A DNA stretch of 64,000 nucleotides from the NCBI RefSeq assembly GCF_036588685.1, contig NC_086373.1, positions 108,252,001-108,316,000 on the forward strand, read 5' to 3'. The stretch comes from Mytilus trossulus. Its lineage: Eukaryota. The position numbers were made by a program, and so were the translations under genes. The notes below the pieces were generated by a model. The model saw only the letters and a program-made list of their open reading frames with translations, was not told the DNA's origin and did no database searches. This document shows, piece by piece, positions 1 through 64,000 of the stretch. Position 1 is the first letter of the stretch. Every line of letters starts with the position of its first letter.

Positions 1-1429
1 ATTGCGTTTTCATTTTTCCTTTGAGTTCGGTTTTTTGTTGTCATTTTACTTTATTCTATTGTATATTGTAGAATAATTATATTTACTTATCACTATTATA
101 AGAAACATTGATAATTTACAAGTATACAAGTACGTTAAAAGACTGTATTGTTCATCGCACTATGATTATGTAAACCAAACATAACTAAAGTCTAAATACA
201 GCATGCAGAATTTTACAAGCAAGACTACCTCTGTTTTCAAATTTATATTGCAATTAATATATGAACCAATCACAATGTTATATACCTTACTAAAAAAGTA
301 ACAGGAGTTAAAAAAAATCGAGAGAAAAAGAAACATAAGATTGTCCGAAATTATGTAAATAAAGGGCTGTTGGCTTATACTTTTTTATAACCTACTTTCG
401 GTTTAGGAAATGGAATTATTTCGTTAAAGCACCATTTCTTCTGATGTTGTAAAATGTCTCGAAAGCTAAATACACAAACATATTTACCCTGTGTTTAAAT
501 TACTGTTCACAAAGGTAAACAAGTGTTGTCTTAATTTTTATCTTTCGGTATTTTTCAGTGCTATCGAAGAATGGTAATTGACTCCTAAACTTCTAGCATT
601 GCTAAAAATTTCATAATAATATTTATATGATAACTTTCTTTATCATCAAAAGTAGTTGTATACAACCCTTTCGATCGGTAGAGTAGACCAAAAAGGATGC
701 TCGAATTGTTTCAGATTATAAATAAAACTTTCCGAAATTGTACTTATACTATGAATACACCTGATACATTTCGGAGAATAACCGATTTTCTAGAAATGAT
801 CATTGTCATGCACTTGCAAAAATGTGGTAAAGCAAATTCTGTTCATGTTTCACATTTAGCTAAAACTGAAATTAGAATATGAGCGATTTAAGTTATAGGT
901 AATATATTGACAAGACAGAATCATCTACAACTAGGATTGTACTTGATGATATTTACAATGTTATGTTATCATTTATAGATCATTAATATTCATGTCGTAC
1001 ACAGAAACAACTATTTTTAGCACATTAATCCGAGCATAAAACGTTACGTTATATTATTTATATAATGTTCACCATTGGCAACATTCAAACAAACACACAT
1101 GTTTAGACAGTTTAAGTCTATCATAAACAAAATTCAGTTAAGATATACGATATGTATGCATTCAATCAACAACAATAACAAAAAAAACTTCCTCAACTAA
1201 ATTCCTGAACTTAAGTGAATTATATAATTGAATTATATCGATGCTTTTTTATTTACTTTTATAAAATAAAAATGTATTGATATTTTAAATATTTTTGAAA
1301 GAAAAACTTAAAGAAGTAAAATCTGCCACAAGTCAATGTGCCCAAGTCAGGGAGAACGATGTAGTTTCTATTTTGATAAATGATGTTTATTGAATGTTAT
1401 AGCTCAAATCAGATGAAATCATAATCTTT

Positions 1430-1912
1430 CAATCAGTTTAATTGAAGTCTGGAGCTGGCATGACAGTTGACTGCTAGTAGTCTATTGTTATGTATGTATT
1501 ATTGTCATTTTGGTGTGGTTTTTCTTTTTTTGGTTACATCTTCTGACATCAAACTCGGACATCTCTGGAACTGAATTTTAATGAGCGTATTGTTATGCAT
1601 TTACTTTTCTACATTGGCTAGATTATAGGGTGAGGGTTGAGATCTCATAACAGTTTAACCCCGCCGCATTTTTGCGCCTGTCCCAAGTTAATTAAGTTTA
1701 ATTTTAGTTTCTTGTGTACAATTTGGAGTTTAGTATGGCGTTCATTATCACTGAACTAGTATATATTTGTTTATGGGCCAGCTGAAGGACGCCTCCGGGT
1801 GCTGAAATTTCTCGCTACATTGAAGACCTGTTGGTGACTTTCTATTGTTATCTTTTTTATGGTCGGGTTGTTGTCTCTTTGACACATTCACCATTTCCAT
1901 TCACAATTTTAT
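1430..1912. repeat. Interspersed repeat fragment (SINE-like, unclassified)
   Basis: GC-richer block in AT-rich DNA. Part of it (TTTAACCCCGCC, 1654-1665) matches the reverse complement of GGCGGGGTTAAAC at ~12163. Confidence 0.4.
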
Positions 1913-2084
1913 GTTGAACTTTTAATATATTTGGTTATACAGGGACCTTTTACTGAATTGAAACATTCAGTGTTAGGTGCAGTGCATATAAGTTCATCGG
2001 AACTATAACGTCTTGAGCATTATGTTCACCTCAAACACAGTGTTAAGGGTTATGGACACTAGATATCTATTAGAACGGTGCAAA

Positions 2085-2512
2085 AAAAGAGGGATGAAAG
2101 ATACCAAAGGGACAGTCAAACTCGTAAATCTAAAACAAACTGACAACGCCATGGCTAAAAATTAAAAAAAGACAAACAGAAAAACAATAGTACACATGAC
2201 ACAACATTGAAAGCTAAAGAATAAACAACACGAACCCCACCAAAAACTAGGGGTGATCTCAGGTGCTCCGGAAGGGTAAGCAGATCCGGCTCCACGTGCG
2301 GCACCCGTCGTGTTGCTTATGTGATTACAAATCCGGTAAATAGTCTAATTCGGTAGGTCAAATTCATGAAAGGGAAGGGGATTCTAGTTACGACTTAAGG
2401 AACATATCCGATATCATTTGTGAAACGGTTAGTCAACCAACTCGTGATGGCGTCGTAAAATTTACGAAGGGATGATTTCAACTTCACCATTTGGAACTCT
2501 TGGTTTATAACT
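2085..2512 (-). mobile_element. Penelope-like retroelement 3' fragment
   Basis: Near-identical to 50610-50893 plus 53491-53615, which run directly into a Penelope-type RT remnant. Confidence 0.6.
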
Positions 2513-4130
2513 TATTAGCAACTGATTAGAACTTATAAGAGATAATAGTAACACTAAATGTAACATTCATAAACTTTTATATTCTCTCATGAGTTTATTT
2601 TTTTTCCATTTTTCTAAAAACCTGTACTTCGGAAGTTGAATGGAAACTCAAAGTAATGCAATACAAAGGGACCAGGTAGCTTTAACGTAAAACAATATAT
2701 TCATCTTGCTTAATCAAAGCAAAAATTAATATAATGATTTGCAATTTGGAAGCTTGGTCGACTTTAAAGTTGCAGTATCTTCAGTTTGACGAGTCTTTGG
2801 TTTTATTACCAAAAAAACAGTTATCAAAATTGACAATAAACCCACTGCAATATCTGAATGAAAATTCTAAATAGCTCAATGTCAATGTTGTTCATTATTT
2901 AATTCATATGTTCTTAGTATAAAAATACCTTTGTCTTCTTTTCTTAAAAAAATGGTTTAAGGTTTTTGAATCCAATTGTAAAATTCAATTGAAGTACGTT
3001 GCTGGATAAAGCCTTTCTCCAACTACTGATTATTCTAACGGTACAACTCGCGTTTCAGCACTTTAATCGTTCTATTATCATGTTAAGTATAACTTGCCTA
3101 TAATCAGAACTATAAGGAGGGTTACATAGATTTTCACGACGTTCGGCTATTTTTGATAATCGAATTTGATCCTTCAAATATGTTTACTGATTTGCATCGT
3201 TTTTAAGACTTATTTGTATTTATGGTAAAATATAAAGAAGCATATACATGATTTTCCGTGTTATGGGATCTAATAACAGTAAAGAGAAGCCATGTAAAAT
3301 ATTCGCCGCAATAACTGATCGTCGCAATACCAGAATAACGAAGTATACAAAACGAGCTAAGTCCACTTTTTTGTTTGTTAAAAAAACAAATAACCATAAG
3401 GTAGATGTGAAGTGTTTTGTTCTATTTCAAGTATTCAAGAATCATAAAAAGAAGCAAAAAAGGCTTTAAACAGAATCGGATTCTAAAAAAAAAGCGAATA
3501 GTATGATGAAAAGTGAAACAAAGAAGCCACAATTACTAGATAGTCATTAGGACAGAAATTATTAGGATGCGACAAATTTGGATTAATTTTTAATAAAAAT
3601 TGATATATAAATACTTCATTCTCTATAATGAATCGTCAAATGTACAGAAAAGGGACAACAATACATTAGCATACAATATGTGATTGAATAAATAAAAACA
3701 TAATACAAAAAAAACTAAACAAATAATAATAATAATCAAAATGATAATAAAAGTAACTGAGATAATAAGATAAACAAATGAAAAACTTTGGAAGTGTAAT
3801 AGGACTAACTTTTTTCATTTTTCACTCTCAATTTAAAGGTGGTAATCTGTTTTCAATTAAGCAGAGTGTGAAATTGAGATTAAAGTATGGACAAAAATAT
3901 TATAGGGAGATGACATGAATATACATATAAATATGATATGGTAATTGATCATTTACACACAAGAGTGTGATATAGCATTTCCATTCTTTGAAATTGTACT
4001 GATATTTATTATATTTGCAAATGCTATATATACTTTACTGCTTTTATAAAATTTCTACAAATGACAATCTTAGCAATTTAAAATAAGTTAATGCAGAATT
4101 GCTGTTACAAAATTCATAAATACGTTCTCG

Positions 4131-5393
4131 TTATTTGATACCTAACTTTTCGATGTTATAAAGTTTAACATGATTGCCATCGATTTCCGCTGCAAGAATC
4201 TTCAAGTCTTGTTGGTAGGCAATATATCTCGGTCTTTTAACTCTGCTGTCCTCGTCAAGAAGATGGTAAATCAGTCCATCGGTTGTATTCATCTGATATA
4301 TTTTATTGACTTCACTGCTTGCCACGAACAGAATATTGTTGAACATAACGATCCCTCGTGGACTCTTCACTTTCACTGACCAACATAAGTTCCCTTTAAA
4401 GTCAACACTGTGGATGGATTCATTTACAATATCTACCACAAATACGATCTTTTTCATAAAGTCCAAGGCGAGACGTATTGTATTGCCAGTGAACTGCCCA
4501 AAACTTCTTGTATTTCCTGGTATGACAAACAACTCCTTTCCGCCCAATTCATAAATACGAATGGCACCATCTTCCCCTTCTCCACTTTCTACGGCAAAAT
4601 GTTCCTTATGATAAGCAATGCTGTATGGTTTTTCTTTTACTTTGAATGTTTTATACGTACGTATCTTATTATCAATTCTGAAAATTCTGATCTCCTTCTT
4701 ATCAGCTATAGTTACCGCTATTAGATCATTTTGTGTGCTTGCAATACCTCTAGGATCGTCTTTCAGTTCTCTTGCCATTTCAAACTTCAGATCACGTTTG
4801 AATAGCTTCAAACTTCGATTTTTGTAATCTGCAACGACAATTTTACCGTCAGAAAGAATTGCTATTCCTCGGACTCTCGTAACTTCTTTATCAGCTGGAG
4901 CAGAGCTCATTAATTCATTGGCGAATTGACCCCTGAATGGCCCGTTATCCTGTACTTGTGCTTGGAATGTATCATCACGATGTTGAGTAAAAGCCAGTGA
5001 CCTGCGATCACCGCTTACACTATGACGATCAGAAACTACTGATATGGTTTCATCTATTGGTAGTTGTTTAGCCGCGATGGCGCTATGATGTTTCGTTGCT
5101 TTAAGTAGCGAATGTTTGTTCGTACAGTTGGTACAAAGTAACTGTTTGCAGTCGATACACAGACTTACTGCTGGTTCACCACAGTCATTACCACAATTGG
5201 CATTCACTGAGCTTAGATTTAAGTCCGTTATATCGTGTGATGCATCTACCAGGATATGTATGCGAGTAGACTTCAGTTTTCTATGGTACAACGTGCAATC
5301 GTGACAAAATGCTTGGTCACAATTTGCACAGTATACTTCAAAGGTTGTCGTAACTTCGTCACATCCATCGCAGACTTTTGAAACTGTTGCCAT
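4131..5393 (-). CDS. TRIM-like protein with two B-box zinc fingers and an NHL-like beta-propeller (copy A, 420 aa)
   Basis: Two Cys/His clusters (CDGC..CANCDQAFCHDCTLYH..H; CGNDC..CIDCKQLLCTNCTNKH..H) followed by NHL-like blades (RGIAILSDGKIVVAD, DPRGIA, KPYSIAY, SPRGIV, RPRYIAY). A splice acceptor AG lies 2 nt before the ATG. Confidence 0.9.
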   Translation of the reverse strand: MATVSKVCDGCDEVTTTFEVYCANCDQAFCHDCTLYHRKLKSTRIHILVDASHDITDLNLSSVNANCGNDCGEPAVSLCIDCKQLLCTNCTNKHSLLKATKHHSAIAAKQLPIDETISVVSDRHSVSGDRRSLAFTQHRDDTFQAQVQDNGPFRGQFANELMSSAPADKEVTRVRGIAILSDGKIVVADYKNRSLKLFKRDLKFEMARELKDDPRGIASTQNDLIAVTIADKKEIRIFRIDNKIRTYKTFKVKEKPYSIAYHKEHFAVESGEGEDGAIRIYELGGKELFVIPGNTRSFGQFTGNTIRLALDFMKKIVFVVDIVNESIHSVDFKGNLCWSVKVKSPRGIVMFNNILFVASSEVNKIYQMNTTDGLIYHLLDEDSRVKRPRYIAYQQDLKILAAEIDGNHVKLYNIEKLGIK

Positions 5394-7691
5394 ATCTACA
5401 TGATAAACAAAAAATACAAATTAGTTCAGGAACTAGAATGGTTTAGATAACTTACTATTTCTATGGCGCGATTTGCAGCTTTTTTTTTGAAGCAGCATGT
5501 TTATCAGAGGCATAATGACGCTGATTGTAAATAAAAAACAAGACGATGAAACTTAAAGCTAACTAACGATAGCATCTAAGAGAAATAATGGAAACATATC
5601 ATCAAAATGGGGAAATTAAACATTACTTCCATATATATTTGAATTGAATGGAGAAACATGGCCTTTTCACAGTTCTGTCGTTCAAAGCCTCGTATGTCTA
5701 ACGTGATTTGAACTAACTTTTGCATACCATTAGGTATTAGCAACAACAAAAAAACATGATATAAGGTACCATTAAATTATATCTGAATATCACAATTGAA
5801 TAATAAATCAACTCAATTATTCTATGTAACAGCAATAATAGCGTCTGATGAATATACAAAATTTAGTCCTGGTATATGATGAGTTTATATGTTTAAATAA
5901 AAATTAATAGATCGAAACATCTCACAGGTTGCATCCGTTATTTTAAATAATATATTTAATAAGAAGTGTACCTATCTGCTTACCTTTTTAAATCAGTTAT
6001 AACATACCTTTTGTGTTTGGTTAAATTTTAAATGTAAATGTATCAATAAATCTATTATATGCATTCATCTATTTAAAAAATACACAGGGTTAGAAGAGAA
6101 AGTGATATTTTAAAAGTTTACCTTTCTGAGAATCTGAGGTTTACCAAATTAAACACATTCCAGTAATGGATGAAAAGTTTGTCAGTTTAAAATATGATCA
6201 ACCTCCCACTAGCAATATTAACCTAACAATCATCCTTTACAAATAGTGTATGCATTTTGGTTCTTGATCGCACATGAATGATCTTTTTAGAGCACGGATC
6301 GTGAAACCCGATATAACATTTGTTTGCATTAATCTGGAACACACAAAGCCCATGCAATATCTAAAACCAAAGTGTGTGATAGTATCGAAGGCCTAATGAC
6401 CTATATGACCTTACAGACCTACAAATAATAGACGGGTCCATCTTTAGTCTGAAACTTTCAGTAAATATCAGGGTTTTTTTCAAAAGTCAATATAACAATA
6501 TATGGTTGCTTCTCATAATTAGTCTATGGTGTTTGTGCTGTTTAAATGTTTGTTATCTTGTATTAGGGTGTTTGTTTGTTTGTGTTTTTCGCATTTTTTT
6601 ATATTGTATAGTTTTATCCTTTTTTTTATTACCAATTTTTGCTTGTTTTCTCTGGGTTTTTATATAACCTTTCTGAATCTCATTCCTCCTTTTTATTAAG
6701 TGGTCTTTTTATGTGTTTTTTTACAATATTAAATGTTTATATTTTTTGTATTCTATATATGAAGTTTTGATGTAGCTTATCGAGATTTCATATCAACTAA
6801 ACCAGCTTAACTGAATCAATTTTTTTCATGTGTCTGCCTATTTTAATTTTGGTATTGGCATCGAGTAGTAATCGACTCTTTTAAAAATATTTACAATTTT
6901 ATACATTCGTAGTGTTTATGATTTTTTCGGATAAAGATAGGCTGAGCTTAATGTGTCCTTTTAACAAACATCTTTTTTATTGTTTGAATTATCAAAATTG
7001 ACTCTTAAAGTTTGAAAGCAAGGCAGAATATGGGAAAAATTGTTTTCAGAGGAAATCAAAATTTCGCAGAGGAACAGAAAATTAAAGAACGAATTAACCA
7101 GACATACAAGGAATTAATTATACTATAAAAAAAAATGTGTTAAAAAATGCAGATGAGACTATTATCCATCAAAGTTCAAGTGATGTGGGTGTAAATAATT
7201 ATGGGCAACAGTATGGCCTTCAACAATGAGAAAAAAACATACCGTAAAGTCGGCTATAAATGACACCGACATATAAAATATGAAACAACTCGATTGGGGA
7301 AATTTACAGCATATTTTATAAAAAAAAATTTACTATTAACGACAACAAAATGACTAGCATGAAGAACGACAACCACTGAACTACTGGTTCCTAATTTAGA
7401 CTAGGCACATACATTATGTGGCGGGATTACCCACGTTGAACGCTTAATCGTCATCTAACATGTTCCAGAGCTGTTCAAACACACCATATAACCAAACTAT
7501 TACAATCATTTAAAAATGGCATAACTCATCAGACCGATTCATAAATGGTTAAAAAATTTCGAAAAAAATAAGGATTTTCCTATCCCAGGCATAGATTACC
7601 TAAGCCGTATTTGACACAACTTTTTGGAATTTCGTATCATCGTTGCTCTTCAAGTTTGTACTTGCTTGGCTTTATAAATATTTTGATATGA

Positions 7692-7735
7692 GCGTCACTG
7701 ATGAGTCTTATGTAGACGAAACGCGCGTCTGGCGT
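7692..7735 (+). ncRNA. Minimal type I hammerhead ribozyme
   Basis: GCGTCA-CTGATGA-GTC ttatgta GAC-GAAA-CGCGCG-TC-TGGCGT. It has the full core (CUGAUGA, GAAA, GUC cleavage triplet), stem I GCGUCA/UGGCGU, stem II and a palindromic minimal stem III. Confidence 0.85.
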
Positions 7736-7877
7736 ACTAAATTATAATCCTGGTACCTTTGATAACTGTTTTCACAGTTAATATGCTCACGCAAAAGAAA
7801 TATTTGAACATGATGCCGATGTTAAGAAAGCTAAATTGTTTGAATAGTTATCAAAGGTACCAGGATTATAATTTAGT

Positions 7878-7922
7878 ACGCCAGACGCGCGTTTCGACTA
7901 CATAAAGACTCATCAGTGACGC
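7878..7922 (-). ncRNA. Minimal type I hammerhead ribozyme (stem II mismatch)
   Basis: Reverse complement reads GCGTCACTGATGAGTCTTTATGTAGTCGAAACGCGCGTCTGGCGT. Confidence 0.75.
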
Positions 7923-8233
7923 TCAGATCCAAATAGGTATACAGTCTAACAAGAAGAAAGCTGAAGAGCATTTAGGATCCAAAATTCCAAAAAATTGTGC
8001 CAAATACGGCTATGGTAATCTATTCCTGGGATAAGAACATCCTTAGTTTTTCGAAAAGTTCAAAGTTTTGTAACAGGAACTTTAGAAAAATTACCATTAC
8101 ATTGATATTTATATCAACACCGAAGTGCTGTCGACTGGGCTGGTGATACCCTCGGGGACGAAACGTCCACCAGCAGTGACATTGACCCAGTGGTATAAAT
8201 AGTTATCAAAGGTACCAGGATTATAAATTTAGT

Positions 8234-8278
8234 ACGACAGACGCGCGTTTCGTCTACATAAAGATTCATCAGTGACAC
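8234..8278 (-). ncRNA. Minimal hammerhead ribozyme, partly degenerate
   Basis: Reverse complement reads GTGTCACTGATGAATCTTTATGTAGACGAAACGCGCGTCTGTCGT; 356 nt from the previous copy. Confidence 0.65.
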
Positions 8279-8437
8279 TCGATCCAAATAGGTATACAGC
8301 CTAACAAGTAGAATGTTGAAAAGCATTGAGGACCCAAAATTTCAAAAAGTTGAATCATATTTATTACTTCTTAATATATATTAGTGTAAATATAAAGACT
8401 CGTTGTATTCACTGTATGTATCATTTACCTTCGACCA

Positions 8438-8796
8438 TGCACTGATATTCGGGTTGCAAAACCGAAAATGATCAATAATGGTAAATATGATTTAACGTAA
8501 ATGTTTGTTAAAAGGAAAAACAGATTTTCCATGTTTATTTTAAAATTTTACCTGTAAAAATGAACATCAATTTCAATACAAGGAATTTATACAGGTGACG
8601 CCATATTGTTAAACGTAAAAGTAAACAACTCGCTGTGTTGCAACCTACATGTAAGGCCAGTAGTACTTATAAGCGGTAAGTTTATTCGGGAATCAATTAT
8701 CTGAATAAAACCATAGACTTCAAGCAAAATATGAATGAATGCTCAAACTTTATTTTATTAAAATTAATTAAATCGTTTTTTTTAATTTTGCTGTAG
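8438..8796 (+). promoter_or_regulatory. Conserved upstream block plus putative 5'-UTR intron (8676-8796) of copy B
   Basis: The motif series ATGCACTG..TTACCTGT..ACAGGTGACGCCATA..AAACGTAAA..GCG|GTAAGT recurs, in whole or part, upstream of copies C, D, E and F. Acceptor TTTTGCTGTAG is 2 nt before the ATG. Confidence 0.55.
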
Positions 8797-8798
8797 GA

Positions 8799-10049
8799 AT
8801 GGAAGCTGCATCAACAGCATGTGATGGCTGCGAAAAGGATGAAAAGGTAGAATCATTTTGCGTTAATTGTGAGCAACTTTATTGCCTTGAGTGCACCGGT
8901 TATCATATGAAATGTAAAGCGACACGTTCCCACGTCTTATTAGATGCATCACATCTTGACAAAGATATATCCCACGCTTCTACTGATGTCCAGTGTGGCA
9001 ATGAATGCGGGGAGCAGGGAGTAATTCTTTGTCTAGACTGTAAACAGTTACTTTGTGACAACTGTACACAGAAACATGCAAGACTTAAAGCAACCAAAGA
9101 GCATAATGCAATAACCGCGAAACAACTCGCGAGAGACGAAACAGCATCTTTAACTTCCTTTGGTGCTTACTCTGAAAGAACTTCTATAGTTTCGCGTCCA
9201 AAGGAACTGGTGCATGCGCAGGTTCAAGTTGAGAAAGGTCCGTACTCGGGTATGTTTGCACATGAGTTCATGAGTTCCGCTCCAGGAGACAAAGAAGTAA
9301 CAAGAGTTCGTGGAATAGTAATTCTTTCCGATGGCAGAATTATTGTTGCCGATTATAAAAATCGGAGTTTGAAATTATATAGCAGTGAATTGAAATTTGA
9401 AATGGCAAAGGATATAAAAGAGGATCCAAGAGGCATGGCTGCTTCTGCTAACGATTTTGTAGTAGTCACTATTGCTGATAAAAAGGAAATAAAAATATAT
9501 AAGGTCGAACATAATAAGATACGTACTCACAAAACGATTAAAGTGAAAGAAAAACCTTACAGTATTGGTTATAATAAAGACCACTTTGCTGTCGAACACG
9601 GCGAGGGAGAAGACGGAACAATTCGTATTTATGATCAAAACATTAGAGAAATGTGTGTCATACCGGGTAATACCAGACACTTTGGACAATTCACTGGCAA
9701 TACAATACGCCTTGCCTTAGATTATACAAAACAGGTCATATTTGTAGTCGATATAGTAAAAGACTCCGTTCACTGTGTCGATTTTAAAGGAGGGCTGATC
9801 TGGACAGTGAAAGTGGGAAGTCCTAGAGGAATTGTGTTCCACAACAATATTCTTTTTGTTGCCAGCAGTGCCGAACACAAGATAATCCAGATGAATGCTG
9901 TCGATGGATTAGTTTACTCTATGTTAGACGAAGACAATAGAATTAAGCGTCCTCGTTACATTGCCTACAATCCCGATTTGAGGAAACTGGCTGTTGAAAT
10001 CGATGGCAACCATATTAAGCTTTATAACATTACAAAATGTGACAAATGA
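8799..10049 (+). CDS. TRIM-like 2xB-box + NHL protein (copy B, 416 aa)
   Basis: Intact ORF and clear paralogue of A and F (shared MSSAPxDKExTRVRGI, FGQFTGNTIRLALD, EIDGNHxKLYNI). Confidence 0.9.
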   Translation: MEAASTACDGCEKDEKVESFCVNCEQLYCLECTGYHMKCKATRSHVLLDASHLDKDISHASTDVQCGNECGEQGVILCLDCKQLLCDNCTQKHARLKATKEHNAITAKQLARDETASLTSFGAYSERTSIVSRPKELVHAQVQVEKGPYSGMFAHEFMSSAPGDKEVTRVRGIVILSDGRIIVADYKNRSLKLYSSELKFEMAKDIKEDPRGMAASANDFVVVTIADKKEIKIYKVEHNKIRTHKTIKVKEKPYSIGYNKDHFAVEHGEGEDGTIRIYDQNIREMCVIPGNTRHFGQFTGNTIRLALDYTKQVIFVVDIVKDSVHCVDFKGGLIWTVKVGSPRGIVFHNNILFVASSAEHKIIQMNAVDGLVYSMLDEDNRIKRPRYIAYNPDLRKLAVEIDGNHIKLYNITKCDK

Positions 10050-11869
10050 AATGTGAAAGTCTTTACAATATTTTGAAGTACGAGTTAACTGTCTTCATCT
10101 ATTGAAAGCTCTTAAATAGCTGCTTAGCTTGCCACCAACTACATCATGACAAAACTGTTTATAATACTCAAAGATACCAGAATTATAATATTAGTATGCA
10201 CGACGCACAATTTGTCTTATTAAGAGTCAATTGTCTTGAAATGATAATGCTGGAAGGCAAAATCAATAACGAAGTTAGAGAGCATTGAATACATAAAAGT
10301 ACAGAGTTCATTATGTCATTTATAAGTCTTAAAAAACATACAAGCATGTCGTATATCTTGAACTATTTTACTTTTTACTGTTTGAGTATAATTCATCTTA
10401 TATATTTGTGTTAAGGTATTTAACATTATTTTCAAACTTTTAACCATTCGTTACTTATTAAATTATTAAAGGGACTCGTTTGTGCTGTTCTAAAAAGTTA
10501 AATCACACAAAAACTAAACAACACGGAAAGTTTAAAACAGAAAGTCCATACTCATATGGCAAAGCTTAAACACATCAAACGAATGGATAACAACTGTCAT
10601 ATCTCTGTCTTGGTACAAGCATTTTGTTATGAAAAAATGGTGGATTAAATATGGTTGTAAAGCTAGCATAACCTTTCACATGTATGACAATCGCCTTGAA
10701 TTCCATTATACTGACAACACTGCGTGAAGAAAACAGACATAATAGGTAGGATTGTCTAAAATACAGTAGTCAACATTATGTTATTATCGTAATCACTTAA
10801 AAATAAACATACAAATATGTAACAAAGAAGTACAAAATGGCATATAGACCAAGTAAGTAGCAAAATTTAAATACAAGAATACACAAATTCACCAGTGTAC
10901 AATAACACAATGACGGGTTGTATAGGTAATGTGCCATGTCATTTATGTAACAAAGAAACATAAAAAGGCATGGAGACACAGCGCATAGAAAAAATGAAAT
11001 ACAAGCAACAAACTAGTTATCACAGTAACACCAAAAAGCACATAGACAAACCACATTGACAAAAAGGTTAGACAAGAATACGAGAATATCATAAACAATA
11101 ATGACTTAATGTATATGTACCACAAGTATCTTAATAACAATAAAAACAAACAAATATTTAACAAGAAGCACAAAAAATCATATCCGGTGTGAACAAAAGC
11201 TCCGTGTTGAAGGCCGTACCTTGACCAATAATAGTTTATTTTTATACATTGTAACAAGGATGTATAATTGTCTTGTTGGCTCTCATATCACATCTTTCTA
11301 TATCAATACATCAAATTTAACAACATTATTTGTTGCTTTCCTATTCTTGAATTTTATTTATGTTTGTTAAATCCACCCATATACGATTTTTAAGCATTGG
11401 GACCGATAGTCTGGTCAACATGGCTCTAACAAAGAATCACGCGTTTGATGTCAGAATGTAAAAGTCACACAGGTAGAGATATAAAATAATTTTGTCGTTC
11501 AAAGTATGAAAATATTATAGTATACAGTTCTTTATACATATCCTCTGCAGAATTATAATTAGAAGTTTACATTTCATTCTTGCCTCTTGACTATATATAA
11601 ATTATGTGTTTTTTCTAAAGACATTATGTCATTATGTATACAAGAAATAAAGAAAGGGCATATAAGCAAAGCATGAGCAAATATGAAAGATTAGAATACA
11701 AAAATATAATAGAACAATAACACAATAGTAAGATGTTAAAGAACAGAACCACGTCACATGTATCAAAGAAACACAAAAAGACACACGGACAATGCAAATA
11801 TGAAAGATAATCAAACAGCATGACGGGGTGCATAAGCACAGGCACTTGCCTCTATCCATAGGAAGATAT

Positions 11870-12195
11870 AAAAAAAAGATGTGGTTTAAATGCCAATGAG
11901 ACAACCATCCACAAATGACCAAAGTGACACAGACATTAACAACTATAGGTCACCGTACGGCCTTCAAAATGAGCAAAGCCCATACCGCATAGTCAGCTAT
12001 AAAAGGCCCCGATAAGACAATGTAAAACAATTCAAACGAGAAAACTAGCGGCCTTATTTATGTAAAAAAATTAACGAAATACAAATTTGTAACACATAAA
12101 CCAACGACAACCACTGAATTTACAGGCTCCTGGCTTGGGACGGGCACATACATAAATAATGTGGCGGGGTTAAACATGTTAGCGGGATCCCAACC
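11870..12195. repeat. Abundant SINE-like repeat (AGATGTGG..GCCAATGAGACAAC family)
   Basis: The same head occurs at ~7135, 12603, 26537, 51163 and inverted at ~61635-61665. Confidence 0.55.
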
Positions 12196-13226
12196 AAGTT
12201 GACTATCCATATAAATAGAAGAAGAGGTGGCTAACGAAATTTGTTTTAGGGCTCGACAGTCTCCGCTTCAGACGCTTTTTATACCCTTTCAACTAATGCA
12301 AAAAATCCCTACCTTATATGAATCTATTCAGTGAATATTTTCCTTTAACACTAAATTAATTTTCTATCCCAAACAGTGTTCCTCTTCACTAACCATAACT
12401 CACTAAACCATGGCGAAAATTTGATCTACCAACTTTTCAATGTATCTTCTTCCGGTTGACATCGCAGTAAATTAATTTTGTTTCTATTGATTGAGTTTTT
12501 CTCCCCTAATTCTTATCAATTTTCTTGTCTCCGTATGAGCCTCCTTAAATTAGGAGCACCACCTTGAGTTATGAATTGAAATTTTGTTGTCATAGATATA
12601 GGAAGATGTGGTGTGAGTGCCAATGAGACAACTCTCCATCCAAATAACAATTTAAAAAGTAAACCATTATAGGTTAAAGTACGGCCTTCAACACGGAGCC
12701 TTGGCTCACACCGAACAACAAGCTATAAAGGGCCCCAAAATTACTAGTGTAAAACCATTCAAACGGGAAAACCAACGGTCTAATCTCTGTTTACTTATTT
12801 ATAAATATTTTTCAGTTTTGCTCATAAAAGTTTTTTTATACCCTCGCTTTGAAAAGGGGGTATACTGTTTTACCTCTGTCTGTCCATCTATCCGTCAGTC
12901 GGTCAGTCCATCCATCAGTTCATCAGTCCGTCCGTCCCATATTTTTCGTCACAATTATCTCAGGAAGTACAAAACAAGGATTTCTGAGATTTGGATTCAG
13001 GGTTTATATAAGTGGGTCCTACTAAATGCGCCCGGGAGCGCCCGGGTGAAGAAAAAGCGCCCTGGGAAAATAAAAAGCGCCCGGAGAAGAAAATATAGCG
13101 CCCGGGGTACAGAAAAAGCGCCCTGGAAAAATATTTAGATATTCTTTTGGCATGAGACAACTTTGTTAAGTTATGGACATTGATTTTTTTTTTAATTTTA
13201 GACAAGTAATTTGCAAATTCAGATAA

Positions 13227-15415
13227 GGCCACACCAATTTGATTCCTTGTTCGACGGACGCGCCCGCACCTATTTTTTTCAAATCAGTTTTTTTAAATTT
13301 TTATTATAATCCCGCTTCCCGCATCCGGAAATGAAATCATGTCTATTTCCCGCACCGTTTTTTTGTAAATATTATATAGAAATCTCAACATTTGTATAAC
13401 GCTTCTAAACCTATCAGCACCCCACAACACTTTAAATATCTGCGAGAATATTTGTTTCAGCATGAAACCAATAGACCACTTTCGAGTTCATCCGTCACCG
13501 GCAAAAACTCGTCAATTATGCACGCCTTTATGACGTCACTTACCAGATAGAGGGGCTCGCCTATATCCCTGTACTATTTACGTTCATCAAGCGTCTTAGT
13601 GATCGTCTTTGTGCACGATAAACTAGAAATAATGGTTGCTCTGTAGGTACTTACTGACAATAGACCACTTTCGAGTTCATCCGTCACCGTCAAAAACTCG
13701 TCAATTATACACGCCTTTATGACGTCATTTACCAGATAGAGGGGCTCGCCTGTATCCCTGCACTATTTACGTTCATCAAGCGTCTTAGCGATCGTCTTTG
13801 TGCAGGATCAACTAGAAATAATGATTGCTCTGTAGGTACTTACTGACAATTCCCTAATGACAGCAGTGTTGATTGTCAATTTTGAGAATTCAATTTGCCG
13901 AATAATTCGTACAATATAGAATTATAGTTTTCCAACCACTCGCTCAACATTGGAAGGAAGTGACGACGCCCCTAAACGCACAAATGACGATGATAAAGGC
14001 GCGTATAATTGACGAGTTTTTTCCGGTGACGGATGAACTCGAAAGTGGTCTGTTCCCTAATGACTGCAGTGTTGATTGTCAATTTTGAGAATTTAATTTG
14101 CCGAATAATTCGTACAATATAGAATTATAGTTTTCCAACCACTCGCTCAACATTGGAAGGAAGTGACGATGCCCCTTAACGCAAAAATGACGGCGATAAA
14201 GGCGCGTATAATTGACGAGTGTTTTCCGGTGACGGATGAACTCGAAAGTGGTCTATTTTCCAAGCGGGAGTGCTCCGATATAATTAGAAATACCAGTACA
14301 GAACAAAACGTTGGTTTCTTTCCCCTAACTTATATTCCCTATAAAAAAAATGTTCGTTGTTAAAATAAAGTACAAAGAACTTCTGAAGGATTTCCCTTTA
14401 ACTGAAATTATAATGTATGGTGACGGTCATACCCGCTGCAGGTTTAAGCACCTGTCCTGGTTGATTCAGAGACCTGTCGTTCAGCAGTTATCGTTTGTTG
14501 ATGTGGTTCATTGGTATTTTCCCGTTTGGAAATATAATTTAGATCGTTGATTTTCCTGTTCGAATTGTGTACAATACTAAGTTGTGGTCCCTTATAGGTT
14601 GCTGGTTGGTCTTGATCAAAGCACTGTGTAAAAGGCCGTACTTTGACCTATGTTTGTTATTATCAGGTTGGGACCAACCCTCCCTCAGACAAGGGCCTTG
14701 AAGGGGTTATTTACCATGTTTACTGTTCAGTCTGTTGTAGAAAAGAAAATAGAAATACTAAGGATTTGTACAGTGCTACTGTACAAAACCTTTGACAACT
14801 GAGAATTTTTTACTCAAAAAAGGAGAAATACATTATATTTTAAACAACTTTTCTAAAAGAGGGATGGGTCCACTTATTTTGAATAATATTAAACTGTTAA
14901 AGTAAATGTGTTAACATGGTTAAAGTCCAGGAATATTACAAAATTCTTGGATCATTTAATACCAAATATTATAGTTCTTTGGGAATATATAAGCCCTTTT
15001 GTACAAAAAAAAAAATTATAACTTTAATATTTTGACCCCTCATAAAAGGGATATTCATAACATTAAGGGGTTGTTCTGAACCGGATTATGACTTGGATGG
15101 AGAATTGTCTTATTGTCAGTCACACATACATACACCAGATTTAATTATTCAATTATTTCTTGTTGAACAGGGAAAAAATACTTAATAAATTAAAGAAATG
15201 TCAAGGTACAAGTGATAAATCAAGTTTTAATATAGTCAAAACCTACTATTTTATGTTTACAAAAAAAAATTATAATCGCTCGCCTTTACTTTTTAAGCTT
15301 CGCCTCAAAAATTTGCAAATTAAATATTTTTTTATTAAAATTTTCAAATCGCTCGCTCGCCCCAAATTTTTGGAGTCCAAAAATCCGTAGAACAAGAAAT
15401 TAAATTGGTGTGGCC
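13227..15415. mobile_element. PIF/Harbinger-type MITE
   Basis: TIR GGCCACACCAATTT/AAATTGGTGTGGCC flanked by TAA on both sides (3-bp TSD typical of Harbinger). Confidence 0.8.
13473..14254. mobile_element. ~390-bp MITE (ISL2EU-like, probable AT TSD) with a second copy of itself inserted at 13662-14051
   Basis: TIR AGACCACTTTCGAGTTCATCCGTCACCG and its reverse complement each occur twice. The outer copy is split at GACAAT|TCCCTAATG. Confidence 0.8.
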
Positions 15416-17269
15416 TAATAGACATTTGTAATAAAGCACAAAAACAAGTATGAATATTTCAATTTTAACAATATTATATGAATACTATTTCGAAAGACTG
15501 ATAATAATATTAATGGATCACAGTTTATGCGGCAGATTTATAACATGTAAGACATCAAAAGACATGTTTCAACATGCAGTTTCGAAAATAATAGACCTCA
15601 AGCACCGATTATTTTTAATAACCGGCAATCATGATTCTTCTATATACTCTTATTTATATTTATTTACTTACTTGTATACAATTTTGAAATGTAAAATGTA
15701 AAAGTACAACAACACAACAACAATTTAGATGTAGCATCGTACATATCCCCATTTTTATTACTTAGGACAAAACAAGCAATGATTAGTTATTTTTTAAGGG
15801 AAAAAAATATTGTTATGAAATATTATTATTTTCTTCTCCCGGGCGTTTTTTCTGTTCCCCGGGCGCTATTTTTTCTTCTCCGGGCGCTTTTTCTTTTCCC
15901 CGGGCGCTTTTTCTTCACCCGGGCGCATTTTAGAAGGACCGATCTAAGTCGGCTTTACTCTGTGATGCGTTTTCAGATTCATCACTCGACAACTTCCTGT
16001 TTACCGAACACTTATATGATCTTACACATGATAGCTAAATTGAAATTGTTCGTCACATTTTTCTCAGAAAGTTCAATACAAGGATTTCTGAGATTAGGTT
16101 TCAGGGTTTATATAAGTCTGCTATACCAGGTGATGCGTTTTCAGATTCATCACTTGACAACTTTCTGTTTACCGAGCACTTGCATATTTTGACACTATTA
16201 AAATTATCCACTTGCGGCGGGGGATATCATCAGTGACTGAGCAGTAGCTCGCAGTTTCACTTATTTTTTTCTATCTTTTGAGTGATTTGTTTTCTTTCCT
16301 TTTACATACAATTTTAAAAATTAAAAATAACAGAACTACAACTACAACGATAAGACATAAAAACGATTGCCGATCAGAATAACAAATATCATAACTAAAT
16401 ACATGAATGTTGGATGTACAAATACCGAGACACGGCTTTTAGCAATGCGAATTCACACTCAGCAAAACAGTCACATTCGGCAATAGTTCACGTTCGGTAC
16501 CTAAAGGAACGTAAATGTAAACTACAACCTATAGCTAAGACGTATAATATAAGTAGATACAAAATCGATGAAAGGGAGATGTTCAATGAAGTTATTAAAA
16601 AAAGTCTCGAAGGGAAAAGACATATCATTATCATAAATTGTTCACACAGATATGTCTCGTCTGCCTGTAATATTGATTGTACAAGCAAATGTTGAAATTT
16701 ATATACCAATACTTTTAACATGTAAACTAGCAAAAGGTCTCGAGGTATATAAATGAGTGCGTGCGTTTGAAGAATTGCGCTTGTCATCTGTGTTTTTATT
16801 TATTACTAAGTTACTGCTCTCTACAGCCAAATTGGAACTCAGTTCATGAATACAATAAGCTTTGTTAGTTTCTTACACTGCACTGAAATTTTGCAAACAA
16901 AATGCGTCATTTCTGGAATCATGTCTTTCACTTGGGCCAAAACTAGGCCTTAATGCCCCTACTCCTTTGTCTCCAAGTCAAAAAATATGACATTATTCAC
17001 TCGGTTAATATGTTTGAGCTTTAAATTTTGCCTTCTGCTCAGAGACTTTCCGTTAAGTATGTTACTCGGAGTTCGGTGGGTTTTTTATTTTACTTTTTGT
17101 TACTTATGGAAGACGTGATTTTTAACAATTACGATAGGAATAAACCTCTTCTTGTCGACTTATCTTTTATGTTTATGATGACGACTTCATACAGGAACCT
17201 CTTAGACAGAAAGAAAAGAAGTTAGCAATATCCATAATCTTCACTTTCAGCTCTAACTTAATAATTCAA

Positions 17270-17830
17270 AATTTGGAAACAATGTTGAAAACATCTTTCC
17301 CATCGAACTTGAGATGAAGAATACAACAGATAAATTTGACAATGAGAATTAGTTGAAAACCACAAAAGACAAGATTTCAGTGCCAAAATTTGCACTTTTC
17401 ATTTCTGCGTAGCAACATTCTAGCAGCGCCTGCATACGAAGTATATTTCCCAACTATTTTAAGGCTTGTATTCTATCATGATTCCCTTTATAGAGAACTG
17501 ATGCTCAACAGGAAGCTATAAAACAAAGAGTTCCAATCGGTGTACTTTAAATCATTCTTTCGTAGATTTTATAGACACCATCACAAGTTGGTTAAAAGTT
17601 ATGAAATATTTGTTTAACAGATGACGACCGTTATGTGCAATTGTTTGTAACTACAAGCCCGTTCCCTTGTTCCCGAATGTGACTTACCGAATTCAACTTA
17701 TTTGTGGGTGTGTACTAACATGAGCAACACGGCGGATGCCATATGTAGATCTAGATCTGCATGCCATTCCAGAGCACCAGAGATAAACCCCAGTTTTCAG
17801 TGGAGCTCATGCTGTTTAGTCTTTTGTTTT
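17270..17830 (+). mobile_element. Decayed Penelope-like 3' fragment
   Basis: CCCATCGAACTTGAGAT.. and AGCAACATTCTAGCAGCGCCTGCATACG match the reverse complement of 53700-53900. A shorter fragment lies at 21320-21590. Confidence 0.55.
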
Positions 17831-19036
17831 CTACGACTTGCAAGCTTTGGGTTTATTGGGCGACTCTGCGAAATGGCGTCTCATCAATAGCACAACTAAT
17901 CTTAAACACTTGTTGTACTTAAACCTGTATGATTTGTTTGAAAATGGCCTGGTGACCTGTATATTTTCTTTATTTTTTCTTTTTATACGCAACTCCTGAA
18001 ACTTTTTTTCAAACTTATAGGACCTTACGATTCATGCAATGCGTTCAGAGTCAATTAACTGCATTTGTCATGTATTTTTAGTTTTAAGTATGAGGATAAG
18101 GGTCTGTTTTTTAATTATACATTGCAAAATGTTTATGATTAAATTGGAAGTAATGTATACTGGAGGCAGTCAGATGTGCAAAATTTAAATTTTGTATATT
18201 TCCTGCCTTGTGGGAAATGAGGATATAAAGGCAGAATATTTAGCACCGTTGTTGCAATATCGCATGGATAAGAGCGCGAAGAGATTAAATAGTCATTTAT
18301 TAGCACAAAGTTGACTCATGAAATGTTTTAAAATGCAATCACCATTTTTTTAAATTGTTTTACAGAAAAAAATCATTAAATCGAAAAGAAAAAGAAATAT
18401 AAAAGAACGCAACAAGTATATAAAATGCAATAAATCATTTAAGTTGAAGGTTATAGCCAAAATTTAAAATTATTTTGTCAATTCTGACGTTAATGCACTA
18501 AATAATATGTGGATATGATTCTGAGGTTTCGAAAGTAAAACAGTTGAAAATCACACTTATTCATCCATCCCAACCAATACTGTAACAAAATATAACATCG
18601 TTCCAATCACTGTGTATTTATCTACGTGCTATTGGACAAATGATATGCACTGCACTGATATTAAGGTCTCAAAAACATGCATGATAAATTTATTGATAGT
18701 AAATTTGATTTTAAGTAAAAGTTTATTGAAAAGAAAATTGTATTTCCATTTCTTTCCTTGTTTATTATTTACCTGTGGTTTATTAGAATTTCATACCGGT
18801 GACGCCATACATAAAACGTAAACAGGGCTGTATTGCAACCTCAGCTTAGGAGGACGGATGAGCGGTTAGTTCAATCGGGAATTGATTACCTAGAAACTTA
18901 TCATTGGTTTCAGAAAATAAACAATGTAACATGAGTTTTGTTCACAAGAAAGTTTAGAATTATTATACAGATCTGCTCATTTTACTTGCTGTGATCTTAT
19001 TTATTCGAACTATTTTTCAAAACAAATACTAAAGGG

Positions 19037-19516
19037 ATGGCAGGTAACCCAAACGTTTGCGATGGCTGTGATAGCTTTGAAAAGATTAAATCATGTTGCG
19101 TCAATTGTGAGCAGTGTTATTGCCAGGAATGCACCGCTCATCATATGAAATGTAGAACTACACGGTTACATATCTTAATGGATGCTTCAAACATTGACAC
19201 AGATAAAACTCTAAATTCTTTTGATGTTAAATGCGTTAATGAATGCGGGGAGCAGGCAGTAATGCTTTGTCTAGATTGCAAACAGTTACTGTGTGACAAC
19301 TGTACACAGAAACATACAAGGCTTAAAGCAACCAACGATCATAATACCATAACAGCGAAACAACTCGTGAGAGACGAAACATTATCAACTACTTCTGTTG
19401 ATGCTTACTCTGAAAGAAGAACTGCAGCAGTTTCAGATTCGCAGGAATTAGTGCATGCACAGGTTCAAGTTAGAAAAGCTTTGGGTACGTTTTTACGTAT
19501 GTCAGAATTATATTAA
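19037..19516 (+). CDS. Truncated paralogue C: two B-boxes and linker, no NHL (159 aa; possible pseudogene)
   Basis: Open ORF homologous to the N-termini of B and F up to ELVHAQVQV, then homology is lost and a stop follows. The upstream block (18645-18870) is retained. Confidence 0.7.
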   Translation: MAGNPNVCDGCDSFEKIKSCCVNCEQCYCQECTAHHMKCRTTRLHILMDASNIDTDKTLNSFDVKCVNECGEQAVMLCLDCKQLLCDNCTQKHTRLKATNDHNTITAKQLVRDETLSTTSVDAYSERRTAAVSDSQELVHAQVQVRKALGTFLRMSELY

Positions 19517-19594
19517 GTTTTCAAAATGCTCCGAAAGCTATTTCATGATTATGAAGAAGCTTCTTTTTGTGCTTTGTGAATTGTAAAAAAATAT

Positions 19595-20030
19595 AAAAAA
19601 GGAAAACAATATTTTCAATTCATTCTTTTTATTTTTTACCTGTGTTATATGAACACTGATGTAATAGAAGTGCATACAGTTGACGCAATAGTAAAACGTA
19701 AACAGGGCTGTATTGCAACCTTAGCTCAGGTCGACGGATTAGCTGTTGGTTGAATCGGGAATCGATTTCATGACAATTTATCAAATATTTCAGGAATAAG
19801 TTATATAAACATGAACTTTGATTACACGAAAGATTTCAGTAATCATACAGATTTGTTCATTTTACTTATATTTTCAGGTTCACAGGAATTACTGCATGCA
19901 CAGGTTCAAGTTAGGAAAGGTAAACATTCGGGTACGTTATTACGTATGTCATAATTAAATTATGTTTTCAAATGCCCAAAGCTATATCATGATTTTGAAG
20001 AAGCTTCTTTCAATGCTTTGTGAAGTTGCA
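19595..20030 (+). pseudogene. Remnant D: duplicate of copy C with the B-box region deleted
   Basis: 19595-19868 repeats the upstream block of C, and 19872-20030 repeats 19432-19580. The junction is at TTTCAG. Confidence 0.7.
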
Positions 20031-21659
20031 TTGAAGTTTTTAAACATAGTAGAATCATATTCAAAACAGTGTGGTCCTGGCCATTGATTGACGACCTAAA
20101 TTATCCCATATCTCAGAATAAGACCGTTGTTTTTTATGTCCTTTATAGCTTTCTGTTCGTCTTAACCAGTGTTCCGTGTTGAAAGCCGTACTTTCATCTA
20201 TGATTCTTTATACATTGTGACTGTCAAAAATGAAGAATTGTCTCATTAGCACTCATATCACCTCTCCTAAATTATGAAGAAACTCTTTTCGTTAGGATAA
20301 AGGCTATGGGATCGTGTATAGAAATAAGAATTATTAAAAAAAAAATGAACTGGTTTATGAATTCCCATGCTACTTCAATCATAAAAAGGAAAGCAACAAA
20401 AATAACAAACTTCAAGGGAAACTAAAATATCTCAATAACAAATATGTTGTTAAAGCAGATAAACCTCAAAACAGCATCGTTTTTGTGATTGAATTTTATT
20501 ACACATTCTTCTTGACAAATGAATTATGTATTGACCATTCCATCACTTGGAAACTCAACATATTTCCCAATTATCAGGGATAAAAACCTGGATAACTAAA
20601 GGTATGACGTTCTTAGTTCTTTTTAGAATTTCAACAGTAGATGAAAAACTAGATCTTCTGTAGCAGTATTTAATACCAAAATTACATCAGTGTCCTTACA
20701 AACACGTTATATTACTTGGTTTTATCAAGTGCTCCAGGAAACCTCTTTCTTAATTATTAACATCAATTGTGTTCTGCCATCAAAGGCGGAATTCAAAATT
20801 ATAACGAAACAACCCATTCTAAAGTTAAAGTAGTGAATCAGATGTGGATACTAAAAAACGATCCAAAAATCTTAAATAGTACATACTGTCTAAGACTTTT
20901 TCATTTTTAAATTTGACTTTTTTACATTTTACACATATATTCCTCATTTCGAACTTAAAGTCAAAAATGACATTCAAAATTGATACTGCTTTGTACATTA
21001 AAAGAAAAGTCAACGTGGATACCAGTATTTTGCCTTAATTAGGGATACTTTGTACTTTAAAAAAAAAAAACTCGGCTTTAAACAAAATAATTTTAGAAAC
21101 TGACATCTTCAAGATGCTTAACTTTTGGTTTAAAACATAGTTGTTACTTTTGAACGACGTTTTTTTAAACATACATTCGACTTTTCCATGGAAACATACT
21201 GTGCCCTTCTTTTTCCCGACTTGATCTTTATTCACATTAGGCTTTCTTCATACCGGAACTTTAAAGAAATAAATAAAATATTAGTTACTTTAAAATTCAT
21301 TCTAAACAATATATATGATGTTCCAGCATTGCCTGCATACATAGTATATCTCCAAGTTAGAAAGCTATAAAACCAGGAGTTCCAAATGGTGAAGTTGAAA
21401 TCATCCCTCCGTAAAGTTTACGGATGCTATCAATATTTGGTTGACCGTTAAGTAATATCGGTTTAACAAATAATAACAAATGAGACCAACCGAATTCGAC
21501 AAAAAATTGTTTTACTCACATGAGCAACACGAATAACATGAGCAATTTACCATTTTTGGAGCAGAATCTTCTTATCCTTCAAGAGCACTTGAGAGAACTC
21601 ATCCCTACTATGAAATCTTTGCAATCACTTTGCATTTGATAACGTAAGAACGGACTAAT

Positions 21660-22195
21660 GGTATGCACTGCATTTTCTTCACTGAACTAAAGGTCTCAAA
21701 GCATGAATAATTAACTTATTGATAGTGAATTTGATTTTAAGTTAAAGTTTGGTAAAAAGGAAAACATTTTTATTTTTCAAATTTATCATTGGTATATGAG
21801 CTCTTGATTTAAGTACAACAATTAAATACAGGTGATGGCATATTGTTAAACGTCAAAGGTAACAGGGCTGTTTAGCTACCTCAGTTTGGGGAGACGGTTA
21901 AGTTGTAAGTTGATTCAGGAATTGATTACCTGGAACCTTATCATAGGTTTCAGAAACATCATAATGATTACATGGAGTTATCACACATATTTTCTTATTT
22001 CACTTGAGTGATGTAATCACATTTGTTGAATTAAATCAATTTATTTTGTTTTACTGCAGGGTTGGCAGCTCCATCAAACGTTTATGACGGCTGAGAATTT
22101 GATAGAAAGGTAGAATCCTTTTCGGTGCAGTTTTATTGCAGGGAATGCACCGCTTACTATATGAATTTAAAACCCAGACGTTTCCACTTCTTAAA
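21660..22195 (+). pseudogene. Remnant E: promoter block, intron and decayed first B-box
   Basis: CTGCAG-GG-TTG (ATG lost, 22062) GCA GCT CCA TCA AAC GTT TAT GAC GGC TGA (in-frame stop), then AAGGTAGAATC..TATTGC..GAATGCACCG. Confidence 0.8.
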
Positions 22196-22705
22196 CATAT
22201 CTTATTTGTTCAATCCTTATTTTTTAACAAGGAATTAATTATTTAAGAGAGAGTAATTTGCAAAAACAATTCCTTGTCACAAGTATAGTCAACTGCAAAT
22301 GTAAAAATAATTTTGGTATTCTAATATTGTATAAAAGATTTGTTAACGTTGATTTCAAAAGTTTTGACATTGAAATTGAAAATATTTTGATTAGTAGATT
22401 TAATTGATGATACTGTAGCCGATAACGCATATTAATAAAGGAATTATGCGTACAATTTTAAACATCATTAAAAGGTAAGAATATTTGTGTCTTGTTAAAT
22501 TTCAGTATCGAAAAAGCTTGAACTCAATTTAGTTAGAAAAGTGTTCATCAGCTAGCTATAAGAACGGTCAGTAACAAATATATCTATATGCAATGTATAT
22601 GTTTTGGGCAATGTAGAATAACGCAGGTTAAAGAACAGTTTCAAATGGAATACACTGCATACGAGAACTTGAAGGGACAGCATTTCATGCATATTAAAAC
22701 ATGTG

Positions 22706-22997
22706 ATCTATGATAAACTTTTTATATCGCTATTTTGTACATTTTTCCTTTGATCTTTTTTTGTGATAATTTTCATATCATGCTTCTTGCTTGTGATGGA
22801 AAAATTATCGCTAGAAACTAAAGAAGCCACGTGGCGTTGCTAACGAAATTGACTTTGCAATTGACAACGTCGTCATATGTAAAATAGCGATAAACAGATT
22901 ATCATTGGTCATCTCAACTCGATTGCTTTTCTCACTTTCGCTGTACAAGCTCAAGAGAGAAAATCAATCTCGTTGAGATAATCAACGATAATCTATA
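22706..22997. mobile_element. Small multi-hairpin non-autonomous element
   Basis: Inverted pairs AGATTATC..TCTCAAC..TTTTCTC / GAGAAAA..GTTGAGA..GATAATCT and ATCGCTATTTT / AAAATAGCGAT. Confidence 0.5.
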
Positions 22998-23713
22998 GTT
23001 ACTTTACAACGTATGCACATTATATTTTGTTGATGTTAAGTGAGTCTGCTGATATGTCAGTGTCAATTTCATCTTGTTTTAACTTGTTTAAAAAAAAAAA
23101 AAAAAAAAAAGAACAATTTACATTGTAAACACTACGTATAAATGAAGTAGTGATGAAGTTTGTGTTTGTATGAGTTAGAAAGGTTTTATATCCTATTTTA
23201 TTAATTTTAAACACCATATCGTATTGAGTATAGTTTTTTATTTTCATATTTCCAAATGTTATGTAACTTAAAAATTACTTAGTAATAAATACTAGTTATG
23301 TATGTATGTGCTTGAAAACGGCTTATAAGGTAAAATAAATAAGTGTTATTCTTATTCTTATTTATTGCACATAGTAGCACGATACCAAATGACGTAATTG
23401 TATAGTTATCGTTCCTGACGTCATTGAACAACCAGTTAATGCAGCAGGTTTCGTCGTGTTTATGGCGGTTGACAACCAATACATGTAGGCCCTAAATTGG
23501 TCTTTTATTGCCAAAATAAAATTTTAAAAAAAAATCCTTTTTGGTAAACACTTTTACTTTAACTTTTATTACTTGTATCCCTTTCTTCTTAATATTTACA
23601 TTAAAATATGCTGGTAAAAAATAAATTGCCAGCAGTGTAATCACTTATCGCTGCTGACATATGAGAGCATCATTGGAATTCGAATTCGAAGAAATTGTTT
23701 CTCAAAATTCACC

Positions 23714-23869
23714 TAAGAATTGAATGCTACTTTTTGTAACTTTATTTGGGGTGTAAAAGCGTTGAAGTGCATTTTGTATTAAGCGCGGCAGCACTTTATT
23801 CTTCAAATGTGCGCACGTTCAACGCTTTTACAACCCTATGAAGATACAAAAAGAAGCATTCAATACTTA
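23714..23869. mobile_element. Palindromic MITE-like hairpin
   Basis: TAAGAATTGAATGC..GTAAAAGCGTTGAA / TTCAACGCTTTTAC..GCATTCAATACTTA. Another right arm is at 25875-25927. Confidence 0.6.
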
Positions 23870-23919
23870 CAATTACATTTTTAGCTAGGATGATAAACAC
23901 GATTTTTATCACCTTTGCA

Positions 23920-24667
23920 TTAGCTCACCTGGCCCAAAGGGCCAAGTAAACTTTTCTCATCACTTTGCGTCCGGCGTCCGGCGTCTTCCGTCGTCGTCGT
24001 CGTTATCTTTTACAAAAATCTTCTCCTCTGAAACTACTGAGCCAAATTAAATCTTACTTGACCACAATCATCATTAGGGTATCTAGTTTAAAAATTGTGT
24101 CCGTTGACCCGGTCAACCAACCAAGTGGCCGCCATGGCTAAAAATAGAACATTGGGGTAAAATGCAGTTTTTAGCTTATAACTCAAAAACCAAAGCATTT
24201 AGAGAAAATATTTCAGGGGGTTAAATTGTTTATTACGTCAACATATATCTGACCTGAAAATTTCAGATGAATCTGACAACCGGTTGTTGGGTTGCTGCCA
24301 TTGAATTGGTAATTTTAAGGAAATTTTACTGTTTTTGAATATTATCTTGAACAATATTATAGATAGAGATAAACAGTGAACAGCAATTATGTTCAACAAA
24401 GTAAGTTTTACAAATAAGTCAAAACGTCCGATATGGTCAGTTGACCCCTTTTTTGTAGATTTTTAGAAAATATTTTCCACTGTAACTACTGGGCCAAGTT
24501 CATTATAAATAGAGACAATTGTAGCAACAAGAATGTTCAGTAGAGTAAGATCTACTAACACATCACCATCATCACAACACAATTTTGTTGTGAATTTATC
24601 TGTGTCCATTGTTTTATATGCACATAGACCAAGGTGAGCGACACAGGCTCTTGAGAGCCTCTAGTTT
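23920..24667 (+). mobile_element. HINE-like non-autonomous Helentron (AGCTCACCT family), complete
   Basis: 5' TAGCTCACCTGG and CGTC microsatellite. 3' AGGTGAGCG, GGCTCT..AGAGCC hairpin and CTAGTT. Confidence 0.75.
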
Positions 24668-24935
24668 AATCTACCTGTGCATTTGATTGTGGGACCTCGT
24701 GTCATCGTGAATGATAAATTTTATTGTACAATGAAGTTGATTAAGGAACAACGAGAAATTTCAGTGTAGCCAATCAGAAAATCGTATTATAATGAAACTT
24801 ATATCTTATGTTATTATAATCAAAAGATTTATTAAAAACAATAATTTATTTTCTTTTAAATTCTCTGATCTAAGATATTGTATCCAATCCTTTGTGATTG
24901 CGTTTAAAGATTTTAACTGAGATTTCCAGTTGGTT

Positions 24936-25848
24936 TTTAGCTCACCTAGCCCGAAGAGCCAAGTGAGCTTTTCTCATCAATTGGCGTCCGTCGTCCGTTG
25001 TCGTCGTCCGTCGTCGTCCGACGTCATCGTTAGCTTTTACAAAAATCTTCTCCTCTGAAACTACTGGGTCAAATTAAACGAAACTTGGCCACAATCATCA
25101 TTGGGGTATCGAGTTTAAAAATGAGTGGCGTGACCAGGCAAACCAACCAAGATGGCCGCCACCGCTAAAAATAGAACATGGTGGTTAAATGCAGTTTTTG
25201 GCTTATAACTCAAAATCCAAAGCATTTAGAGCAAATCTGATATGGAGTACAATGTTTATCAGATGAAGATCTGTATGCTCTAAAAAATTTCAGATGAATC
25301 AAACAACTCGTTGTTTGGTTGCTGCCCCTGAATTGGTAATTTTAAGAAAATTTTGCTGGTTTTGGTCATTATCTTAATTATTATTATAGATAGATAGAGA
25401 TAAATTGTAAACAGCAATAATGTTCAACAAATTAAGATTTACAAATAAGTCAATATGACCGAAAGGATCAATTGACTCCTTTAGGAGTTATTGTCCTTTA
25501 TAGTCAATTTTTAACCATTTTTCGTAAATCTTAGTATCTTTTACAAAAATCTTCTCCTGAAACTACTGGGCCAAATTAATCCAAACTTGGCCACAATCAT
25601 CTTTGGGGTATCTAGTTTAAAAATAAATGTGTCCGATGACCCGGCCATCGAACCAAGATGGCCGCAACGGCTAAAAATAGAACAAAGGGATAAAATGCAG
25701 TGTTTGGCTTAAAACTCAAAAAACCAAAGCATTTAGAGCAAATCTGACTGTATCTGCCCTGAAATTTCAGATTGATCGGACAACCCGTTGTTAGGTTGCT
25801 GCCCCTGAATTGGTAATTTTGAGGAAATTTTGCCCTTTTTTTGTTATT
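24936..25848 (+). mobile_element. HINE-like element, same family, 3' truncated, ~1.7 central units
   Basis: Same 5' end; the central unit TTTTACAAAAATCTTCTCC repeats at ~25036 and ~25539. Confidence 0.75.
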
Positions 25849-26339
25849 CCGCGCTTCATACAAAATGTGCTTCGGACAACGCTTTTACACCACAATGAAT
25901 TTACAAAAAGAAGTATTCAATTCTTAAATAAAATAAAAAATTAAAAAATTAAAACCACAAACGATAAGACATTAAACAATATCCAATTGGAATGACAAAA
26001 TTGACGTTTTTATCAAAAATTAACTGAATTGGTAAAAATGGTGACTCATATTTCGATGTATCTCGTATAAAAGACCGGTGTATCACAATTTGGCATTATT
26101 CTCCTTCATATAATAACAAACCAATAAGGAAAAGAACAAGCATTTCAGAAGAAAAAAAATCTTATAAAAATTCATATAAATGTAAACATTTAAACTGATC
26201 ATTTATTGTCAACCTTGAACTTCTGGAAATATCCTCGGTTTTCTTAATTTATATGAAATTTTCTGTTTGATAAGTGTATTCGGTAAAGAATGGTTATACA
26301 AACAAGATCGATAAGTTTATGCAGAATAAATGTATGCTA

Positions 26340-26772
26340 GTTCAAAAGGGATTTGTATTGGTATTATTTTATAAATTGTATAAAGTATGATACAGTTGAC
26401 ATTAATTTCTGTAGCAAATATCTTCTATTCTAGTAGGTAGTCAAGATAACTCGGTCTTTTAACTCTGCTATCCTCGTCAAGAAGATTATAAATCAATCCA
26501 TCGACTGTTTTCATCGGAATATTCTGTATATAAAAAAGATGATGTGGTGTGATTGTGAATGTGACAACTCTCCACAAGAGACAAAATGACACAGAAATTA
26601 ACAACTTTAGGTAACCATATGGCTTTCAACAAAGAGCTACGCCCATACCGCATAAATAGCTATTAAAAGCCCCGAAATGATAAACGTAAAACAATTCAAA
26701 CGAGAAAAACGAGTAGACTACTGTGATACGACGTGCAATCGTAACAAAAAGCTTGATCGTAATTTGCACAAA
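26340..26772 (-). pseudogene. Remnant G: decayed paralogue of copy A with most of the interior deleted and a SINE-like insert
   Basis: 26450-26515 (CTCGGTCTTTTAACTCTGCT..CCTCGTCAAGAAGAT) matches 4228-4295. 26711-26770 (GAGTAGACT..ACGTGCAATCGT..AATTTGCACA) matches 5264-5330. Confidence 0.8.
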
Positions 26773-28154
26773 ACGATTCCAATGTTTCCGTAAGTTCGTT
26801 ACATCCTGTCGGTAATTAAGCGCGAATATATGGACGGCGTGCACAAAGTTGAGTCCACAAACGTAACGTCTTCAAGTTTCTAAAATCATTTACGACGTCG
26901 GAAATTCTACCCAGAAAACAGAAGCGTAAACAAAAACACTTGACACTTAGTTTATAACATGATTTAAAACATAAACGTTCAATATATTACTACTTTTCGG
27001 ACAACAAAGCAGAGAAAATGCACATTCCGGAAATTTCAAACAATATATTCTAAGAGCAATGTAAAGGAAAAAATAAACGATTATGTTATGGACCCTTTTC
27101 AGAAAATAGCATCAAAACTTCATTTCTTTAAACTGGGACATTTAAAAAATTGAGGTGTACAGCCTAGACTATCGAATCATTCATATTTTGCTGATTTTTT
27201 TAAACCTCTTGTTATGCACATTTAGAATATCAAGTCATTTCAAAATAAAAAAATAGCAAGTGCATAATAAAAAAAATTACCGATTCTTCCATTACCTTAA
27301 TTAAGCAATTCAAATTACTACTTCTTATACCTAACGAACTACATTTCAAACGCATCCACCATGGTCGATTTTGATTTTTTTGTATGTGAAGTTCGTATGA
27401 CGTCGTAGTCCGAAGTTGTGAATACAATAATGTGTATGCATCGAAAAACTCAACCCTCAAAGTAGTATTGCATAGTTCAAACAGTTGAAACTGTCGATTA
27501 AAAATAAGGCGTATAAAGTCACAATATAATGAATTACTTAAATCATGAAAGACAATAGATAAGTGCAATAGGAAAATTATTATTGAACAAATAAAGTATA
27601 TAAAATCAAATGACACATTTGTTTACCAGTGCATAAACAAACATTCAATCAAGTTGAGAAGAATCTAGTTTAAATAGGGCAATATTTACCGCAGTGTTAT
27701 CATCGCTGTTGCATGGTAAAAATTGATACGCGACACTTGCAGGAGTATTTTATGGAGACTCTATTCTTAAGATAATAATTACCAATTGTATGGAGATTTC
27801 GTAGTCAAAGCTTGGAAGATTCAGTATATCCAGTCTGCAAATTGCGATTAAAAGAGGACAGTTTCCTGGTTTACAGTTTTTTAACGTTATTTATCACTTA
27901 TCAACTATCAAAAAAGTAAAAACACAAAAATACTTAACTCCGAGAAGTCATTGACATAACCAAAAGTATGATTTTTGGCACCAGCTGAATTATATCTGTG
28001 TGACATATACAATCTTCACAAATTTTTCTGTCGAATGAAAAGAAATCATATGTATTATGATCGCAGCATGTGCAGGCATCATTTTGTTATTATTTATAAT
28101 GAGATTGAAAGAGAAAATAAGTTGACATTTTTTATCAAGACCAAAACAAGCGTA

Positions 28155-28690
28155 TATAAATAAACTCATCATAGAAACTAGGATTTAAATTTTGTAATTA
28201 CGTCAGACGCGCGTTTCGTTAAAGATTCATCAGTGATGCTCGAATCCAAAAAAGTTAAAAATGCCAAATAAAGAACGAAGTTGAATAGCATTGAGGACCA
28301 AAAATCCTAAAAGTTTTACCAAATACAGCTACGATAATATATACATGAGGTAGAAAAGCTTAGTATTTCAAATGTACAAAGATTTGTAAATATTTGATTT
28401 ATAAATATGACCATATCAGTGACAATTCATGTCAGCACAAAAGTGCCGACTAATGAGCTGGTGATACCCTCGGAAAATAAAAATGAAAAAAATGAAGAGC
28501 ATTGTAAACCAAATTCCTAAAAGTTTTGCCAAATAAAGCTAACGTAATCTATTCCTTAGGGAGAAAAGCGTTAGTATTTCAAAACTTCTTTTAAACAGTA
28601 AATTTATAAATATGACCATATTAAGGTTAGTTCATGTCAGCACCGAAGTTGTGACTACTTGGCTGTTGATACACCCGGGGAATAAAAACT
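28155..28690 (-). mobile_element. Decayed retrozyme-like hammerhead repeat (ribozyme remnant 28200-28239)
   Basis: Reverse complement GCATCACTGATGAATCTTTAACGAAACGCGCGTCTGACGT; the body is homologous to 7860-8160 and partly duplicated. Confidence 0.65.
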
Positions 28691-29472
28691 ATATATAAAT
28701 AAAAGCATATTTATCCTTGCCTATTGAAATCCAGTTTGCATATCTTTTCCGACTCGGATAAGTAATGAATATATATGTTAATTACTCTAATTATAGGCGA
28801 GAGAGAGAGAGAGGGTGCAATATTTATATTACATCTATTCATCTTTTTTAAAATACACTTGGAGGTTATTTCTTGAACACATGTTGTGATCATTGATAAC
28901 AATATTACAAAACAACTTTATAAATTGTAAAAATATTAACACGCTTTCATGTCTTAATTAAAGAACACAGTAGTATACCGTTGTTTAAAAGTTATAAATC
29001 GATTGAGGGAAAACGAATTCGGGTTACAAACTTAAACCAAGGAAAACCAATGCTGTTTATTTGTTTTGTTTATACATTGTTGTCATTACAGTAAAACGCC
29101 ATGCGACTGCCATACAGTTGAGAGATATAGCTATCTATAAAATCAGGTATAATTCATCAGTTTCTCCATAAGGAAATGCCTATACCAATCAAAAATATGT
29201 ATTCCCATTCGATTATTTATCTGATCTTTTACTATTGTCATTTGATAAGTGACTTTCTGTTTTGAATTTTCTTGGAGTTCGGTATTGTTTGTTATTTAAC
29301 TTTTTACATCATTTAATATACCAGGTGCCTTGTTTCCAGAGCTTCATATTATCAACTATCATAGGATTAACCTAGGATCAAAACAATCTGTGGATAGTTC
29401 TCAACAGTATGGTCTTAGTACAAATCAATTACATTATATTTAAAAGTATGCTGTCGTCTTCATAAACAGTAC

Positions 29473-29637
29473 TGTTGTAAAATCTGCTTACTACATGTAT
29501 AGTAAAGCGCGCCGCTCGATTGTAACGTCACTATAGTTGACGTACTTCCTTTAGCTTTCATTACATTATCAAACTAGCAAGACGTCTGTTATTTTACTTC
29601 ATGCCATTGTACGAAATCTTACCCACTATACGCAAAA
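29473..29637 (+). repeat. LTR1 (165 bp)
   Basis: TGTTGTAAAATC...TATACGCAAAA; identical by eye to LTR4. Confidence 0.95.
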
Positions 29638-29638
29638 T

Positions 29639-29653
29639 TGGTGCCGAGACCAG
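29639..29653 (+). promoter_or_regulatory. Primer-binding site, probably tRNA-His (also at 35352 and 41065)
   Basis: TGGTGCCGAGACCAG lies 1 nt after the LTR. It resembles the complement of the invertebrate tRNA-His 3' end as I recall it (TGGTGCCGTGACCAG). Confidence 0.7.
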
Positions 29654-29661
29654 ATGAAATA

Positions 29662-32600
29662 ATGGAAGCGAAGATGAAAGCCGTCCGAGCGGGACATAAA
29701 GGAGCAGTTACCAAACTCCTGAGGAAATTCGAAGACATTCAACAAAGTTCAGAAGCGGATTACGAAGAAATTTCAACGCTATTAGAAGCAGTCACACAGA
29801 AGAAAAGAATTTTAGAAAATATCAACGAAAAAATATTGGAGCAAACTTCGGATGAAGATGTAGCAGTGGAAATACAGGACTCAGATGAGTACATGTACAA
29901 TTTAGAATATAAATTACGGCAAATTACAAAATTAGCAAAGTCAGTTCAAAATCAGAGTTTACCCGCAAATGAATCAATTTCATTGAATTTGAACCCTCAT
30001 GTCGATAATTTTATACCGAATACCCAATCAGTTCCATCTACATTTATTAGTCAACCTTCAACATCAGCAAACCAACAATATACACATAGCTCAAATTCAC
30101 GCTCATCGTCTAGCACAAACAGCGAGTATCACAAGCTACCAAAGTTAAACTTGCCTATATTTACCGGAGATATACTAGACTGGCAATCATTTTGGGACTC
30201 CTATGAAACCGCGATCCACACAAATCCTACACTGAGTGATGCACAAAAATTCAACTACTTGAAGTCCCTTCTACAAAGCGAAGCGTTACAAACTATAGCA
30301 GGATTTTCCATGACAAACACAAATTACGACAAAGCAATTTCATTACTCCAGGAAAGATACGGGCAAACTCATAAAATAGTCCAAACCTACATGCAGGCCT
30401 TACTTGATTTACAGGCTCCAATTCATACAATTACTAGTCTCCGTAGTTACTATGATAAGACAGAAACTTATGTAAGAGGTCTCGAGTCACTCGGACAGAC
30501 AGACGATACGTACGGATCATTACTAGTTCCTGTTATTCTGAATAAATTACCCGCAGAGATACGTCAACATTTAGCACGAGAACACAGATCCACAAACTGG
30601 ACACTACATGATTTACGCAAAGCGCTTCTCGACGAACTAAATATTATGGAAGCCGGAAAATTACCGGATAAAGTAGAAAGACCACTCGCTACCGCTACAT
30701 TTTTAACTAGTATGAAGTCACGTTCAAACTCAACATTCGGAAAACCCGAAAAGTCAGTTTCGGATAAAAAAACCTTTCATTAAGTCTTGCATTTTTTGCC
30801 ATGAAAATGGGCATATAGCCATTAATTGCACAAAAATCACAACCGTTGATGCACGCACAGCTGTAATTAAGAGAGAGAGGCTATGTTTTAACTGTCTCGG
30901 TCGTCACAAATTAGCTGAATGCAAATCTACAAGCACGTGTAAAAAATGCAACAAACGTCATCATACAAGTATATGTAACAAGAATAACAGTATGAACGAA
31001 TCACATGAACAAGTAAACGAAGATAATGGTAAAACCGTATTACACTCCTCCCTTGCACCACATAAAACATCAAATGTTATATTGAAAACCGCTGTCGCTT
31101 GCGTGAGCTCAGGAACACAGTCAACGGATGCTAATATTTTACTAGACGAAGGAGCACAGAGATCATTCATCACAGAATCACTCGCCAGAAAACTAGATTT
31201 AGGTATAAACGGGACCGAAATAGTTCATCTTTCTGGATTCGGAGAGCAAAACAGACAAGTTAGGCATATGCAATCGGCAACGATTTACTTACAAACTGAC
31301 GATGTAGAAAACATACCGCTCGAGGTACTTATCATTCCTGAAATAGCATTACCGATACAAACGCACATGAAATCAGTAGTTAATATGAGACATTTGCATG
31401 GCTTGAAATTAGCACACCCAATTACCGAAGATGACATGTTTGATATTAATTTACTTATTGGAGCAGATTATTATTGGAGTATAGTAGGAGATAAAATCAT
31501 AAGAGGTAATGGACCGACTGCCGTCGAGTCTAAATTAGGATATTTACTTTCTGGACCAACGACAAGTATTAGAGAATCAAACAGAAGTTCAATATTGAAC
31601 GTTATCGTGTCTCATAAAGCAGAGGAATGTAATTTAACAAAGTTTTGGGAAATCGAGTCCCTTGGTATAGAAGACAGTAACACAAAAACAGAGCTAGAAG
31701 AATTTCAAACGATTTATGAAAACTCATCAGTGTCATTTCTTGACAACAAGTATGTCGCCAAGCTACCTTGGAAAACCAACCACTCGCCATTACCGTCAAA
31801 CAAAACAGTCGCCTTTCGTAGGACTGAAAATGTAATAAGACGTCTTAGTAAAGAACCGCAATTGTTACAAAAGTATGGAGAAATCATCGAAGAACAGGAA
31901 AAGCGAGGGTTTATAGAGAAAGTCGAGGAAGATTTAGTTAAACCAAATACCAAGTTACATTATATCCCGCATCACGCAGTAAAGAAAGATTCCGCAACTA
32001 CACCTATCAGGATCGTGTATGACTGTAGTTGTAGACAAACACCGGACACCGCCAGCTTAAATGATTGCTTACTTAACGTACCTCCGAAGTTGAATAATGT
32101 AACCGCAATACGTTTAAGATTCCGCATGAATAAATACGCCGTATGTACAGATATAGAAAAGGCATTTCTCAACGTTGGACTAGATATTGAAGACCGGGAC
32201 GTCACCAGGTTTTTCTGGTTAAGCAATCCAACAGACCCAAGCAGTTGTATCACGACTTATAGGTTTAAATCTGTATTATTTGGAGCCACCTGTTCACCAT
32301 TTATATTAAATGCTGTTTTATCAAAACACATCAACAACCACCAGACAGAATTTACTGACAATTTAATGAGAGATTTATACGTAGATAATATTGTTTCTAG
32401 TTTTAATTCCGAAGATGAATTGTCACAATATTTCAAAGTTGTTCGCAAGTTATTTACAGATGGTGGATTCAATTTACGCGCATGGGCATCAAATAACAAA
32501 CTATTACAACAACTTGCAGAATCTGAAAAAGTTATCGACACAGAACAGGTAGTAAAAGTATTAGGCTTGCGTTGGAATACAGATCAAGATACACTAAAGT

Positions 32601-35044
32601 ATGCTGAAAATATTCTAGACACGGAAATAGACCTCATCACGAAACGCGAAGTACTTAGAGAATCGTCCAAGATTTATGATCCACTCGGGATCATCAGTCC
32701 AGTTACCGTACGAGGTAAAATGTTTATGCAAACACTTTGGGGTGAAAACATGAAATGGGACGAGCCATTGCCTGATCATATGAGAACAGAATGGATTGAC
32801 ATAAGAAAAGATATTAATGAAGCAACAAAGACCGTTATACATCGTCACTACTTCACAAATTGTTCGGATTCTAATAGCGACAATGTGATACATGTATTCA
32901 TGGATGCTAGCATGAAAGCTTACGGAGCTTGTGCATACCTAGTTTCAGAAGGAAAAAGTTCACTCTTAATGTCAAGAAATCGAGTAGCACCGTTAAAACA
33001 GCTAACAATTCCAAGACTAGAACTAATGGCAGCAGTAATTGGAAGTCGACTTTTATCTCATATTTTGTCTCATATTAATGTTAATCGTGTAATATTATGG
33101 AGCGATAGCCAAATTGTCTTGAGCTGGCTGAGTTCGAAGAAGACATTAAAACAATTTGTCGCTAACAGAGTGAAAGAAATCAAAGAACTGACTGAAAAGT
33201 TTACATGGAAATACTGTCCAAGTGAATCCAATCCCGCCGATTTACTATCAAGAGGAATAACAACTCAAAAGTTTAGAGACAACATGTTATGGATGAACGG
33301 CCCTGATTGGTTAACGAACGAGAATAAATGGCCTGAATGGAAAATAGATGAAACGCAAATTATGCCAGCAAGTGCTCAACAAGAAGTTACAGTTGATACG
33401 ACACAAATACTGAGTACACACAGTGTAACGCAGGAAAATACCATAATTGACATTGACAGGTTTAATTCTTTCAAGAAACTTTTGAGAGTCATAGCCTACG
33501 TTGAAAGATTTATATTTAACTGTAGATCGAGAGAAAAACGTACTGGAAATCTTAATACGCAAGAATTACAGAATGCAACGTATACTTTGATACAAGAAGT
33601 ACAACGAAGACACTTTTTGGACGTAAAGCTAAGCTTACAAAATGGAGAAACAAAGACACACAACTTAGTTAAACAACTGAAACTTTATTTGGATAAGGAC
33701 AACTTGATTCGTTGTGAAGGACGTATTCATAACGCGCCATTGGATGAATCTACTAAATTTCCTATACTGCTACCTGCAAAAGATAGATTAACCAGACTCG
33801 TTATAATGGATGCTCACATTTCACATTTACACTCAGGACTGTCAAGTACCGTCACACTAATCCGTCAGACATATTGGATACCGACTATACGACAAGTTGC
33901 GAACAGTATCTTACGCAAATGTGTGACCTGTAAAAAAGTTAAAGGCCGACCGTATACAGCCCCAGATCCGCCGCCTTTACCGAAGGACAGACTACGAGAA
34001 GCACCGCCGTTCACAGTAACGGGAGTTGATTTTACGGGAGCTCTGACAGTGAAAAACAACGATGGAACTACAAGCAAAGCTTACATATGTTTATTTACAT
34101 GTGCCAGCACTCGCGCTGTGCATTTAGAAGTGGTGGACAATTTAACAGAAGAAACATTTATCCTAGCATTTAGAAGATTCGTTAGTAGAAAATCGTTACC
34201 GAAAACGATGATATCCGACAATGCTACTACCTACATTGCAGCCGCTAAGCATATAGAGAATCTCACACGATCAGCGTCACTTACAGAAACGTTGAACAAC
34301 TATGGTACAACATGGACATTTATACCAAAACGCGCACCGTGGTACGGTGGCTTTTGGGAAAGATTGATAGGGATTACAAAAGATTGTGTTAAGAAGGTTT
34401 TGGGACGTTCTCTTATCAATATAGAACTTCTTAAGACAATTGTGACTGAAGTTGAAACTATTATGAATGACCGTCCACTAACTTACGTATCGTCAGATCC
34501 TTTAGATGAACCGCTAACGCCATCACATTTACTTTACGGACGTCGGATCACAACACTTCCATACCCTGATAATAGAGACTTTGAGCATTCGACGCTTGAG
34601 ATGACTCATGAATCTGTGAATAAACTGTCTCGGTTGAAATCTCAAATTATTCAACAGTTTTGGTGCAAATGGAAACACGAGTATCTTACCTCTCTTCGAG
34701 AATATCATCGAAACACTGGAAAGGACATTCAAACAATTAAAGTTGGAGATGTAGTACAAGTGTACGAAGAATCACCGAGGACAAAGTGGAATCTAGCCGT
34801 TATTGATCAACTGAACATTGGAGGTGACGGGAAAACGAGATCTGCTGTTATACGGACAAAACATGGACTCACTTCACGTCCAATAACAAAACTTTATCCT
34901 CTCGAAGTGTCAGAAAATAGAGACTTTACTATAGACAATAATTGTGATCTCAACAATCCTTCTACGTCTAGAAACTTAAGCCGTAAAGCGAAAAGTGTTG
35001 CCATAGAGAAACTTAAGAAATGGACAAAAGGAAATAATTCATAA
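29662..35044 (+). pseudogene. gag-pol of copy 1, split by a +1 A in the run at 30766-30772
   Basis: Matches the intact copy-3 polyprotein except for A7 versus A6, which gives ORFs 29662-30783 and 30992-35044. Confidence 0.85.
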
Positions 35045-35197
35045 TCAATGACTGTAAATTAAATTCAAGTTTAGTTTTCATATATAGACATTAACTCCTT
35101 TCAGAGACTTCAGAGTTTTCAGTAATTTTTCAAGTGTCAATTTATTTATATTGTAGTTTTTAATATTTTTAATTTCATCTTTTGCGCGGCCCGAGTA

Positions 35198-35350
35198 TGT
35201 TGTAAAATCTGCTTACTACATGTATAGTAAAGCGCGCCGCTCGATTGTAACGTCACTATAGTTGACGTACTTCCTTTAGCTTTCATTACATTATCAAACT
35301 GTTATTTTACTTCATGCCATTGTACAAAATCTTACCCACTATACGCAAAA
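35198..35350 (+). repeat. LTR2 (153 bp, shared internal LTR)
   Basis: As LTR1 but lacks AGCAAGACGTCT; private G>A at 35326. Confidence 0.95.
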
Positions 35351-35374
35351 TTGGTGCCGAGACCAGATGAAATA

Positions 35375-38300
35375 ATGGAAGCGAAGATGAAAGCCGTCCG
35401 AGCGGGACATAAAGGAGCAGTTACCAAACTCCTGAGGAAATTCGAAGACATTCAACAAAGTTCAGAAGCGGATTACGAAGAAATTTCAACGCTATTAGAA
35501 GCAGTCACACAGAAGAAAAGAATTTTAGAAAATATCAACGAAAAAATATTGGAGCAAACTTCGGATGAAGATGTAGCAGTGGAAATACAGGATTCAGATG
35601 AGTACATGTACAATTTAGAATATAAATTACGGCAAATTACAAAATTAGCAAAGTCAGTTCAAAATCAGAGTTTACCCGCAAATGAATCAATTTCATTGAA
35701 TTTGAACCCTCATGCCGATAATTTTATACCGAATACCCAATCAGTTCCATCTACATTTATTAGTCAACCTTCAACATCAGCAAACCAACAATATACACAT
35801 AGCTCAAATTCACGCTCATCGTCTAGCACAAACAGCGAGTATCACAAGCTACCAAAGTTAAACTTGCCTATATTTACCGGAGATATACTAGACTGGCAAT
35901 CATTTTGGGACTCCTATGAAACCGCGATCCACACAAATCCTACACTGAGTGATGCACAAAAATTCAACTACTTGAAGTCCCTTCTACAAAGCGAAGCGTT
36001 ACAAACTATAGCAGGATTTTCCATGACAAACACAAATTACGACAAAGCAATTTCATTACTCCAGGAAAGATACGGGCAAACTCATAAAATAGTCCAAACC
36101 TACATGCAGGCCTTACTTGATTTACAGGCTCCAATTCATACAATTACTAGTCTCCGTAGTTACTATGATAAGACAGAAACTTATGTAAGAGGTCTCGAGT
36201 CACTCGGACAGACAGACGATACGTACGGATCATTACTAGTTCCTGTTATTCTGAATAAATTACTCGCAGAGATACATCAACATTTAGCACGAGAACACAG
36301 ATCCACAAACTGGACACTACATGATTTACGCAAAGCGCTTCTCGACGAACTAAATATTATGGAAGCCGGAAAATTACCGGATAAAGTAGAAAGACCACTC
36401 GCTACCGCTACATTTTTAACTAGTATGAAGTCACTTTCAAACTCAACATTCGGAAAACCCGAAAAGTCAGTTTCGGATAAAAAAACCTTTCATTAAGTCT
36501 TGCATTTTTTGCCATGAAAATGGGCATATAGCCATTAATTGCACAAAAATCACAACCGTTGATGCACGCACAGCTGTAATTAAGAGAGAGAGGCTATGTT
36601 TTAACTGTCTCGGTCGTCACAAATTAGCTGAATGCAAATCTACAAGCACGTGTAAAAAATGCAACAAACGTCATCATACAAGTATATGTAACAAGAATAA
36701 CAGTATGAACGAATCACATGAACAAGTAAACGAAGATAATGGTAAAACCGTATTACACTCCTCCCTTGCACCACATAAAACATCAAATGTTATATTGAAA
36801 ACCGCTGTCGCTTGCGTGAGCTCAGGAACACAGTCAACGGATGCTAATATTTTACTAGACGAAGGAGCACAGAGATCATTCATCACAGAATCACTCGCCA
36901 GAAAACTAGATTTAGGTATAAACGGGACCGAAATAGTTCATCTTTCTGGATTCGGAGAGCAAAACAGACAAGTTAGGCATATGCAATCGGCAACGATTTA
37001 CTTACAAACTGACGATGTAGAAAACATACCGCTCGAGGTACTTATCATTCCTGAAATAGCATTACCGATACAAACGCACATGAAATCAGTAGTTAATATG
37101 AGACATTTGCATGGCTTGAAATTAGCACACCCAATTACCGAAGATGACATGTTTGATATTAATTTACTTATTGGAGCAGATTATTATTGGAGTATAGTAG
37201 GAGATAAAATCATAAGAGGTAATGGACCGACTGCCGTCGAGTCTAAATTAGGATATTTACTTTCTGGACCAACGACAAGTATTAGAGAATCAAACAGAAG
37301 TTCAATATTGAACGTTATCGTGTCTCATAAAGCAGAGGAATGTAATTTAACAAAGTTTTGGGAAATCGAGTCCCTTGGTATAGAAGACAGTAACACAAAA
37401 ACAGAGCTAGAAGAATTTCAAACGATTTATGAAAACTCATCAGTGTCATTTCTTGACAACAAGTATGTCGCCAAGCTACCTTGGAAAACCAACCACTCGC
37501 CATTACCGTCAAACAAAACAGTCGCCTTTCGTAGGACTGAAAATGTAATAAGACGTCTTAGTAAAGAACCGCAATTGTTACAAAAGTATGGAGAAATCAT
37601 CGAAGAACAGGAAAAGCGAGGGTTTATAGAGAAAGTCGAGGAAGATTTAGTTAAACCAAATACCAAGTTACATTATATCCCGCATCACGCAGTAAAGAAA
37701 GATTCCGCAACTACACCTATCAGGATCGTGTATGACTGTAGTTGTAGACAAACACCGGACACCGCCAGCTTAAATGATTGCTTACTTAACGTACCTCCGA
37801 AGTTGAATAATGTAACCGCAATACTTTTAAGATTCCGCATGAATAAATACGCCGTATGTACAGATATAGAAAAGGCATTTCTCAACGTTGGACTAGATAT
37901 TGAAGACCGGGACGTCACCAGGTTTTTCTGGTTAAGCAATCCAACAGACCCAAGCAGTTGTATCACGACTTATAGGTTTAAATCTGTATTATTTGGAGCC
38001 ACCTGTTCACCATTTATATTAAATGCTGTTTTATCAAAACACATCAACAACCACCAGACAGAATTTACTGACAATTTAATGAGAGATTTATACGTAGATA
38101 ATATTGTTTCTAGTTTTAATTCCGAAGATGAATTGTCACAATATTTCAAAGTTGTTCGCAAGTTATTTACAGATGGTGGATTCAATTTACGCGCATGGGC
38201 ATCAAATAACAAACTATTACAACAACTTGCAGAATCTGAAAAAGTTATCGACACAGAACAGGTAGTAAAAGTATTAGGCTTGCGTTGGAATACAGATCAA

Positions 38301-40757
38301 GATACACTAAAGTATGCTGAAAATATTCTCGACACGGAAATAGACCTCATCACGAAACGCGAAGTACTTAGAGAATCGTCCAAGATTTATGATCCACTCG
38401 GGATCATCAGTCCAGTTACCGTACGAGGTAAAATGTTTATGCAAACACTTTGGGGTGAAAACATGAAATGGGACGAGCCATTGCCTGATCATATGAGAAC
38501 AGAATGGATTGACATAAGAAAAGATATTAATGAAGCAACAAAGACCGTTATACATCGTCACTACTTCACAAATTGTTCGGATTCTAATAGCGACAATGTG
38601 ATACATGTATTCATGGATGCTAGCATGAAAGCTTACGGAGCTTGTGCATACCTAGTTTCAGAAGGAAAAAGTTCACTCTTAATGTCAAGAAATCGAGTAG
38701 CACCGTTAAAACAGCTAACAATTCCAAGACTAGAACTAATGGCAGCAGTAATTGGAAGTCGACTTTTATCTCATATTTTGTCTCATATTAATGTTAATCG
38801 TGTAATATTATGGAGCGATAGCCAAATTGTCTTGAGCTGGCTGAGTTCGAAGAAGACATTAAAACAATTTGTCGCTAACAGAGTGAAAGAAATCAAAGAA
38901 CTGACTGAAAAGTTTACATGGAAATACTGTCCAAGTGAATCCAATCCCGCCGATTTACTATCAAGAGGAATAACAACTCAAAAGTTTAGAGACAACATGT
39001 TATGGATGAACGGCCCTGATTGGTTAACGAACGAGAATAAATGGCCTGAATGGAAAATAGATGAAACGCAAATTATGCCAGCAAGTGCTCAACAAGAAGT
39101 TACAGTTGATACGACACAAATACTGAGTACACACAGTGTAACGCAGGAAAATACCATAATTGACATTGACAGGTTTAATTCTTTCAAGAAACTTTTGAGA
39201 GTCATAGCCTACGTTGAAAGATTTATATTTAACTGTAGATCGAGAGAAAAACGTACTGGAAATCTTAATACGCAAGAATTACAGAATGCAACGTATACTT
39301 TGATACAAGAAGTACAACGAAGACACTTTTTGGACGTAAAGCTAAGCTTACAAAATGGAGAAACAAAGACACACAACTTAGTTAAACAACTGAAACTTTA
39401 TTTGGATAAGGACAACTTGATTCGTTGTGAAGGACGTATTCATAACGCGCCATTGGATGAATCTACTAAATTTCCTATACTGCTACCTGCAAAAGATAGA
39501 TTAACCAGACTCGTTATAATGGATGCTCACATTTCACATTTACACTCAGGACTGTCAAGTACCGTCACACTAATCCGTCAGACATATTGGATACCGACTA
39601 TACGACAAGTTGCGAACAGTATCTTACGCAAATGTGTGACCTGTAAAAAAGTTAAAGGCCGACCGTATACAGCCCCAGATCCGCCGCCTTTACCGAAGGA
39701 CAGACTACGAGAAGCACCGCCGTTCACAGTAACGGGAGTTGATTTTACGGGAGCTCTGACAGTGAAAAACAACGATGGAACTACAAGCAAAGCTTACATA
39801 TGTTTATTTACATGTGCCAGCACTCGCGCTGTGCATTTAGAAGTGGTGGACAATTTAACAGAAGAAACATTTATCCTAGCATTTAGAAGATTCGTTAGTA
39901 GAAAATCGTTACCGAAAACGATGATATCCGACAATGCTACTACCTACATTGCAGCCGCTAAGCATATAGAGAATCTCACACGATCAGCGTCACTTACAGA
40001 AACGTTGAACAACTATGGTACAACATGGACATTTATACCAAAACGCGCACCGTGGTACGGTGGCTTTTGGGAAAGATTGATAGGGATTACAAAAGATTGT
40101 GTTAAGAAGGTTTTGGGACGTTCTCTTATCAATATAGAACTTCTTAAGACAATTGTGACTGAAGTTGAAACTATTATGAATGACCGTCCACTAACTTACG
40201 TATCGTCAGATCCTTTAGATGAACCGCTAACGCCATCACATTTACTTTACGGACGTCGGATCACAACACTTCCATACCCTGATAATAGAGACTTTGAGCA
40301 TTCGACGCTTGAGATGACTCATGAATCTGTGAATAAACTGTCTCGGTTGAAATCTCAAATTATTCAACAGTTTTGGTGCAAATGGAAACACGAGTATCTT
40401 ACCTCTCTTCGAGAATATCATCGAAACACTGGAAAGGACATTCAAACAATTAAAGTTGGAGATGTAGTACAAGTGTACGAAGAATCACCGAGGACAAAGT
40501 GGAATCTAGCCGTTATTGATCAACTGAACATTGGAGGTGACGGGAAAACGAGATCTGCTGTTATACGGACAAAACATGGACTCACTTCACGTCCAATAAC
40601 AAAACTTTATCCTCTCGAAGTGTCAGAAAATAGAGACTTTACTATAGACAATAATTGTGATCTCAACAATCCTTCTACGTCTAGAAACTTAAGCCGTAAA
40701 GCGAAAAGTGTTGCCATAGAGAAACTTAAGAAATGGACAAAAGGAAATAATTCATAA
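35375..40757 (+). pseudogene. gag-pol of copy 2, split by the same +1 A (36479-36485)
   Basis: ORFs 35375-36496 and 36705-40757. Confidence 0.85.
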
Positions 40758-40910
40758 TCAATGACTGTAAATTAAATTCAAGTTTAGTTTTCATATATAG
40801 ACATTAACTCCTTTCAGAGACTTCAGAGTTTTCAGTAATTTTTCAAGTGTCAATTTATTTATATTGTAGTTTTTAATATTTTTAATTTCATCTTTTGCGC
40901 GGCCCGAGTA

Positions 40911-41063
40911 TGTTGTAAAATCTGCTTACTACATGTATAGTAAAGCGCGCCGCTCGATTGTAACGTCACTATAGTTGACGTACTTCCTTTAGCTTTCATT
41001 ACATTATCAAACTGTTATTTTACTTCATGCCATTGTACGAAATCTTACCCACTATACGCAAAA
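40911..41063 (+). repeat. LTR3 (153 bp, shared internal LTR)
   Basis: Same 12-bp deletion as LTR2. Confidence 0.95.
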
Positions 41064-41087
41064 TTGGTGCCGAGACCAGATGAAATA

Positions 41088-44000
41088 ATGGAAGCGAAGA
41101 TGAAAGCCGTCCGAGCGGGACATAAAGGAGCAGTTACCAAACTCCTGAGGAAATTCGAAGACATTCAACAAAGTTCAGAAGCGGATTACGAAGAAATTTC
41201 AACGCTATTAGAAGCAGTCACACAGAAGAAAAGAATTTTAGAAAATATCAACGAAAAAATATTGGAGCAAACTTCGGATGAAGATGTAGCAGTGGAAATA
41301 CAGGATTCAGATGAGTACATGTACAATTTAGAATATAAATTACGGCAAATTACAAAATTAGCAAAGTCAGTTCAAAATCAGAGTTTACCCGCAAATGAAT
41401 CAATTTCATTGAATTTGAACCCTCATGCCGATAATTTTATACCGAATACCCAATCAGTTCCATCTACATTTATTAGTCAACCTTCAACATCAGCAAACCA
41501 ACAATATACACATAGCTCAAATTCACGCTCATCGTCTAGCACAAACAGCGAGTATCACAAGCTACCAAAGTTAAACTTGCCTATATTTACCGGAGATATA
41601 CTAGACTGGCAATCATTTTGGGACTCCTATGAAACCGCGATCCACACAAATCCTACACTGAGTGATGCACAAAAATTCAACTACTTGAAGTCCCTTCTAC
41701 AAAGCGAAGCGTTACAAACTATAGCAGGATTTTCCATGACAAACACAAATTACGACAAAGCAATTTCATTACTCCAGGAAAGATACGGGCAAACTCATAA
41801 AATAGTCCAAACCTACATGCAGGCCTTACTTGATTTACAGGCTCCAATTCATACAATTACTAGTCTCCGTAGTTACTATGATAAGACAGAAACTTATGTA
41901 AGAGGTCTCGAGTCACTCGGACAGACAGACGATACGTACGGATCATTACTAGTTCCTGTTATTCTGAATAAATTACCCGCAGAGATACGTCAACATTTAG
42001 CACGAGAACACAGATCCACAAACTGGACACTACATGATTTACGCAAAGCGCTTCTCGACGAACTAAATATTATGGAAGCCGGAAAATTACCGGATAAAGT
42101 AGAAAGACCACTCGCTACCGCTACATTTTTAACTAGTATGAAGTCACTTTCAAACTCAACATTCGGAAAACCCGAAAAGTCAGTTTCGGATAAAAAACCT
42201 TTCATTAAGTCTTGCATTTTTTGCCATGAAAATGGGCATATAGCCATTAATTGCACAAAAATCACAACCGTTGATGCACGCACAGCTGTAATTAAGAGAG
42301 AGAGGCTATGTTTTAACTGTCTCGGTCGTCACAAATTAGCTGAATGCAAATCTACAAGCACGTGTAAAAAATGCAACAAACGTCATCATACAAGTATATG
42401 TAACAAGAATAACAGTATGAACGAATCACATGAACAAGTAAACGAAGATAATGGTAAAACCGTATTACACTCCTCCCTTGCACCACATAAAACATCAAAT
42501 GTTATATTGAAAACCGCTGTCGCTTGCGTGAGCTCAGGAACACAGTCAACGGATGCTAATATTTTACTAGACGAAGGAGCACAGAGATCATTCATCACAG
42601 AATCACTCGCCAGAAAACTAGATTTAGGTATAAACGGGACCGAAATAGTTCATCTTTCTGGATTCGGAGAGCAAAACAGACAAGTTAGGCATATGCAATC
42701 GGCAACGATTTACTTACAAACTGACGATGTAGAAAACATACCGCTCGAGGTACTTATCATTCCTGAAATAGCATTACCGATACAAACGCACATGAAATCA
42801 GTAGTTAATATGAGACATTTGCATGGCTTGAAATTAGCACACCCAATTACCGAAGATGACATGTTTGATATTAATTTACTTATTGGAGCAGATTATTATT
42901 GGAGTATAGTAGGAGATAAAATCATAAGAGGTAATGGACCGACTGCCGTCGAGTCTAAATTAGGATATTTACTTTCTGGACCAACGACAAGTATTAGAGA
43001 ATCAAACAGAAGTTCAATATTGAACGTTATCGTGTCTCATAAAGCAGAGGAATGTAATTTAACAAAGTTTTGGGAAATCGAGTCCCTTGGTATAGAAGAC
43101 AGTAACACAAAAACAGAGCTAGAAGAATTTCAAACGATTTATGAAAACTCATCAGTGTCATTTCTTGACAACAAGTATGTCGCCAAGCTACCTTGGAAAA
43201 CCAACCACTCGCCATTACCGTCAAACAAAACAGTCGCCTTTCGTAGGACTGAAAATGTAATAAGACGTCTTAGTAAAGAACCGCAATTGTTACAAAAGTA
43301 TGGAGAAATCATCGAAGAACAGGAAAAGCGAGGGTTTATAGAGAAAGTCGAGGAAGATTTAGTTAAACCAAATACCAAGTTACATTATATCCCGCATCAC
43401 GCAGTAAAGAAAGATTCCGCAACTACACCTATCAGGATCGTGTATGACTGTAGTTGTAGACAAACACCGGACACCGCCAGCTTAAATGATTGCTTACTTA
43501 ACGTACCTCCGAAGTTGAATAATGTAACCGCAATACTTTTAAGATTCCGCATGAATAAATACGCCGTATGTACAGATATAGAAAAGGCATTTCTCAACGT
43601 TGGACTAGATATTGAAGACCGGGACGTCACCAGGTTTTTCTGGTTAAGCAATCCAACAGACCCAAGCAGTTGTATCACGACTTATAGGTTTAAATCTGTA
43701 TTATTTGGAGCCACCTGTTCACCATTTATATTAAATGCTGTTTTATCAAAACACATCAACAACCACCAGACAGAATTTACTGACAATTTAATGAGAGATT
43801 TATACGTAGATAATATTGTTTCTAGTTTTAATTCCGAAGATGAATTGTCACAATATTTCAAAGTTGTTCGCAAGTTATTTACAGATGGTGGATTCAATTT
43901 ACGCGCATGGGCATCAAATAACAAACTATTACAACAACTTGCAGAATCTGAAAAAGTTATCGACACAGAACAGGTAGTAAAAGTATTAGGCTTGCGTTGG

Positions 44001-46469
44001 AATACAGATCAAGATACACTAAAGTATGCTGAAAATATTCTCGACACGGAAATAGACCTCATCACGAAACGCGAAGTACTTAGAGAATCGTCCAAGATTT
44101 ATGATCCACTCGGGATCATCAGTCCAGTTACCGTACGAGGTAAAATGTTTATGCAAACACTTTGGGGTGAAAACATGAAATGGGACGAGCCATTGCCTGA
44201 TCATATGAGAACAGAATGGATTGACATAAGAAAAGATATTAATGAAGCAACAAAGACCGTTATACATCGTCACTACTTCACAAATTGTTCGGATTCTAAT
44301 AGCGACAATGTGATACATGTATTCATGGATGCTAGCATGAAAGCTTACGGAGCTTGTGCATACCTAGTTTCAGAAGGAAAAAGTTCACTCTTAATGTCAA
44401 GAAATCGAGTAGCACCGTTAAAACAGCTAACAATTCCAAGACTAGAACTAATGGCAGCAGTAATTGGAAGTCGATTTTTATCTCATATTTTGTCTCATAT
44501 TAATGTTAATCGTGTAATATTATGGAGCGATAGCCAAATTGTCTTGAGCTGGCTGAGTTCGAAGAAGACATTAAAACAATTTGTCGCTAACAGAGTGAAA
44601 GAAATCAAAGAACTGACTGAAAAGTTTACATGGAAATACTGTCCAAGTGAATCCAATCCCGCCGATTTACTATCAAGAGGAATAACAACTCAAAAGTTTA
44701 GAGACAACATGTTATGGATGAACGGCCCTGATTGGTTAACGAACGAGAATAAATGGCCTGAATGGAAAATAGATGAAACGCAAATTATGCCAGCAAGTGC
44801 TCAACAAGAAGTTACAGTTGATACGACACAAATACTGAGTACACACAGTGTAACGCAGGAAAATACCATAATTGACATTGACAGGTTTAATTCTTTCAAG
44901 AAACTTTTGAGAGTCATAGCCTACGTTGAAAGATTTATATTTAACTGTAGATCGAGAGAAAAACGTACTGGAAATCTTAATACGCAAGAATTACAGAATG
45001 CAACGTATACTTTGATACAAGAAGTACAACGAAGACACTTTTTGGACGTAAAGCTAAGCTTACAAAATGGAGAAACAAAGACACACAACTTAGTTAAACA
45101 ACTGAAACTTTATTTGGATAAGGACAACTTGATTCGTTGTGAAGGACGTATTCATAACGCGCCATTGGATGAATCTACTAAATTTCCTATACTGCTACCT
45201 GCAAAAGATAGATTAACCAGACTCGTTATAATGGATGCTCACATTTCACATTTACACTCAGGACTGTCAAGTACCGTCACACTAATCCGTCAGACATATT
45301 GGATACCGACTATACGACAAGTTGCGAACAGTATCTTACGCAAATGTGTGACCTGTAAAAAAGTTAAAGGCCGACCGTATACAGCCCCAGATCCGCCGCC
45401 TTTACCGAAGGACAGACTACGAGAAGCACCGCCGTTCACAGTAACGGGAGTTGATTTTACGGGAGCTCTGACAGTGAAAAACAACGATGGAACTACAAGC
45501 AAAGCTTACATATGTTTATTTACATGTGCCAGCACTCGCGCTGTGCATTTAGAAGTGGTGGACAATTTAACAGAAGAAACATTTATCCTAGCATTTAGAA
45601 GATTCGTTAGTAGAAAATCGTTACCGAAAACGATGATATCCGACAATGCTACTACCTACATTGCAGCCGCTAAGCATATAGAGAATCTCACACGATCAGC
45701 GTCACTTACAGAAACGTTGAACAACTATGGTACAACATGGACATTTATACCAAAACGCGCACCGTGGTACGGTGGCTTTTGGGAAAGATTGATAGGGATT
45801 ACAAAAGATTGTGTTAAGAAGGTTTTGGGACGTTCTCTTATCAATATAGAACTTCTTAAGACAATTGTGACTGAAGTTGAAACTATTATGAATGACCGTC
45901 CACTAACTTACGTATCGTCAGATCCTTTAGATGAACCGCTAACGCCATCACATTTACTTTACGGACGTCGGATCACAACACTTCCATACCCTGATAATAG
46001 AGACTTTGAGCATTCGACGCTTGAGATGACTCATGAATCTGTGAATAAACTGTCTCGGTTGAAATCTCAAATTATTCAACAGTTTTGGTGCAAATGGAAA
46101 CACGAGTATCTTACCTCTCTTCGAGAATATCATCGAAACACTGGAAAGGACATTCAAACAATTAAAGTTGGAGATGTAGTACAAGTGTACGAAGAATCAC
46201 CGAGGACAAAGTGGAATCTAGCCGTTATTGATCAACTGAACATTGGAGGTGACGGGAAAACGAGATCTGCTGTTATACGGACAAAACATGGACTCACTTC
46301 ACGTCCAATAACAAAACTTTATCCTCTCGAAGTGTCAGAAAATAGAGACTTTACTATAGACAATAATTGTGATCTCAACAATCCTTCTACGTCTAGAAAC
46401 TTAAGCCGTAAAGCGAAAAGTGTTGCCATAGAGAAACTTAAGAAATGGACAAAAGGAAATAATTCATAA
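41088..46469 (+). CDS. Intact BEL/Pao Gag-Pol polyprotein (copy 3)
   Basis: Gag (LPKLNLPIFTGD..WQSFWD), three CCHC knuckles, protease LLDEGAQRSFI, RT YVDN, RNase H HVFMDAS and integrase (H..H..CVTC; GVDFTG/SDNAT/WERL) in BEL/Pao order. First ATG is at 41088. Confidence 0.95.
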   Translation: MEAKMKAVRAGHKGAVTKLLRKFEDIQQSSEADYEEISTLLEAVTQKKRILENINEKILEQTSDEDVAVEIQDSDEYMYNLEYKLRQITKLAKSVQNQSLPANESISLNLNPHADNFIPNTQSVPSTFISQPSTSANQQYTHSSNSRSSSSTNSEYHKLPKLNLPIFTGDILDWQSFWDSYETAIHTNPTLSDAQKFNYLKSLLQSEALQTIAGFSMTNTNYDKAISLLQERYGQTHKIVQTYMQALLDLQAPIHTITSLRSYYDKTETYVRGLESLGQTDDTYGSLLVPVILNKLPAEIRQHLAREHRSTNWTLHDLRKALLDELNIMEAGKLPDKVERPLATATFLTSMKSLSNSTFGKPEKSVSDKKPFIKSCIFCHENGHIAINCTKITTVDARTAVIKRERLCFNCLGRHKLAECKSTSTCKKCNKRHHTSICNKNNSMNESHEQVNEDNGKTVLHSSLAPHKTSNVILKTAVACVSSGTQSTDANILLDEGAQRSFITESLARKLDLGINGTEIVHLSGFGEQNRQVRHMQSATIYLQTDDVENIPLEVLIIPEIALPIQTHMKSVVNMRHLHGLKLAHPITEDDMFDINLLIGADYYWSIVGDKIIRGNGPTAVESKLGYLLSGPTTSIRESNRSSILNVIVSHKAEECNLTKFWEIESLGIEDSNTKTELEEFQTIYENSSVSFLDNKYVAKLPWKTNHSPLPSNKTVAFRRTENVIRRLSKEPQLLQKYGEIIEEQEKRGFIEKVEEDLVKPNTKLHYIPHHAVKKDSATTPIRIVYDCSCRQTPDTASLNDCLLNVPPKLNNVTAILLRFRMNKYAVCTDIEKAFLNVGLDIEDRDVTRFFWLSNPTDPSSCITTYRFKSVLFGATCSPFILNAVLSKHINNHQTEFTDNLMRDLYVDNIVSSFNSEDELSQYFKVVRKLFTDGGFNLRAWASNNKLLQQLAESEKVIDTEQVVKVLGLRWNTDQDTLKYAENILDTEIDLITKREVLRESSKIYDPLGIISPVTVRGKMFMQTLWGENMKWDEPLPDHMRTEWIDIRKDINEATKTVIHRHYFTNCSDSNSDNVIHVFMDASMKAYGACAYLVSEGKSSLLMSRNRVAPLKQLTIPRLELMAAVIGSRFLSHILSHINVNRVILWSDSQIVLSWLSSKKTLKQFVANRVKEIKELTEKFTWKYCPSESNPADLLSRGITTQKFRDNMLWMNGPDWLTNENKWPEWKIDETQIMPASAQQEVTVDTTQILSTHSVTQENTIIDIDRFNSFKKLLRVIAYVERFIFNCRSREKRTGNLNTQELQNATYTLIQEVQRRHFLDVKLSLQNGETKTHNLVKQLKLYLDKDNLIRCEGRIHNAPLDESTKFPILLPAKDRLTRLVIMDAHISHLHSGLSSTVTLIRQTYWIPTIRQVANSILRKCVTCKKVKGRPYTAPDPPPLPKDRLREAPPFTVTGVDFTGALTVKNNDGTTSKAYICLFTCASTRAVHLEVVDNLTEETFILAFRRFVSRKSLPKTMISDNATTYIAAAKHIENLTRSASLTETLNNYGTTWTFIPKRAPWYGGFWERLIGITKDCVKKVLGRSLINIELLKTIVTEVETIMNDRPLTYVSSDPLDEPLTPSHLLYGRRITTLPYPDNRDFEHSTLEMTHESVNKLSRLKSQIIQQFWCKWKHEYLTSLREYHRNTGKDIQTIKVGDVVQVYEESPRTKWNLAVIDQLNIGGDGKTRSAVIRTKHGLTSRPITKLYPLEVSENRDFTIDNNCDLNNPSTSRNLSRKAKSVAIEKLKKWTKGNNS

Positions 46470-46622
46470 TCAATGACTGTAAATTAAATTCAAGTTTAGT
46501 TTTCATATATAGACATTAACTCCTTTCAGAGACTTCAGAGTTTTCAGTAATTTTTCAAGTGTCAATTTATTTATATTGTAGTTTTTAATATTTTTAATTT
46601 CATCTTTTGCGCGGCCCGAGTA

Positions 46623-46787
46623 TGTTGTAAAATCTGCTTACTACATGTATAGTAAAGCGCGCCGCTCGATTGTAACGTCACTATAGTTGACGTACTTCCT
46701 TTAGCTTTCATTACATTATCAAACTAGCAAGACGTCTGTTATTTTACTTCATGCCATTGTACGAAATCTTACCCACTATACGCAAAA
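46623..46787 (+). repeat. LTR4 (165 bp)
   Basis: Full length, followed by TSD AGTAC. Confidence 0.95.
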
Positions 46788-47124
46788 AGTACATTTAATT
46801 TGATAATGAAACTGTGTTGAAAAAGACAGCAATGGTTTTATCATTTTACTGTCTTTTTTTTTCCATAGATATTTTACCGCTTATTGTGTGTTACTATATT
46901 TAATATCTGTGCTTGTTGCAGTTGCTATATTTTTAGTTGCCTAGGTAAAAATCTACATATTAGCTGTTCCAAATCTCATATTAACTTCTCAAGATTTTCC
47001 CTCCCTGAATAAGCATATATTCTTACTTTTGTGATTATTATTAACAACATATAAATATAACTGTAATCAAATCTGAACTGTTAGATGCATTCGTGTGTTT
47101 GACTATGTTAGATTGAACCAATGG

Positions 47125-47484
47125 TATGCACTGCACTTTCTCTTCACTGAAATAAATGTCTCAAAAAATGAATGACCAATATATGGATAGCAAGTTTGAT
47201 TTAGAGTCAACGTGTTTAAATATAAAGAAAACCACATTTCCAGTTTTATTTTTTTAAATTTACCTGTGGTAAAGAAACACTGATTTAAATACAGTTGACG
47301 CAATATTGTTAAACGTAAAAGTAGACAAGACTGATAAGCGGTAAGTTGATTGGAAACTTAACCATAGGTTGCAGAAAATTAAGGAATACATGAAATTTGT
47401 TTTTGAAATTTTTTAGTTATCATACACATTTTACTTGTTTGGGTCATATTAATTAGAATTTAATCGTTTTTGTGGTTATTGTAG
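47125..47484 (+). promoter_or_regulatory. Conserved upstream block and putative 5'-UTR intron (47341-47484) of copy F
   Basis: Same motif series as 8438-8796; GCG|GTAAGT donor and TTGTAG acceptor 2 nt before the ATG. Confidence 0.55.
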
Positions 47485-47486
47485 TG

Positions 47487-48749
47487 ATGGCAGCTGCACC
47501 AAACGTTTGTGACGGCTGCACAAAAGATGGAAAAGTAGAATCATTTTGCGTCAATTGTGAGCAGCTTTATTGCCAGGAATGTACCGTTTATCATATGAAA
47601 TGTAAAGTCACACGTTCACATATCTTAATGGATGCATCAAACGTTGACACATATAACGCTCATTCTTCAATTGATGTTAAGTGTGGCAATGAATGTGGGG
47701 AGCAGGCAGTAGTTCTTTGTTTGGATTGTAAACAGTTACTTTGCAACGACTGTTCAGAGAAGCATTCAATGCTTAAAGCAACCAAAGGACATAATACAAT
47801 AACCGCGAAACAACTTGTTAGAGAAGAAACAGCATCCTTATCTTCTGACTGCGTTTACTCTGAACAAACTTCTGTAATTTCACATCCACAGGAGTTAGTG
47901 CATGCACAAGTTCAAGTTGAGAAAGGTCCACACTCGGGGACATTTTTGCATGAGTTCATGAGTTCTGCTCCAGGAGATAAAGAGTTAACTCGAGTTCGTG
48001 GAATAGTGCTTCTTTTCGATGGCAGAATTATTATAGCCGATTATAAAAATCGGAGTTTGAAACTATTTAGCCGTGAAATGAAATTTGAAATGGCAAAGGA
48101 TATAAAAGATGACCCAAGAGGAATGGTTGCTTCTGCTTATGATAATGTAATAGTCACTTTTGCTGATAAGAAGGAAATACGAATATATGAAATAGAAAAT
48201 AAAAAGATACGTACTAAAAAAAAGGTAAATGTGAAAGAAAAACCTTACAGTATTGCTTATAATAAAGACCACTTTGCGGTTGAACACGGTGAGGGAGAAG
48301 ATGGCACAATTCGTATTTATGACCAGCACATAAGAGAAATCTTTATCATACCGGGTAGTACCAGAAGCTTTGGACAATTTACTGGCAATACAATACGCCT
48401 TGCCTTAGATTTATCAAAATATGTCATATTTGTTGTAGATATAGCAAAGGAGTTGGTCCATTGTGTTGATTTTAAAGGTGGGCTGATCTGGACAGTAAAA
48501 GTCGGAAGTCCTAGAGGAATTGTGTTCCACAATAACATGCTATTTGTTGCCAGCAGTACAGAAAACAAGATAATTCAAATGAATGCTGTAGATGGAATAG
48601 TTTACTCTATGTTAGACGAAGACAATAGAATTAGGCGTCCTCGGTACATTGCCTACAATCCTGATTCGAAAAAAATGGCTGTTGAAATCGATGGAAACCA
48701 TATAAAACTGTATAATATTACTGGCTTACAAAAGGGTTTTAACTTTTAG
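47487..48749 (+). CDS. TRIM-like 2xB-box + NHL protein (copy F, 420 aa)
   Basis: Intact ORF, closest to copy B. The ATG at 47487 aligns with the paralogue starts. Confidence 0.9.
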   Translation: MAAAPNVCDGCTKDGKVESFCVNCEQLYCQECTVYHMKCKVTRSHILMDASNVDTYNAHSSIDVKCGNECGEQAVVLCLDCKQLLCNDCSEKHSMLKATKGHNTITAKQLVREETASLSSDCVYSEQTSVISHPQELVHAQVQVEKGPHSGTFLHEFMSSAPGDKELTRVRGIVLLFDGRIIIADYKNRSLKLFSREMKFEMAKDIKDDPRGMVASAYDNVIVTFADKKEIRIYEIENKKIRTKKKVNVKEKPYSIAYNKDHFAVEHGEGEDGTIRIYDQHIREIFIIPGSTRSFGQFTGNTIRLALDLSKYVIFVVDIAKELVHCVDFKGGLIWTVKVGSPRGIVFHNNMLFVASSTENKIIQMNAVDGIVYSMLDEDNRIRRPRYIAYNPDSKKMAVEIDGNHIKLYNITGLQKGFNF

Positions 48750-51249
48750 CATTCCTGAGGAATGAATATCCTCATTGATAAAATTAGTAGTCAAATCAAG
48801 TATCATTTGAATTATTTTACGTTTCATTTATTTAGCATAATTGATAATATGGATAGGATATCTTTTAGTGTTCGTGTATTTTATTTTATTTCAATATATC
48901 AATTATGCATTACTCAAAGATTTGCGGTAACTTGTTTACATTGGTCTGTTTAATATTTTTCCTTTATTTTTATTTTTTTGTCTTTTGAGGCATTTAGTCA
49001 CACATTATACACATGGGTAAAATCGTATAAGTAACACGATATAAAATCATTAATGCACTTTGAAATAATGTATGTACCGACTACAAATATTTTTGATTTT
49101 ACATTTTCTATTTCAATATATACTTGAATGAATCACAAATGAAAATAAAATTAAAGATTAGTTTTTAATAAAATGTCAATGTTTATTTTTCTAGAAATCC
49201 TTTTTGTTATAATATACACCTAGTCTGTATTTTTTTAATGGATTAAACTACAGGAAAGAAATTTACAAATTACATTCTACAGGATTGTTGTCAATATTTT
49301 ACCTAAAAATATACTCGTGGAGTCAACTTCTGGTAGTTTTTTGATTTCTTAATGTCTAAGGTATTATAACTTTCCTCAAGGAAACCTGTTCTATCTTTAT
49401 GGCAACTGGAACGGTCGATGTTAAGATGATGGGGATTATTGGATTGTTGGTGATCTTCGGAAAGACTCGTTGTAGACTTTTAATGTATTTTTTTTTATCA
49501 AAGTGAGATGTTTCCATTTAATATATATAATAAAGCTACAAAATTACTTCACTTATGCATCAACTCGCGAACTAAATGTCATGTATTTAAAATGCATTAT
49601 ATCGAACTGTATGTCATATTTGTTTTGATAATTTAAGGCAAAAATAATCTGATAAATCTCAGAACGAGTAAGCGCGGTTATTGAAAAATTTTGTCTGCGA
49701 AAAATTATACTTGATCACGCTTTGCTAACTTAGGAATTAAAGTTTTACTATAAACAAAAACAAAAAAGCTTTGTCACGAAAAAGTAAACGTTAAAACTAA
49801 ACCAAAGGAATATACCGGAAGACTGGCTCTTTTCAGAACACGTCGTAAATGAATTTTAAAAAGTGTCTAAAAAGTGTGGATCATGTTTTTTCAAAAAAAA
49901 TAATGAAAGGTATGTGACACTGGACTTTTTCTGCGCTACAGGTTGTGCCAAATTTCTAGATTTTGTATAGATTATGAAAAGGAAATCCAATTTTGTGTGA
50001 TATAAAGAAAACTACATGATATAATTTTACGATGAAATGTGAGAAGATAACTTTATACCATACTTTCAGATAAGAAAAAGAAAAAATGGGGTCACGGAAC
50101 TTGTTTTCGTGCAACATATTAAAATAAGTAAATTCAAAACACTCATAGATAGAAAATACTTTATCTGCGTTATCCCCCCTACTAACTGAATTATCTTCCC
50201 TTATTTGGCAGAGATGAAAAAGAATAGTCACAAATATGGTGTTTTTTTAGAAATAACAGCCGTAAATATGATAAAACATATAGTTTTCTATATTGAAATC
50301 AGAAGTCTTGCACATGAACTACATACTACTCTCCAGATTTGCACAATTCATCTAAGATCTAGACCAACTGTTATCTGCTACTTCAAAATCTAAGATGCAG
50401 GAAGACACCTGAGCCATCTTAACGGGATTATTAAAAAAAGCTTTGTTCTAACAAAATATACAGAAAATAATATTAAGAAAATGTTTGTACATTTGTTATT
50501 AAAACAGAGATATCTATGAGATTGTTATCTTGAATAGTTTTATATCATTGTCATTCCGATTAGTTTCTTGTATTACCTAATCTGACTTCGGACTCGGACT
50601 TCTTTTAAAAGAGGGGTGACGGATAGATTGAACTGACAACGCCATGGCTAAAAATAAAAAAGATAAACAGACAAATGATAGTACACAAGAAACGACATAG
50701 AAAATTAAAAAAAAATTAGCAACACGAACCCTATTGAAAACTGGGGGTGATCTCATGTACTCCGGAAGGATAAGCAGATCCTGCTCCACATTGCACCAGT
50801 TGTGTTGCTCATGCTATTACAAATCCGGTAAATCTTCTAAATCGGTAGGTCATATTCGTGAAAAGGGAAGGGAATTGTAATCACGACATAAGGTAGTAAT
50901 ACACAGTTAGGAGTTTAGTTTTACATTTTCAAATAGGAAAGTTATTGTCTAATTAAAATTAATTTTTAGAAAGCTGAGTGCTAATTTAGCCGTCAAAGAT
51001 GGTTTATAATAGCATCAAGATTATTTTTTTACATGTTTTATGGGTTATTTTCTGTTTGACAATCCGTAATTTAAAAGCATTAGCATTTTATTTAGATTTA
51101 GTTATTTTAACTAAATCTAAATACACGAACCCGTGTGCAAATAGGGATATATAGATATAGGAAGATGTGGTGTGAGTGCCAATGAGACAACTCTCCATCC
51201 AAATAACAATTTAAAAATTAAACCATTATAGGTTAAAGTACGGCCTTCA

Positions 51250-52830
51250 ACAAAAGCACGTAAAGCCTACAACAAAGCTAAAATAAACCTGGTAAACAAG
51301 AACATAAAGATAAAAATAAAAAGTTAAAACCAACTGCACAAAGGGAGATAAGAAAAGCCCAAAAGCGCATACATGCAAGAAATAATTGGCCCCCAGTTAA
51401 GGAAAACCCGAAATCTTTCTGGCAATTTATAAAAAGTAAATAAAACAGAAACCTCTGGAGTTTCACCATTAAGAGGAAATGATGGTTTATTATATAGTGA
51501 CCCAAATACACAAGCTAACATCCTAAACTAACAATTTAAAAAGGCTTATACTACCTAAACTACATCCTCTATGCCAAATAAAGGTACAAGTCCCCACCCC
51601 ACTATGCCAGATATATTTATTAGTAATAACGGTTTATTAAAGATACTTAAAAACTTAAGTTCACACAAAGCCACTGGCCCTGATTTGTAAAAGATTACTA
51701 AGATTACGAAAAATGGTTAAAAATTGACTGTAAAGGGCAATAACTCCTAAAGGGGTCATGTTGACTTATTTGTAAATCTTACTTTGCTGAACATTATTGC
51801 TGTTTACAGTTTATCTCTATCTATAATAATATTCAAGATATTACCAAAAACAGCAAAATTTCCTTAAAATTACCAATTCAGGGGCAGCAACCTAATAACG
51901 AATTATACGATTCATCTGAAAATTTTAGGGCAGATAGATCTTGACCTGATAAACAATTTTACCTTGTCAGATTTGCTCGAAATGCTTTTGAGTTATAAGC
52001 CAAAAACTGCATTTCACCCCTATGTTCTATTTTTAGCCATGGCGGCCATCTTGGTTGGATGGCCGGGTCATCAGGCTCATTTTTTCAAACTAGATACCCC
52101 AATGATGATTGTGGCCAAGTTTGGTTTAATTTGGTCCAGTAGTTTCAGAGGAGAAGATTTTTGTAAAAGCTAGCGACGACGGATGATTACGACGGACGAC
52201 AACGACGAACGACGGATGATGACGACGGACGCCAATTGATGAGAAAAGCTCACTTGGCCCTAAAAAGGTGACAAGCATAACGCTATTAATTACCGACCAG
52301 TTTCATTAACTGCAATATTTTGCAAAATTCTGGAATATAATTTTAACTAACAACATAATAGGAAAAGATCTTTCAAATAATAACATATTAAATGACAGTT
52401 AGCATGGGTTTAGAAGTAAAAGGTCTTGTGAGACCCAATTTATTATCAGTATTCAAAATCTAACAAAATCATTGGCATATGATAATCAAATAGATGTCAT
52501 ACTTTTAGACTTTTCTAAAGCTTTTGATAAAGTCCCCCATCAAAGATTAGCCCAGAAATTAGATTTGTATGGTATAAGAATCAAAATTTATATTGGATAA
52601 ATGAGTTTTTGGCTGACAGGCAACAGCAGGTACACTTAAATGGTGTTAAGTCTTCAAAATTAGCTGTTGACTCTGGTGTCCCTCGGGGAACAGTTTTAGG
52701 CCCAACATTATTTTTACTTTTTATTAACAATTTACCGGAACATGAAACTTGCAATGCAAGACTTTTTGCAGACGACTGTTTAATAGAAATGTAAATAATA
52801 GCTCTGATGCACAATTACTTCAAAAAGAGT
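51250..52830 (+). mobile_element. Decayed CR1/L2-clade LINE reverse transcriptase fragment
   Basis: HKATGPD, NYRPVSLT, LLDFSKAFDKVPHQRL, SGVPRGTVLGPTLFLLFINNLP and RLFADDC motifs, with stops and frameshifts. Confidence 0.8.
51686..52262 (-). mobile_element. HINE-like fragment (AGCTCACCT family) inside the LINE remnant
   Basis: Reverse complement of 24950-25550, including the GACG microsatellite. Confidence 0.7.
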
Positions 52831-55490
52831 TATGCTCATGAAATGAACAAAACCGAAGTGTTATGTGTAGTTGTATTTTTTTCGTGCATTTTTCTTAAAA
52901 GAAGTTGCAAATTTGAAGCTTTGTAACCATTTTGAAAAAATAATGTGAAAATTTGGTATTGTTTATATCTGTATGTTATATTTTTTTCAGTAACTTACTA
53001 ATCTTAAGAAAATTTAAACCACAAAAATAAGAATACATGCTTTATTATTTTTTAATAAATTTGAGATTCTTTACCTTGATATGTTGAAAAATTCAATAAA
53101 CGGTCAACTAATGAATTCCAAATCTAGATTATAGCTTGATAAAAGATATGAAAACACCTTTAATGTTGTTTGTTATACTCTAAAGAACGCTAAAAAAAAT
53201 CCAGAATCAATACATTCTGATGATTAGAAGCGGTAAAGTTATAATTTTGTATCATTTTTTACTGATATTTCTGTCTTTTTTTGCAAGAGTTATCTCCCTT
53301 TTCAATGCAAATCTCCATAGGAATTTTAGATGGTGATATATTTAGTCTTCCTCAAGTTAGATTTTATGGGACTTTTTTCTGTGTATATTTGGGGTATAAT
53401 GTTAAAGATTAAAACTTTAAAATCTCCTGTTGCAATTACTTTCGGGTTAGGGTCAGATGAATGCTTGATTAACTGTTTATTGCTATTAACTTAGGAACAT
53501 ATCCGATATCATCTGTGAAACGGTTAATCTATATACGGTCAGCCAACTAATGATTTCGTCCGTAAAATTTACGAAGGGATGATTTCAAACTCACCATTTG
53601 TAACTCTTGGTTTAAAAGCTTTCTTGTGAGCAGCAATCCTCTATCAAGGAAATCATGATAGGAAATACAAGCTCGGGAATATCGTATCAATAATGGGAGA
53701 TATATACTCCGTATGCAGGCGCTGCTGGAATATTGCTACATAGAAATGAAAAGTTCACAATTGGGAGGCTGAAATCATCTCGTTTGTCGTAAAGTTTTGT
53801 TTTCAACCAACCCTTATTTTCAATTTCTATATGTAAATCAAGATATGAGGCAGACTTAACTGTACCTGTTGTGTCCTTTATCTCTAGTTCGATGGGATAG
53901 ATACTTTCAACATAGTCACCAAATTTTGAATTATTCAGTGAGAGAACATCATCTGTATAGCGGAAAGTTGAGTTAAAGATTATTGCTTACTTATTATTTT
54001 TAATCATAAGAAGTTCCTGTATGACGTCAGCCTCATAATAATAAAGAAACAAGTCGGCAGGAAGAGGGGCACAATTGGTTCCCATTGGAATGCCTACAGT
54101 CTGCTAAAAAGCACGTCCTCCAAACGTAACAAATATGTTGTTAATCAAGAATTCACATGCATTGTTAAACATCAGCAATTGCTATTGTTCCTAATCTCAG
54201 TCAATACCACGGCTTTGATTGTCCATACATTCCATTGGGGAATTTTAAATTGATATCAGACTTTTTGAATTATTAAACCATCCATTGAAAACGCGGAACA
54301 TCTCATCTGAGTAATATACTAATAACACTTCTTGTGTGAGACACTTTTTATATGTTAATGGATTTATTTTGTCATTGACTAGTATCATAGATATTTTAAG
54401 CCTCAAATGGTAAATTATATTAAATTAACGTCTAGATCTGAAATCTTGACACTGAAGTAAGTTTTAAACTAGGTCAGGTGGTTCATACGAGATTGTTACG
54501 TAATTGTATCTAATTACAATTACTACCTTGAAGCATAATAATCAAAACATCTTCATTGAAGTGGGGCGCAGCAAATTTAAGCGAACAAATTTACTACTAA
54601 GGGACATTTTTGCTCAGACATTATAGCCCACTTTAGCAAGGGATTAGTCCGTTTAAGCTAGGTTCACACTGCCGATCAGATCACCTCGATGATCCCGATT
54701 GTCCAAATTTCCACGATCAAGCTCAACCAAATTCTTGATCGGGTCTGTTTTTGACTTCTACCCGACTGCGTTCCGACTGTACACGACTTAAACTCGACCA
54801 TTCACGACTCCTTTATAATGACTTTATCACGACTCCATCCCGACAACAAAATGAAGACTCATTAGATGATTCCGATCAATTCACAATCTCTACACAATCT
54901 TTACTCGACAAGCCTGACCAAATCAACTATTCTCGATCTCAGCCTGATCTCAACCAGACCAGATCGACCTGATCGTATATGGGTCATATGGATAGTCGGG
55001 AATTGGTCGGGTACACACAATTTTAGAATAAAAACGTCCGAATGTTTTGTTCCCCGCCGCTTCGGAGTGGTCATTACGTTTTACCCTCGTCCTTCCGTAA
55101 GTACGAACGCACGTCTTAAAACAATATTAGTTTCCGTTCTCTATTGTATTTTGCTACCATAAAACAAAGAGAGAATGTGGGTGGCTGTTCTTGAGTAATT
55201 ACCCTTTATAATGTTATATACCATAGACACATTCTCCGTTTATTTGGTTATATCCACTAGAAGGTCTGTGTAAAATGATACATCTAAAATATCTAAATAA
55301 AGCAGTTGGATTTGTGGAAAAGGCGGTTAGATCTCAGAGAGAGGGTTAATAGCTGTGTCAAAAAAGAGGAATCCAATTGTTATTAAGACTTCCTCATAGT
55401 GGACGCTGATATGTTATGGGAATTATATTGCTCTTCTCTTGAAAATGATACCACAATATGATATTTGTCACTGGATTAGTACTTATGTAG

Positions 55491-57292
55491 AACTAGAGGG
55501 TCTAAAGAGCCTGTGTCGCTCACCTTGATATATGTAAATTAAACAAAGGAAGCAGACAGTTCATGACAAAATTGTGTTTAGGTGATTGTGATGTGTTTGT
55601 ACATCTTACTTTACTGAACATTCTTGCTGCTTACAATTATCTCTATCTATAATGAACTTGTCCGTGTTGTTTCAGTGGAAAATGTTAGTAAAATTTTACA
55701 AATTTTATGAAAATTGTTAAAAATTGGTTATAAAGGACAATAACTTCTTAGGGGGTCAATTGACCATTTTGGTCATTTTGACTTATTTTTGAGTCTTAAA
55801 TTGCTGTACATTATTGCTGTTTACAGTTTATCTCTATCTATAATAATGTTCAAGATAACAACCCAAAACAGCAAAATTTCCTTAAAATTACCAATTTAGG
55901 GGCAGCAGACTAACAACCAGTTGTCCGATTCATCTAAAAATTTCAGAGCAGATAGATCTTCATCAGATAATCAATTTTACCCCCATGTCAGATTTGCTCT
56001 AAATGCCTTGCTTTTTGAGTTATAAGTCAAAAACTGCATTTTACCCCTATGTTCTTTTTTAGCCGTAGCGGCCATCTTGGTTGGTTTGCCCGGTCAGAAA
56101 ATACAATTTTTAAACAAGATAGCCTTATAATGATTCTGGCTATGTTTGGTAAAATTTGGCCCAGTAGTTTCAGAGGAGAAGTTTTTGTAAACGTTAACTA
56201 AGATTTACGAAAAATGGTTAAAAATTGACTATAAAGGACAATAACTCATAAAGGGGTCAACTGATCATTTTGGTCCTGTTGACTTATTTGTAAATCTTGC
56301 TTTGCTGAACATTTTTGCTGTTTACAGTTTATCTCTATCCATAATTATATTCAAGATAATATCCAAAAACAGCAAAATTTCCTTAAAATATCCAATTCAG
56401 GGGCAGCAACCAAACAACGGGTTGTCCCATTCATCTTAAAATTACAGGGCAGATAGATCTTGACCAGATAAACAATTTTACCCATTGTCAGATTTGCTCT
56501 AAATGCTTTGGTCTTTGAGTAATAACCAAAAACTGCATTTAACCTCCATGTTCTATTTTTAGCCGTGGCGGCCATCTTGGTTGGTTGGCCGGGTAAAAAA
56601 ACACAATTTTTAAACTAGATACATCAATGATGATTGTGGCCAAGTTTGGATTAATTTGCCCCGGTAGTTTTAGAGGAGAAGATTTTTGTAAAAGATCATG
56701 GAAATTTACGAAAAAAGGTTAAAAATTGACTATAAAGGGCAATAACTCCTAAAGAGGTCAACTGACCATTTTGGTCATTTGACTTATTTGTAAATCTTAC
56801 TTTGCTGAACATTATTGCTGTTTAAAGTTTATCTCCATCTATAATAATATTCAAGATAATAACCAAAAACAGTAAAATTTCCTTAAAATTACCAATTTAG
56901 GGGCAGCAACCCAACAATGGGTTGTCTGATTCATCTAAAAACTTCAGGGCAGATAGATCTTGACCTAATAAACTATTTAACCCCTTGTCAGATTTGCTCT
57001 AAATGCTTTAGTTTTTGAGTTATAAGCCAAAAACTGCATTTTACCCCTATGTTCTATGTTTAGACATGGCGGCCATCTTGGTTGGTTGGCCGGGTAAAAA
57101 AAATTTAAACTAGATACATCAATGATGATTGTGACCAAGTTTGGTTTAATTTGGCCCAGTAGTTTCAGAGGAGAAGATTTTTGTAAAAGTTAACTACGAC
57201 GGACGCAGGACGACGACGACGACGGACGACGGACGCCGGGCGCCAATTGATGAGACAAACTCACTTGGCCTTTTAGGCCAGGTGAGCTAAAA
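55491..57292 (-). mobile_element. HINE-like element, complete, ~3 central ~500-bp units
   Basis: AACTAGAGG.TCTAAAGAGCC..CGCTCACCT end and CAGGTGAGCTAA end. The unit marker AGAGGAGAAG occurs at ~56172, 56672 and 57167. Confidence 0.8.
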
Positions 57293-58365
57293 ATGTAGAA
57301 AGGAAGATCGATGACAACCAAGGTAGACTACCCCGAACATTCTAGCCGATTGAGTCAGACCAGTCATCTGATCGCGTAATTTGTCTTGATCGGACTTGAT
57401 CGAGATTGTAAACATAGTTTACCTGGAGTTGGTTTCACCCAATAACTTACGACTTGATCGTAGGTATACTTAATTGTTCACGACTTAGGGTCAATTTTAG
57501 ACGTATGTTTTTTTGTGAAACCGACTCCTGTATTTTAAATGGGGAAATAATGTGACATATGAAGGCGAAGTTGAACGTCATCAGCCGGACATTTTCGTTT
57601 TCTGGAAATTATCAAATAACAAACAACAAAAATTATTAGGAAGTATCGATACAATTTCTCTTCAGCCTATTCAAGAAGAAAAGAAAGAGCAGTTCCTCTA
57701 GCAATGAACAACCTGGAACGCGGTATATCAAAAGCCCGCCACGAACGTCCATTCGTACATTTTTTTACAATTTAGCATTTGAAATATATTTCGAAGACTT
57801 TTAGTTCTGTGTTTCAATAAACACGACTTTTTTTCTATTTTATGTTTACTTATTTAGCTTTAATTCTCGTCTCTCTATTCTAAATATATATACCAGATTT
57901 GATATGTGTTTGACTATATAGAAGCAAGGGAATTAAGCGCCATAATCGGTCCCAATTTTCACGAAAAAATAAAGTTCATTCGAAGTCAGATGTTACCAAC
58001 TAAAATAACCATTGTAAAGTGTGACATGTTTTCCTGACATCCCAATAGGACCTCGAAAACGTGATGATGTTGTAAGTATTGATAAGAAATCAAAGATTTT
58101 CAAGTATATTTTTGAAAATTCGTACCTTCCGCAGGCATGTGCCAAAATTTCCTTTTAACAGTAAACAGAAATATAAACCAACAAAATTATGGAATGAAAT
58201 ATTCACCATAATTATACAATTCTTAATTTGTGAAATGCAATGTCTTAATAAGAAACATCTAGACTTGTCAAACTTCATGATTTGTAACATGGTGATTTGT
58301 AATTTTTTCTTTAGAAACGAAACTTCTCATTGGCTGGCTGCGGGTAACAGTTACACAGACACATC

Positions 58366-59357
58366 TATGGCACGCCGTTTTCATATTTATTCAAATTTGA
58401 AGATATCCTATTTATTTAACAAGATATCTTATTAAGTATTAAGATATCTTTAATTTTTATAAGATATCTTATTCAATTTGAAAGTAAATCAGATATCTCT
58501 ATTAGTTTTTAAGACATCTCTATAAGTTTATAAGATATCTCTATTACTTAATAAGATATTTTATAAAGTATATAAGATATCTTACTTCTTTATAAAGATA
58601 TCTTTTAAATACATACTTTATCAGATATCTTATTAATTAATAGAGATATCTTATAAACTAATAGAGATATCTTATTAACTTATGGATATATCTTATATAT
58701 TAAATAAGATATCTTTATAACCAATTAAATAAGATATCTCTATAAGTTAATAAGATATCTCTAAAAGTTTATAAGATATCTCTATTAGTTTATAAGATAT
58801 CTCTATAAGTTTATAAGATATCTCTATAAGTTAATAAGATATCTCTATTAATTAACAAGATATCTTATAAAGTATTAAGATATCTTTAATTTTTATAAGA
58901 TATCTTATTTAATTTGAAAGTAAATAAGATATCTCTATTAGTTGATAAGATATCTCTATTATTTTTTAAGATATCTTATTAAGTAAATAAGATATCTCTA
59001 TTAGTTTATAAGATATCTCGATAATTTTTTAAGATATCTTATTAAGTAAATAAGATATCTCTATTATTAACTATATAAAAGATATCTTATATAGTTAATA
59101 AGATATCTTATAAATTAATAGAAATATCTTATATTTTAAATAAGATATCTTATATATTTTATAAGATATCTTTATAAACATTTCAATAAGATATCTTATT
59201 TAATATATAAGATATATTATTTAATAAATCAGATATCTCAATTAATATATAAGATATCTCATTTTGTTATTAAGATATCTCAATTAGTTTTTAAGATATC
59301 TTATTTAACTAAATAAGATATTTCGAAATTGAATATGTATAATAACGGCGTGCCGTA
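58366..59357. mobile_element. Foldback-like TIR element filled with AGATATCT repeats, 6-bp TSD
   Basis: TATGGCACGCCGTT / AACGGCGTGCCGTA termini; CACATC duplicated at 58360-58365 and 59358-59363; dozens of AGATATCT at ~20-bp spacing. Confidence 0.85.
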
Positions 59358-59881
59358 CACATCTCACAAAACGTGACTCAAACAAAGTAACTACATTTCA
59401 CACATTAAGAAATGTAGAAATTCATGTACCGAATGAATAAAATTCATGTAACGAATGAATAAAATACCTTAACAAATTAAGAAATTGTGTTTTCACATTA
59501 AAAAATTACATTTTACAAATTACGAAATTGCATGATACGATGATACGAATTAAGAATTTCATTTCCCAAATTAAAAATTGTATTAGTTTGGCGGATATTC
59601 TCTTCCATACAAAATAGCCTGGGAAAGATGGGATTTTTTTTGTCAAAATCGATATCGTTTTCTTCTGGGGGTGGGAGGGGTCTTGGAAATATATACCCCT
59701 TTAAGACAAACAATCTACTTGCAAATACATTAACTTCTATGAGATGCAAATATTATGCAACTCGATGTGGATTATTCCTAAACCTTTTTTAGTCTTGTTA
59801 GTCTTTCTCATGGTTTATATTTGATATGGATAGAAAAGAAAGAAGAACTCGAACACAGTTCCTCGGACGTTAGGCGTTAAA

Positions 59882-60929
59882 AACTAGAGGCTCTAAAGAG
59901 CCTGTGTCGCTCACCTTGGTCTAGGTGAATATTAAACAAAGGAAGCAGATGGATTCATGACAAAATTGTGTTTTGGTGATGGTGATGTGTTTGTACATCT
60001 TACTTTACTAAACAGTATTGCTGCTTACAATTATCTCTATCTATAATGAACTTGTCCGTGTAGTTTCAGTGGAAAATGTTAATAAAAATTTACAAATTTT
60101 ATGAAATATGTTTGAAATTGACTATTAAGGACAATAACTCATAAAGGGGGTCAATTGACCATTTCGGTCATTTTGACTTATTTGTAAATCTTACTTTGCT
60201 GAACATTATTGCTGTTTACAGTTTATCTCTATCTATAATAATATTCAAGATAATAACCAAAAACAGTAAAATTTCCTTAAAATTACCGATTCAGGGACAG
60301 CAACCCAACAACAGGTTGTGTGATTCATCTGAAAATTTCAGGGCAGATAGATGTTGACGTAATTAATATTTTTACCACATGTCAGATTTGCTCTAAATGC
60401 TTTGGTTTTTGAGTTATAAGCCAAAAACTGCATTTTACGCCTAGGTTCTATCTTTAGCTGTGGCGGCCATCTTGATTTGATGGCCGGGTCAACAGACACA
60501 TTTTTTAAACTAGGTACCCCAAAGATGGCCAAGTTTGGATTAATTTGGCCCAGTAGTTTCAGAGGAGAAGATTTTTGTAAATGATAACTAAGATTTACGA
60601 AAAATGGTTAAAAATTGACAGTAAAGGGCAATAACTCCTAAAAGGGTCAACTGACCATTTTGGTCACGTTGACTTATTTGTAAATCTTACTTTGCTGAAC
60701 ATTATTGCTGTTTACAGTTTATCTCTATCTATAATAATATTCAAGATAATAACCAAAAACAGCAAAATTTCCTTAAAATTACCAATTCAGGGGCAGCAAC
60801 CCAACAACGGATTGTCCGATTCATCTGAAAATTTCAGGGCAGATAGATCTTTGACTGATAAACAGTTTTACCACGTGTCAGAGTGATGGGAAAAGCTCAC
60901 TTGGCCCATTGGGCCAGCTGAGCTAAAAA
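59882..60929 (-). mobile_element. HINE-like element with internal deletion
   Basis: Same termini as 55491-57292; the microsatellite part is missing. Confidence 0.75.
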
Positions 60930-62029
60930 CTAGAAAATGAAACTATGAAGTAGATAGTTTTATAGGCATATTTTATCAGAAAAAGCAATTTGTTCTAAGC
61001 TGGGCCGATTTTGGCCCTTATTGACCCTACTCCATTTCACTTCTGTTCTCATACTATGAGCAACAAAATCATGTATTGCGTAAAAAAAATCTGTATACCT
61101 GACAAAATAATCGTTTTCATTTACCCGTGTTCATGATTTTATTTGGCTGCATGTTGTGATTGTCCTTCTGAAATCGTTTAATATCTCACCCTTTATTTTA
61201 TTGATTTTGCATTTACATTGTGTCAATCATAGGTCAAAATTGTAGGTCAGGTGTATGTTCGCTTGTTTGTGTTATCAAGTCTTTTGATTGAGTTGAGACA
61301 TTTCAATTGATATTTTATAGGGTGTCTTTCTATGTTGTTATGTTACATTTTTGTTTCAGGTAAGGGTGAAGGTTGGTACCTATTAGAAAGTTTTTTGCAC
61401 CTGTTGTGTAATGGTTGTCGTTTGTTGATGTGGTTCATAAGTTTTTTGGGTTTTTTTATTATATAGATTAAACCGTTGGTTTTCCAGTTTGAATCGTCTA
61501 ACACTGGTCATTTTTTAAGTTTTGCCCTTTATAGCTTGATGTTCAAGGTGAGCCAAGGCTCCGTGTTGAAGAGCCTACTTTGATAATCATCTATAATGGT
61601 TTACCGTTAGACAGTGTTACTTGCATGGAGATTTGTCTCGTTGGCACTTGTACCACATCTTCTTATATCTATATGATGTTTTATTTTCGTCTTAACTGTA
61701 TTATTTCTGCTGCTAAAAGTTGACATAACTAATTTCCATTTTCGTTGAATGGAAAAAAATATATTGCGCTAAAATGTCCAATATTATTCATTAAAATGTA
61801 GCAATAAAGGAGCATGTGTAGACGTTTATTGCTTATCTAAACACCTTAACACAGCAATATATGTCAAACTTTCAGTACTAACATTTTTAAATTTCAAATA
61901 CAAAATAAAAAGATTAAATTCAAATATAAAAAAGAAGATGTGGTATGACTATTTCAAAATGTGTCCAAGTTTATTATCTCATAAACTATGAATGTTACAA
62001 AATAAGTTTGCTAAAAAAATAATGAAAAA

Positions 62030-62180
62030 GATGTTCATGAAGATGACTTAATCTATTCTTTCTCAAAACGTTCAAAAAGATGAGTAAGTCTATTCTTTCT
62101 AAGAACGTTCATGAAGGCGACTTAATCTATTCTTTCTCAAAATGTTCATAGCGATGAGTTAATCTATTCTTTCTAAGAAT
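62030..62180. repeat. 37-bp tandem repeat (4 units, ABAB) overlapping a stop codon
   Basis: TCTATTCTTTCT at ~62052, 62089, 62126 and 62163. Confidence 0.8.
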
Positions 62181-62383
62181 CCTGCTTCCTTTAACAACTC
62201 GTCTCTCACTTCTGTCAGTATTTTCCCCAGTAGATTTTTTCCTTTCCATGTTTCCTGGTTTAGAGCCTCTGGGTCATCTGATCGAAGTCCTATTCCCCAA
62301 ATCTTATCATTTCTACTGGCCAATACCAAAGTCTTTGGGTATGTCTTAATCAGGTGTTCTTTTAACTCCTTATTCTGAGAATA
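62159..62383 (-). CDS. Last coding exon of a NADAR/YbiA-family protein (gene continues to the right, probably beyond the window)
   Basis: Acceptor TTATTTTTACAG, then YSQNKELKEHLIKTYPKTLVLASRNDKIWGIGLRSDDPEALNQETWKGKNLLGKILTEVRDELLKEAGFLERID*. This fits the NADAR C-terminal signature (SQN..L...L..T..LVxAS..D.IWG.G...W.G.NLLG..L..VR). Confidence 0.85.
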   Translation of the reverse strand, partial: YSQNKELKEHLIKTYPKTLVLASRNDKIWGIGLRSDDPEALNQETWKGKNLLGKILTEVRDELLKEAGFLERID

Positions 62384-63020
62384 CTGTAAAAATAATTAAG
62401 TACAATTCATATTTATGAAACTATTACAAATTGGTATGCTAGTACTACAGTATTCAATTTTGTTTTTGTTGCTTCCTTGAAATATTCTAAAGTCATCTAA
62501 AACATAACTACGGCAATGGTCCCATGTAAGTGTGCTTTAGTAGTGATGTTCGTTGGTTCGACCCCAGTCAGGTCTAAACAAAGACTTAACAGATCTTAAA
62601 AAGACGTGGCCAGGTGAGCTAAACGTCTACATGCTAGCAAGTTGTTTTGAATGATTCTAATTAGGAAATTAACCCTTTTGCAGTTTGTTTGCCTATATAC
62701 TGTTTATATGACATCGAGTTTACTTTTAGGTCATTGAGTTCAGTTTAATATTTTTCGTCATGAGAAGGAAGTTTTCCGTGCATTTTTTAACTTAAAAAGC
62801 TTCCTCAATCAAAACTTCCTTACAAGTTAAATGATATAAAAGTCATACATAATGTACAAGCACTTGGGCCATCCAAAAGCTAAGAATATTCTTTTCGGAA
62901 TCATGTGGTGTATCTTACCATGTATATTACACACCTTTGAACAGTTAACAAGCTAAGTATTTAGACAATATTTTTAGAAAGCTTAAACAGATTGAAGACA
63001 TACAGGTGGTAGATACCAAA

Positions 63021-64000
63021 TAAAACCAGATGCTCCACAGGGCGCAGCTTTATACGACCGCAGAGGTTGAACCCTGAACGGTTGGGGCAAGTATGGACAC
63101 AACATTCAAGCTGGATTCAGCTCTTAATTTGGATTTGGATTAAATAGTTGACACAGCATAGGTTTCTGACACAGAATGAATGTGGTCTAATGAACTTAAA
63201 AAGTTTGTTTTGCCTTTGAGTAATTCACTATGGTGTTGAATATATATCCTCTCAAAAAAATGTTAGAAGAAATTTTCTTTTTATTTATGAAATCTGAAAT
63301 GAGAAAAATTGACACCCCACCATTTTTTTTTTCCACATGACCCTTTCCCTTATTCCAAAACTGATCTCAATTCAAATTTCTAATGGAGTTTGCAACAATA
63401 ACTGCTCTTTAAATACATCATAAAATATTAAAATGTAAAAATAAGTACTTGTTATCACTGAATGGTAAAGATTGTTTTAATTTATCAGTTGGTAGTTAAA
63501 GTGAAAATACATTGTATATTGTATAAAAAAAAATGATTTAAGTTGATTCAACTACTATTCTGGACAAAGAAAGATAACTCCAATTGAAAATTTCTTGCTA
63601 TGCACAATATTGTGCAATTAGATATTTCTTGCTATTGCGCAATACTATGCAATTGAAAATACTTGCTATTGCGCAATACTGTGCAATTGAAAATTTCTTG
63701 CTATTGCACAATACTGTACAATTGAAGATTTCTTGCTATTGCTGAATACTGTGCAATTGAAAATATCTTGCTATTGCACAATACTAAGTATAATAATTTT
63801 GAATCCTAATTTGGACCAACTTAAAAACTGGGCCCATAATCTAAAATATAAGTACATGTTTAGATTCAGCATATCAAAGAAGCCCAAGAATCTATTTTTT
63901 GTTAAAATCAAACTTAGTTTAATTTTAGACCTTAATGTAGACCAATTTGAAAAAGGGACCAAAAATTAAGAATCTACATTCACAGTTAGATTTGGCATAT
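63021..64000. mobile_element. Interspersed repeat (probably another HINE-type family) containing a ~35-bp minisatellite at 63580-63785
   Basis: Hairpin-like end (TGCTCC..GGGCGCA) and tandem CAATACTGTGCAATTGAAAATTTCTTGCTATTG units. Confidence 0.5.

Follow-up and report, generated by a model that had tools for sequence, protein, structure and literature searches.

The window, a 64,000-nucleotide stretch of Mytilus trossulus DNA, contains in its assembled sequence four long terminal repeats (LTRs) and three BEL/Pao internal regions arranged head-to-tail between positions 29473 and 46787 (Table 1). The internal regions (n = 3) alternate with the LTRs (n + 1 = 4) in the same orientation with no host DNA between units, and each inner junction passes from the 3′ end of an internal region through a single LTR to a TGG resembling the start of a primer-binding site (PBS), free of host bases and of any duplication. 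Self-BLAST of the window returned a single 11.6-kb match (29468–41063 against 35194–46787, 99.67% identity), the length per unit being 5.7 kb and the monomer size 5.9 kb. A perfect 5-bp duplication, AGTAC, lies on both sides of the array and has no counterpart inside it (P = 0.0017 for five matching flanking letters by chance at the base composition of the flanks); its length is within the 4–6 bp of the target-site duplication of a canonical LTR element, and this one copy pair encloses the whole alternating arrangement. The junctions and the self-BLAST match bear out, in the assembled sequence, the trimer with shared LTRs and one target-site duplication described in the first-pass annotation.

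Table 1. Features of the BEL/Pao array and its surroundings (positions in the window).
Feature	Position	Strand	Remark
Left target-site duplication copy, AGTAC	29468..29472	.	Flank comparison
LTR1, 165 bp, TG...AA, identical to LTR4	29473..29637	+	
PBS-like stretch, starts TGG, 1 base past LTR1	29639..29653	+	Candidate by position; same site type in 28/41 related loci
Unit 1 gag part, 373 codons, stops after A-run frameshift near 30766	29662..30783	+	
Downstream frame of unit 1, 1442 codons between stops, with zinc knuckles, protease, RT, RNase H and integrase	30716..35044	+	
LTR2, shared, 153 bp; lacks 12 bp at 35298/35299 and has a private substitution, 35326	35198..35350	+	
Unit 2 gag part, 373 codons, same frameshift as unit 1, near 36479	35375..36496	+	
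Downstream frame of unit 2, 1442 codons between stops	36429..40757	+	
Interval in which the substitutions of unit 2 change from unit-3 type to unit-1 type; possible crossover point of the putative second duplication	38330..38763	.	
LTR3, shared, 153 bp; lacks the same 12 bp, at 41011/41012	40911..41063	+	
Unit 3 single Gag-Pol frame, 1793 aa	41088..46469	+	DUF1759, three Cys-His boxes, DUF1758 protease, RT, Peptidase_A17/RNase H, integrase zinc finger and core, DUF5641
LTR4, 165 bp, TG...AA, identical to LTR1	46623..46787	+	
Right target-site duplication copy, AGTAC	46788..46792	.	Junction also in one contig of public run X1
Neighbouring host B-box/beta-propeller gene, not part of the element	47487..48749	+	ATG 695 bases past insertion

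The two outer LTRs (LTR1 and LTR4) are identical at 165 bp, the length first given for all the LTRs, whereas both inner LTRs (LTR2 and LTR3) measure 153 bp and lack the same 12 bases, equivalent to 29574–29585 of LTR1. Units 2 and 3 begin, and units 1 and 2 finish, in a deletion-bearing LTR, which weakens the first-pass suggestion that each unit might be transcribed as a complete element. The deletion sits between two CT dinucleotides, across a small predicted hairpin; neither the 165- nor the 153-bp form folded better than shuffled sequences (z = −0.29 and −0.90), and a motif search of the LTR found no AATAAA, ATTAAA or TATAAA. Given the perfect 5-mer duplication, all four array LTRs end in AA, three bases beyond the last CA, in place of the canonical TG...CA termini, and the LTR contig common to public runs X1 and X3 extends at least one base beyond that CA. 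The alternative, an end at CA with an imperfect 8-bp duplication (7/8 letters matching), is less likely than the perfect 5-mer. Relatives at 35–50% identity end in CA at all six loci with a clear 3′ end (L038, L056, L060, L065, L069 and L070). Plant elements with non-TGCA LTRs, for which TG..TA is among the named motifs, resemble the array in their short LTRs, non-CA end and 5-bp duplication, although those described by Ou and Jiang (bioRxiv 10.1101/137141) are from plants and mostly Copia, and TG..AA is not among the seven motifs named in the passages compared.

Unit 3 comprises one open frame of 1793 codons with all catalytic motifs present, its Pfam domains following the order DUF1759, DUF1758, RVT_1, Peptidase_A17, Integrase_H2C2 and DUF5641. 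BEL/Pao elements encode Gag followed by protease, reverse transcriptase (RT), RNase H and integrase in one or two frames (PMC8742986), and the same gene order was found here, with motifs at 493, 906, 1078 and 1385–1566. The BEL/Pao motifs LLDxG, YVDD/YVDN and DAS were detected as LLDEG (493), YVDN (906; invariant in 10/10 aligned proteins) and DAS (1081), and LIG was recognized by eye in the translation. A triple Cys-His box (376, 408 and 426, the third with HH) is likewise present, as reported for BEL/Pao Gag (PMC554778). The nearest named proteins are from Mytilus (74% identity, same 90% cluster). In units 1 and 2 a short A-run carries a frameshift; a programmed −1 frameshift at this site was rejected, unit 3 and the contigs of 4/4 runs being open there. 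Unit 3 carries a substitution at position 1130, a residue kept in units 1 and 2 and in 10/10 outside homologous proteins, and the first-pass description of this copy as fully intact holds for its open frame and catalytic motifs but not for this position or for its deleted 5′ LTR. The gag ATG at 29662 is the 25th base after LTR1, where it had originally been placed.

The TGG-starting PBS-like site is common to relatives; in the ICTV profile, the primer-binding site is expected to span 18 nt and to match an Arg or Gly tRNA of the host. The 14 bases before LTR2–4 are G+C-rich and not mostly purine, and relatives have a similar motif there; BEL/Pao elements are expected to carry about 10 nt of polypurine tract just ahead of their 3′ LTR. 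While the 5.9-kb monomer falls within the genome range of the ICTV Belpaoviridae (4.2–10 kb), its 165-bp LTR is below their LTR range (0.2–1.2 kb), which we take as descriptive because relatives have LTRs of 119–206 bp and the minimum in the Suzu clade is given as 109 bp (PMC3118150). All three related loci with both LTRs visible (5766–6195 bp) show these LTR lengths, such that the compactness remarked on earlier is ordinary among relatives. Duplications of 5 bp flank relatives L069 and L070, and none was found at L056. Compared with published mollusc BEL/Pao elements (PMC6238403, PMC8742986 and PMC554778), the array shares the domain order, triple Cys-His box and protease and RT motifs, and differs from those descriptions in its LTR, which is under the ICTV range and ends TG...AA.

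Alignment yielded nine changes between units 1 and 2, eight between units 1 and 3 and five between units 2 and 3, in keeping with the ten or so counted by eye in the first pass, and internal substitutions numbered 7, 6 and 3, respectively, over 5.56 kb. Exact identity between units extends for at most 2708 bases. At site 30722, units 2 and 3 share a residue change, unit 1 retaining the residue of all five covering outside homologues, and at site 32617 units 2 and 3 have the same letter while unit 1 matches contig 29 of run X3, whose four differences are all explained at other listed places. These two derived changes favour the topology ((2,3),1), which rests on two sites. Along the six substitutions separating units 1 and 3, unit 2 carries the letter of unit 3 five times in a row and then, at the sixth, that of unit 1, a switch that would fit one crossover but, with a chance of 1 in 6, is suggestive only. 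The frameshift groups units 1 and 2, contrary to ((2,3),1), and sits between unit-3-type markers.

Six of the eight coding changes from unit to unit are nonsynonymous (0.78 expected without selection), as against 3/10 at sites where all three units differ from the public main contigs (p = 0.0014 versus neutral), a contrast with a Fisher p of 0.077. The latter 10 sites, drawn from 40 of 472 rows, differ in the main contigs of at least three of four runs; another four of the 14 classified rows were left out, the main-contig difference occurring in fewer than three runs. The unit-to-unit changes thus look neutral, and the two proportions suggest a founder from a lineage under selection whose units later drifted. 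Unit 1 differs from the main element contig of run X1 at 9/1822 bases.

The 17 public sequencing runs listed as DNA, or guessed to be so, exist here as contigs and three RNA runs as raw reads; the comparisons covered single-unit stretches. The right junction was detected in one contig of X1 (possibly the source sample), which matches over 323 bases without a difference and reaches 30 letters into the LTR, one fewer than the bridging rule requires; in contig 15 of run X10 the right flank adjoins 227 other letters in place of the LTR, and no X3 sequence covers this point. No 12-bp-deleted LTR was seen among the matches listed in the four runs over an LTR (three DNA contig sets and 14 RNA reads), contigs being prone to drop rare variants, and the A-run frameshift was absent from the contigs of all four runs compared. 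Neither dimer nor monomer alleles of the locus were seen among the public runs compared. A tandem junction was not demonstrable among relatives, for which unit-length metagenome contigs with terminal overlaps would also be expected from a single element. Depths in X1 (LTR node about 740, internal about 290–330, flanks 18–32) would suit a multi-copy family consisting largely of monomers, but do not represent a copy number and carry no weight here. From about 6% of run X22 came 14 reads, without a start or end peak, and 0.29–0.67 of words were present in runs X2, X13, X17 and X18 (guessed to be RNA). To the left of the array, a very high-copy repeat occupies about 27940–29300.

The single outer duplication, clean inner junctions and identical outer LTRs agree with one integration rather than three, as was initially suggested, and the data lean towards a multimer formed after it, in two steps. 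We favour, with a probability of about 0.55, the insertion of a single monomer followed by two unequal homologous recombination duplications at different times, because there is one outer duplication, LTR1 equals LTR4, units 2 and 3 group together, unit 2 switches type and the changes look neutral. Integrase would first have inserted one 5.9-kb copy of an active sub-lineage, creating AGTAC on both sides. Exchange between its 3′ LTR and the 5′ LTR on the sister chromatid or homologue would then have produced a dimer with one inner LTR, which, then or later, would have dropped 12 bases between the two CT dinucleotides. Finally, two dimer alleles may have aligned with an offset of one unit and recombined within the 3′ half of a unit, perhaps within 38330–38763, copying the deleted inner LTR and leaving a middle unit mostly like unit 3. 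Such an array is predicted to expand and collapse, giving monomer, dimer and solo LTR alleles. Unequal LTR recombination is also the usual explanation offered for Drosophila shared-LTR tandems (PMC5932611). Against this origin, the frameshift shared by units 1 and 2 requires slippage, conversion or sequence error, an LTR of 165 bp offers little length for the initial exchange, and unequal exchange alone does not account for the 12-bp deletion.

The deletion is more directly accounted for if element cDNA, linear or as a one-LTR circle, recombined into a resident copy independently of integrase in one or both steps, a possibility to which we give considerably less weight. If a circle with a deleted LTR crossed into the resident 3′ LTR at a point upstream of the deletion, the deletion would end up inside and the outer LTR would stay intact; the CT–CT loss across the predicted hairpin could be a reverse-transcription slip, and the non-CA end might leave more cDNA unintegrated. 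Insertion of this type has been shown experimentally for Tf1, where most such events are reported as tandems with one LTR between (PMC11042837). However, the deletion occurs in no listed contig or read of the four runs (with the proviso on rare variants above), the unit differences are not enriched in synonymous changes, and a divergence of about 0.1% between units, set beside that between unit 1 and X1, would make the donor the resident copy itself or a very close sister.

We consider it unlikely that the multimer was built before integration, by template switching of co-packaged RNAs or from a read-through transcript of an array elsewhere, and inserted whole by integrase. One duplication, identical outer LTRs and inner LTRs free to differ are all predicted by this route and all observed, and it has been proposed for two-unit cereal elements (PMC1950507) and for rice tandems (PMC11899658). 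Yet identical outer LTRs are also expected in situ, where about 0.12% divergence would yield about 0.2 differences per 165 bp, and a 17-kb cDNA or two template switches would be required. The error rate of reverse transcription is about 1e-5 per base. Copying in a single round from a single template should give near-identical units, not nested sets of 3–7 substitutions.

Somewhat more doubtful is an artefactual copy number, for instance through a contig that combines a monomer allele with a dimer allele, or several similar members of the family. Neither the array nor an inner junction is spanned by any public record available, the public contigs listed showed no deleted LTR, and the frameshift of units 1 and 2 lies in a homopolymer and is missing from the contigs of 4/4 runs. 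Conversely, the three units are distinct, with private and shared letters, the longest exact repeat would be resolvable if the assembly used accurate long reads, and the right junction matches X1, possibly the source sample, without difference. There is only a very slim chance that the inner 12-bp loss cuts a 3′-end processing signal and that the resulting read-through allowed a 17-kb trimer to be copied and inserted whole by an integrase tolerant of non-CA ends, as a mobile multimer whose open-frame unit would provide protein for the two frameshifted ones. Recombination between two neighbouring independent insertions was rejected, as it would not result in a matching duplication (criterion of PMC1950507), and three separate or nested insertions are ruled out by the missing inner duplication and host DNA.

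A shared-LTR tandem with one target-site duplication is a published structure in yeast, Drosophila, plants, human HERV-K and bivalve TRIMs. A close likeness is to the tandems of rice and other plants (TLI1 and TLI2; Morales-Diaz et al., 2025; PMC11899658), in which LTRs alternate with internal regions and inner LTRs are shared; these tandems have high identity and one 5-bp duplication, and are attributed to a single insertion. These are Gypsy and Copia elements, both studied loci being dimers documented by spanning reads and multiple haplotypes, whereas the mussel array is BEL/Pao, has three units and a marked inner LTR, and is seen in assembled sequence. Drosophila tandems (McGurk and Barbash, 2018; PMC5932611) are also head-to-tail with a shared LTR, are attributed mostly to ectopic LTR recombination and are reported from every family with LTRs short enough for detection, although that account infers them from short-read junctions across strains, with no base-level history of a single array in the passages compared. 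For Tf1/Tf2, Rad52-dependent, integrase-independent cDNA insertion was demonstrated experimentally in yeast (Li et al., 2022; PMC11042837, which also cites Ty5 and Ty1 tandems), a mechanism that in the mussel array is a rival to unequal exchange. The HERV-K(HML-2) tandem proviruses at 7p22.1 and 6q14.1 are similarly coding, with shared LTRs, and polymorphic between individuals, but belong to a retrovirus and have two internal regions set among three LTRs (Pasternack et al., 2025; PMC11807958). In bivalves, biv-TRIM arrays show the same n + 1 repeats to n internal regions, with up to 58 repeats (Satovic et al., 2019; PMC6934838), but are tiny and non-coding, in contrast to the 5.7-kb mussel unit with its Gag-Pol. 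No description of a tandem of coding BEL/Pao elements in a mollusc was found in the literature searched, which was mostly without subscription papers.

In the assembled sequence, the mussel array offers a clean and young case of an already known rearrangement, among coding BEL/Pao elements of molluscs, for which we found no such tandem described. Annotation searches demanding TG...CA would misplace or miss this mussel family, with its TG...AA/TA end. With deletion-marked inner LTRs and phased unit differences, one locus could separate unequal exchange, cDNA recombination and whole-multimer insertion, a choice of mechanism that the rice study likewise left open between recombination and multimer insertion (PMC11899658). 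A host B-box gene follows 695 bases downstream of the array and might be affected by copy-number alleles.

The BEL/Pao array (29468-46792) runs in the order AGTAC, LTR1, unit 1, LTR2, unit 2, LTR3, unit 3, LTR4, AGTAC, and a BLAST of the window against itself gave a self-match of 11.6 kb at 99.67% identity (29468-41063 versus 35194-46787). The inner junctions contain no host bases and no duplication, and the chance of five matching flank letters is 0.0017. These features bear out the trimer described in the first-pass annotation, with shared LTRs, one outer AGTAC pair and clean inner junctions, and likewise its single integration in place of three insertions (one duplication outside, none inside). 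The LTR length of 165 bp that it gave holds for the outer LTR1 and LTR4, which are identical in sequence, but not for the inner LTR2 and LTR3, which are 12 bases shorter: both lack the bases equivalent to 29574-29585 in LTR1, a deletion bounded by CT dinucleotides. The target site starts with AGTA, and the same four letters precede the inner LTRs at the 3' end of the element with a one-base offset (29468-29472, 35194-35197), a match that is probably due to chance. A primer-binding-site-like stretch is followed directly by a two-codon upstream frame (29654-29664, with equivalents in units 2 and 3), and the stop codon of this frame shares bases with the gag start codon (TAATG); it may represent a stop-restart arrangement or be fortuitous.

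Features of the array, of related BEL/Pao loci and of the surrounding window. Positions of L048, L059, L069 and L070 refer to those loci; LTR limits are from base-level comparison.
Feature	Position	Strand	Remark
LTR1	29473-29637		165 bp
LTR2	35198-35350		between units 1 and 2
LTR3	40911-41063		between units 2 and 3
LTR4	46623-46787		165 bp
Unit 1 private derived	30002, 32112		polarised
Unit 2 private derived	36264, 36276, 35326 (in LTR2)		polarised
Unit 3 private derived	44475		polarised
Units 2 and 3 shared derived	30722		unit 1 state in 5/5 outside homologues covering the site
Units 2 and 3 shared derived	32617		contig 29 of run X3 agrees with unit 1
B-box cluster member	4131-5420	-	
B-box cluster member	8772-10049	+	
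B-box cluster member	18995-19516	+	
B-box cluster member	21609-22194		
B-box cluster member, last	47457-48749	+	
~500-base repeat	23920-25850, 51684-52260, 55491-57293, 59881-60882	both	
Tandem repeats	58400-59321, 62033-62179, 63581-63786, 13469-14254		periods 21, 37, 35, 189, 203 bases
L069	4237-10431		complete BEL/Pao, TG...CA ends, 5-bp duplication
L070	4495-10367		complete BEL/Pao, TG...CA ends, 5-bp duplication
L048	1221-3512 vs 5388-7682		direct repeats at element ends
L059	1-2098 vs 5624-7718		direct repeats at element ends

The units differ from one another by 9, 8 and 5 changes, with 7, 6 and 3 internal substitutions for unit pairs 1-2, 1-3 and 2-3 respectively. Polarised with outside proteins and contigs of the public sequencing runs, the two shared derived sites give the topology ((2,3),1); site 29880 was left unpolarised, since a third letter stands there in the runs. 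Six substitutions separate unit 1 from unit 3; unit 2 has the unit 3 letter at the first five of them and the unit 1 letter at the sixth, a switch expected from one crossover located between 38330 and 38763 (chance probability, 1 in 6). A frameshift groups units 1 and 2, contradicting both patterns. Six of the eight coding changes between units are nonsynonymous (0.78 expected without selection), against 3/10 at sites where the main contigs of three or more runs disagree with all three units (p = 0.0014 against the neutral expectation; p = 0.077 for the contrast of the two shares); these 10 sites came from the 40 rows listed of 472, 14 being classified and 4 dropped.

The best reading, to which we give a probability of about 0.55, is one integrase insertion followed by two recombinational duplications. 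A single copy would have been inserted by integrase, an unequal LTR-to-LTR exchange would have produced a dimer, with 12 bases lost from its inner LTR, and an out-of-register exchange between dimers would then have copied the deleted inner LTR. The layout of the array and the pattern of unit differences are observed directly; we infer this order from the two shared sites and the one deletion. Recombination of cDNA or a one-LTR circle into a resident copy accounts for the deletion pattern equally well, and the available text of PMC11042837 reports cDNA recombination into resident copies as proven for Tf1; the donor would need near-identity with the resident copy, and we regard this route as unlikely. 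A multimer made before integration (compare PMC1950507, in part) would be expected to have identical outer LTRs; the same holds for a young in-situ array, and the nested unit differences fit such a multimer poorly, leaving it less likely still. It is highly improbable that the trimer is mobile as a whole through a putative read-through of transcripts across the inner LTRs, permitted by their deletion; no polyadenylation signal could be placed in the LTR sequence.

The array is real in the assembly. X1 contigs match its flanks with no differing letters over 440, 674 and 323 bases, and one of them covers the final 30 bases of the LTR, AGTAC and adjoining right flank, although these 30 letters fall one below the bridging threshold and X1 is possibly the source sample. 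An X10 contig containing the right flank has 227 different letters in the LTR's expected place, diverging from a point 4 bases ahead of the duplication, which the left flank would permit, and X10 likely carries the empty site. The right junction has no cover in X3. None of the four runs showed the 12-bp deletion, a weak result since contigs drop rare variants, and no sequence among them covers the array from end to end. An assembly error in copy number is very unlikely, given that the three units are distinct and their longest exact repeat is 2708 bases.

Pending spanning reads, the array belongs to the tandem LTR-retrotransposon class, whose workings it shares, and is known here from assembled sequence. 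The available parts of the sources report shared-LTR tandems bracketed by one duplication in the rice pangenome (266 polymorphic candidates, origin left open; PMC11899658), in most Drosophila LTR families (PMC5932611), in fission yeast (PMC11042837) and at HERV-K loci (PMC11807958), and TRIM arrays with as many as 58 repeats in bivalves (PMC6934838). Our literature search, whose coverage excluded most subscription journals, returned no coding BEL/Pao array in a mollusc, and a text search for tandems in the mollusc survey PMC6238403 and the BEL/Pao survey PMC3118150 brought up no passage on such arrays.

Unit 3 encodes a single predicted protein of 1793 amino acids with six Pfam families in BEL/Pao order, three Cys-His boxes, LLDEG, YVDN, DAS, an integrase zinc finger and D1456, D1519 and E1566; on this prediction it has the Pao/BEL hallmarks of PMC554778 (in part) and PMC8742986. 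A short A-run carries a frameshift in unit 1 (near 30766) and in unit 2 (near 36479), a lesion or sequence error since the frame is open in contigs of all four runs; programmed recoding was rejected on the same ground. The nearest named proteins are from Mytilus: five of the eight members of the window protein's 90% cluster are named Mytilus trossulus, and the other three share lengths and unit-specific residues with the window's three frames. Element size is ordinary among related loci (5766-6195 bp, LTRs 119-206 bp, in the three with both LTRs visible). L069 and L070 lie on contigs titled bacterial MAGs (Poribacteria, Acidobacteriota), most likely animal host DNA within bacterial bins because their flanks have 33-44% G+C and few long frames; L068 (Thiodiazotropha MAG) appears to be a similar host carry-over. 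The terminal repeats of L048 and L059 (2.1-2.3 kb; 99.8% and 92.5% respectively) could be very long LTRs or else duplications that are local.

The LTRs of the array extend three bases beyond the last CA to an AA end; if the perfect 5-bp duplication is taken, their termini are TG...AA. The high-depth LTR contig of X1 and X3 ends at 46785, one base after CA, where copies branch; single contigs of X1, X3 and X10 reach 46787 before continuing into the primer-binding site or into different sequence. In X10 and X22 (RNA reads), loose ends suggest a TA end in other copies, and seven X22 reads at one place, diverging immediately after CA, are also compatible with a CA end. Among related loci, CA lies at most 4 bases from TGG in 18 of 21 distinct LTR-to-primer-site junctions, two of the three exceptions being the closest relatives having such a junction (74% and 58% identity), and all six relatives with a clear 3' end terminate in CA. 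Judging by these junctions, 3' ends and run contigs, the non-CA end probably belongs to the element family rather than to the trimer. Extra bases left unprocessed may instead account for it, as may a CA terminus flanked by a duplication that matches at 7 of 8 letters. The available texts report non-CA ends in plants (10.1101/137141) and AG...TT-type ends in Zam elements (PMC3601003), and TG..AA is absent from the motifs named there.

The array lies inside a cluster of single-frame B-box plus NHL/beta-propeller genes (three of ~430 codons, one cut at 173, one decayed fragment), 695 bases upstream of the last gene's ATG. Just left of the insertion is a very high-copy dispersed repeat (~27940-29300; thousands of contigs in each of the four runs) that partly recurs at 7576-8351 and 10491-10735. 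The copies of a ~500-base repeat show 77-87% identity, some in tandem. A short frame (53687-53986, -) resembles, by its motif, a putative reverse-transcriptase fragment of a Penelope-type element.

LTR position 10 (46632 and equivalents) differs in all four LTRs from every covering contig in X1, X3 and X10. This letter would be a mark private to the array's founder, and as such useful for tracing daughters of the array.

What the first reader, a model, noticed from the sequence alone, without database searches (positions are those of the whole stretch)
29473..46787. Inner LTRs differ from outer LTRs, and SNP polarity suggests capture of circular element DNA
Seen: LTR1 and LTR4 are 165 bp and identical, while LTR2 and LTR3 both lack AGCAAGACGTCT (flanked by CT microhomology). 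Copy-1-private variants are all in the 5' half (29880, 30002, 30722, 32112, 32617), and the copy-3-private substitution is further 3' (44475, equivalent to 33050). Simple unequal crossover between identical LTRs would give four identical LTRs. Inference: a 1-LTR circle, circle dimer or rolling-circle product of a sister element with the deleted LTR recombined into the resident element between ~32617 and ~33050. This would be integrase-independent amplification through extrachromosomal circles. Alternatively, the deletion arose at the first junction and was then duplicated.
Basis: partly seen in the sequence, partly recalled or inferred. Interest (0 to 1): 0.75.

Follow-up and report, generated by a model that had tools for sequence, protein, structure and literature searches.

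The report
Tandem triple mussel retrotransposon, shared LTRs
Three near-identical copies of one jumping gene sit head to tail, sharing their end repeats, in what is likely a mussel genome; the two inner repeats lack the same 12 bases, likely because the array grew in place by unequal exchange, a known kind of structure, and capture of a DNA circle is possible but not shown.

Summary
The structure is real. 29473-46787 is a Bel/Pao LTR retrotransposon trimer (LTR-internal x3-LTR) inside one 5-bp target duplication, with mussel (Mytilus) relatives. The outer LTRs are identical (165 bp). Both inner LTRs lack the same 12 bp.

The variant list was incomplete. It omits three copy-2-private substitutions and an A-run length variant in the 5' half that groups copies 1+2. 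The claimed polarity rests on one SNP (P = 1/6). A crude likelihood gives the proposed crossover interval at most about 20%.

Outgroups support part of the idea: copies 2+3 share a likely derived base (30722 site) besides the deletion. But capture of a circle dimer and a local dimer-to-trimer unequal exchange predict the same pattern.

Within-array changes look unselected (2 of 8 synonymous, against 12 of 19 versus family copies in public runs). All copies share array-specific alleles. The exact deletion was not seen elsewhere, in low-power tests, while a different deletion at the same palindrome was.

Best reading: in-place growth (0.55); cDNA or circle capture from a near-identical sibling 0.25. 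Such arrays and both mechanisms are published. Low interest.

The parts
29468..29472 (+). Left copy of the 5-bp target site duplication (AGTAC)
   Evidence: a contig of run X11 joins left-flank-like letters to the right flank, i.e. an empty site (table 7)
29473..29637 (+). LTR1, 165 bp, identical to LTR4; ends TG...AA
29576..29587 (+). 12-bp segment present in LTR1 and LTR4 (46726-46737), absent from LTR2 and LTR3; CT at both sides; holds an 8-bp palindrome
29638..35197 (+). Internal region, copy 1: primer-binding-site-like start; ORFs 29662-30783 (373 aa) and 30992-35044 (1350 aa), frame broken at the A-run at 30766; private substitutions 29880, 30002, 30722, 32112, 32617
35198..35350 (+). 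LTR2, 153 bp, shared by copies 1 and 2; 12-bp deletion after 35300; private substitution 35326
35351..40910 (+). Internal region, copy 2: ORFs 35375-36496 and 36705-40757, frame broken at the A-run at 36479; private substitutions 36264, 36276
40911..41063 (+). LTR3, 153 bp, shared by copies 2 and 3; the same 12-bp deletion, after 41013
41064..46622 (+). Internal region, copy 3: one ORF 41088-46469 (1793 aa; DUF1759, DUF1758, RVT_1, Peptidase_A17, Integrase_H2C2, DUF5641); private substitution 44475
46623..46787 (+). LTR4, 165 bp, identical to LTR1
   Evidence: a contig of run X1 matches 46758-46880 without a difference (30 letters on the LTR side, one short of the tool's bridging rule)
46788..46792 (+). 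Right copy of the target site duplication (AGTAC)

Best explanation
This is a three-copy tandem of one Bel/Pao LTR retrotransposon with shared LTRs inside a single 5-bp target duplication, and it likely grew in place in two recombination steps. Shown: the structure, the target duplication, the variants and the outgroup states at most sites. Inferred: (1) one integrase-made insertion; (2) unequal exchange between its LTRs gave a dimer L-a-l-b-L; (3) the middle LTR lost 12 bp at a palindrome with 2-bp microhomology, and a and b gathered a few unselected mutations; (4) a second unequal exchange duplicated one unit carrying the deleted LTR, so both inner LTRs carry it and copy 2 is b or a b/a mosaic; (5) a few more private mutations followed. 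Re-insertion of a circle looped out of this same locus would look identical and is counted here. The exchange point cannot be placed.
For: One TSD, alternating LTR and internal units, no TSD at inner junctions. Copies differ by 0.07-0.14% but by about 0.46-0.56% from the majority contigs of runs X1 and X2. All three copies agree at 19 of 19 selected pol sites where 3-4 of 4 runs read another letter. All four LTRs carry A at LTR position 10 where 4 of 4 runs read mainly G, and end AA where runs X2 and X3 show TA, so inner and outer LTRs are one sub-lineage. Within-array coding changes are 2 of 8 synonymous (neutral fraction 0.22) and hit residues kept in all homologues that cover them, against 12 of 19 synonymous versus family copies (binomial P = 0.033, Fisher two-sided P = 0.10). 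Three copy-2-private changes show that mutation went on after the trimer formed, at a rate that can account for the copy-1 and copy-3 variants (P = 0.32). Run X1 holds another LTR with a different net 12-nt loss over the same palindrome (record 6; 4 of 19 letters differ from LTR3), so the site can delete on its own. The route 'deletion at the junction, then expansion' is argued for Bari1 arrays (10.1101/158386, passages).
Against: No observation excludes an outside donor from the same young sub-lineage, and errors of reverse transcription would also look unselected. The synonymous contrast is small and uses 19 of 333 rows (40 shown). With an exchange at unit position 1250-1294, all three shared-derived characters (deletion, A-run, 30722 site) fall on one circularly permuted unit with one LTR, the shape of a 1-LTR circle, although the local model needs the same narrow window. 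With any exchange 3' of 1294 one parallel change or conversion at the A-run is needed. The host genome could not be searched, and contigs drop rare variants. The trimer is not confirmed by long reads.
Confidence: 0.55

Rival explanations
1. Capture of extrachromosomal cDNA: a linear cDNA, 1-LTR circle or circle dimer of a near-identical sibling carrying the deleted LTR recombined into the resident element; a captured monomer may have been duplicated later.
For: Outer LTRs identical and full, inner LTRs deleted. Copies 2+3 share a likely derived state at the 30722 site (R in 7 of 8 homologues that cover it, H in 1, L in none). A conflict-free single crossover exists at unit position 1250-1294. 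Tf1 cDNA forms tandems with a single central LTR at existing Tf2 elements (PMC11042837, passages). 1-LTR circles are abundant in the fly germline (10.1101/2022.09.25.509424, passages). The non-canonical LTR end could favour recombination over integration (inference).
Against: Polarity not significant. The donor would have to share all 19 tested array alleles and the LTR-specific states. The exact deletion is not among the indel rows shown (12 of 20, 12 of 29) and 0 matches came from three collection scans; these collections showed no sign of holding the family, so the test has little power. The same pattern follows from local exchange. Circles of the fly element nomad rarely reintegrate (PMC12951756, abstract).
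Confidence: 0.25
2. Assembly chimera: two haplotypes of a dimer (each with the deleted middle LTR) were stitched into a false trimer, making copy 2 an artificial mosaic.
For: It predicts the same mosaic pattern (inference). The array is 17.3 kb of 99.4-99.7% identical sequence. No laid contig spans it.
Against: Differences are 9 substitutions and 1 single-base indel plus one clean 12-bp deletion, unlike indel-dominated long-read error (general knowledge). Copy 2 has its own three private changes. The right junction is matched in run X1.
Confidence: 0.1
3. The tandem was retrotransposed as one piece from a read-through transcript or concatemer of an older array, so reverse transcription made the outer LTRs identical and left the inner ones as they were.
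For: Identical outer LTRs and one TSD. The route is proposed for plant tandems (PMC11899658, discussion).
Against: Needs a 17-kb template with internal primer sites that should give shorter products (inference). Outer-LTR identity is expected anyway at this age (P = 0.82). No source array was found.
Confidence: 0.07

Closest known systems
Tandem LTR-retrotransposon structures with shared internal LTRs in rice, Arabidopsis, almond and cotton (PMC11899658; parts 1-4 of 6 read: abstract to conclusions; supplements not read)
   Same: Alternating LTR and internal units, one flanking 5-bp TSD, high identity, empty sites in other individuals, origin left open between illegitimate recombination and insertion as a unit.
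   Different: Here an animal Bel/Pao element, three units, with a marker deletion confined to the inner LTRs; long-read support not checked here.
Integrase-independent Tf1/Tf2 tandems in fission yeast (PMC11042837; 12 of 16 passages)
   Same: [quoted passage not shown]
   Different: There the donor is known and marked, and is linear cDNA captured by Rad52 single-strand annealing; here no donor is identified.
Tandem TEs of Drosophila, including LTR tandems with shared LTRs and Bari1 arrays (10.1101/158386; 5 of 5 passages)
   Same: The same ambiguity is stated: identical junction deletions can come from rolling-circle copying or from a dimer whose junction deletion was expanded by unequal crossing over.
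   Different: Bari1 is a DNA transposon with deletions at tandem junctions; here the deletion is inside a shared LTR.
biv-TRIM tandem arrays in bivalves (PMC6934838; 12 of 15 passages)
   Same: Shared-terminal-repeat tandems in bivalves, ascribed to unequal recombination.
   Different: Miniature non-coding elements; this is a full-length coding element.
Mollusc Bel/Pao elements (PMC6238403; 12 of 39 passages)
   Same: Superfamily and host group; 76% identical full-length relatives in Mytilus edulis.
   Different: Clade (Sparrow, Sinbad, Surcouf, Tas, Suzu) not determined; LTR ends are TG...AA.

Membership tests
Bel/Pao LTR retrotransposon | Gag (DUF1759), protease-like (DUF1758), RT, Peptidase_A17, integrase zinc domain, DUF5641 in this order | tested here: met
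   (DUF1758 at 25.3 bits, cutoff 22; all six above cutoff)
Bel/Pao LTR retrotransposon | Direct LTRs, primer-binding-site-like sequence after the 5' LTR, short target duplication | tested here: met
   165-bp LTRs, TGGTGCC after LTR1-3, 5-bp TSD; the priming tRNA was not tested
Bel/Pao LTR retrotransposon | Canonical TG...CA termini (usual, not universal; general knowledge) | tested here: not met
   TG...AA in 4 of 4 LTRs; family copies in runs X2 and X3 end TA
Bel/Pao LTR retrotransposon | Placement in a named clade by RT/RNaseH tree | not tested
   no reference clade sequences in hand
Tandem LTR-RT with shared internal LTRs | Alternating LTR and internal regions, starting and ending with an LTR | tested here: met
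Tandem LTR-RT with shared internal LTRs | One TSD around the whole array, none at inner junctions | tested here: met
   empty site in run X11
Tandem LTR-RT with shared internal LTRs | Confirmed by long reads spanning the array | not testable with these tools
   all 24 runs listed are kept as contigs
Product of cDNA or 1-LTR-circle capture | A donor element elsewhere carrying the inner-LTR and inner-unit haplotype | tested here: inconclusive
   not seen in 6 of 24 runs laid (truncated tables, contigs drop rare variants); 0 matches; no host genome
Product of cDNA or 1-LTR-circle capture | One crossover that splits resident from donor alleles | tested here: inconclusive
Product of cDNA or 1-LTR-circle capture | Circular DNA of this element exists in the germline | not testable with these tools
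   needs eccDNA sequencing or inverse PCR

The most novel reading that the evidence does not exclude
The array is a frozen record, in an animal germline, of a reverse-transcribed 1-LTR circle (or circle dimer) of a Bel/Pao daughter copy, marked by the 12-bp LTR deletion, the A-run variant and the 30722-site change, that recombined into its own parent-type element between 30722 and 30766 without integrase, helped by a non-canonical LTR end.
Probability: 0.15. Interest if true: 0.55.

Novelty: new member of a known kind. Interest (0 to 1): 0.2.

Why it matters
Whether shared-LTR tandems arise by chromosomal unequal exchange or by capture of extrachromosomal cDNA is left open in the plant survey read here (PMC11899658). 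An array whose inner LTRs carry a private marker is a handy test case: one genome-wide search for the marked LTR and a population survey of this locus could decide it. If circle capture were shown, it would be natural evidence in an animal that 1-LTR circles feed back into chromosomes. On present evidence it is one more such tandem, and the SNP pattern does not decide the route.

Tried and rejected
No host genome was held, so the genome-wide search for 153-bp LTRs could not be run. A pattern allowing both LTR forms found 0 matches in metagenome, viral and prokaryote genome contigs; a protein search of metagenome contigs confirmed 0 of 295 candidates. These blanks say that the collections lack the family, not that a donor is absent.

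Sites 29880 and 32617 could not be polarised. At 29880 the runs show a third letter, from a diverged subfamily. 32617 is not among the 40 of 333 rows shown, and counts of unlisted differences point both ways.

A programmed frameshift at the A-run was considered and rejected: 4 of 4 homologues read through in one frame, and the break falls before the cysteine-histidine motif. But P0254 changes frame at the same spot and P0128 ends just before it, so the site may be slip- or error-prone, which weakens the A-run as a marker. In one search only part of the depth at 30766 shows copy 3's state (165 of 570, 55 of 121, 12 of 22, 141 of 287); the total is about twice the depth at 30699 in all four runs, which I read as overlapping contig ends, but the other state cannot be excluded in these runs.

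The joint 35197 to 29473 in run X2 is the normal internal-to-3'-LTR junction and is no evidence for a tandem or a circle. Contig depths were not used as copy numbers. The bacterial promoter scan is not relevant to an animal LTR. Searches of earlier findings by sequence and near this place returned nothing.
Full report
What is there. A self-comparison of the window shows a 5.7-kb unit repeated three times at 99.4-99.7% identity between 29468 and 46787. Four LTRs lie at 29473-29637, 35198-35350, 40911-41063 and 46623-46787. The whole array is flanked by one 5-bp duplication, AGTAC; the inner LTRs are preceded by the element's own 3' end and followed by its primer-site-like sequence. Copy 3 has one 1793-aa ORF with DUF1759, DUF1758, RVT_1, Peptidase_A17, Integrase_H2C2 and DUF5641, the Bel/Pao set; copies 1 and 2 are frame-broken at an A-run (30766, 36479) into 373-aa and 1350-aa ORFs. 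The best full-length relatives are 76% identical, one named from Mytilus edulis; 5 of 8 members of the 90% cluster are named from M. trossulus and the other 3 are the window's own. The host is therefore likely a Mytilus mussel.

Observation check. LTR1 equals LTR4, and LTR2 and LTR3 lack the same 12 bp with CT on both sides; the segment holds an 8-bp palindrome. The full alignment shows four more variants: 35326 (LTR2 only), 36264 and 36276 (copy 2 only), and an A-run length difference that groups copies 1+2 against copy 3 at unit position 1294. The polarity has P = 1/6 as stated, 0.33 with the A-run; the variant-free 3' stretch has P = 0.073; per-copy counts 5/3/1 fit equal rates, P = 0.32.

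Which states are old. I laid 6 of the 24 listed runs, all kept as contigs. At 30002 and 32112, 4 of 4 runs read the copy-2/3 letter, and 4 of 4 show copy 3's state at the A-run in part of their depth (40 of 333 substitution rows and 12 of 20 indel rows shown). A contig of X1 over 32900-33509 has one difference, at 33139, so it agrees with copies 1/2 at 33050. Proteins agree: residue 114 is A in 3 of 3 and 11 of 11 homologues that cover it, 297/301 are P/R in 4 of 4, 817 is L in 5 of 5, 1130 is L in 7 of 7, and 4 of 4 read through the A-run site in one frame. Residue 354 (30722 site) is R in 7 of 8, H in 1 and never L, in a variable region, so copy 1 likely keeps the old state and copies 2+3 share a new one. 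Thus: new in copy 1, 30002 and 32112; new in copy 2, three sites; new in copy 3, 44475; new in 2+3, the 30722 site and the LTR deletion; new in 1+2, the A-run; unresolved, 29880 and 32617. Against the A-run as a marker: P0254 changes frame at the same place and P0128 ends just before it.

The crossover. A local dimer a-l-b that undergoes unequal exchange gives a, b5'a3', b, which is the same pattern of shared and private variants (inference from the geometry). So no single haplotype can separate the two. The exchange point is not located.

Inside or outside origin. The copies differ by 0.07-0.14%, but from the majority contigs of X1 and X2 by 20 of 4332 and 24 of 4297 bases. Of the 40 rows shown I kept the 19 in the pol ORF read by 3-4 of 4 runs, dropping 19 gag rows mixed with a diverged subfamily, the copy-1-private 32112 and the non-coding 35061. 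All three copies agree at 19 of 19, and 12 of 19 are synonymous, above the neutral share (P = 0.0005 against 0.25). Within the array only 2 of 8 coding substitutions are synonymous (neutral share 0.22). The contrast is suggestive only (binomial P = 0.033; Fisher two-sided P = 0.10). All four LTRs carry A at position 10, where 4 of 4 runs read mainly G, and end AA, where X2 and X3 show TA. So the copies look like one lineage that gathered unselected changes, and any donor must be a near-identical sibling. Reverse-transcription errors in such a sibling would also look unselected, so this does not exclude it.

The deleted LTR elsewhere. The exact deletion is not among the indel rows shown (12 of 20; 12 of 29). 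Contigs drop rare variants, so this is weak. One X1 contig (record 6) has a net 12-nt loss over 46723-46739 plus two substitutions; its kept letters differ from LTR3 at 4 of 19 positions, so I read it as an independent deletion at the same palindrome. That shows the spot can delete without a donor. X1 also matches 46758-46880 without a difference, a hint that it carries this insertion, and an X11 contig shows the empty site. Collection scans were blank and uninformative.

Mechanism. Most likely (0.55): insertion, dimer by unequal exchange between LTRs, deletion in the middle LTR and a few mutations, then a second unequal exchange that copied the deleted LTR. Only the end product is shown; the steps are inferred. 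Rivals: capture of linear or circular cDNA from a near-identical sibling (0.25; specifically a circle, about 0.15), a haplotype chimera in the assembly (0.10), insertion of the tandem as a unit (0.07).

Comparison with what is known. Shared-LTR tandems with one TSD are common and polymorphic in plants, with the route left open (PMC11899658; parts 1-4 of 6). Integrase-independent capture of cDNA into an existing element is shown in fission yeast and uses linear cDNA (PMC11042837; passages). The same rolling-circle versus deletion-then-expansion ambiguity is discussed for Drosophila (10.1101/158386; passages). Bivalves have tandem TRIMs (PMC6934838; passages). 1-LTR circles are abundant in the fly germline (10.1101/2022.09.25.509424; passages) but those of nomad rarely reintegrate (PMC12951756; abstract). 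I found no report of a full-length Bel/Pao shared-LTR tandem in a mussel in the listings; the library lacks most subscription papers, and no supplements were read, so such a case may be listed in one.

Verdict. A real, ordinary kind of structure with one useful marker. The deletion is confirmed, the polarity argument fails, and circle capture remains an untested minority reading. New member of a known kind; interest 0.2.

Noticed in passing
window 29636-29637, 35349-35350, 41062-41063, 46786-46787: All four LTRs end AA, and family copies in runs X2 and X3 end TA, not the usual CA; the array still sits in a clean 5-bp TSD.
   Followed up: partly
window 29638-29652 and the same site after LTR2 and LTR3: The primer-site-like sequence in all three copies differs at one base from the form seen in run X3 (table 7). 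That the X3 form resembles a tRNA-His primer site is recalled, not tested. If so, a mismatch kept in all three copies would mildly favour in-place growth.
   Followed up: no
window 4131-5393 (-), 8799-10049 (+), 19037-19516 (+), 47487-48749 (+): The array lies in a cluster of single-ORF B-box genes, some with weak NHL or propeller hits, 68-84% alike in DNA; the nearest starts 700 bp after LTR4. A tandem gene cluster may itself be prone to unequal exchange (inference).
   Followed up: no
window about 29700-30700 (gag part): Public runs show a deeper, diverged subfamily over the gag part only, and several Mytilus proteins match the gag start at 85-98% and then jump or end: likely recombinant or internally deleted relatives.
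   Followed up: partly
window 46623-46787, run X1 record 6 and run X2: An LTR at another locus, followed by the same foreign flank in X1 and X2, appears to align up to the last LTR base; in X1 it carries a different deletion over the palindrome.
   Followed up: partly
window 58400-59321; 51684-52261, 55491-57300, 59882-60936, 23920-25848: An AT-rich 21-bp tandem array and a family of about 500-bp repeats in both orientations.
   Followed up: no
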